48,330 nt of DNA from positions 1 to 48,330 of the forward strand of contig NIVC01004368.1 of NCBI GenBank assembly GCA_002269645.1, given 5' to 3'. The notes beneath the pieces are model-generated. The model saw nothing but the letters and a program-made list of their open reading frames with translations. It made no database searches and was not told the DNA's origin. This stretch comes from Macrostomum lignano. Taxonomy: Eukaryota. Made by a program: the position numbers and the translations under genes. Below are positions 1 through 48,330 of the stretch, in pieces. Numbering within the stretch: position 1 is the stretch's first letter; the number at the start of each line of letters is the position of its first letter.

Positions 1-236
1 AAACTATTATCCATGGATACAAAAAACCAAATGTCTTGTGCTAGTAGTGCTACTAGCTTTAGTAGGTAGTAATACCTGCTGTAAAGAGAAGTGTTTTTTG
101 TTTTACTTTGTCTAATTTCACTAACAAAGTCTGTCTTTTCCGAGACTTAAAGCTAGGTCATACCCCACACCCCAATCATAGCCAATAGGAAATGAGGAAA
201 TATATAGACCTATTCATATCCAAGCTGCCATTCAGA

Positions 237-277
237 GCTGTGGCCATCTTGGTGTATAGCCATCTTGGTCACGTGCC
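237..277 (-). mobile_element. Probable terminal repeat of a Mutator-like DNA transposon family, with the element extending leftwards
   Basis: The reverse complement GACCAAGATGGCTATACACCAAGATGGCCACAGC nearly matches GACCAAGATGGCCACACACCAAGATGGCCACAGC at 47755-47788, which precedes the PHD/FLYWCH-like ORF. Confidence 0.4.
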
Positions 278-740
278 TTTTGGATTTACCCTTATATAAA
301 GTCAAATAAATGGTTGAAAAATAGAAAAATAAGTATAAATAGCATTGTTATAGTTCAAACTATATTTATTAGAAAAGTAGTTCTAGCCTAAGAAATTATA
401 AAATCATAAACACACTTTTTGTCATATGCCTTAGGATATAGGTGATAGTTTAATTTAAGTAGTGTTATCTTTATTCTTTAGTATTTAGCCTTTAGTTTTT
501 TATTTAGTATAGTTTAGTATTTTACCTTATTAGTCCATAAGTCGATTGTTTCAATTTAGCATGCAAAAAGTTTTAAACAAATATTTTAAGCTAAAAAATC
601 TATATGATCAATAAAAATAAGACACTTTACACTAGGGCTCTATAGAGGAGAGTGTCAGAACACATGATGTTGGCTGCACTTTCATGTCAATTTTTCAGAA
701 ATTGTAGTTATATCTATCTAGGTTAAAATGAATTACTTAC

Positions 741-977
741 TGTTGTTTCATAAATAGCAACATTGCACCTATGATGATTGCAGCAGGAAATTTCACATTC
801 TTTTAATGACTCTGTTGGAAGAGAATTTAAAGCAACTGCGCCGTTCGCGATTGAATCTTCAGTTCTGATTATACTTCCTTCTCTGTGTTGAAATTTTGAG
901 CTTCCACAGTGATATGAAACGGCATGACAGTAGTGCCAAATGAAAGCAATATGCAAAGTAATGTAGACCAGATTCAT
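741..977 (-). CDS. First coding exon of a secreted/membrane MANSC-domain protein (LRP11/MANSC-like); remaining exons not resolved and probably extend beyond position 1
   Basis: Signal-peptide-like start MNLVYITLHIAFIWHYCHA, then C...SIIRTEDSIANGA...ECEISCCNHHRCNVAIYE, matching the MANSC pattern (IIRTxDS..GA..L...C...CC....CNVA). The exon ends at a GTAAGT donor (acttac at 735-740), phase 0. Confidence 0.75.
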
Positions 978-2343
978 TGCGAGATTTTCTCTGTAAGGCT
1001 AATTATTCTAAATTCAAAAGTAAGTAAAGTAAGTTAGCTGCTAAATTACTTGGGAAAATGATCAATTGTTTAAATTGTTTCTTAATAAAAATTTTGTTTA
1101 ATACTATATTACTTATACAGCCGTGTTTATATTATGAGAATTAGTTTACATTGAATTTGCCGATCTAAACATCAGCTGATTAAACAAATATACTTACATT
1201 AAACGAAATGACAGCAAAAAGTTGAACTCTAAAAGAAAGCAGTAATACATTTTTGTGTTTATACTTTGTAATACTGTCATAAATTTAAGACAAATAATTC
1301 AATCGCGTTTCGAGTTGCAGAACTCACTCCAATTTTAGTAAATCTTTAAATTTTAAAAAATTGCCTTCGTTGTTCATAATTGCAAGTCATTTAAGGTAGT
1401 GAAATCAGCTAACGAGTAATTGTTCAGCTTGCGCTTACTGAAGCGCAACTGTTTACCCTACATGCAGTGTAATGTAGCTTCACTAAGCACACAATTGGAT
1501 TACTTGCCAGAAAGAAAAATCAAGTATTAAGGACAAGGCCAAAACTGGCAAAAAATTAGCGACAGCTGACGCGGAACGGAAGATGCAAAAAGAAGCACGC
1601 ACGGAGACTAGCTGGGTAACAGCACTCGAATAAGTCTCCGCGGGCCTGTCAAGACTGCAATTTTATTTGGTTTGTTCGCAAACAAGAAACATAAGATCAA
1701 AGGGAAACAGCTTAAGCTATGAATTGCGTATTATCGGAGCAAAATTAATTTGTAGAGCAAACGAACGTGGGTGAAATTGCAACGGCCCTTTAAGTAATAA
1801 AATTAGTATTTTACTTTAATTATCGAATAGTAAATCCAATTCAAACAGCCGCCAAAGATACGAGCTGAAAAGCAATCCAGTTAGTAGTCAAATATAATTA
1901 ATTGAGTACAGAGAAACTGGCGGTGAGTGCGAAAACCGGGGAGAAGGAGATTAACAGGGCGGGCAGAGAATGGCAAAACTCCGTAAGTACAACAACGGGA
2001 CGATGGACTACTGAATAATAAAATATGAAAAAAAACAATTTAACCGGCTAAACATTTTGCGGTTGGACTGACGAAGAGCTGCGCTAAAACGGGAATGAGG
2101 AACTGAGATATAAAACAGTTATAGAGAGATCAATTTAATGAGACTTAAACACAGAAATACTCCGCAGAGTAGTACTTGGATTATACACAAAATTACACAC
2201 AGAAGGCGGATACTCGTATAAACAAATGTTTTTGTTTTTTATTTTTATATTTTTATGCATATAAAAGGGATGTACTGTGATTAAGACAGTTTACTGCAGG
2301 CAAGCCAGGCATGACAGATGGGTAGATTTTAACGCACAAGATT

Positions 2344-2431
<88 letters not shown>

Positions 2432-2459
2432 CTAAGACACACAGACAGACAGACAGACC
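2344..2459 (+). repeat. (GACA)n microsatellite, in the likely 3' UTR of the RRM-Periphilin gene
   Basis: About 22 perfect GACA units followed by degenerate units. Confidence 0.97.
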
Positions 2460-2611
2460 ACTACCAGGGGCAGGGACGAGTCAGACAGCCAAGAACAATA
2501 ACAATACTATTGTATATAACAAAGAGACTAACAAATCCATAGGAAAATAATGCAAACTCGCAAATTACGCCGAACACGGGGATATTAAAGTCAAGAACAC
2601 ACGGAGCGGCG

Positions 2612-2996
2612 CTACGGCACCTGGCCGGACTCCAGGTGACGCACGTAGTCGCGCAGCTCCTCCACGCATTGCTGGCCGATCTCGCGAAGCGTCTCCTTCA
2701 GGGCCGACCGGATCCGCGACTCCAGCTGCGGGTCCTTGCTGATGAGCATCTTCACCACTACGGTGAAGGTGTCGCAGTCCTGCCTGTACGACTCCTCCAG
2801 TTCGGCCTTCTTGGCACGCAGTTTGCCAAGGCTCGACTCCGACAGGCTGCGGGAGCTGCTGGCCGGCGCGCGTCCCGGCGACTTGGAAGCCTCGGCGGCG
2901 TCGGCCGCGGTGCTCGCCTTAGCTAGAGACTCGCGACCACCGACTTCGACGGCGCCGGCGGCAGCGGCGAATCCGGGGGCGACTCCCGCGGCGGGC

Positions 2997-3028
<32 letters not shown>

Positions 3029-3896
3029 AGGAAGCGGGGGAGGCGGCGGCAGGTCGCGAGGGGCGGATGAAGATTTGTCCCTCCTGCCGCTGCCGAGGCT
3101 GCTGTTGCGATCGAGCCGCCTGCTGCCGCTTCTTTTGCTGCTGCGGCTTCTGCTGCCGCGGGCGCTGCTGCCGCTGCTGCTGCGGTGCCTGCGTTTCTTC
3201 TTGCGCTTATTGCGCTTGCGGCGCTCCGACTTCGACGCCGGGCGCGGTCTTGGCGGCGGGGATGGTGGCGGGGGAGTCGGCGACCGAGACCGAGCCATGA
3301 CCGCGACTGGGACGAGCCATGGACCGCGACTGACCGGGACCGGTCAGACACAGACCGGGACCTAGAGCGGGACCTGCTTTGGGATCGGGGCCGGGACGCG
3401 CGGATCTTGAGCGGGACCGGAACGAGATCGCGATCGAACTCGGCGGAATCGGCCGTCAGAAAACTGCTGCTGCTGCTGGCCGTAGCTGTAGGGCGGCCTG
3501 CCCGGTCCGCCGCCCCGTCGGCCGCCGCGGTTGTAGGCGCGGCCTGGCGCCGACGCCACGAATCCGCTGCAGCCGGTCGCGCAGCTCCGGATCGGGCACG
3601 TGCCGCACCCGCGCCGCGCCTTCAGCATGTCGCGGAACCACACGATGCTGACCCGGTTGCCCAGCAGGCTGTTGTCGTGGTACTTCTCCAGCATCTCCTT
3701 GGCGACCTCGTGGGTCTCGAAGCGCAGAGCCACGCTGACAAACGCCTTGTTGAGGTGAAGAAGTCGATGGAGCAGCTGTGCCCCTTGTCAACAAAGAACC
3801 GGCGCACATCGTCGGCCCGGACTTTGGAGGACAGGCCGCGGATGTAAATGCAGTGGCGCGAGGGCGTCACCAGGGCATGTGGTCGCTGCCGCTCAT
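2612..3896 (-). CDS. PPHLN1-like: Intronless RRM + RS/Pro-rich + Periphilin C-terminal domain protein; several single-base frameshifts between ~3300 and ~3880 in this sequence
   Basis: The RRM is split across frames: HCIYIRGLSSKVRADDVRRFFVDKGHSCSIDFF / HLNKAFVSVALRFETHEVAKEMLEKYHDNSLLGNRVSIVWFRD. It is followed by RS repeats and poly-Pro. The C-terminus YRQDCDTFTVVVKMLISKDPQLESRIRSALKETLREIGQQCVEELRDYV closely matches the human periphilin-1 C-terminus as I recall it (YRQDCETFGMVVKMLIEKDPSLEKSIQFALRQNLHEIGERCVEELKHFI). ATG at 3896, preceded by an acceptor-like TTCCAG. Confidence 0.85.
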
Positions 3897-3943
3897 TGGC
3901 GCTCCTCGCTGCTGGAATGTTTTGTAGCCTTGATTGAAGCTAT

Positions 3944-4530
3944 GGGGCGATTCCAGATGTTCAGGGGCGATTCCGGATGTTCAGGGGCGATTCCAGATGT
4001 TCAGGGGCGATTCCGGATGTTCAGGGGCGATTCCAGATATTCAGGGGCGATTCCAGATATTCAGGGAGGGGGTTCTAGATATTCAGGGGCGATTCCAGAT
4101 GTTCAGGGAGGGGGTTCTAGATATTCAGGGGCGATTCCAGATGTTCAGGGAGGGGGTTCTAGATATTCAGGGGCGATTCCAGATGTTCAGGGAGGGGGGT
4201 TCTAGATATTCAGGGGCGATTCCAGATGTTCAGGGGGGATTCTGGATGCTTCGGGGCCGATTCTAGATATTCAGTGGCGATTCCAGATGTTCAGGGGCAA
4301 TTCTGTATATTCAAGGGCGATTCTAGATGTTCAGGGGAGATTCTAGATATTCAAAGGCGATTCCAGATGTTTAGGGGCGATTCTAGATATTCAAGGGCGA
4401 TTCCAGATGTTCAGGGACGATTCTAGATGTTTTGGGGCGATTCTGTATGTTTTGTGGCGATTCTAGATATTCAGAGGTGATTCTAGATGTTTTGGGGCTA
4501 TTCCAGATATTTAAGGGGAGATTCTAGATG
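3944..4530 (+). repeat. 20-bp minisatellite (GGGGCGATTCCAGATGTTCA), ~28 copies degenerating rightwards
   Basis: Visible tandem array, with GGAGGGGG-insert variant units. Confidence 0.95.
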
Positions 4531-4837
4531 TTATAAGTTATGCTTGGGGCTATTTAAGACAATTATGGATATTCCAAAGTTATTTTGTAACATTTAGAGC
4601 CAAGCAACAAATTGTCTTTGTTAAACGCCCTCTACGCTGCCAGAGTCAACAAAAATAAGCTGTTGTCTAATAATCGGTAAAACCGCGGCTTGATAAAAGA
4701 CAAACTACGAGTAAGAAGTATATTTAAGGAAACAGCGCATCCTCGGTTGAGAACGAGCTCCAGATGAGGCTCTCAACAGGTGAGTCTCTGATATAACAAA
4801 AAGATATCTGTGGCACTATGAGCGATAAGGGTTGCTT

Positions 4838-5136
4838 GGATGTTGGTGTGGATTGTGGGGATCTGGGTGTGGGATTGTGGGGATGTGGGTGTGGTATTGT
4901 GGGATGTGGGTGTGGGATTGTAGGGTGGGATTTTAGGGATGTGGGTGTGGTATTGTGTGGATGTGGGATTGTGGGGGTGTGGGTGTGGTATTGTGGGGAT
5001 GTGGGTGTGGGATAGTGGGGTGTGGTATTGTGGGGGTGTGGGTGTGGGATTGTGGGGGTGTGGGTGTGCTATTGTGGGGACTTGGGGATGTGGGATTGTG
5101 GGATGTGGGTGTGGGTGTGTGGGATGTGTGTGTGGG
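4838..5136 (+). repeat. GT-rich minisatellite (GTGGGATTGTGGGGATGTGGGT-like)
   Basis: Degenerate tandem units with many GGG tracts. Confidence 0.9.
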
Positions 5137-5490
5137 ATCCGGTAACTTCTGAAGCAAAAACTTAATCAGAAAAGAGACTAAAAAAGAACAATAAAAAATG
5201 AAAAATATTTAAAAGTAAGATCCAGTCTGACTATACATTTAGTTTTTTGTGCATACAAAGCTGAAGCTCAGAACCAAGCCAAGTGTTTAGCATATTCTAT
5301 GCGGTACAATGTAAAAACTTGCAAGCCTTCCGATAAGGCAAATCGATAAGAACAAACAGGCGGGTTTAGAAAAAAATTAAGGGTAATTCGGTAAAAAAGG
5401 CCTCGAATTCTAAGTAAAACGAAAAAAATTTGTATAAAATCTCAAGCAAGGCGCTCATTTATAAAAAATGGTTTGGTGGCCTCAAGTGAC

Positions 5491-5870
5491 AAGATGAAGG
5501 GAGGTGTCAGTGAAGGCGGGGAGATGAAGGGAGGTGTCAGTGAAGGCGGGGAGATGAAGGGAGGTGTCAGTGAAGGCGGGGAGATGAAGGGAGGTGTCAG
5601 TGAAGGCGGGAGATGAAGGGAGGTGTCAGTGAAGGCGGGGAGATGAAGGGAGGTGTCAGTGAAGGCGGGGAGATGAAGGGAGGTGTCAGTGAAGGCGGGG
5701 AGATGAAGGGAGGCGTCACTGAAGGCGGTGAGATAAAGGGAGGTGTCAGTGAAGACGGGGAGATGAAGGGAGGTGTCAGTGAAGGCGGGAAGATGAATGG
5801 AGGTGCCAGTGAAGGCGGGAAGATGAATGGAGGTGTCAGTGAAGGCGGGGAGATGAAGGGAGAGATGAAC
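5491..5870 (+). repeat. 30-bp minisatellite (GAGATGAAGGGAGGTGTCAGTGAAGGCGGG), ~12 copies, ~200 bp downstream of the NHE stop codon
   Basis: Near-perfect tandem array. Confidence 0.96.
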
Positions 5871-6064
5871 TCAGCAAAGTGGCAGTTTACCAAGCAAAAC
5901 AAAAAATACAAAGATAGAAAATTTGGCTTAAAACTATTAAGATCGAAGCGAAAAGCCGCTCAGAAGGGAGTGAAAGCATCACAAAAATCACAGCCTTGTT
6001 TTATATCGAGAGATTCCGTATAAAAACCCATAAAAAAATCAAACTGTCTGACTCTGTGAGTCTG

Positions 6065-6292
6065 TCACACAATGTGGCCATCGTACAGGTCGATGGAAAC
6101 TGAGCTCGGCACCGCGGCGACAGCCATAAAAGTCGGACTCGACGGTGTTTCCAAGCCGCTGAAGGCCGCGTTGCTAAGGCCGCTGTTGTCATGGTTGGCG
6201 TTGCTAAGGCCGGACGATGCTTCGCCCGGGGCAGACCCGATGGGGCGCTCGTCATCCATTGAATTGGAGAACAGGTCGCGGTGCACCGAGGC
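6065..6292 (-). CDS. SLC9A6-like: NHE terminal exon (ASVHRDLF...YDGHIV*)
   Basis: Acceptor CAATTCAG, in phase 0 with the preceding exon; ends in a stop codon. Sequence is poorly conserved, so the call rests on splice signals. Confidence 0.65.
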   Translation of the reverse strand, partial: ASVHRDLFSNSMDDERPIGSAPGEASSGLSNANHDNSGLSNAAFSGLETPSSPTFMAVAAVPSSVSIDLYDGHIV

Positions 6293-9200
6293 CTGAATTG
6301 GCAGTTCGGATGGGGTGAACAGCAACCAATTTCCCAAACTTGCACCATCTAGCTGAGATCTTGCCCCACACTAGGCACCTCCCTGAGCCCCATAGCAACA
6401 AGCATAACACGAACCCGTGTCAGCTGCTCATCTGTGGTCAGCAGCCGGGCCAGCGGCAGGCAGACAGGCAGGCAGGTCTCAGTCAGCAGCGGCCGGGCGT
6501 GGGTGAGCAGAGGCTTCAGAAATCTGCAGAGCGTTGGTTGAAAATTAATTTTAGCAAAGCGCTGAAGTTGGAACGTCAAAGTGGACAGCGCGATTCCAAA
6601 TTACAGAGAGGCGTTTTGAAGGGAAGCTGCAGAGACTGTCGGTTCCAGCCCGTCTGGAAGTGCGGCTTCCAGTTTAGATTTTATGATTCTGGAGGGTGTG
6701 GGTTCCAGCGGTAACCTTGCTCCGTTTCGGGGAATGTGCTTTTCAGAGGGTGTGGGTTCCGGAGGGTGTGGGTTCCGGAGGGTGTGGGTTCCGGAGGGTG
6801 TGGGTTCCGAAAGGTAGTGGGTCCTAAATGGTGGTGTGGGTTCCGGAGGATGTGGGTTTCGGAGGGTGTGGGTTCCGGAGGGTGTGGGTTTCGGAGGGTG
6901 TGGGTTCCGGAGGGTGTGGGTTTCGGAGGGTGTGGGTTTTAAATGATGGGTCTCGGAGGGTCTGGATTCCGAATGTTGTGGGTCTCGGAGGGTCTGGGTT
7001 CCGAATGTAGTGGGTCTCGGAGGGTCTGGGTTCCGAATTTAGTGGGTCTCGGAGGGTCTGGGTTCCGAATGTAGTGGGTCTCGGAGGGTCTGGGTTCCGA
7101 ATTTAGTGGGTCTCGGAGGGTCTGGGTTCCGAATGTAGTGGGTCTCGGAGGGTCTGGGTTCCGAATGTAGTGGGTCTCGGAGGGTCTGGGTTCCGAATGT
7201 AGTAGTGGTGTGGGTTCCGAAAAGTAGTGGGTTTTAAATGGCGTGGGTTTCGTAGGGTAGGGTGTGGGGTTCGGAGGGTGTGGGTTTCGGAGGGTGTAGG
7301 TTCCGGAGATAGTGGGTTTTAAATGGTGGGGGTTCTAAATAGTGTGGGTTCTGGAGGGTGTGGGTTCTGGAGGGTGTGGGTTCTGGAGGGTGTGGGTTCT
7401 GGAGGGTGTAGGTTCCGGAGACAGTGGGTTTTAAATGGCGGGGGTTCTAAACAGTGTGGGTTACGGAGTGCGTGGGTTCCGGAGGGTGAGGCTTGTCAAG
7501 AATTTATCACCACATCGAGCTTCACCAGTAATAGCCCTAATCCCGCACAAGCAAACATCGGACACTGCTCTTACCGAATGTCCAACAGGTGCCAGAGCCT
7601 CGCCAGCCGTCCCTCATATTTGTGATGAGCGCCGCGGCGGCACAGACTGCCGCTCACCGCCTGTTCTTCGCCGACTTCGGCGGCGTCAAAGTCGTCTGGG
7701 GCGTCGGCGGCGGCTTCGACGCCACCTGGCGAATTCTGCGGGAATTTTCAACGACTGATGTGATTTCGAATGTGAATCGTTAGAAATAGCTGGACCCTTC
7801 TGGGTGTGCCAGCAGAATTCAAATTAGTTCATTAGTTAAAAACCATCGGTTAGTGAGCTGCTGACCATAAGGGGGCAGAGCAGCTGACCCTGGAGCCACG
7901 ACCCCAGGTTTAATTCCGTGGCTTTTAACAGTAGAAAGACCACGCTGTTTTTCCCCATGGGGAATGTATTACAAATACACACAACCAAATTTTTCACCAT
8001 AGCTCGCAAACCGAATAACCGATTTTCGTAAAAGTCCACCATTTGGATTAAATTCCCCCCCCTTTCCAACGAATTAACTTTCAAAGTCATCCGACGTCAG
8101 CATCGTCAAGATATTCAACGATTCTTGTCGAAGACACTGGTGGAAAGGACAACCAACACTACACTGTATAAACCTTTATGGTGAATCCATATTGGCTCAA
8201 TAATCTGGGTCCATCTGTCGGAGAGGCCTTTCTTCTCAGCATCCCAGGAACTAGGGTCCCCTTCATCACCGTCTGGAGCATCGGCGGCGACCGTCGGGAC
8301 CTTCAACAAAAGCACCCGATCGGCATCGCAGAGACGGCTGCGTTCCCGAAACTGAAATGGAAGAATCCTCTTCTGCATGCAGCATTCAGTCAGTAGACAT
8401 AATCGGTGAATGAAATGGACGATGGCGACCCTCTAGGTTGACCTGTAGACATACAAGCGACCTTCGGGACCTTCAACGGAGTGCCACAACGCGGCCCCGA
8501 CGAACTGGCACCCCCAACATCGTGAATTTTCTGTCAAGGCACCAAACCAGGCATGTCTGCATATTATACATTGGTCCTGCAGCATGTTCAGCATTCAGCT
8601 GTCCGGACGACCTTCGGGACCTTCAACAGAGTGCCACCACGCGGCCCCGACAAACTGGCACCCCCAACATCGTGATTTTTCTGTCAAGGCACCAAACCAG
8701 GCATGTCTGCATATTATACATTGGTCCTGCACCATGTTCAGCATTCAGCTCTGTCTGGACGACAGAGGCACCAAACCAGGCATGTCTGCATATTATACAG
8801 GAGTCAGCCGAATGGGCAGGATTGCATCTAAAGGTAGCGGGAGGGAGCCCGCAGTCCTGCAATTATGGTTAAATTGTTATTATTATTATTTATATTACTC
8901 TGCTAAACGTGAAGACTTTAACACTTGGGCTACATGTAGGAGTAATGCAGGTGAACAATCAGGCAGTTAATTACTAATGAGGCATTGTTTACCCTGCTCG
9001 ACAAGAGCCAATCGGGTGCGGGCACTGGCGGTAGCAATGGAAAGCAGAAAGAATGCAAAGCTTTAACAGTTATAATAAAAAAGCAACCAAAAAATTGCGG
9101 GTTATTGAGAACTAGTTACACTAATGCGGTGCACTGTTCATGAATGAAAGCTAACTAAAACTACCTGTTGAACCAGGCAGTAGCTGTCCGAGCTGACCGC

Positions 9201-12200
9201 ATCGCCGCGCTAAAAGATAAAGCAATTACAGGAGATTCAGATTCCCTACTTGCTGGATCTAGAGGCGTCTCTAGGAGGTTCAGATTCCCTACTTGCTGGA
9301 TCTAGAGGCGTCTCCAAGGAGATTCAGATTCCCTACTTGCTGGATCTAGAGGCGTCTCTAGGAGGTTCAGATTCCCTACTTGCTGGATCTAGAGGCGTCT
9401 CTAGGAGGTTCAGATTCCCTACTTGCTGGATCTAGAGGCGTCTCTAGGAGGTTCAGATTCCCTACTTGCTGGATCTAGAGGCGTCTCCAAGGAGGTTCAG
9501 ATTCCCTACTTGCTGGATCTAGAGGCGTCTCCAAGGAGATTCAGATTCCCTACTTGCTGGATCTAGAGGCGTCTCCAAGGAGGTTCAGATTCCCTACTTG
9601 CTGGATCTAGAGGCGTCTCTAGGAGGTTCAGATTCCCTACTTGCTGGATCTAGAGGCGTCTCCAAGGAGATTCAGATTCCCTACTTGCTGGATCTAGAGG
9701 CGTCTCTAGGAGGTTCAGATTCCCTACTTGCTGGATCTAGAGGCGTCTCCAAGGAGATTCAGATTCCCTACTTGCTGGATCTAGAGGCGTCTCTAGGAGG
9801 TTCAGATTCCCTACTTGCTGGATCTAGAGGCGTCTCTAGGAGGTTCAGATTCCCTACTTGCTGGATCTAGAGGCGTCTCTAGGAGGTTCAGATTCCCTAC
9901 TTGCTGGATCTAGAGGCGTCTCCAAGGAGGTTCAGATTCCCTACTTGCTGGATCTAGAGGCGTCTCCAAGGAGGTTCAGATTCCCTACTTGCTGGATCTA
10001 GAGGCGTCTCTAGGAGGTTCAGATTCCCTACTTGCTGGATCTAGAGGCGTCTCTAGGAGGTTCAGATTCCCTACTTGCTGGATCTAGAGGCGTCTCCAAG
10101 GAGGTTCAGATTCCCTACTTGCTGGATCTAGAGGCGTCTCCAAGGAGGTTCAGATTCCCTACTTGCTGGATCTAGAGGCGTCTCCAAGGAGGTTCAGATT
10201 CCCTACTTGCTGGATCTAGAGGCGTCTCTAGGAGGTTCAGATTCCCTACTTGCTGGATCTAGAGGCGTCTCCAAGGAGGTTCAGATTCCCTACTTGCTGG
10301 ATCTAGAGGCGTCTCCAAGGAGGTTCAGATTCCCTACTTGCTGGATCTAGAGGCGTCTCTAGGAGGTTCAGATTCCCTACTTGCTGGATCTAGAGGCGTC
10401 TCTAGGAGGTTCAGATTCCCTACTTGCTGGATCTAGAGGCGTCTCCAAGGAGGTTCAGATTCCCTACTTGCTGGATCTAGAGGCGTCTCTAGGAGGTTCA
10501 GATTCCCTACTTGCTGGATCTAGAGGCGTCTCCAAGGAGGTTCAGATTCCCTACTTGCTGGATCTAGAGGCGTCTCTAGGAGGTTCAGATTCCCTACTTG
10601 CTGGATCCAGAGGCGTCTCCGAGGAGGTTTTCAAGTCCCAGATAAGTCCCATGTGTATGTTGCTGGCACTCTGGACGACACAAATCAGATTGTAAACTGC
10701 ATGCGCTGTGTGAATTTAATAACGGTAAAAGCCATCAGTCAGCATAAATAATCAAAGCAAACTTACAGAAAGCCGCGTCAGCACCCGCTTGCTCTTTGTC
10801 GGATTCTCCTTCGACACCGACTCTGAAGAAAACAGGTTGATGGGATAAATTAGGAATGGATTCTGCCCAGCATTGGGGGTACAGCATTGGGGGTTGGCCC
10901 TCGCGGCTGTGAATCGCAAGGCAACCCCAAGGCCAAAGCTTCGTGCACGAAAGCCCCAAATGGGGGCCGTCCTGGCCGAGGGTCACACGCGTTTAACGCT
11001 GAGCTCCCCCTATATTGGAGGTTGGCAAACTCCGGCCCGTGGAGCCTGTCTATCCGGCCCTTTTAAGATTTGTGGTGCTTCTCCGCTTCCTTTTCCTTCC
11101 TCTTCTCTCTCCTTTCGCTTCCTTCTCATTCCTCTTCTCTCTCCTTTTGCTTCCTTCACTTCCTCTTCTCTCTCCTTTCGCTTCCTTCTCATTCCTCTTC
11201 TCTCTCCTTTCGCTTCCTTCTCCTTCCTCTTCTCTCTCCTTTCGCTTCCTTCTTCCTCTTCTCTCTCCTTTCGCTTCCTTCTTCTTCTTCTCTCCCCTCT
11301 TCACTCTCCTCTCTCCTACCTCTTTTCTGCCAACTCCTCTTGCCCCCTGTCCCTTCTCTTCTATCTTCTATCTTTTCTTTCATCGCATCCTTCGCCTGTC
11401 TTCTCTTATCTACTTACTGCTTTCCACTCTCACCTGGCCCCTAGACATGAGCTGGATTATTTATCTGGTCCTTGAGCTAAAAACTGCAGATAAAAAGACA
11501 GCAGGGGAGGGGGGCACCAACTGAATCCTCAGCCAGTGCAGCATCTGCGTGGCCATGCCGCCGCCCAGCAGCACAGTGGCTATCACGATGACAAGCGTGG
11601 TGGAGAACAGCATCTTCCTCGTGTCCGTGGACGTATTTCTTATCGCCAAAGCGAATGCGATGGCACCGCGCAGGCCGGAGAACATGAGCATGTGCATCTT
11701 GTTGGCGCCGATCTTGCAGCGCCGGCCCAGGTTAAGCAGGCAGCACAGCGGATAGATATTGAGCGCCCGGCCAAGCAGAATGGCGGCAAAAGCGGTCGCG
11801 ACAAAGCCCAGATCCCATACGTGGGATCTGTAGGTGAAAGTGGTCACCCTGATGTACAAGAATGTGAAATTCTCCGCCAGGAAGTTCAACAGCTCAAAGA
11901 AGGTTTTGGTTGAACGCTTGGTCTGCTGGGACAGGTTGTTGTAGGTGTAGTGCGCCTGGCAGATGCCGCAGAACAGCACGGCCACGATGCCGGTGCTCTG
12001 GGCCGCCTCTGCCGCCAGGAAGGTGCTGTAGCTCATGAGGATGAACAGGGCGCACTCCAGCAGCGGGTGCTCCCGGACCAGGGTGTACTTGGTGATCAGG
12101 GCCGTCAGGCAGCCCATGGCGCTGCCGATGCCCAGGGCGCCGAAGAACACGCCGAGGAAGCTCAGCACTGAAGTGACGATGGCGCCGCCTTCGAAGGTGG

Positions 12201-15200
12201 CGGAGCCGGCAGCCAAGCTGTCGTACTTTTCAACGGATTGCGCCAGCACTATGGCGACCGCGTCGTTAAGGACGCTTTCGCCGAATACTAAGGCGTAGAG
12301 GTCAACGTCTACGTTTAGGTCGTTGAAGATGGCGAGAACCGTGACTGCGGAGTGTTGTGGCGGGAGTTAGGGAGCGGTGAAGTGAAACTAAGCAATCTCA
12401 GAGGTGAGATCTAGGACTGCGGCGCAGTGAGACTAAGCAATATCAGGTGTGAGATCTAGGACTGCGGCACAATGAGACTAAAGCAATCTCAGAGGTGAGA
12501 TCTAGGATTGCGGCACTGTGAGATTAAGCAATCTCAGAGGTGAGATCTAGGACTGCGGCGCAGTGAGACTAAGCAATATCAGGTGTGAGATCTAGGACTG
12601 CGGCACAATGAGACTAAAGCAATCTCAGGGGTGAGATCTAGGACTGCAGCACAGTGAGACTAAGCAATCTCAGAGGTGAGATCTAGGACTGCGGCACAGT
12701 GAGACTAAGCAATCTCAGGTGTGAGATCTAGGACTGCGGCACTGTGAGACTAAGCAATCTCAGAGGTGAGATCTAGGACTGCGGCACTGTGAGACTAAGC
12801 AATCTCAGGGGTGAGATCTAGGACTGCGGCACTGTGAGACTAAGCAATCTCAGGGGTGAGATCTAGGACTGCGGCGCAGTGAGACTAAGCGAGGTCAGAT
12901 ACTGCAATGGCAAGGCGCTCATGCCTGACTAACCGGGATCCGTAGCGGAGATGATGGCGCCAAACAGCAGGCAGTCGGTAAATAAAATCGAGCCACTCAA
13001 CGACCTGCTCAGCCGGGTCAGGCCATAGACAACGGAGCTGCGGATGCGTACGGCTGATGTAATGAGTGCCTAAGCTAGCAAAAGAAAACAATTAACAGAG
13101 CATGTTACTAATGTTTGGCGTTACTCACCCCACGACAGCACAGGAGATAGTGGTGCCAACAAATGCCAGCGTCAGAATTGCCCCAATGTTGCTGAAGAAA
13201 TGCTTCTGCAACCAAAGGAAACAGAGGAATCAGGGAAAATTACATGATCTTTCATCAGTGCTTTTGATGACGTCAGATTTAGCGTCTCTAGGAGTTTCAG
13301 ATTCCCTACTTGCTGGATCTAGAGGCCAGTCTCCAAGGAGGTTCAGATTCCCTACTGGTTGGATCTAGAGGCGTCTCTAGGAGTTTCAGATTCCCTACTT
13401 GCTGGATCTAGAGGCCAGTCTCCAAGGAGGTTCAGATTCCCTACTGGTTGGATCTAGAGGCGTCTCTAGGAGTTTCAGATTCCCTACTTGCTGGATCTAG
13501 AGGCCAGTCTCCAAGGAGGTTCAGATTCCCTACTGGTTGGATCTAGAGGCGTCTCTAGGAGTTTCAGATTCCCTACTTGCTGGATCTAGAGGCCAGTCTC
13601 CAAGGAGGTTCAGATTCGTCATCAAGTCAATAATCTGCCCACTTATAAAAGCCGAGGCAGCCCGCACACACCCGCTTCATGCTGTAACCGGCGCAGAAGA
13701 TGATGGGAGGCAGGATGACGTGAAAAAACACCTCAGAATTGAAGGTGGCCTTCTCGCTAAGAACTGGCGCATTCACGTTGCGGTTTAATAACCGCCTGGC
13801 GTAATCGTACTCGTAGACGCGGGTTCGATTCCCCGAGCTGCCGAGCTCCAGCATGTTCAGCAGCACCTGTTTCAAGGGGGTGGAGAAATCGATTAACCAC
13901 CTGGCCACAGCTACAGGCTGAAGCTGCACAAGGGAAAACCAGAATCAGATCAGATCCCGAGGCCTCACCTTTTCAGGCGGAAGTGGATCAGCAGTGGTGA
14001 CTGCAGGTGCTCCAGTCACATTATTACTAAGTGATCCAGTAGGGTTGCCAAGCAGAGTGAAGGTGCGAACACTGATTTCCCTGGGATTCGAGCTGTACCG
14101 AATGATGGCGCCAACAACCAGGCCTGGGTGAATAATTAAATAGGGGCCGATAGTAAACAACCTTAGCCTAATTATCTGTGGCAATATTATTTCACAACTG
14201 CTTAACTGGGAATTTTTTTATAGGATTGGATAACATTTTGAAACTTATTCCAATATCACATGTACAATTGCCAGCCAACCTGGCTAATGAAGACAGTGTA
14301 AATTGTGGCAAACCAAGGGTAAGTTGCAAAATAGGAAATGTTTTATTCTTTGGATATTGTTGCCAATTATCAAATTAAGAACTTTTTTCTTTGTATGAGC
14401 TCGTAAATTTGAGCATGGCATAAAAAGTCATTATAAAATGACATTAATCATTATCAGGTGCAAATTCAATATGGCTATTGGTGCTAACTATTTCTTAATG
14501 TAGCAACATTCTACCTCCTTCAGTCTGAGGCCATATTGATTAGCTGCACTATCTCTCTATACGAGTATAACTCTAAGATGGCTTATTTAATTACCTTGTG
14601 GCTTGCTCTGCCCATTGTGCATAAAATATAGTGAAAATAGAATTTTTCAATTCTTAACCAACCTTTTGCATTGTACCTACTTCAAAGTTTGACAAAATTT
14701 CCACTTTTAACTTTTTAAATAGATTTGCTTTTTCTACAGTTGAAAAACAACTTTTAATTCAACTATTAAGTTTGTACTATTCGATTTGCTTAGCAATGCA
14801 TGCTGCACTTGGGTCCTTCTTTTTGTTTTATTTTGTGTACTTTTTTATTCCCTTAAATATTCATGCTTGCACTTGCAAATTTTTGTATGCTTTTAACCAC
14901 AAATCTAATTTATTCAATATTTATATAGGCCTACCTGCTTTTCCATATGTAAATTATCAATAAAAAGGTTTATCTAATAAGTAAATATGACTTAAATTGT
15001 CTATTTGGCTAGACAAGGCCTAACATTAAGCAGAATATAATATTATATTTATTACAAAACAAGTTTGATAATAGCCATAGCCAAAACAATAAAAATCTTT
15101 TGTAGCCCACTTTCTATAGATATAAAAGCTCACTTTCTATAGATATTGCTAAATTTTTTGTATTTTTTGATTATTTTAATAGGAGCTTGTGATTTATCAG

Positions 15201-18200
15201 TTGGGTTAGCAAAATGACTAAGCAATAAGGAGTCTATATATGAAATTAGTAAAGTTCAATATATGGAAAAAACCTTGAACCTATTAAACCACTTTGATTT
15301 AAAAAGATTTTATCAATGCTAAATGACTGATGATAAAATATGTATATTATTTTAGTACAAATAGAAGGTCCAAACTAAGAAATGTCTATCACAAGGTTCA
15401 ATGAGCCCTAAGAAGTTCCATGTGGAATTGTTTGAAATAAAGGTCTATAAGACTAAGATAATAATAATAAAATTAATAATAATAATAATAATTAGAAGAA
15501 GAATTGGACTAATAAGATAATAATAGTCAATGAAGTTAATTTGCAAAGTGACCATTTTTTTAATTTGCCTAATTTCATTGTTGGCACAGTGACTTAATAG
15601 TGCTATAAGTCTCTTGATTGGTTAGTTGATAATAATTAATAAAAAAATATAACTACAATCTACCTAGTTGATAAAATGAAAATTGACAAAATAATTAATA
15701 TCTAATATATATTGCAAAATAAGCCAACAAGGTTGTATCTAACTTGCATTTTCAAATGTTTTTATGATACTTTATATAGTTTCATATTCAGAAAATATAC
15801 AGCATATAAAAAGTACATAAATCATGTTTCTCAAATTAATTTTAGTATATATGGTCAAGAATTGCAATCTCTAGAGCCTTATGGACAAGCATACAAACCT
15901 TAGAGATTTAGTATATTTAGACTAGGTCTAGGCAGATGCATACAAATTTGGTGACAAACAAATTCAATGATAGAAATTTAATAGGAGGGGCCTATAGACA
16001 CATTTTGCAACAGCAAATTCAGCAACAATCTAAGCAAATTTAGCTTTAAAGTTTGATTTATTGATTGAAACCAAGGTTTTAAAGCCATCTGTCAGACCAA
16101 CCCCTATCCCCTTTGTTAATAGTTGTTGAGAAAATAATAAGAGTGAACACACTACATTTAAATTAGATATTAAATTGAATAAGATAGGGAGCTAGTAATG
16201 GGGCACAAGGCCCAAACTGATATATTTATATGACATTAACTTTGGGGGTGCAGATAAGACAAGGGGGGTAGAGTGCCCGACTAAGGAAAGAGGCAAAACA
16301 GAAAGCCAATCAAAATGCAGCAAAGGAGAGAGAGAGATAAGAATAACAAGATTGAGCTAGACAGAGAAAGAGAGAGAAAACAATAAACAGAGACACATAA
16401 AGAAGAACTAAAGAAATGACTAGGAAAGTTGTGACAATAGTATAATACATTATCTAAACTTAAGTATAAGGTATGTATGAGCCCACTTCTATTGGAGAAA
16501 ATGTAAATCAGAATGGAAGTACTGTCAATTGATACTACTACTATACATTTATGTATGTATACTGTGTATAAGGCCTATATTTAGATTTATGTGGCAATTA
16601 GAGCTGCCTTAAGACTCTAGCCACAAATAAACACAGAATAAACAAACATTTCTAGGAAATTAAAGCATATTTAAAAAGTATAAAATAAATAATGGATAAA
16701 ACAAACTTAATTGTAAAGAAAAACGAATATATGTAGACATTGTCATATACCATTGTACCAAAAAAATTAATAAGTCCATAGTCCAGATCATGGGAGACAT
16801 ATGCCAGAATGAAATTTCATGTTTTTTTTTCAATTTTATGCTGACTAAAAATCAAAAAAATTTTTACACCAAAACAAAAATTGCTTATATGCCATTTTTA
16901 ACAAATATATATTTTTAGGAATTCAAAAACTTTACTAAACTTAAACAGCTGTCTTTTTGCTAAAAATTGATATTCTTTGTTTTAATTTTGACTTTCTTGT
17001 GATTGCATTAATATTTTTTATTTTAGTTTCCAAATATTTTAGAGCTTTCAACATTGTTTGATATTTAATTACACAATTATATTAGCCTTGAACTTGGCTA
17101 TTTTTTGTATGCCGACTGTGTACACTTCATGTTGAACCTAAAAATTTTATATGCCAAGTCCCTATTGGAATAAGTGGTATTTTCGCGGACGGCGTCCGGC
17201 GCACTTTTTCTTTTTCCTCATAGTCATGGCGCATGGCGCGCTACGCGCGCCATGCGCCATGACGCACAGCAGCTCACAGGTAAGATGCAAGGAGGACATC
17301 ACGCGCTACATACAGCGCTGCTGAACAAGGATGAGAAGCATGCACAGGAGAAAGTCAGCAGCACGGTGGAAATTCAGCAAACTGTAAGTAAAACTTGTTT
17401 TTCTAATTTCTATAACTTTGATAATATTGCTATGGGCTATAGTATAGCATATCTCCTATCATATGTATTGATTGCTGTGTCATCTAGAATATGCATGCAA
17501 GTTAATCGTAAAATTGGAAATTGTAGTTGAAAGATCGCAGCAGAAATGTTCTTTATTGCCTCATAAACATTATAACATAGTGCCAAATGCTAATTGCTCT
17601 TAATGTTCTCTTATAACGCAGTTGCAAGAAATAAAAAAGTAAACTAAATTCTATTAAAAGTCTCAACAAATTTTCTGCTTTGTTTAATTATCTTTTTGAT
17701 TGGTTGCGCGTACATTTATTTATGCTGACATTTAAATGTGAAAATATTCTTCGAAACACCATGCTAAATAGTTATCAGATTTGATAACCCGACCCGAGCC
17801 AAAGTGCTACAACTACTACTGAAAAAGTGTGTGGATAAGGCAAAGACAATTTTGTTTGTTCGTGAACTCTGTGTTGTTCATCACGGAGTTTCTTCATTTT
17901 GTATTAACCGATTAGCCAAATTGAAGTAAAGGGTTTCAGTGTTCGTAATCATTTTAAGTACTCACTGATGCAATTGCCACACTATTTACATTATTTATTT
18001 TTCTTTGAATAGACCAACAATGTAACTTTGTAAGTCAAAAGACGAGTAGACTAAGAATTAAGAAATAGATACAACTACAACAGAAGGGGGCAGAAGTACA
18101 GTACAGAACAGAGTGCAGTAAAACACAAGTGCGGTAAAACACACAACTTTCTCTCAATCTCTTTAAATCTCTCAAAAACGAGTGATGCATCATCAGAATG

Positions 18201-21200
18201 AACATGATAGAGACTGGAGTCATGCACAATATCACCTAAACCTAGAGTGCTATGGCACCCTAGGATTTGAAGATTTGAATGACACATCGTCCATACCACC
18301 TTAGGATTTGAAGATTGTCATGACGCACCGTCCAGGCCACTTTATGATTGCCATGGCGCACTAGATGCACTGTCCACAGTGTCTGAAAACTTATTCCAAT
18401 AGGGTGCCAAGTGTATGCCAAGATTGTCAGTAAGAGCAAAAATATGCCAGAAAATTCTGGCATAAAGGCCATCTTCTGGACCATACATGCCCAACCTTAA
18501 AATTTCACCCATCTGGTACAACTTAGTTTTGTCCAGATTTGCAACTTACCTATATACAACCACACTGAAAGACCAAGGGGGGGGGGTAGCACGCCCCGTG
18601 TATGCTTGTGCTTATTGAAAAATGGAATACCTCATTTCTCTTCCCTTTCTCCTACCCTCACTCACTTTACCAATCAATTTATCATTCACTTATTCACTTA
18701 TGCAGCATTGCAGACTGCAGTACTAAACTGCACTGTAGCCTGCACCCTGTAGGCTACACTCTACATACTGTACTGTATGTCTGGCTTATATATGTACACT
18801 TGTACACTCATATATAGGTGGTGTACATTCTTTGAGTCATTATATACTTCACTTAAAGATGGACCTGCACCTGACTATATAAGGGCTAAGCAATAAGTTT
18901 CTGGATGTGCCCAGATAAAAATAGTTAAAAAGAAAAAACAGTTACATCTTTTCAAAGTACTCTCCAGCAGATTCGATGTAAATTTTCATGCACTCAAACC
19001 ACTTGCTGAAGCAACTGGACCAATCTGAAGCAGGCACCTCTTCCACATGCCGGATGAAGGCCTCCACTGCAGCTTCCGGTGATCCATAGTGGATTCCACA
19101 CATCCTGTGCTTGATTTGTGGAAACACAAAAAAGTTCCAGGGGTCAGGTTGGGGCTGTAGGGTGGATGACTGAGCTCTTGAATGTGCTCTCTGGCCAGGA
19201 ACTCTGCCACCTGTTGAGCCTTATGGGATAGGGCATTGTTGTAATGGAGAAAGATGCCCCAAGCTTGAGTCCTTGCTCTTAGGCAATGCCTGGAGAGAGC
19301 GCTCAGCACTTCTGGCTGGCAAACATTGGTGTACCAGTCACTGGTGACTATGCATTGCTGCACAAGTGGAACTGTGGCCAGATGACCGGTTTTCGCCACA
19401 AAAATGGCCACCATCTGCTTTGCAATGCTGCACTCTCACCAAAGCTTAGATGGTGGGGTGCTGCCAACTAGGCCAACTGATGCTTAGTCTCTGGGTTGAA
19501 ACTATAGATCTAGGACTCGTCACTACTGACGATATCCCAAACTGAGTTTGAGCTGCCTCCATTGAATCTGTTGAGCATGGTGCAGCACCAGGTCACCCAA
19601 GCCTCTTTCTACTCCAAAGTCAGCTTATGAGGCACCCAGTGTGCAAAAATCTTGCTCAGGTTGAGCTGTGAATGCAGGATTGTCCTGATGGATCCTGATG
19701 AGATGCCCACCTCTGCCTCTATCTGGGCCACAGTCACTCGGGCATTATCCTCAACCATGGCCTGGACAGCAGCAACATTATTCTTAGTCATTGCGGAGAC
19801 ACACTGGCCACTGCGCTCCTCATCATCTAGACTCTGCCTGCTGCGTCAAAATTTGGCAAACCAGTCATAAACGGTAGATCTAGAAAGTGCTTCATCCCCA
19901 AAAGCTCCTCGCAATTGCTCAAGACTTTCTTGCTGCCGCAAACCACTTTTAAAATGGTAATAAATCATTGCTCTGAAAGGACTCCTATTGAGTTCCACTG
20001 TGAATTTGATAGATAGAGTGGCTATGCTAGCTTGGTTTGGGTGCTGCACTGGCTATATATGACTAGTGTTTCTGAAACTTTACAAACATTGTACTTATAT
20101 AATGTACTTGACACCTATGGTGTCAGATTTTGTCAGCCACCTTTCAACAATGCACATCCAGAAACTTATTGCTCAGCCCTCGTATACTGAATCCTACATG
20201 TGAATAGGATGAAAAAAGCCATGAAGACTATTCTATCAACCGGTGCCCCCTTTCTGCAGCTGAAGAGCGAAAGCCATTGCTCTTTACAGGATGGAAACTT
20301 GGTCGTGTAACTCCTGGAGAAGTTAATGATTGTTCTGGTATGCATTGGATATTAGATTAAAATTTCCCAGCAATCTTATGTGCAGCCCAGGGATCAGGTG
20401 ATGGTGGCTCATTCTATATAAGATGGACATATTTGGAAAATAGAAAAAAGTCAATATTTTTGCTTGCCATTACCTAATTAGCCTATTTTTTTTACCAAAT
20501 GTTTATATTGTGCAACATATACAATCTAAGAATAAAGGAATGGTAAAATGTTGGATTAGTATGTTATCAATTGGCAAAAAGTCATTTTTTGTAAAAATTT
20601 GGACATTTTTTGAAGCAAAAGACATCATTAAGATTTTGTACCTTTTAAAAACAAATAGAAAGCTTTTGAAGGTTGAAACAAACTATAGATAAAAGTATAG
20701 TACTTGCATCATCAGATAAAAGCATTGGTGACCAAATAATCTATTATATTTTTAATGTATTAGTACCTCAAAGTTACTGAATTGACAGAAAAAAATATGT
20801 TACGACCATAATGTTACGACCATAAGGCTGCCTTTTCTTTTGTATCTTTGTTGCCTTTTGAGTTTATATATTCTAATAAAAGAGTATGATTTCTAAAGAT
20901 GTTCTTAGTCAAATTTTAAAAATGTATTGCAAAATATCAAAAATGAAAAATGTTATAAGACTTTTACCTTTTAGTTTCTATGTAAAAAATCCTGTTGTTA
21001 CGACCATAAGTGTCATTTAAGGTTTAATGGCATCTATACTAATGATGATATCTATATGAAACTCTATAAATATATTCTAGACAAAATAATCTTTCATTTA
21101 AAATATTGGTTTAGTATATTCTATTATTAGATTTCATTTTATAAGTAAAAATAACCTGTCATGTTACGACCATGCTTATATGGAATGAGCCTGGTGCAGC

Positions 21201-24200
21201 TGCAGCACATTCAAGGGAACTAGAAGCACCACCATCTTAATGTTGAACAAACTCACACAGGGAGGGACTGTTAATGGCAGTGCAAATCCAGAAGTTGTGC
21301 TTCTAATAGAGTAGAGATGTTCCGAAATTTCGATTTCGATTTTTCAAAATTCGGATTTTTTTAGAGCAAATTTCGATTTCGAAAAAATTTCGGAAGTCAA
21401 AATTTCGGAAGTGCTTACTTCCGAAATTTTTATCTGATTTTAGTTTTTTTGAACTTTGTTACTGTCTTTTATCGGTGATATTATACAATTTTTACATGTA
21501 AAACTATTTGAATTTGTTAAAACTGTTCCATGCATGTAGGACATGTAACATGGTAGTTTGTACATGTGGAACTGTAAATTTTCGTAAATTTTGTTGCACT
21601 TTAAAGCTGCAAAAGCATCTGCTGATATATTGCATATTTTTCGCATTTTACAGTATATATATGTACATTTACTGTACATGTACATGCATTATCGTTTACA
21701 CGATCTCAGTTATTGCTAGTCATGCAGTGATACATGTACATTTTAACTGTACATTTTATACATGTACAACTCAGTATGCACCCTATACCCCACCACCTAG
21801 ACGGATAAAGGCAGAGAAATTTGTTTTGTCTAACAGGGAAAAGGCGCACTTTGCTACCGTGCTTAATACCGTCTAGTAATGCAATATACCCGCCTTAGTG
21901 TTTCTTTTAAAGGCACTAGTTCAAATAAATTACTTAACACATTTACAGATCATATGTAGTTTTCGCGTCGAAAAAAATTTTTGCATTTAAAAGTGGCAAT
22001 GAGGGATTCTACTTATTTAGTGGCCAAAAATAAACGAACTTCTGCTAAACATACATGTATTTTGTTTTGCATGAGCAGTAAATCGAAAGTAGAAAAGTGA
22101 GTGTTGGTTGTACTAAACTTTGTTTTTCTGAATTACGATTTTGGAAAATTTTGATTTCGATTTTGATTTCGGAAAGTAGCGAATTTTGATTTCGATTTCG
22201 ATTTTGACAGAAAATTTGCTTTCGGAACATCTCTATAATAGAGATCTATCTGTGCAGAATGCAAAAATTAAGATTCATGGTGCAGAATCGCAGATGCAAC
22301 AATCCACACATATTGCTCTTCTCAAATAATTTCAGCTGAAAGAGAAGCTGTTTTTGAAATGAATGAAGAAACTAGACATCTTGGGACAGAATTTTTACAA
22401 TGACGCAATGCTTATGCTGAATCTATTGCTATAGAATCTTGCCTATCAAATGATGCTGATACTGAAGTGCGGATCCAATGACCACATATAGCCATTCATT
22501 TGGACTCAGATTTGGAGACTGCGACTGATGGCCAAAGAAGTGAGAGTCCTCCAAGAAAAGGTTATATAGTTATACAAACAGTTACAAATAGTTACCTAAT
22601 TATATATTTCCAGATACTTGAGAAGAGCAAACCAATAATGTACTTCTATAGATTTAAGCAACTGTCAGTCATAGAAACAAGACAAAGCATGATATGCTAA
22701 AAGATTTATTTACTCAATATAACATTGTAACAATTTTTTGCAAGACTATGGGGCGTTACAACAAATAAAGCATCTATGATGACAGGAAGTCAAGTTTGCT
22801 AAAACCATGGGCAAAAAACAATTTCTTCCAACACCATTGTGCTGCACACAAATTGGAGCCTATATGCCTTTGAAAAGTTGCCATATATAATGCCTAGATA
22901 CACTACTGCAACGCCTAGAGGACAGGCAAAAAATATCCCGATTGCAACTTAGTTCCTCCTGATTGTGGCTTAGTTATTTTGTTTTCTTCTTTTCTCTTTC
23001 TTTTTCTCTCCTGTTTCCCTCTTCTCTTCTCTTTTTTCTTTTCTTTTCTTTCTACTTTTTTTATTTTCTCTTCCTCTTTTTTTCTCCCAATTTTTTATTT
23101 TCCCATTTTCAATTTGCGACTTACCTTGGCCAGAGGCCATTTTACCTATTTGGTTTGGACAGGTGTTGGGCATGTATGTTCTGGACTATGGTAATAAGCT
23201 GCAAATTATATAAAACTCTTGTTGCTAAATTTAATAAGATTGTCACCAAATTTGCTTTTACGCCATGACGCACAGCAGCTCACAGGTAAGATGCAAGGAG
23301 GACATCACGCGCTACATACAGCGCTGCTGAACAAGGATGAGAAGCATGCACAGGAGAAAGTCAGCAGCACGGTGGAAATTCAGCAAACTGTAAGTAAAAC
23401 TTGTTTTTCTAATTTCTATAACTTTGATAATATTGCTATGGGCTATAGTATAGCATATCTCCTATCATATGTATTGATTGCTGTGTCATCTAGAATATGC
23501 ATGCAAGTTAATCGTAAAATTGGAAATTGTAGTTGAAAGATCGCAGCAGAAATGTTCTTTATTGCCTCATAAACATTATAACATAGTGCCAAATGCTAAT
23601 TGCTCTTAATGTTCTCTTATAACGCAGTTGCAAGAAATAAAAAAGTAAACTAAATTCTATTAAAAGTCTCAACAAATTTTCTGCTTTGTTTAATTATCTT
23701 TTTGATTGGTTGCGCGTACATTTATTTATGCTGACATTTAAATGTGAAAATATTCTTCGAAACACCATGCTAAATAGTTATCAGATTTGATAACCCGACC
23801 CGAGCCAAAGTGCTACAACTACTACTGAAAAAGTGTGTGGATAAGGCAAAGACAATTTTGTTTGTTCGTGAACTCTGTGTTGTTCATCACGGAGTTTCTT
23901 CATTTTGTATTAACCGATTAGCCAAATTGAAGTAAAGGGTTTCAGTGTTCGTAATCATTTTAAGTACTCACTGATGCAATTGCCACACTATTTACATTAT
24001 TTATTTTTCTTTGAATAGACCAACAATGTAACTTTGTAAGTCAAAAGACGAGTAGACTAAGAATTAAGAAATAGATACAACTACAACAGAAGGGGGCAGA
24101 AGTACAGTACAGAACAGAGTGCAGTAAAACACAAGTGCGGTAAAACACACAACTTTCTCTCAATCTCTTTAAATCTCTCAAAAACGAGTGATGCATCATC

Positions 24201-27200
24201 AGAATGAACATGATAGAGACTGGAGTCATGCACAATATCACCTAAACCTAGAGTGCTATGGCACCCTAGGATTTGAAGATTTGAATGACACATCGTCCAT
24301 ACCACCTTAGGATTTGAAGATTGTCATGACGCACCGTCCAGGCCACTTTATGATTGCCATGGCGCACTAGATGCACTGTCCACAGTGTCTGAAAACTTAT
24401 TCCAATAGGGTGCCAAGTGTATGCCAAGATTGTCAGTAAGAGCAAAAATATGCCAGAAAATTCTGGCATAAAGGCCATCTTCTGGACCATACATGCCCAA
24501 CCTTAAAATTTCACCCATCTGGTACAACTTAGTTTTGTCCAGATTTGCAACTTACCTATATACAACCACACTGAAAGACCAAGGGGGGGGGGGGGTAGCA
24601 CGCCCCGTGTATGCTTGTGCTTATTGAAAAATGGAATACCTCATTTCTCTTCCCTTTCTCCTACCCTCACTCACTTTACCAATCGATTTATCATTCACTT
24701 ATTCACTTATGCAGCATTGCAGACTGCAGTACTAAACTGCACTGTAGCCTGCACCCTGTAGGCTACACTCTACATACTGTACTGTATGTCTGGCTTATAT
24801 ATGTACACTTGTACACTCATATATAGGTGGTGTACATTCTTTGAGTCATTATATACTTCACTTAAAGATGGACCTGCACCTGACTATATAAGGGCTAAGC
24901 AATAAGTTTCTGGATGTGCCCAGATAAAAATAGTTAAAAAGAAAAAACAGTTACATCTTTTCAAAGTACTCTCCAGCAGATTCGATGTAAATTTTCATGC
25001 ACTCAAACCACTTGCTGAAGCAACTGGACCAATCTGAAGCAGGCACCTCTTCCACATGCCGGATGAAGGCCTCCACTGCAGCTTCCGGTGATCCATAGTG
25101 GATTCCACACATCCTGTGCTTGATTTGTGGAAACACAAAAAAGTTCCAGGGGTCAGGTTGGGGCTGTAGGGTGGATGACTGAGCTCTTGAATGTGCTCTC
25201 TGGCCAGGAACTCTGCCACCTGTTGAGCCTTATGGGATAGGGCATTGTTGTAATGGAGAAAGATGCCCCAAGCTTGAGTCCTTGCTCTTAGGCAATGCCT
25301 GGAGAGAGCGCTCAGCACTTCTGGCTGGCAAACATTGGTGTACCAGTCACTGGTGACTATGCATTGCTGCACAAGTGGAACTGTGGCCAGATGACCGGTT
25401 TTCGCCACAAAAATGGCCACCATCTGCTTTGCAATGCTGCACTCTCACCAAAGCTTAGATGGTGGGGTGCTGCCAACTAGGCCAACTGATGCTTAGTCTC
25501 TGGGTTGAAACTATAGATCTAGGACTCGTCACTACTGACGATATCCCAAACTGAGTTTGAGCTGCCTCCATTGAATCTGTTGAGCATGGTGCAGCACCAG
25601 GTCACCCAAGCCTCTTTCTACTCCAAAGTCAGCTTATGAGGCACCCAGTGTGCAAAAATCTTGCTCAGGTTGAGCTGTGAATGCAGGATTGTCCTGATGG
25701 ATCCTGATGAGATGCCCACCTCTGCCTCTATCTGGGCCACAGTCACTCGGGCATTATCCTCAACCATGGCCTGGACAGCAGCAACATTATTCTTAGTCGT
25801 TGCGGAGACACACTGGCCACTGCGCTCCTCATCATCTAGACTCTGCCTGCTGCGTCAAAATTTGGCAAACCAGTCATAAACTACCATAAACGGTAGATCT
25901 AGAAAGTGCTTCATCCCCAAAAGCTCCTCGCAATTGCTCAAGACTTTCTTGCTGACGCAAACCACTTTTAAAATGGTAATAAATCATTGCTCTGAAAGGA
26001 CTCCTATTGAGTTCCATTGTGAATTTGATAGATAGAGTGGCTATGCTAGCTTGGTTTGGGTGCTGCACTGGCTATATATGACTAGTGTTTCTGAAACTTT
26101 ACAAACATTGTACTTATATAATGTGCTTGACACCTATGGTGTCAGATTTTGTCAGCCACCTTTCAACAATGCACATCCAGAAACTTATTGCTCAGCCCTC
26201 GTATACTGAATCCTACATGTGAATAGGATGAAAAAAGCCATGAAGACTATTCTATCAACCGGTGCCCCCTTTCTGCAGCTGAAGAGCGAAAGCCATTGCT
26301 CTTTACAGGATGGAAACTTGGTCATGTAACTCCTGGAGAAGTTAATGATTGTTCTGGTATGCATTGGATATTAGATTAAAATTTCCCAGCAATCTTATGT
26401 GCAGCCCAGGGATCAGGTGATGGTGGCTCATTCCATATAAGATGGACATATTTGGAAAATAGAAAAAAGTCAATATTTTTGCTTGCCATTACCTAATTAG
26501 CCTATTTTTTTACCAAATGTTTATATTGTGCAACATATACAATCTAAGAATAAAGGAATGGTAAAATGTTGGATTAGTATGTTATCAATTGGCAAAAAGT
26601 CATTTTTGTAAAAATTTGGACATTTTTCGAAGCAAAAGACATCATTAAGATTTTGTACCTTTTAAAAACAAATAGAAAGCTTTTGAAGGTTGAAACAAAC
26701 TATAGATAAAAGTATAGTACTTGCATCATCAGATAAAAGCATTGGTGACCAAATAATCTATTATATTTTTAATGTATTAGTACCTCAAAGTTACTGAATT
26801 GACAGAAAAAAATATGTTACGACCATAATGTTACGACCATAAGGCTGCCTTTTCTTTTGTATCTTTGTTGCCTTTTGAGTTTATATATTCTAATAAAAGA
26901 GTATGATTTCTAAAGATGTTCTTAGTCAAATTTTAAAAATGTATTGCAAAATATCAAAAATGAAAAATGTTATAAGACTTTTACCTTTTAGTTTCTATAT
27001 GTAAAAAATCCTGTCGTTACGACCATAAGTGTCATTTAAGGTTTAATAGCATCTATACTAATGATGATATCTATATGAAACTCTATAAATATATTCTAGA
27101 CAAAATAATCTTTCATTTAAAATATTGGTTTAGTATATTCTATTATTAGATTTCATTTTATAAGTAAAAATAACCTGTCATGTTACGACCATGCTTATAT

Positions 27201-29905
27201 GGAATGAGCCTGGTGCAGCTGCAGCACATTCAAGGGAACTAGAAGCACCACCATCTTAATGTTGAACAAACTCACACAGGGAGGGACTGTTAATGGCAGT
27301 GCAAATCCAGAAGTTGTGCTTCTAATAGAGTAGAGATGTTCCGAAATTTCGATTTCGATTTTCCAAAATTCGGATTTTTTTAGAGCAAATTTTGATTTCG
27401 AAAAAATTTCGGAAGTCAAAATTTCGGAAGTGCCTACTTCCGAAATTTTTATCTGATTTTAGTTTTTTTAGAACTTTGTTACTGTCTTTTATCGGTGATA
27501 TTATACAATTTTTACATGTAAAACTATTTGAATTTGTTAAAACTGTTCCATGCATGTAGGACATGTAACATGGTAGTTTGTACATGTGGAACTGTAAATT
27601 TTCGTAAATTTTGTTGCACTTTAAAGCTGCAAAAGCGTCTACTGATATATTGCATATTTTTCGCATTTTACAGTATATATATGTACATTTACTGTACATG
27701 TACATGCATTATCGTTTACACGATCTCAGTTATTGCTAGTCATGCAGTGATACATGTACATTTTAACTGTACATTTTATACATGTACAACTCAGTATGCA
27801 CCCTATACCCCACCACCTAGACGGATAAAGGCAGAGAAATTTGTTTTGTCTAACAGGGAAAAGGCGCACTTTGCTACCGTGCTTTAATACCGTCTAGTAA
27901 TGCAATATACCCGCCTTAGTGTTTCTTTTAAAGGCACTAGTTCAAATAAATTACTTAACACATTTACAGATCATATGTAGTTTTCGCGTCGAAAAAATTT
28001 TTTGCATTTAAAAGTGGCAATGAGGGATTCTACTTATTTAGTGGCCAAAAATAAACGAACTTCTGCTAAACATACATGTATTTTGTTTTGCATGAGCAGT
28101 AAATCGAAAGTAGAAAAGTGAGTGTCGGTTGTACTAAACTTTGTTTTTCTGAATTACGATTTTGGAAAATTTTGATTTCAATTTTGATTTCGGAAAGTAG
28201 CGAATTTTGATTTCGATTTCGATTTTGACAGAAAATTTGCTTTCGGAACATCTCTATAATAGAGATCTATCTGTGCAGAATGCAAAAATTAAGATTCATG
28301 GTGCAGAATCGCAGATGCAACAATCCACACATATTGCTCTTCTCAAATAATTTCAGCTGAAAGAGAAGCTGTTTTTGAAATGAATGAAGAAACTAGACAT
28401 CTTGGGACAGAATTTTTACAATGACGCAATGCTTATGCTGAATCTATTGCTATAGAATCTTGCCTATCAAATGATGCTGATACCGAAGTGTGGATCCAAT
28501 GACCACATATAGCCATTCATTTGGACTCAGATTTGGAGACTGCGACTGATGGCCAAAGAAGTGAGAGTCCTCCAAGAAAAGGTTATATAGTTATACAAAC
28601 AGTTACAAATAGTTACCTAATTATATATTTCCAGATACTTGAGAAGAGCAAACCAATAATGTACTTCTATAGATTTAAGCAACTGTCAGTCATAGAAACA
28701 AGACAAAGCATGATATGCTAAAAGATTTATTTACTCAATATAACATTGTAACAATTTTTTGCAAGACTATGGGGCGTTACAACAAATAAAGCATCTATGA
28801 TGACAGGAAGTCAAGTTTGCTAAAACCATGGGCAAAAAACAATTTCTTCCAACACCATTGTGCTGCACACAAATTGGAGCCTATATGCCTTTGAAAATTT
28901 GCCATATATAATGCCTAGATACACTACTGCAACGCCTAGAGGACAGGCAAAAAATATCCCGATTGCAACTTAGTTCCTCCCTATAGTAACTTACGAGTAG
29001 TTCCTCCTAATTGCGACTTAGTTCCTCCTAATTGCAACTTAGTTCCTCCCAATTGTGACTTAGTTCCTCCTGATTGTGGCTTAGTTATTTTGTTTTCTTC
29101 TTTTCTCTTTCTTTTTCTCTCCTGTTTCCCTCTTCTCTTCTCTTTTTTCTTTTCTTTTTTTTTTACTTTTTTTATTTTCTCTTCCTCTTTTTTTCTCCCA
29201 ATTTTTTATTTTCCCATTTTCAATTTGCGACTTACCTTGGCCAGAGGCCATTTTACCTATTTGGTTTGGACAGGTGTTGGGCATGTATGTTCTGGACTAT
29301 GGTAATAACTTAATAAGCTGCAAATTATATAAAACTCTTGTTGCTAAATTTAATAAGATTGTCACCAAATTTGCTTTTACTAATTTGTCATTGGTGAATC
29401 TCTATTGCCAAATTTATTTGTTGCCAAATTGAATAGCACCCAAGCTAGGCTTATACTGTTTATCCCTATGCAATTTTTGTCTTTTTTATTAGTTTAGGCT
29501 TAGCTGATTTACAACTAAGTCTAAAGAATCATATAAAGATAGGCCTCTATATTCTGTAATTGATAATTTCTAAACATTAACCTAAGCTAAACTTAATACT
29601 ATTTTTATAAATAGACCTAAATTCCTTAATTTTCAACATCAAATAAAATTAGGCCCAATGCCAATGGCCTATTTATTGAACAAACAAAATTAGTACTTAC
29701 CATAAATTATTGCTAAGCTAGTCTCATGTATGAACCGAAATCTCATATGCTTAAACAGCCAAATAGTAAGCAATGACAAAACTAAAAGGCCAAGATATAG
29801 CAATAAAGTAAGGCTATCAGAAATATGATTTGCTTCTACCCTTTCTGCTTGTGACTTCTCAACACTTTTTTCAAGTGTATCACTATCAGTCAAAACCATT
29901 TTCAT
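6065..29905 (-). CDS. SLC9A6-like: Endosomal/organellar Na+/H+ exchanger (NHE6/7/9 type, CPA1 family), multi-exon gene
   Basis: Exons at 29701-29905, 13969-14123, 13672-13923, 13129-13205, 12934-13037, 11522-12344, 10767-10822, 7575-7735, 6415-6523 and 6065-6292. All have GT-AG ends and compatible phases, except that a phase 1-to-0 exon is missing between 10767 and 7735. Family motifs: [85 protein letters not shown]. Confidence 0.95.
6415..6523 (-). CDS. SLC9A6-like: NHE exon ([36 protein letters not shown])
   Basis: Matches the NHE6-type tail motif YLKPLLTH.GPPLT.T.P.CC.P.AR.LT; acceptor CTCTGCAG, donor GTTCGT. Confidence 0.9.
6745..7490 (+). repeat. G-rich intronic minisatellite (16-bp GGAGGGTGTGGGTTCC and ~31-bp derived units)
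   Basis: Visible arrays inside NHE intron 6524-7574. Confidence 0.93.
7575..7735 (-). CDS. SLC9A6-like: NHE exon ([15 protein letters not shown]...[14 protein letters not shown])
   Basis: Acceptor CCCGCAG and donor GTAAGA. It joins the next exon to give ...[15 protein letters not shown], matching the NHE6 WxxFDxxYLKPLLT region. Confidence 0.8.
8458..8809 (+). repeat. 150-bp tandem repeat (2 copies plus a partial third)
   Basis: CGACCTTCGGGACC at 8458 and at 8608; ~95% identical by eye. Confidence 0.9.
9231..10628 (+). repeat. 43/44-bp satellite array (~32 copies; AGGAGGTTCAGATTCCCTACTTGCTGGATCTAGAGGCGTCTCT/CCA)
   Basis: Homogeneous array with interspersed CTAGG, CCAAGG and GAGATT variants. 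Confidence 0.97.
10767..10822 (-). CDS. SLC9A6-like: NHE exon ([18 protein letters not shown])
   Basis: Acceptor TTCTTCAG and donor GTAAGT. Completes the conserved L.I(R/Q)VGV motif with the upstream exon. Confidence 0.88.
11084..11335 (+). repeat. Polypyrimidine low-complexity repeat (CTTCCTCTTCTCTCTCCTTTCG units)
   Basis: Nearly pure C/T tract with imperfect ~33-bp periodicity. Confidence 0.88.
11522..12344 (-). CDS. SLC9A6-like: NHE large core exon (823 bp, transmembrane helices)
   Basis: Open frame with [33 protein letters not shown] and [11 protein letters not shown]; acceptor CTCCGCAG, donor GTTGGT. Confidence 0.96.
12381..12890 (+). repeat. 45-bp minisatellite (GTGAGACTAAGCAATCTCAGAGGTGAGATCTAGGACTGCGGCACA), ~11 copies
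   Basis: Fills most of NHE intron 12345-12933. Confidence 0.96.
12934..13037 (-). CDS. SLC9A6-like: NHE exon ([34 protein letters not shown])
   Basis: Conserved [12 protein letters not shown] motif; acceptor CCGCAG, donor GTTAGT. Confidence 0.95.
13129..13205 (-). CDS. SLC9A6-like: NHE exon ([26 protein letters not shown])
   Basis: Conserved FFxNxGxILxxAFxGT motif; acceptor TTGCAG, donor GTGAGT. Confidence 0.95.
13280..13616 (+). repeat. Second array of the 43/44-bp satellite family, arranged as an 89-bp higher-order dimer (~3.8 copies)
   Basis: GAGGCCAGTC recurs at 13322, 13411, 13500 and 13589; same core as 9231-10628. Confidence 0.95.
13672..13923 (-). CDS. SLC9A6-like: NHE exon (LQPVAV...[27 protein letters not shown])
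   Basis: Conserved motif; phase-0 splice sites; follows a 45-nt intron. Confidence 0.93.
13969..14123 (-). CDS. SLC9A6-like: NHE exon 2 ([10 protein letters not shown]...DPLPPEK)
   Basis: Acceptor CACCCAG and donor GTGAGG; joins exon 1 to give IIYGLVVG. Confidence 0.92.
17160..18404. mobile_element. 1245-bp non-autonomous DNA transposon, TIR CCCTATTGGAATAAGT, 8-bp TSD; superfamily unassigned
   Basis: Perfect 16-bp TIRs; perfect TSD TGCCAAGT at 17152-17159 and 18405-18412. Confidence 0.85.
18880..20182 (-). mobile_element. Full-length (1303 bp) defective mariner element; CGAGGG-type terminus resembling irritans-subfamily elements
   Basis: 31-bp TIRs ((C/T)(G/A)AGGGCT(G/A)AGCAATAAGTTTCTGGATGTGC) with TA flanks. 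Transposase remnants [24 protein letters not shown] and [10 protein letters not shown], with stops and frameshifts. Confidence 0.95.
20406..21191. mobile_element. 786-bp TIR element, TIR GGCTCATTC(C/T)ATATAAG, 4-bp TSD TGGT, internal TGTTACGACCAT motifs
   Basis: 17-bp TIR (perfect in copy 2); TGGT on both flanks; four TGTTACGACCAT copies. Confidence 0.8.
21312..22235. mobile_element. hAT-type non-autonomous element (924 bp)
   Basis: TIR TAGAGATGTTCCGAA; perfect 8-bp TSD TAATAGAG; subterminal TTCGATTT repeats and a 13-bp-stem palindrome. Confidence 0.92.
24889..26201 (-). mobile_element. Duplicate copy of the defective mariner (1313 bp; keeps the ATG but has a 10-bp insertion)
   Basis: Same TIRs and ORF remnants as 18880-20182. 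Confidence 0.95.
26425..27210. mobile_element. Duplicate of the 786-bp GGCTCATT TIR element
   Basis: Perfect 17-bp TIRs, TGGT TSD. Confidence 0.8.
27331..28256. mobile_element. Duplicate of the hAT-type element
   Basis: TAGAGATG...CATCTCTA ends, TAATAGAG TSD. Confidence 0.92.
29701..29905 (-). CDS. SLC9A6-like: NHE first recognisable coding exon
   Basis: [40 protein letters not shown] is the NHE6/7/9 N-terminal motif; GTAAGT donor, phase 1. An upstream exon cannot be excluded. Confidence 0.92.
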
Positions 29906-30009
29906 TTATAAAAATTGGCCAGATTGGCAGATTAGTCTTGTGTTGTGGCTTGGACCTTGTTCCAATTTTAATTAGTTTGAATTGAATCTATATTTTCTAG
30001 ACTAAAGTC

Positions 30010-30840
30010 AAGGCCTGCAGATTAGTATTAGGGGCATAGGCCTACTATTATTAGTGTATTAGATATTAGGCCATTACATAGGGGCATAGGCCTACTAGGG
30101 CCTAACTATACTACAGTACAAAGCCCACTGCTTACCAGCTGAATAATGCCATCTTATAATAGGCCTAGCGGCGCCTAGCCTACTCGATCAAAAGGACCTA
30201 GGCTCCTAGCCCTAGGGCCTAGGCTAACTTTTAGAAAAAAAGTTACAGAAATTTATCAGTAACTTAAATCATTTTGGCCTAGGCATAGTATAGCTATATA
30301 CTATAATATACTATATACTTAGACTATAACAAGCAAGATAGTAGGCCCGATACCCTTAACTTGGCCTAGGTCTATCTAGTTTATGACCGGATTTTCAGTT
30401 GTAGTAGTAAGAGAATTTGGCTCAGGCAATTAGCCTGTTTGGCCAATATATTATAGAGCTATGTATTTGGAATTTTCGAATATAGAAGTTTATAAAGACG
30501 ATTTGACGACGATTTGCTGAGTTATTGTAAAAGATAAAGTATTTGAAAGCGCGCCAGAATTTTTACGGTATTTTTAGACGAAAAGTGACAACGAGTATAA
30601 ATATTAATACAAAAATGAGTACAAATTACGAGGTATAGCTTTAATTGCGAGATTACTTTGGTAAGCAAGTTTGTAAAAAAAAAAAGATGTAGTATTTTTG
30701 AAAGCGCGTGATATTTCAAAGCGTGAAAAACGAACATAAACAATACTTCGAAAGAATTTTACGTTTAACGAATAACGACGATTTAAATATAGGAAATTAA
30801 AAAAGACAGTAAATGAATAAACAACTGAAAAGCGGATTTG
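30010..30840 (-). promoter_or_regulatory. Putative NHE 5' regulatory region (TAGGCCTA-rich tract, then CpG-containing AT-rich DNA with a repeated TTTGAAAGCGCG)
   Basis: Based only on position upstream of exon 1 and on motif clustering. Confidence 0.3.
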
Positions 30841-30880
30841 TTACACTGCTGATGTATCTGATTCAGTTTGTTTAACTGTT

Positions 30881-31340
30881 TTAGCTATTCATGACTTCAT
30901 ATATTTTAGCTACACCAGTGAGCTCTTTTCTGACTCTTTTTTCATTTGTAGCATATCCTATCTTGTGTATTTGATTGCTATTTAAGAGGTATTGACAGAA
31001 GTATTTTTTCCTGATCTCTTCAGTTTGTGGACATTCGGTCAAGTAGTGTAGAATGTCAGAACCATTTCGCGCTCCACACATTTTACATGGTTCTTGAGAA
31101 AAAAAGTTGGGTGTAATCTCGCATTTCAGTTTTAGGAGGGTTGTTAAGAATTTTTTGTTTCTAAATGTACATGGAAAGAAATCTGAAAGGTCGGGCCTGC
31201 AGATTTTTTTGTAGAGATAGGCGTTTTTGTAGAATTTAATATGTTGCTGATTCTCTAGCTTTTGGCTAAGTTCTCTTTCTCTGTGTATCTTGAGGTGCTT
31301 TTTCACTAGGTATTTCACTAGGTAGTTCACTAGGTAGTTT
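30881..31340 (-). mobile_element. 5'-truncated non-LTR retrotransposon fragment encoding the ORF2 C-terminal zinc knuckle
   Basis: The 149-codon ORF contains CKMCGA...DILHYLTECP, the Cx2C-x7-H-x4-C knuckle typical of LINE ORF2 C-termini. Confidence 0.65.
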
Positions 31341-31539
31341 TCGGTTCAGTTCCGAAATTTAAATTAATTCACTCCGGATTGCCTCTAAATAGTTAGTGTA
31401 TAAACAAAGTAAAAACATTTCTGCTCCAATTGCACTTCAACAGCAAATAAAAAAGCATTGCCATTGCAATAAATATTTAAATTATATTATTTTTTGATGA
31501 TAGTTTTACATTTTGCTTGGAGAATGCCTAAGGCAAAGG

Positions 31540-31726
31540 CGGTGGCGCAACCAGGTGGGGGCGGGGCGGTCGCCCCCCTCTTATAGGCGCGGAGACCCAA
31601 AAAATCAAAGAATCAGAGGGGGGACCAAGCGAATTTTCGCCAAAACAGAGCCACCCCTCCGACCCCTCTCCTGGGACTTTACCCTCCAGAATCCGCCCCC
31701 TCATAAAATTTCTGGTTGCACTACTG
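31540..31726. mobile_element. Degenerate MITE with CAGTGGCGCAACCAG-type ends
   Basis: TIRs match 12/15; no TSD found. Confidence 0.45.
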
Positions 31727-32189
31727 AACGAAAGTTTCCTTACACACCCTCTCTTCAATATAAATTTATAATTATATTATATTTCAATATAAAATTATAA
31801 TGTTTTACATATTATAATTATAATTATAATTATAACTTTAATTACATGTATATATAATTATATAATTAAAAAAGATATTTAATTTATCTGCACTTTCTTT
31901 GAAACTTTAATCTCATAAGAATAAAATATAAGCATAAAAGTCATGCTCAAATGTCTTTTGCTGAGCAAAACTGTCACTCTATAATGATGGTATTAAATAT
32001 TTACGCGTAGATGAACTTTGTTTTAGTTTTTAGTTACTCTTAAGACTAGAAAAAAAATTACCTGGGACTATATGAAGTATAATTTTTTTTAACTAATTGT
32101 TTTACTTAAATGAATAAAAAATATATACACTGTAAAAGTTAGCTCATAACAGCAACAACAACAACAAATTCTGCAGCTAGCAATCAAAG

Positions 32190-33050
32190 TCACAGAGCAG
32201 GGTGCTTCAGATGTCGCGCCGCAGAGCCTGAGAGCGGACGAAGTCCGCCCCGTTGGCAGTGTCGGGCGCCCTGGCGTCGCGTACGTAGGAGGCAGTCCAC
32301 GTATCGACGGGTTTGGGCCTGACCCCGCCTGAGCGGGCCCTGCAGAGTGAGCAACAGGACGTCCTGAACAGGTTGGCGTGTTGACAACCAGTCCGACGCT
32401 CAATGCCACTTTGACCAACCTGTCGATCTGGCGGGATGCCACCTTGAACGGACGAGGACAGGAGAGCGAGTTCGTCGGCGTAGCCAAGCAAATAATAATA
32501 AGGCGCTTTTCGCCGTGGCGGCGACCGATGCGTCTGCGCAGCGCAGGAAGCCGTCGTTAGTCGAGGAGACTGCGGTCCGAAGCACCCAGTGGCAGCAGCA
32601 CGAAGAGAAACGGCGCCAAAGTGTCGCCATGCAGAACTCCTGATGAAGTGTCGAACTGATGATGATTTACATGTATGTAATCGCCCTACTAGTGAACCGT
32701 CTTCTCATGGGGGAAGGATCAGATCGTATGACTATGGATGGCTGCCAGCCGTCTATGACCAGACTATGACCGACAGATCGCCCTTCAGGTTGTCCCGCCC
32801 ATGCATATTGATAACAAATTTTTGGTAGTGCTATATTAGAGACGCGGTAAGGACCCAAATGTGCCCCATCGATAGCTAAGGTGCAAATATTGATCATCGG
32901 GGTTATTGCATGACCCACTGGCTGCCACCACTCTGTGACCTGGCGAACCTGGATCTACGTTATGACCAGACCTGGCGAGGCCGGAGCCCCGCCTGGGATG
33001 GGTATCAAGGGTTGGAGCTAGCGGCGAGCAGCATGCAGCCGAATAGCTAT
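32190..33050 (-). pseudogene. Degenerate RTE-like LINE reverse-transcriptase fragment
   Basis: Across frames: FDTSSGVLHGDTLAPFLFVL, WVLRTA, LGYADELALLSSSV and IDRLVKVALSVGLVVNT. These match the GVLQGDTLAP / YADDLALL motifs. Confidence 0.85.
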
Positions 33051-33229
33051 AATAGGAATCTGCTTGGGCACAAATCGGGAACTCCGGGATCATACAGACG
33101 GATTTTTATCAGGGGATCCTTTTAAGGCTGTGATGACATACGGTTCAGATTGCAAAAAGTACATGTAGTGTATAGAGAAAACGTAGAACAGCTATACATG
33201 TACATCTAGTTTGGATTGATCAATGGGTT

Positions 33230-33520
33230 CGGGCCTGGGTCCTCATATGAAAGGTTTTCCTCTCCACATGGAACACCAGACCGCTGATGTGATGAACCAC
33301 TGCTGGCCGCAGCGTGCGTCTGCGTCGTGGCATGTCAGGTCCGCTGATACGTCAGCAGACACAGTCAGCATCTCGGTCTTCAATATGCTGACAACGCTTG
33401 AACCCACCTCTTTCTGTGCTTTCAACAGACGAGAAAAAGAGGCTGAGGTCACCAGCGTTGCCAAACAAGCTTAGGTGTTTTTTGCCGCTGTGGCGAACGA
33501 TGCGTCTCCACAACAGATAA
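33230..33520 (-). pseudogene. Second, more decayed fragment of the same RTE-like RT family
   Basis: Homologous to 32330-32530 (AGACGCATCG.TCGCC...; FGNAGDLSLFFSSV; ILKTEMLTVSAD). Confidence 0.6.
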
Positions 33521-33539
33521 AAAAAGCAGGAAGAAATCT

Positions 33540-33893
33540 CTCCATTTCAGCATTCGAGGTGTGCCACGAAGCTCACAGATGTTCAATTGAAAAGATATTT
33601 TTGGTGTAAAGTCTACTCAGATGTTATATTGCAAAAATGCTTTTAGTTTAATTTTAAAAAGATTTTCCTTGCTGTAGTATGCATTTGATTTTTTTGTACA
33701 GTCACCATCTACGTCGTAAATTCTAAAGAAAATTCACTCCATTTCAGCATTCGAGGTGTGCCACGAAGCTCACAGATGTTCAATTGAAAAGATATTTTTG
33801 GTGTAAAGTCTACTCAGATGTTATATTGCAAAAATGCTTTTAGTTTAATTTTAAAAAGATTTTCCTCGCTGTAGTATGCATTTGATTTTTTGT
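33540..33893 (+). repeat. ~157-bp direct repeat (33540-33696 and 33737-33893)
   Basis: Near-identical copies starting CTCCATTTCAGCATTCGAGG, offset 197 bp. Confidence 0.92.
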
Positions 33894-34263
33894 TTATTTA
33901 TTTTCGTGGAACTGAACGTGGAACTGAAAATCCGGTCATATCTAGTTTCTCTTATGTAATGTATCTTTAGATCTATTTTGAAAGTAATCATATTTTGTAC
34001 TTATTTAAAATTGTGTATTGTTCGTATTTGTATTCTATTTATATTTTACTGTACTTTTTACTGTATGTATTTATGTTTTTTGGCTGGACAGTTTGAAATG
34101 AAGCTTGTTTTAATGACTAATAATTAACTTAAAAAAATATGAATCATCGTTTTTTGTAAGAGTGAACGCCGCTCTGATTTGGCACTCTGGTCTCGACTGA
34201 CGATTCAAATATTCAAATAGGACTTCTCGGCAACTAATTAATTACAAGTAAGTAGTTAACCTA

Positions 34264-34591
34264 GAGCCTCTTCACGGCAATTGGTTCTAGAACCAGAATA
34301 AATTCGAGTTCTAGAACCAGAACCAGTGTTAAATGAGGAGCTTCGAACCCATTTTATGTTTGAAAGTCTTTACAATTTAATTTTGTCGTTCTTTGACTTT
34401 GTTTCCTCTTCGATATGACAAAAAACGGAATAATTATATAACAATAATAAAAAATTGACGATTTCAAATATATTTTACTGTTAAGTGTAAACATGACAAC
34501 GGTTCGAGAAAATTTCTCGAACCATATTCTAGAACCAGAGCCATGTTCCGGAACCGGTTCCGTTTTTCGAACCGGCGATATGAAGAGGCTC
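34264..34591. mobile_element. PIF/Harbinger (Tourist-like) MITE, 328 bp
   Basis: TIR GAGCCTCTTCA / TGAAGAGGCTC; 3-bp TSD CTA; subterminal TTCTAGAACC repeats. Confidence 0.75.
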
Positions 34592-35313
34592 CTAGGCCAA
34601 GTATGGATATTACGTCTTTTCAAGCATTAAGCTTGTAAAGTACAGTTTTTAATAAAAAAAATATAAACTGCCTTAATAATATGTAAAGCTTTTTACGAAG
34701 TTGGACGAAGTTTTATACAAAACATTTCAGACACAACTTTGTTAAGCTAACTGCTCACAGTTGACGCGTTTTCTGTCGACAATTGTTTAATTTATGTTTT
34801 CCTAGAAAAGTTCAATACTAAAAATAGTAACGGATCCTCCTTTCAGAGAAATTTACTACTTTCCAGCATTAACTTGTTCAAAAATAAGACTTTTTACTTT
34901 TCGACATCATCCGGCCCCAACAAGAGTTTAATTAATTGAGTTAGATATCCGGAATTTGAGAAATCAGTTTTACATGTATCCCATATGCATGCACTGTACT
35001 CAAAGCAATCAGGAATTTTCTACAAGAGTACATGTATTTCACAGACAACGTTACTATAACATGTATCACAGTTCTGAAAAAATTATGTCTTTTTATAAAA
35101 ACCCATGCAGACGCGTAGCGTACTTTATAGGGCTCCGTCGCACATGTGATGAGGACGCACTTTTTTCCAAATCCCGCGCTAGCACATGGGCTCTAAACTT
35201 ACTAGCTACTAACAGTGGGGGCAATGGAAATTTTTATCCCTTTTCTGCGAATTGTCATTGAATCTATATACTAGATATAATGTTTGGTCATACTAGCTAG
35301 TAGTCATAATAAC

Positions 35314-36570
35314 CAGTGTTGGGCACTTCCGTTACCGAGTAACTTGTAAATGGTAACGCAAGTTACTTTTTCGTAAAGCGTTCCTTACGCAAGTTACTTT
35401 CCTATTTTGGTAACGGAGTAACGGTAAGTTACTCAAATTTCGGAAGTCCGTTACAGTTACTTTGCAACAATCGCAATATTTAAATTTAAAACTGATATGC
35501 TTAGCTATTACTCCAGTTGTCACATTTTTAGCATTTTTCATTCCTAAATTCAAAACTAAGTGAATAATATCATACGGTATTACGCTGTAATTAATAAAGA
35601 AATACTTGAAACATGTTTTTACTTTGTTATTTTCGGTAAAATATTTTTGCTTTTCGTTTTTAAGTTAATAAAAATATTTTGTTTAGTTCTTAGAAACAAA
35701 CAACCAAAGAAAGAAATTCATCTGTAGTCTCCACAAATCCACTCAGTGATCGACGTAGCCAGGAATTTTAATTGGGGGGGGGGCGGGTTGGCCTGGCTGG
35801 CCATGCCTCATGCCATTGCCACTTTTAGCGCCGCAGGCACTCATTTTAGCGCCGCAAGCACTCATTTAAGCGCCGCAGGCACTCATTTAAGCGCCGCAGG
35901 CACTCAATCGCCTCATGGTTTTTGGTACCCGCCACGCCCAACCCCACCCCCCCCCAGGTGGGGTGTCTTGCAGGTGGGGTGAAGTTGCCGCCCCAACGAT
36001 TGTTAAGGCGGCCTCCCTGGCTACACCACTAAAGTCCACTGGCACTGCACTGCACTGCACAATAATTTAATATTAATGATAATAATTGAAAATAAATAAA
36101 AAGACTAGTAAAGCAGACTGTAGAGTGGAGTAAAGCCAGGTACTTATTACGAGCGATGTATTATCAAGGACAACTGAAGTTACGTTAAGTTGTCCTTGTG
36201 TATTATAACTTATAATGTTATTAAAAATTAAATTGCGTTTTGCCTTTAACGTTTCTGACCTTCAGCTTCTCTTCTTTTTACGGAAAGGGCCTAAAGTGAT
36301 TAAAATTTAATACAGTTACTGAAATTAATGTTGTTGTATTCTTCCTCCTGGCTTTCGCGATCATTTGTGCTGTTCCATCACATTTGCAATGTTAAAAAAG
36401 CAGAAAATTTTGTTAATAACATAGGTAACGGAAGTAAGTAACGGAAGTAACTTAAAAGTTACCGGGTTTTTGTTCAAAGTTACTAGGCTAACGTAAGTTA
36501 CTTTTTAAAAAGTGGTAGCTTAAGTTACAGTAACGCAAGTTACTTTTTTTGAGTAACTTGCCCAACACTG
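35314..36570. mobile_element. hAT-type non-autonomous element (1257 bp including a nested MITE)
   Basis: TIR CAGTGTTGGGCA / TGCCCAACACTG; perfect 8-bp TSD ATAATAAC; subterminal GTAAC/GTTAC repeats. Confidence 0.93.
35744..36031. mobile_element. Nested MITE (CAGTG..CGTAGCCAGG-type ends) carrying ~4.5 units of a 21-bp repeat
   Basis: Right end CCTGGCTACACCACT; approximate TSD A(A/G)TCCACT; units ACTCATTTTAGCGCCGCAGGC at 35818-35906. Confidence 0.7.
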
Positions 36571-36961
36571 ATAATAACATAGGCGCAGATTTTTGGGTCA
36601 TAAATCATCGCTTTCGAAGCTGGTCTGACAGCCACCTGCGCCTCACTCAGTGTTGAGGCGGGCGCCAGATGGTCTGAGGGGATGCGAATGATAGCTTTTT
36701 TCCTCATCATTTTGACAGGCCATCAAGATTTATGAGGTCAGGGCCTATTGTTAGTGTTCACTCAAGCGGTGACAGCTCTGACAGCTATGCGTTTTACCCC
36801 TAAAAGTACTTTGGGATTAGCAATTAGCGATTTCTCTTCATTATCTTCACTTTCTATTTAATAAGAGCTTTCTAATGTATTTTTTTCATTAATTTTTGTC
36901 AATTCTACGCGAAAAGTCATAAATCATTTTGTTGCGATTTTGATTGATTTATGGCCGCACC

Positions 36962-38427
36962 TGTCATGTTTTTACGACCCCGAGGGAACTGATAGGATCT
37001 CCCGGTCACGTGAGTCTGGGTAGCAACAAGCTTAGCCAATCAGAAAATTCGGCGCTCATTTTAACAAATCGGCTCAGCCAATCAGAATCGACGTGTCCCA
37101 TTATAACAAACTGCGGTCCAGTTGGAGGCTATTTAAACCGGTGTTTTTGGCCCTCTCGGACTGCATTCCGGGTGCTACCCCTGCAAACCTTCTTGCGACC
37201 GGGTGCTACCCTTGGCTCCACCGGCCAGGAATTGACCGTCGTTTCTTGATCCCCGGATTGCGACTTCCCCCGCCCCCATCATCATCAAAGACGAATCCCC
37301 CCGGTCATCAGCAGTGAACATCAAAGTGAAAAGCATCACCTGCTAGCTATCAGCGAAGATTGTGACATCAGCATCATCCCGGGCCTACAGCTGCGAAGCA
37401 TCGAGCCGATTCGGTCACTGTGGATTACCTGGTCTCCGGCTGTTGAGTTTCTGATTGGTTGGGTGAGAGGCTGCCTAGACTTGCTTGATTGGGTGATTCC
37501 CTATCTGTCCCCTGTTTCAGTAGCTGGATTAGGCGCACACTTTTGCTCATTTTGTTCAGTAGTGCTGTAATCGAGGCGGAAGTCATTCAATAAAACTGCT
37601 AGTAGTCTGAAACTCCAATTCAATCTGAAGTGTGAAGTGATCTAAGGAGAAGGTTAAATCTAACAGTTATTTTTATCGGTTTTATTTCTTTGTTCGCCGA
37701 TGGCTCAGATGAATAGCTAAGCTAGTAGGCGCCGGTCACAGTGGACCAATGGCAAGGCAGTTCTCAGTCGATCAATCTATCAAATCAGTTAGCGAAATTG
37801 CCAATAGTGCAGAATCGGCTCCAGAGATGTACTCTGTGCACTCTAGGTTAGCCAAGCGGCTCGGGTGATGAATCATGCGGTCTCTGATGTTCGAGTTAGC
37901 CTATCATCAGCGCTAGGAGAGGCTGGTTGGCGCGTTGAAGGCCAAAAGTACATATCTTCGTATTTAGCAATGTAATAGTACATGTAGCTCTACCCCATAG
38001 TCTCGCCACAGCAAGAATCCCCTGCACAAGTCCCCTCTGTACCTGCATGGCCAATGCGATCTAGTCCCAGCAGTGTCCCTTAACATCGGCTATGACTTCG
38101 AGATTGACAGCAAAAAGACACTAGTTCGCAGGTAAGTGCTAAGCCCCCTTCTAGTCGGAAGCCCGATTTCGAGAGTCCCGGTGTGGTGAGCCAGGACGCA
38201 CGGGCTGATGGCAGCGAGTTAGCTAATCTGCGGATTAACTAATTTCTACCTTCAAAATTCTCCCCGCTTGTCTCTCGCTTTCCTGCTCGCCACACGATCA
38301 AGCTACCCTGGGGCTGACCATCTGACAGGAGTGGGGGGCCAGGACTCTAATTGATTTATTTCTGAGACCTGAGGCCCGAAGGCTTCCCCACTAGGGGGCC
38401 GAAAGGCCGAAACCCGGCCCCATCACA
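36962..38427 (+). mobile_element. Probable solo LTR (~1.47 kb)
   Basis: TGTCATG...CATCACA termini (6/7 inverted match); two AGCCAATCAG CCAAT boxes; TATA-like CTATTTAAA near 37129; AATAAA near 37589; no long ORF. No TSD found. Confidence 0.5.
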
Positions 38428-39406
38428 TGTACAATGATAACTAGCTGATAACAATTGGTAACAAGGACAACTAGCTAAAGCAACGTATTTACAGGACGCG
38501 ACACTCACATTTGCTAGTCCTATACCTAAAAACCATTAAAATTGCACGGCTTAGCTCATTGTTTTTATGAATCTATTTTGCCATTCTTTAGCGATCGACT
38601 GCAGTGTAACAATATGTGTAAGCAGAGATGATAAAATAGATTCATAAAACCATGCAAAAATTTGAGCTGTGCCATGCATCTTTATGATTTTTTGGTACAG
38701 GGAAATGTTGCTGTCGGATCCCGCTATTAGCCCGCAGTCGGTGCAGAATCATTGATGAAGCTGATCCATCTCTCCAAGTCGGATATGGGAAATAGGGATT
38801 TAATTCGTAGCGCTGATTTGCACTCACTGCTTTAGCATCCGACCAGAGCGGAGATAGAAATAAAATTATTAAGCTTAGCTTGGAAGAGGTTAAACGTCGC
38901 ATATATGGCGGCTCTGAAAACTTATCCGAATAATTTCACATTTTCATGTGTCTTTCTCCTATTGCCAAAGTTTCGAGTGCACGATTGTACTTTACAATTC
39001 TGACAGCTAAGGCCGGCGGCTATAGGGGAGAGGATTCAGAGACGAGAGACTGAGAGCTGAGCTCAACCTTGTAGAGTACACACGGAGTTGCCATGGCTGA
39101 GCAAGAGAATAACACTCTCTGGCCTGCACTTAGCAGAGGCGCTCTGCATGCTCACCAATTCTCTTCATTATTCACGCACGCATGAGGCGGAGAAGAAATT
39201 GCATGTACAGCTCACTACGCAGTCCTCTTTCTCTCCCCTCCCTAGTCTAGGAGTGTCTACTGTGTACCCGCCTTTTGCTTTTTTACCTTCCAAAAGTGAT
39301 ATAAAGCCGAACCACTAAAGGCGTCAGCATCCAAATTAGGCACACTCGTAAAACAGGCAAAAAGCTGTCTGCAATCCTGCTGTCTGCAATCCACACCGAT
39401 CAAGCA

Positions 39407-40857
<1,451 letters not shown>

Positions 40858-42164
40858 GTGACCTGGGAAGTTGGGTCATGTCCCAATACTCAGTGACCTG
40901 GGAAGAGGGGTCATGTCCCAATACTAAGTGACCTGGGAAGAGGGGTTATGTCCCAATACTGAGTGACCTGGGAAGTTGGGTCATGTCCCAATACTCAGTG
41001 ACCTGGGAAGAGGGGTCATGTCCCAATACTAAGTGACCTGGGAAGAGGGGTCATGTCCCAATACTAAGTGACCTGGGAAGAGGGGTTATGTCCCAATACT
41101 GAGTGACCTGGGAAGAGGGGTTATGTCCCAATACTGAGTGACCTGGGAAGTGGGGTCATGTCCCAATACTCAGTGACCTGGGAAGAGGGGCCATGTCCCA
41201 ATACTCAGTGACCTGGGAAGAGGGGCCATGTCCCAATACTCAGTGACCTGGGAAGAGGGGCCATGTCCCAATACTCAGTGACCTGGGAAGAGGGGCCATG
41301 TCCCAATACTCAGTGACCTGGGAAGAGGGGCCATGTCCCAATACTCAGTGACCTGGGAAGAGGGGCCATGTCCCAATACTCAGTGACCTGGGTAGAGGGG
41401 CCATGTCCCAATACTCAGTGACCTGGGAAGAGGCTCTTTACTTTCATTAGATTTCGCTAATTGCAAACAATAAGATGTTTTTAAAGCCAATAACTATTGT
41501 GTAAAAAAATTAATGCATGACATTTTTGCAAATCACGATTGCGCCAAGAGTTTTTAGACAAGCGAATATGAGAAAACCATGAATCAGTAGGGTAAGAGCA
41601 TTTTTTAGTTTTTTTTTCAGCACCAAAGATAACAAAATAGCAAATTCCCTTTTGATTTCGTGTTATAACAAAATATATTTTCTATATTATATTATAGATT
41701 TTCCTTATCGCTTTAAATGCTTGTAAAAGTATACTTGAGTTCATAGGGAAGAGTTTTAATAACTATGCTTTTCCTCTTTGAATTGAGATTTGCTGGTGTT
41801 CTGCTCCGTTTTCATAGCTATATGCGTGGTAGTATTGATTCAGTCACTTCGAGTATTGGGTACTGAGCAGTCCAACCCAGGGGGTACCGATCGTACCGAG
41901 GACTTAAAATGCTTGTTTTCTCCACGGGATTATCACTCTTTGAAGTTGATTTCCTGTCTTCTCTATTGGGAGGAAAATCGTAAATATTGCTTTTAAAGTT
42001 TCAATCCCGTCTACATCCAAGCTTTGCAGTGCAGTTGAGATTTTTTATCATAATTACTCGTCTAATACTCGTCAAAACTTGATAAAAACGAGAGTACCGA
42101 GTACGAAAAACCGAGTATCCCTAGCACCGCGAGTACTCGCCCAGCTCTGGTTGCAATGTCTTTG

Positions 42165-42460
42165 GCTTCAAGGTACTTCGCTACTAGCTACTACTAATAA
42201 TAGCTCAGCTGCAGCTATTGCGTGGCGCATCTGAAGGCTGCGTATGGCTGTTCAGTCCAAGGACTGGGGGGGGGGTCGCCACACACAGCCTCAATTACCC
42301 CAGCTAATACTGGTACCTATTTTACAGCTGGATGAGAACTGAAGCAGTAAAGAGTTAGGTGTCATGCTCAACAACACAAATTGTTCCATTGGGATCGGGA
42401 ATCGAACCCCCGATCTTCAAGTCGTGAGTTAGACGCTCTAACCAGTAGGCTACAACCCCC
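42165..42460 (-). mobile_element. tRNA-derived SINE with a conserved central (CORE/V/Meta-like) domain
   Basis: Minus strand shows A box TAGCCTACTGG and B box GGTTCGATTCC, then TGTTGAGCATGACACCTAAC...CAGTTCTCATCCAGCTGTAAAATAGGTACC. The 3' boundary is approximate. Confidence 0.75.
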
Positions 42461-42850
42461 GTTGTAGCTGCTAAATATATATGGTATACGTGTCAATTGT
42501 GTCAAAATATATCTTGCGTCATCAAATCACAGATCTCGATGCCTCACGACACAAACCACACTGCCTACTGACTGCCTGACTGAATGCAACGTCAACTCAG
42601 ACCGTTAAAACAAACATAGGCTAGTAATGGAGTTTTATAGAACTGCGAATGCCATCAATTTTTTGCTATTTTTCTTCACGAGTGATTGTATTACTAGTCA
42701 GAAAGATTAAATAATCCAAGCATGCCAAATATGATTTAGGGAGGTGCGGTATATATTTTTACTTTAGCTTAAAGGCTGGAACAGCAGGTCAGGATCCACT
42801 TTGCAGTCCCAGAGAGAGCCAGTCAGCAGCGAATTCCGCTACTGACAATT

Positions 42851-44853
42851 TCAGACGCACGTGAACGACAGCTTTGTTGCCTTCCAGCAAATCCGTTTGT
42901 CTTCTTTTTTAGACCGGCTTGAGCAGTACTCGCGGCAGTCAGCTTTGCCCAAGTCTTTCTCGGCCACAATGATGCCGTTTGGGCTGTGACTTCCGCAAGC
43001 ATTGAACCACCAGCCAGCTCTTCCGTGAGTTTCCGAACATGACTCATTGCTCTTGTCATTGTCCCTATCGAATGTGCTGAACTCCATGTTGTCGTGGAGT
43101 TTCATATCACCAGTCAGATCGCCCGACTCAGCGTCGCCCACGCGCAGCTTGAAGTTCTCATCCTCTCCGCGAACCTGAAAATCTTTGTAGGTGCCTTTCT
43201 GAACTGTCCCGTCGAATTTCGTGGCTTGGAAAATCAGCTTGCAGCTTCGGTCCTTCGTGAGACTGGACAGCCGCTTCAGACCTGCGGGGTCCGTTGGGTT
43301 GCATACCGTTGGTCCAGGGGCGTCGCCACCGGGGGACAAGGGGGGCATGCCCCCCTCCTAGTAAAGCTATGGGGGGGTCATGACAATGTGCTTTTTCCCA
43401 CCCACCCCACCTTGTGGAAAGCAATAATTATGTTTCAGGGCGCTTAAATATGGCACCTGCGGCGCTAAAAGGAGTGCCTGCGGCGCTAAAATGAGTGCCT
43501 GCGGCGCTAAAATGAGTGCCTGCGGTGCTAAAATGAGTGCCTGCGGTGCTAAAATGAGTGCCTGTGGCGCTAAAATGAGTGCCTGGCGCCAAAATGAGTG
43601 CCTGCGGTGCTAAAATGAGTGCCTGCGGTACTAAAAGGAGTGCCTGCGGTGCTAAAATGAGTGCTTGGGGTGCTAAAATGAGTGTCTGCGGTGCTAAAAG
43701 GAGTGCCTGCGGTGCTAAAATGAGTGCCTGCGGCGCTAAAATGAGTGCCTGCGGTGCTAAAATGTGTGCCTGTGGCGCTAAAATGAGTGCCTGCGGTGCT
43801 AAAATGTGTGCCTGTGGCGCTAAAATGAGTGCCTGCGGCGCTAAAATGAGTGCCTGGCACCAAAATGAGTGCCTGCGGCGCTAAAATGAGTGCCTGGCAC
43901 CAAAATGAGTGCCTGCGGCGCTAAAATGAGTGCCTGGCACCAAAATGAGTGCCTGCGGCGCTAAAATGAGTGCCTGGCACCAAAATGAGTGCCTGCGGCG
44001 CTAAAATGAGTGCCTGGCACCAAAATGAGTGCCTGCGGCGTTAAATGAAATGAGTGCCTAGCGCCAAAATGAGTGCCTGCGGCGTTAAAATGAAATGAGT
44101 TCCTAGCGCCAAAATGAGTGCTGACAACACTGACTCTCAAAATAATGTACATGTAGGAATTTAGTCATGTACATGTAAATATTTTTGCTTCCCCCACCAT
44201 AAAATCCGTGGCGACACCCCTGGGTAGCTATAGTAGATGCAAATCACAAATCGCACAGCTGCCTCTAGTTCTGCTCTGAGAGCTGGAGTCCCAGCTCACT
44301 TACCCATCCAGTAATCCTCGTGGGGGAACCCGAAGCCCTCCGCATAGACCTCCCAGTTCTGTAGGAACGAGATGCTGTTGCCGCTGTGCTGCTGGAACAC
44401 CACTTCGCCTAGCGCTGGCCGGCTCGCAGAATTGTCAGCTCTGAGGCTCTCAAAGCGACCGAAGTGCAAACCCACCGGCACGAATTGCACGGTTTTGTGA
44501 ACAACTGAATTATCCAGGTCGATAAACTTCTTGATACTGTTGCACCTGTCCTGATTGCCGCACTCAAAGATCAACTCGCCAGCAGTTCCACCTCTGGACA
44601 CTCGGGCCGTCACCCCGACTCCAAAATCCTTGCCTTTGTCCACTTTCACATCCAGCCCAGTGACTGTCGGCTGGTCATTCTGCGGGCCAACTGCCGCAAT
44701 TTTGAAGGCCAGCATGACCTCATAGCTGCCGCTAAAGAAGTTGTAGCTGATTGTGGCGGGCTTGTCTACGAAGTCGACCTTGATGTCTTTTGCGAAGATC
44801 CCCAGTCCCTGGCAGAGTAAGATGACCAGGAGCATGACAGAACAAGACTGCAT
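42851..44853 (-). CDS. Secreted fibrinogen-related-domain protein with an unrecognised N-terminal domain; exons 44304-44853 and 42851-43281
   Basis: Signal peptide MQSCSVMLLVILLCQGLGIFA; FReD motifs NWEVYAEGFG...DYWMG|LKRL, FSTFDRDND, GWWFNAC...NG. GTAAGT donor and CCCCGCAG acceptor, both phase 1. Confidence 0.9.
43315..44222. mobile_element. hAT-like MITE filling the FReD intron and containing an expanded 21-bp array
   Basis: TIR CAGGGGCGTCGCCAC / GTGGCGACACCCCTG (14/15); no TSD found. Confidence 0.75.
43455..44112 (+). repeat. 21-bp minisatellite (GCCTGCGGCGCTAAAATGAGT), ~30 copies including 17-bp variants
   Basis: The unit is the exact reverse complement of the unit at 35818-35906. Confidence 0.96.
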
Positions 44854-45394
44854 TGCTGCGGCTTGAATAATTAATCAAAAAAGGTTTTGTTCGGTATTTG
44901 GAAACTGGTATGAGCTGAGCATTTAAAATTAAATTTCTTTCCAAGCAGCCGGTGCTCAGGTAGGAAGGCAGTGAAAGAATGGAATTCGTTGAAACTTTGA
45001 GGCAAGAAGTCGTGCAGCATGCCGACTGTTCTCTCGTTTGCAATCTCTCCGAATTTAAAATCGATATTTTCAACTATTTTAGTGCTTTCTTGAGTAACGG
45101 TGGGGTTGGAACTTCTTGGAACTATTGCTTCTGAATTATGAATTCTTCTGGCAGAATTCATTTTAAATTTTGCTGTTGAGCTCTGCTGCTACCTTAAACT
45201 TTTTAAGTTAACTAGCTCGTATTTGGGCGACAATTTTAAAACAAAACTAAAACTTAAAACTAAAACAAAATTAACAGAATATAGGCTGACTGAGAGCTGC
45301 TTGACCTCGGGTCATCTCGGGTCAAACAGCTACTGCAGAGGTCGGCGAATTTTTTAACCTTACGCGCAGATAGCGAATCCAGATCATGAGATGA

Positions 45395-45540
45395 GATGAG
45401 GGAAGAGATCGAATCGGTGAGAGGAGGGGAGAGGAAGAGGAGAGAAAAAGGGACGACAGAGGGGAGAGGGGAGAGGGGAGAGGGGAGAGAGGGAAGAGAA
45501 GAAGAGAGGGGATAGAACAGAGAGAGCTGAGAAGAGACAC
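45395..45540 (+). repeat. Polypurine (GA-rich) tract
   Basis: Almost entirely G/A. Confidence 0.85.
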
Positions 45541-47841
45541 AAACCTTGAGCAGGCTGGATTACTATTGTGAAGTTTCGAAGGATCAGAGGGTTGGATAGA
45601 GGAGCTTTGAGGGGCTGCATGTGGCCGGCAGACAGGGTCAGGGAGAGAGCTACTGGGAATACCTGGCTAAGCGTCGTGATTGGCCACGAGCGAATCCATC
45701 CACTATTCATTAAACCTCATTAAACTTCAAATGCTGAAATTGCTTGCGTGAACTCTTCAGAAAACCGCTTTGAACCACGGTCAACCCGAAATCATGCACC
45801 AGAGGTACAAATACAAGCCAAAAACCTAAGCTGATGTCTCAGACTCGGGGCAGTCGCAGAGGAGACTGAAGCAAGGACTACTAGACTTGCAAGCAAGGAA
45901 CTGCCGTGGTCCTTAAATTGGACTAAAGAAAGAAGAAGAAAGAGGCAACTTGCATGGGACCACATCTCTGAGAGAAGAGAGAATTAGATAATACGCTCGT
46001 ACCGTTTGGTAAGCGTTGCTAGTCTCTTCGCTATTTGATTGGCGAGAACAGATTAAATGTCAATTAGATTGAGAGAAATTGATTTCTGTTGATTTTATTG
46101 AGTTGAAGGCCTCCTCATTCCAAACAACATCAACAAAAATACGTTGTCAACCAGTCAAGCGTGAGACAACGTCACAGGGCGTGTTTTCAGGGCCTGGGCG
46201 CGAACTAGAATTTTTAACGTTCTCATAGTGAAAAACGGCTGAAAACATCATCCTCTTCTGATTATTGAAATTTAAATTTACAATTAAATGTGTACGAACT
46301 CTGACAAGCCGTGTGAGTTTGTTTCGGATCGACCAATAGCAAAATCCTAATTACGAGTCAATGCCGATGCGTGTTATTTAAATATTAGTCAATATGGGTG
46401 GTTGGCGCGTGCATGGCTAGAGGGTTGAATGTACGCCGATATAGAATGACAGAGATATAGAAGGCCAGCCCGCAATGCACACAAATACTCAATAGCTAGT
46501 AAATACAGCACTGAGAGCTGCTAAGGGGCAAGCCTACAACATGTATATAAAGTATACCTTTCGAATTTTTTTTATTAGAGGCAGGGGGTTGTGTGCACCC
46601 TGGCCTTTCGAAAGTCATCAGTAAATTTTTCAGTCTGTACTACTTGCACTAGCGTTCAAAAAAGAGCAAGCAGTCGAATAAGTACGAGCGTATTAGATAT
46701 TAAATGAAAAAGTAAGAAAACTAAAGCTGCTCTGATGAGCCATCCCACTCAAACAAAAGTTTGAATGTTTCGGGAAAGTTCCATATATGTATATAGTCTC
46801 ATGAGTTAAAAATTTTTTTAATCCATCAAATTTTAGCAAGCGCTTCTGGGGCATGAACTGAAAAAGTTGACGCGACGGACGCGTCTAGCTATATGAGCTA
46901 TTGTAGTTTCTATATTTAGCGAGAGCATGCTTTGAGTAAAATGTTTGTAGTGATATTCTTGTAAGTAGTAGTATATGTTAATAACTGTGCGAGCTCTACA
47001 AGAGTCTGTAACTTGTTACTAACATATACGAGCTAATTTCTTGCTGGTTTCACTATCGGAAAATTAATACGTGTGTGACGATTTTATAGGCCTTTTCTTT
47101 TGCTAATGTTGATGAGTTGTGTAGCAGCAGGATGTACATGTACAGTATGAAGAATTGTAGTAAAATGAAGTATAGGCGAATTACAGGGAGCTGTCGAAAA
47201 TACTGTCGAAAATCTGCGAAATATTTAATATATTTATCTATTAAGTATTAGAGCCAACACAAAGCCAAGAGCGACGAGCGACAAACCAGACAAACAGCTT
47301 CAAGGAAATTCAAAACGTTTTTATAGTCATTTGAAATTTGAATATTAAGATTTAAACTAAGTAGTGAAAACTTTATCTGATTAATAGGTCCACGAGTACG
47401 TGCGCAAATACAATTAATGAGTAGCAGATTTAAATACCAATAATTTTGCAAACGATGTACAAGAACTCAAACCGTTACAGGTGCGTCAATCACAAGACTT
47501 ACTCGTACTGCGGTAATAAAATTAGCACCTGTTTAAATTTCCTATTTGCGAAAATTTAAAGAGCTTTAAGTCAAGTCAATTTCAAGCCAAACTGAAGCTC
47601 ACAGTGAGAATTTTATATATTTTATTTACACATTCGCTTATTATTAGTCCAATAAAAATTATTATATTGGAGCAACTTTAAACTTGCCTAATTTCATAGT
47701 AGATAAGCAAAATTAAAAGAAGAACGAAAATATCACTATATTTTGTGGTGTAAGACCAAGATGGCCACACACCAAGATGGCCACAGCTGGGGTGGGGGTC
47801 ACGGAAAATGGCAACGGGTTTTCTAAGCACTTAGATACAAA

Positions 47842-48330
47842 ATGGCAGGCGCATATTCATGTGTGGTCTGTCTGCAGCCAGTTTGCGATGGACAAGAAGC
47901 AATTGAGTGTTCTCAATGCTTGAATTGGCCGCACCGTGCATGTGATAGTCGCGTCACAATCGATCAGTATTCTGCAATGAGAAATGTCGGTGAGTTTTTT
48001 CTGGCTTTGCAATCAATGCAATAGACAGGCTCCTGCAGGTAACTTAGCAGTGTCTCAAGCTGCAGTGGTACATGTACAAGCCCCGAATTCTGGACCAGCG
48101 GCTGTTCCTCTGCCTGCTGAAAATCCAGAACCAGTGCATTTGATTCCGGCACAAGCAGAAAATTTTCTTTACCAGTATCCAGATTTCAATGACCCTGATC
48201 CAGCTCTGGAAGAATCCATTCAAATTCCTCCAGCAGAGCTTGCACTGCCCCGCAGCCCACCTCCGCAGCCCTTTGAGATTCTTACAGTTGCAGGATGCAG
48301 TCACGGAAAAGACCTTCTAGTGCAGTATGC
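47842..48330 (+). mobile_element. 5' part of a PHD-finger + FLYWCH-like ORF, probably a Mutator-like transposase; frameshift at the T6 run 47995-48000
   Basis: CVVC...AIECSQCLNWPHRAC; removing one T gives FWLCNQC and keeps the frame open to the window end. It finishes FEILTVAGCSHGKDLLVQY, which resembles a FLYWCH start. TIR-like ACCAAGATGGCC pairs lie ~90 bp upstream. No DDE domain is in the window. Confidence 0.6.

Follow-up and report, generated by a model that had tools for sequence, protein, structure and literature searches.

A frame-disrupted periphilin-family gene of Macrostomum lignano and the RRM-periphilin family to which it belongs

We found that the window, the whole 48,330-nt stretch of Macrostomum lignano contig NIVC01004368.1 that was analysed, carries on its minus strand at positions 2612-3896 the parts of a periphilin-family gene: an RRM-type head, an RGG/RS/Pro-rich linker and a Periphilin_C tail (Table 1). 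All three parts are genuine, far beyond chance. They cannot be read in one frame, however, and the single fused protein proposed in the initial annotation was not confirmed, since the three parts need all three frames of the strand; the coordinates and the strand given there were right (ATG at 3896-3894, TAG at 2614-2612, minus strand). The window copy is a third, frame-disrupted periphilin-family paralogue of this flatworm, and we regard it as probably a decaying segmental duplicate and a pseudogene. The named members of the RRM-periphilin family span seven animal phyla, and the combination of RRM, RS region and Periphilin_C is best read, from sequence comparison, as the ancestral bilaterian form, the head of which appears to have been lost in the vertebrates sampled.

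Table 1. Positions in the window of the periphilin-family gene parts, of the frame breaks and of the neighbouring gene
Feature	Position	Strand	Description
Start codon	3894..3896	-	Frame f2 (codons starting at 3998-3k); reads MSGSDH, then lesion 1
Lesion 1	3876..3877	-	7-nt deletion versus both intact paralogues; DNA alignment columns 35-41
RRM-type domain coding region	3625..3876	-	Split between frames f1 and f0; frameshift-aware alignment to P0001
RRM part, frame f1	3876-3753	-	ALVTPSRHCIYIRGLSSKVRADDVRRFFVDKGHSCSIDFF
Lesion 2	3752..3753	-	7-nt deletion in the beta2-beta3 loop, f1 to f0; DNA alignment columns 166-172
RRM part, frame f0	3752-3625	-	KAFVSVALRFETHEVAKEMLEKYHDNSLLGNRVSIVWFRDMLKAR
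Lesion 3	3612..3613	-	1-nt deletion (CAG to C-G), f0 to f2; direct reading
Conserved helix after the RRM	3555..3611	-	Readable in frame f2 only: RVRHVPDPELRDRLQRIRG
Low-complexity linker	2828..3554	-	Translation of minus-strand frames
Candidate intron	3307..3417	-	111 nt, GT..AG, phase 1; position matches the single P0001 intron (L001, ~6454-6866)
Sole long intact ORF of the gene	2612..3298	-	228 aa, frame f0, MARSRSPTPPPP...HLESGQVP, then stop TAG 2614-2612
Periphilin C-terminal domain	2630..2827	-	PF25234; residues 158-223 of the 228-aa ORF
Upstream neighbour, endosomal-type Na+/H+ exchanger gene (NHE6/7/9-like)	6421..13761	-	Homologue comparison

The best protein matches of the window were the M. 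lignano proteins P0001 (Mlig022724g1) and P0002 (Mlig019216g2), both recorded as 'hypothetical protein', which have the same three-part architecture as the window copy. P0001 is 58% identical to the window copy in the head, once this is repaired, and 58% identical in the tail, and the repaired head keeps all 11 of the 11 invariant columns of the head alignment. At the DNA level, the window aligned with the paralogues in the tail only (75%), which indicates that the duplication is old.

Whereas P0001 and P0002 are open frames with one and two introns, respectively, the window copy carries deletions of 7, 7 and 1 nt as well as further breaks. We located these lesions by DNA alignment with both paralogues, by frameshift-aware protein-to-DNA alignment and by direct reading. 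Lesion 1 takes out the conserved (I)DP codons, and the ATG frame then ends after 9 codons (TGA at 3869-3867). After lesion 2, frame f1 terminates at TGA 3624-3622, and minus-strand translation of the locus revealed no ATG in this frame. At lesion 3, P0001 reads GCC CGG CAG CGG GTC CGG and the window reads GCG CGG C-G CGG GTG CGG. Frame f2 terminates at TGA 3458-3456, so that the f0 linker can be reached only through at least one further frame change; this linker itself contains the stops TAG 3364-3362 and TGA 3346-3344. Splicing out the candidate intron would remove both of these linker stops, a step that is unproven. As a separate observation, GT/AG pairs are frequent in the GC-rich repeat that holds this candidate. 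A rescue of the frame by splicing was rejected, because the three head lesions are not mendable by introns and frame f1 is without an ATG.

The helix that follows the RRM in the window (RVRHVPDPELRDRLQRIRG) has the counterparts RVRADPQLRARVQRAQEG in P0001 and RVRNDPNLRRRLEQRG in P0002. Downstream of it, translation yielded the RS/Pro-rich linker that had been described initially, with RGG motifs in addition; it is made up of RGG, poly-Q, RS dipeptide runs spread across all three frames, a K/R-rich patch, a poly-Pro run of ∼15 prolines and an Ala/Ser-rich stretch. The G+C content is 69% in the periphilin-family gene (2612-3896), compared with 34% in the 2 kb just below it (1-2000) and 59% in an exon of the neighbouring exchanger, and the surroundings of the gene are rich in tandem repeats.

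The periphilin identity of the C-terminus was strongly confirmed. Pfam Periphilin_C (PF25234), which has a gathering cut-off of 27 bits, matched the 228-aa ORF at 100.1 bits (E 8.7e-29; profile positions 17-82 of 84), and phmmer aligned it with human periphilin-1 in PDB entry 6swg at E 7.8e-19, with 33 of 64 aligned residues identical. The C-terminal domain of human periphilin is a helical hairpin that dimerises and binds TASOR (PMC7544229); Prigozhin et al. (PMC7544229) mutated three residues of the dimer interface, L326, L333 and I337, together with L356, which contacts TASOR, and all four of these residues are identical in the window tail. In the human complex, L356 belongs to a leucine-zipper contact, and periphilin binds a helical segment of TASOR in a 2:1 ratio. 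Among the 45 non-vertebrate family members scored, the L356-equivalent is Leu in 21 and falls into a gap in 14. For the last 85 residues, AlphaFold predicted two long helices (11-45 and 49-80; pLDDT 88.8), a model that fits the published helical hairpin. Foldseek gave no PDB match with this all-helical model, and the fold comparison of the tail therefore rests on sequence, through 6swg.

The N-terminal RRM noted at the outset is real but weak by sequence. Pfam RRM_1 (PF00076) matched only the hand-repaired head translation, at 21.0 bits (cut-off 20.7), and the profile did not reach the intact paralogue P0001 at E <= 0.001. We nevertheless assign the head to the RRM type because of its relatives and of its predicted fold: 44 of the best 63 family members obtained with a profile of the head match RRM_1, and the P0001 head was modelled and compared with known structures. 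Using an alignment of flatworm, hemichordate, brittle-star and tapeworm heads, AlphaFold predicted for P0001 residues 1-128 a beta-alpha-beta-beta-alpha-beta core (E26-33, H38-47, E52-60, E65-72, H75-88, E96-99) plus two helices (103-112 and 114-125), with a pLDDT of 80. The top 50 PDB matches listed by Foldseek for this model read as RRM-containing, with probability 1.00, the best being 6ez7 (E 2.9e-4; target TM-score 0.70).

In sequence, these flatworm, hemichordate, brittle-star and tapeworm heads align well and share the pattern HxLFIRG ... VALRF ... WF[KR]D. The aromatic residue of RNP2 is retained, as the Y in CIYIRGL. At the first aromatic position of RNP1, 44 of the 63 family members have F or Y and all three Macrostomum paralogues have S or N; at the second, Ala is found in 63 of 63. 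Since the RNP1 aromatic residue is absent from the Macrostomum paralogues, RNA binding by their RRM is not assured, and for the family RRM, that of Macrostomum above all, RNA binding is plausible yet unproven.

A search of 1.84 billion representative proteins with the head profile gave 308 matches at E <= 1e-3, of which 76 also passed E <= 1e-10; ordinary multi-RRM proteins make up the weaker matches. Of the best 63 members, 37 match Periphilin_C; in terms of clusters formed at 50% identity, at least 37 combine the RRM-type head with this domain. The members include the trematodes Opisthorchis and Clonorchis, the cestodes Hymenolepis and Dibothriocephalus, the annelids Dimorphilus and Owenia, the nematomorph Gordionus and, among nematodes, Thelazia, Bursaphelenchus, Globodera, Steinernema, Auanema and C. 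elegans (Y57G11C.9). On the deuterostome side, the members listed are amphioxus, hemichordates and a brittle star; the hemichordate and brittle-star proteins with this layout were found already in the first protein search. In contrast, none of the 13 vertebrate periphilins recovered matched the head profile. Such a taxonomic spread argues for an ancestral architecture rather than a one-off fusion, and the corresponding idea of the initial annotation is supported by flatworms, annelids, nematodes, a nematomorph, hemichordates, a brittle star and amphioxus.

The history of the window copy can be approached through its upstream neighbour. One exon of the exchanger gene (12351-11518), 7.6 kb away from the periphilin-family gene, is unbroken over 278 codons (834 nt) and 55-65% identical to the homologues of other animals. 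P0001 follows immediately after a Na_H_Exchanger gene in the Mlig_3_7 assembly, and the order, exchanger then periphilin, and the orientation are the same in the window and at the intact paralogue locus L002. This shared neighbour, with its order and orientation, points to duplication of a two-gene segment and not to retroposition. Searching for homologues of the exchanger exon returned best matches that were only ∼60% identical, with no second copy of the locus among the matches listed. P0023, a further M. lignano entry, bears the wrong name 'Reverse transcriptase domain-containing protein' and is a chimeric gene model in which exchanger exons are followed by the head of the window's periphilin-family gene. 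Pieces of it are 100% identical to the window, which places the latter in M. lignano or a very near relative, and it reads MSGSDHIDPALVTPSRHCIYIRGL at the gene start. P0023, which stems from a different annotation of this or an almost identical locus, is without both 7-nt deletions but has other frame changes.

Taken as a sequence of events, a segment with the exchanger and periphilin genes side by side would have been duplicated, and the duplicate would then have gained at least three small deletions in its RRM-coding part and further frame breaks in the linker. As assembled, the window copy would give no RRM-periphilin protein and at most the product of the 228-aa C-terminal ORF. Few indels and few substitutions would look like what is expected of a recently inactivated copy. 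We also noted that the window copy is otherwise well kept, which fits very recent decay and an intact gene alike.

It is conceivable, but in our judgement rather unlikely, that the gene is intact in the animal, a functional third paralogue in which the breaks are assembly or consensus errors of a GC-rich, repeat-flanked stretch. The conserved residues of both domains are indeed fully kept (the 11 head columns and all tested tail residues), and P0023 has the residues that both 7-nt deletions remove from the window copy, but shows frame changes of its own elsewhere. Indels also make up a high share of the differences between the tandem copies at 17.5-29 kb in the window (7 indels versus 21 substitutions), the higher G+C content of the gene than of the exchanger exon may hamper polishing, and the 111-nt candidate intron could account for two of the linker stops. 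The two 7-nt deletions, however, lie outside homopolymers and are unlike the usual long-read consensus error. Moreover, three or more independent breaks fall within ∼300 nt of conserved coding sequence, compared with none in the 834-nt exchanger exon, and the unbroken state of that exon indicates that the breaks are local to the periphilin copy. Nor did the public collections searched hold a matching protein or gene call: no protein matching the window C-terminus was present in the 5.8-billion-protein collection, and no gene with such a product is on record. This absence also speaks against a shortened gene, which we consider improbable, expressed either from the 228-aa ORF (3298-2612) alone or from Met codons near 3694 across the candidate intron. 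Its product, a similarly improbable RRM-less periphilin, could dimerise with the full-length paralogues, being vertebrate-like or a modulator. The 228-codon ORF is intact with a fully conserved Periphilin_C, and the vertebrate periphilins recovered are likewise without the RRM-type head; at 69% G+C, however, long ORFs can be due to chance, and several of 140-220 codons overlap at this place in other frames and on the other strand.

Hardly credible, finally, is a processed (retrotransposed) pseudogene, intronless and GC-rich, inserted into AT-rich repeat DNA. The window copy has no long introns and differs sharply in G+C content from positions 1-2000, but the parent-type gene P0001 has only one intron itself, no poly(A) tract follows the stop codon, and the upstream exchanger, in the same order and orientation as at the intact paralogue, speaks for segmental duplication. 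The tandem repeats beside the start codon are present at the intact locus too. We rejected this explanation on the synteny and the missing poly(A) tract, and retain the decaying segmental duplicate as the probable reading. A tandem repeat lies immediately upstream of the ATG in the window and at the intact paralogue locus alike; its interpretation as promoter damage was rejected, since the intact paralogue carries one too.

Among known proteins, human periphilin-1 (PPHLN1, a HUSH subunit; 6swg) has the same C-terminal hairpin as the window and, also like it, a Ser/Arg-rich disordered region upstream of the C-terminal domain (PMC7544229), residues 20-291 being predicted to be unstructured (PMC7544229). 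The invertebrate family differs in that it opens with a folded RRM-type domain, for which the vertebrate periphilins recovered gave no match. C. elegans Y57G11C.9 (WBGene00013307, melo-1; UniProt Q9U203, 'RRM domain-containing protein') combines the same RRM-type head (profile E 1.6e-22) with the periphilin tail. This nematode gene differs from the window copy in an Asn/Gly-rich extension at its N-terminus and in keeping an aromatic RNP1 residue, as do most family members. A 2025 splicing atlas places 'melo-1/periphilin 1' among putative splice factors, central in an inferred splicing network and without an established splicing role (PMC12084653); in the literature searched, we found no silencing role for melo-1. 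Classical SR splicing factors resemble the RRM-periphilin family in that RS dipeptide runs follow an RRM fold at the N-terminus. They terminate in the RS domain, however, and are without the periphilin hairpin, and the RRM-periphilin head forms a separate RRM subfamily, defined by the pattern given above and by a non-canonical RNP1.

HUSH is usually cast as a vertebrate genome guardian, and RNA selection by periphilin is still being worked out (PMC7544229, PMC11754731). TASOR-like proteins (DUF3715-SPOC-DomI) have been reported throughout metazoa, invertebrates included, in a text that names no flatworm (PMC10578480). In the intact family (Mlig022724, which is P0001; Mlig019216, which is P0002; melo-1; and others), the RRM and the RS region would engage nascent or processed RNA, with the RRM and its C-terminal helices and the RS/RGG linker as the putative RNA contacts. 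The hairpin would homodimerise and dock on a helical partner in the way that human periphilin docks on TASOR. Such a protein may serve as an adaptor that passes an RNA signal on to a chromatin or RNA-processing complex, the candidate partner being a TASOR-like protein, in a HUSH-like silencing route, or an RNA-processing factor, as hinted by melo-1. A role of the family in RNA-guided or HUSH-like silencing is an inference. More speculatively, and as a tentative suggestion, RRM-periphilin might have been the original RNA-reading subunit of a pre-vertebrate HUSH-like complex, in which the protein of the ancestral bilaterian recognised transcripts by a folded RRM and an RS region, with the conserved hairpin sitting on a TASOR-like scaffold; vertebrates might then have lost the RRM and come to use a disordered N-terminus.

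If this were true, the flatworm paralogues and melo-1 would be tractable systems for studying how transcript recognition leads to chromatin silencing or splicing. In animals other than vertebrates, with flatworms, nematodes and amphioxus among those surveyed, a folded RRM-type domain is as a rule joined to the periphilin tail, and this spread offers a testable lead on ancestral RNA recognition, with a possible link to splicing via melo-1. The lead stems from the family rather than from the window locus; the window copy contributes only a single observation on how paralogues turn over in the duplicated Macrostomum genome.

Part of the novelty that had been attached to the architecture is lost, since RRM-periphilin proteins are already in public databases, members being labelled in UniProt and NCBI as 'RRM domain-containing protein', 'Periphilin-1 C-terminal domain-containing protein' or 'periphilin-1-like', and melo-1 being a named gene. 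Our full-text literature searches turned up no paper describing the RRM-periphilin architecture or testing the function of an invertebrate periphilin. The value of the present analysis is thus to draw attention to RRM-periphilin and not its discovery, as the architecture is visible in UniProt and NCBI. A 2011 screen took the Brugia homologue for host mimicry of periphilin, which was a misreading (PMC3050887). Some of the automatic NCBI names point to splicing proteins, as in 'serine/arginine-rich splicing factor 4 isoform X2' for Lingula and 'SRRM1-like' for amphioxus.

Upstream of the periphilin copy, the frame-broken RRM-periphilin paralogue, the window carries on its minus strand (6421-13761) a gene for an endosomal-type Na+/H+ exchanger, NHE6/7/9-like. 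Its introns are filled by 43- to 46-nt satellites (9230-10629, 12381-12890 and 13290-13617), and no near-identical protein to its product was found in the public protein collection.

Exons and domain-matching ORFs elsewhere in the window
Feature	Position	Strand	Profile match
Exchanger exon	about 13761-13672	-	
Exchanger exon	about 13208-13098	-	
Exchanger exon	about 13033-12935	-	
Exchanger exon, 278 codons	about 12351-11518	-	Pfam Na_H_Exchanger, 104 bits
Exchanger exon	about 6528-6421	-	
ORF	42851-43348	-	Fibrinogen_C, 66.5 bits
ORF	44296-44853	-	Fibrinogen_C, 23.4 bits

The M. lignano gene model covering the periphilin copy, P0023 (566 aa, UniRef), bears the record title "Reverse transcriptase domain-containing protein." When aligned to the window (3496-13003), it proved to be a chimeric, frame-hopping model in which the periphilin copy's head is fused to exons of the exchanger, and the portion mapping to the window showed no reverse-transcriptase segment. 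P0023 looks like an annotation artefact. A Periphilin_C protein of the brachiopod Lingula anatina (P0007), titled "serine/arginine-rich splicing factor 4 isoform X2," begins with the residues MWRKDYK, and its start coincides with the conserved W[FY][KR]D motif that closes the RRM in the periphilin family, suggesting that some species may produce RRM-less isoforms from the same gene.

The two Fibrinogen_C ORFs, which are separated by a 21-nt satellite (43456-44093), match successive parts of the profile and are probably two exons of a single fibrinogen-related gene.

Micro- and minisatellites are unusually dense in the window (2344-2458, 3944-4532, 4838-5138, 5492-5862, 6746-7488, 39453-40323 and 40817-41433) and include a (TATC)217 array. 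The periphilin copy itself has (GACA)29 a short way downstream, and on its upstream side an array of 29 20-nt units begins 48 nt from the ATG. Near the intact paralogue Mlig022724g1 (both loci, about 11.2-12.1 kb), the 16/32-nt array of 6746-7488 is present as well. A 257-nt element (42202-42458), 87% identical to a first-intron stretch of the other intact paralogue, Mlig019216 (both loci, 10401-10651), is probably a dispersed Macrostomum repeat.

Finally, the window contains a ∼5.5-kb tandem duplication (17495-22959 and 23501-28980; 99.27% identity, 21 mismatches, 7 gaps). Both copies carry a 142-aa ORF (18986-19414 and 24995-25423) that matches the DDE_3 transposase profile weakly (20 bits, under the cutoff) and is probably a mariner/Tc1-type remnant.
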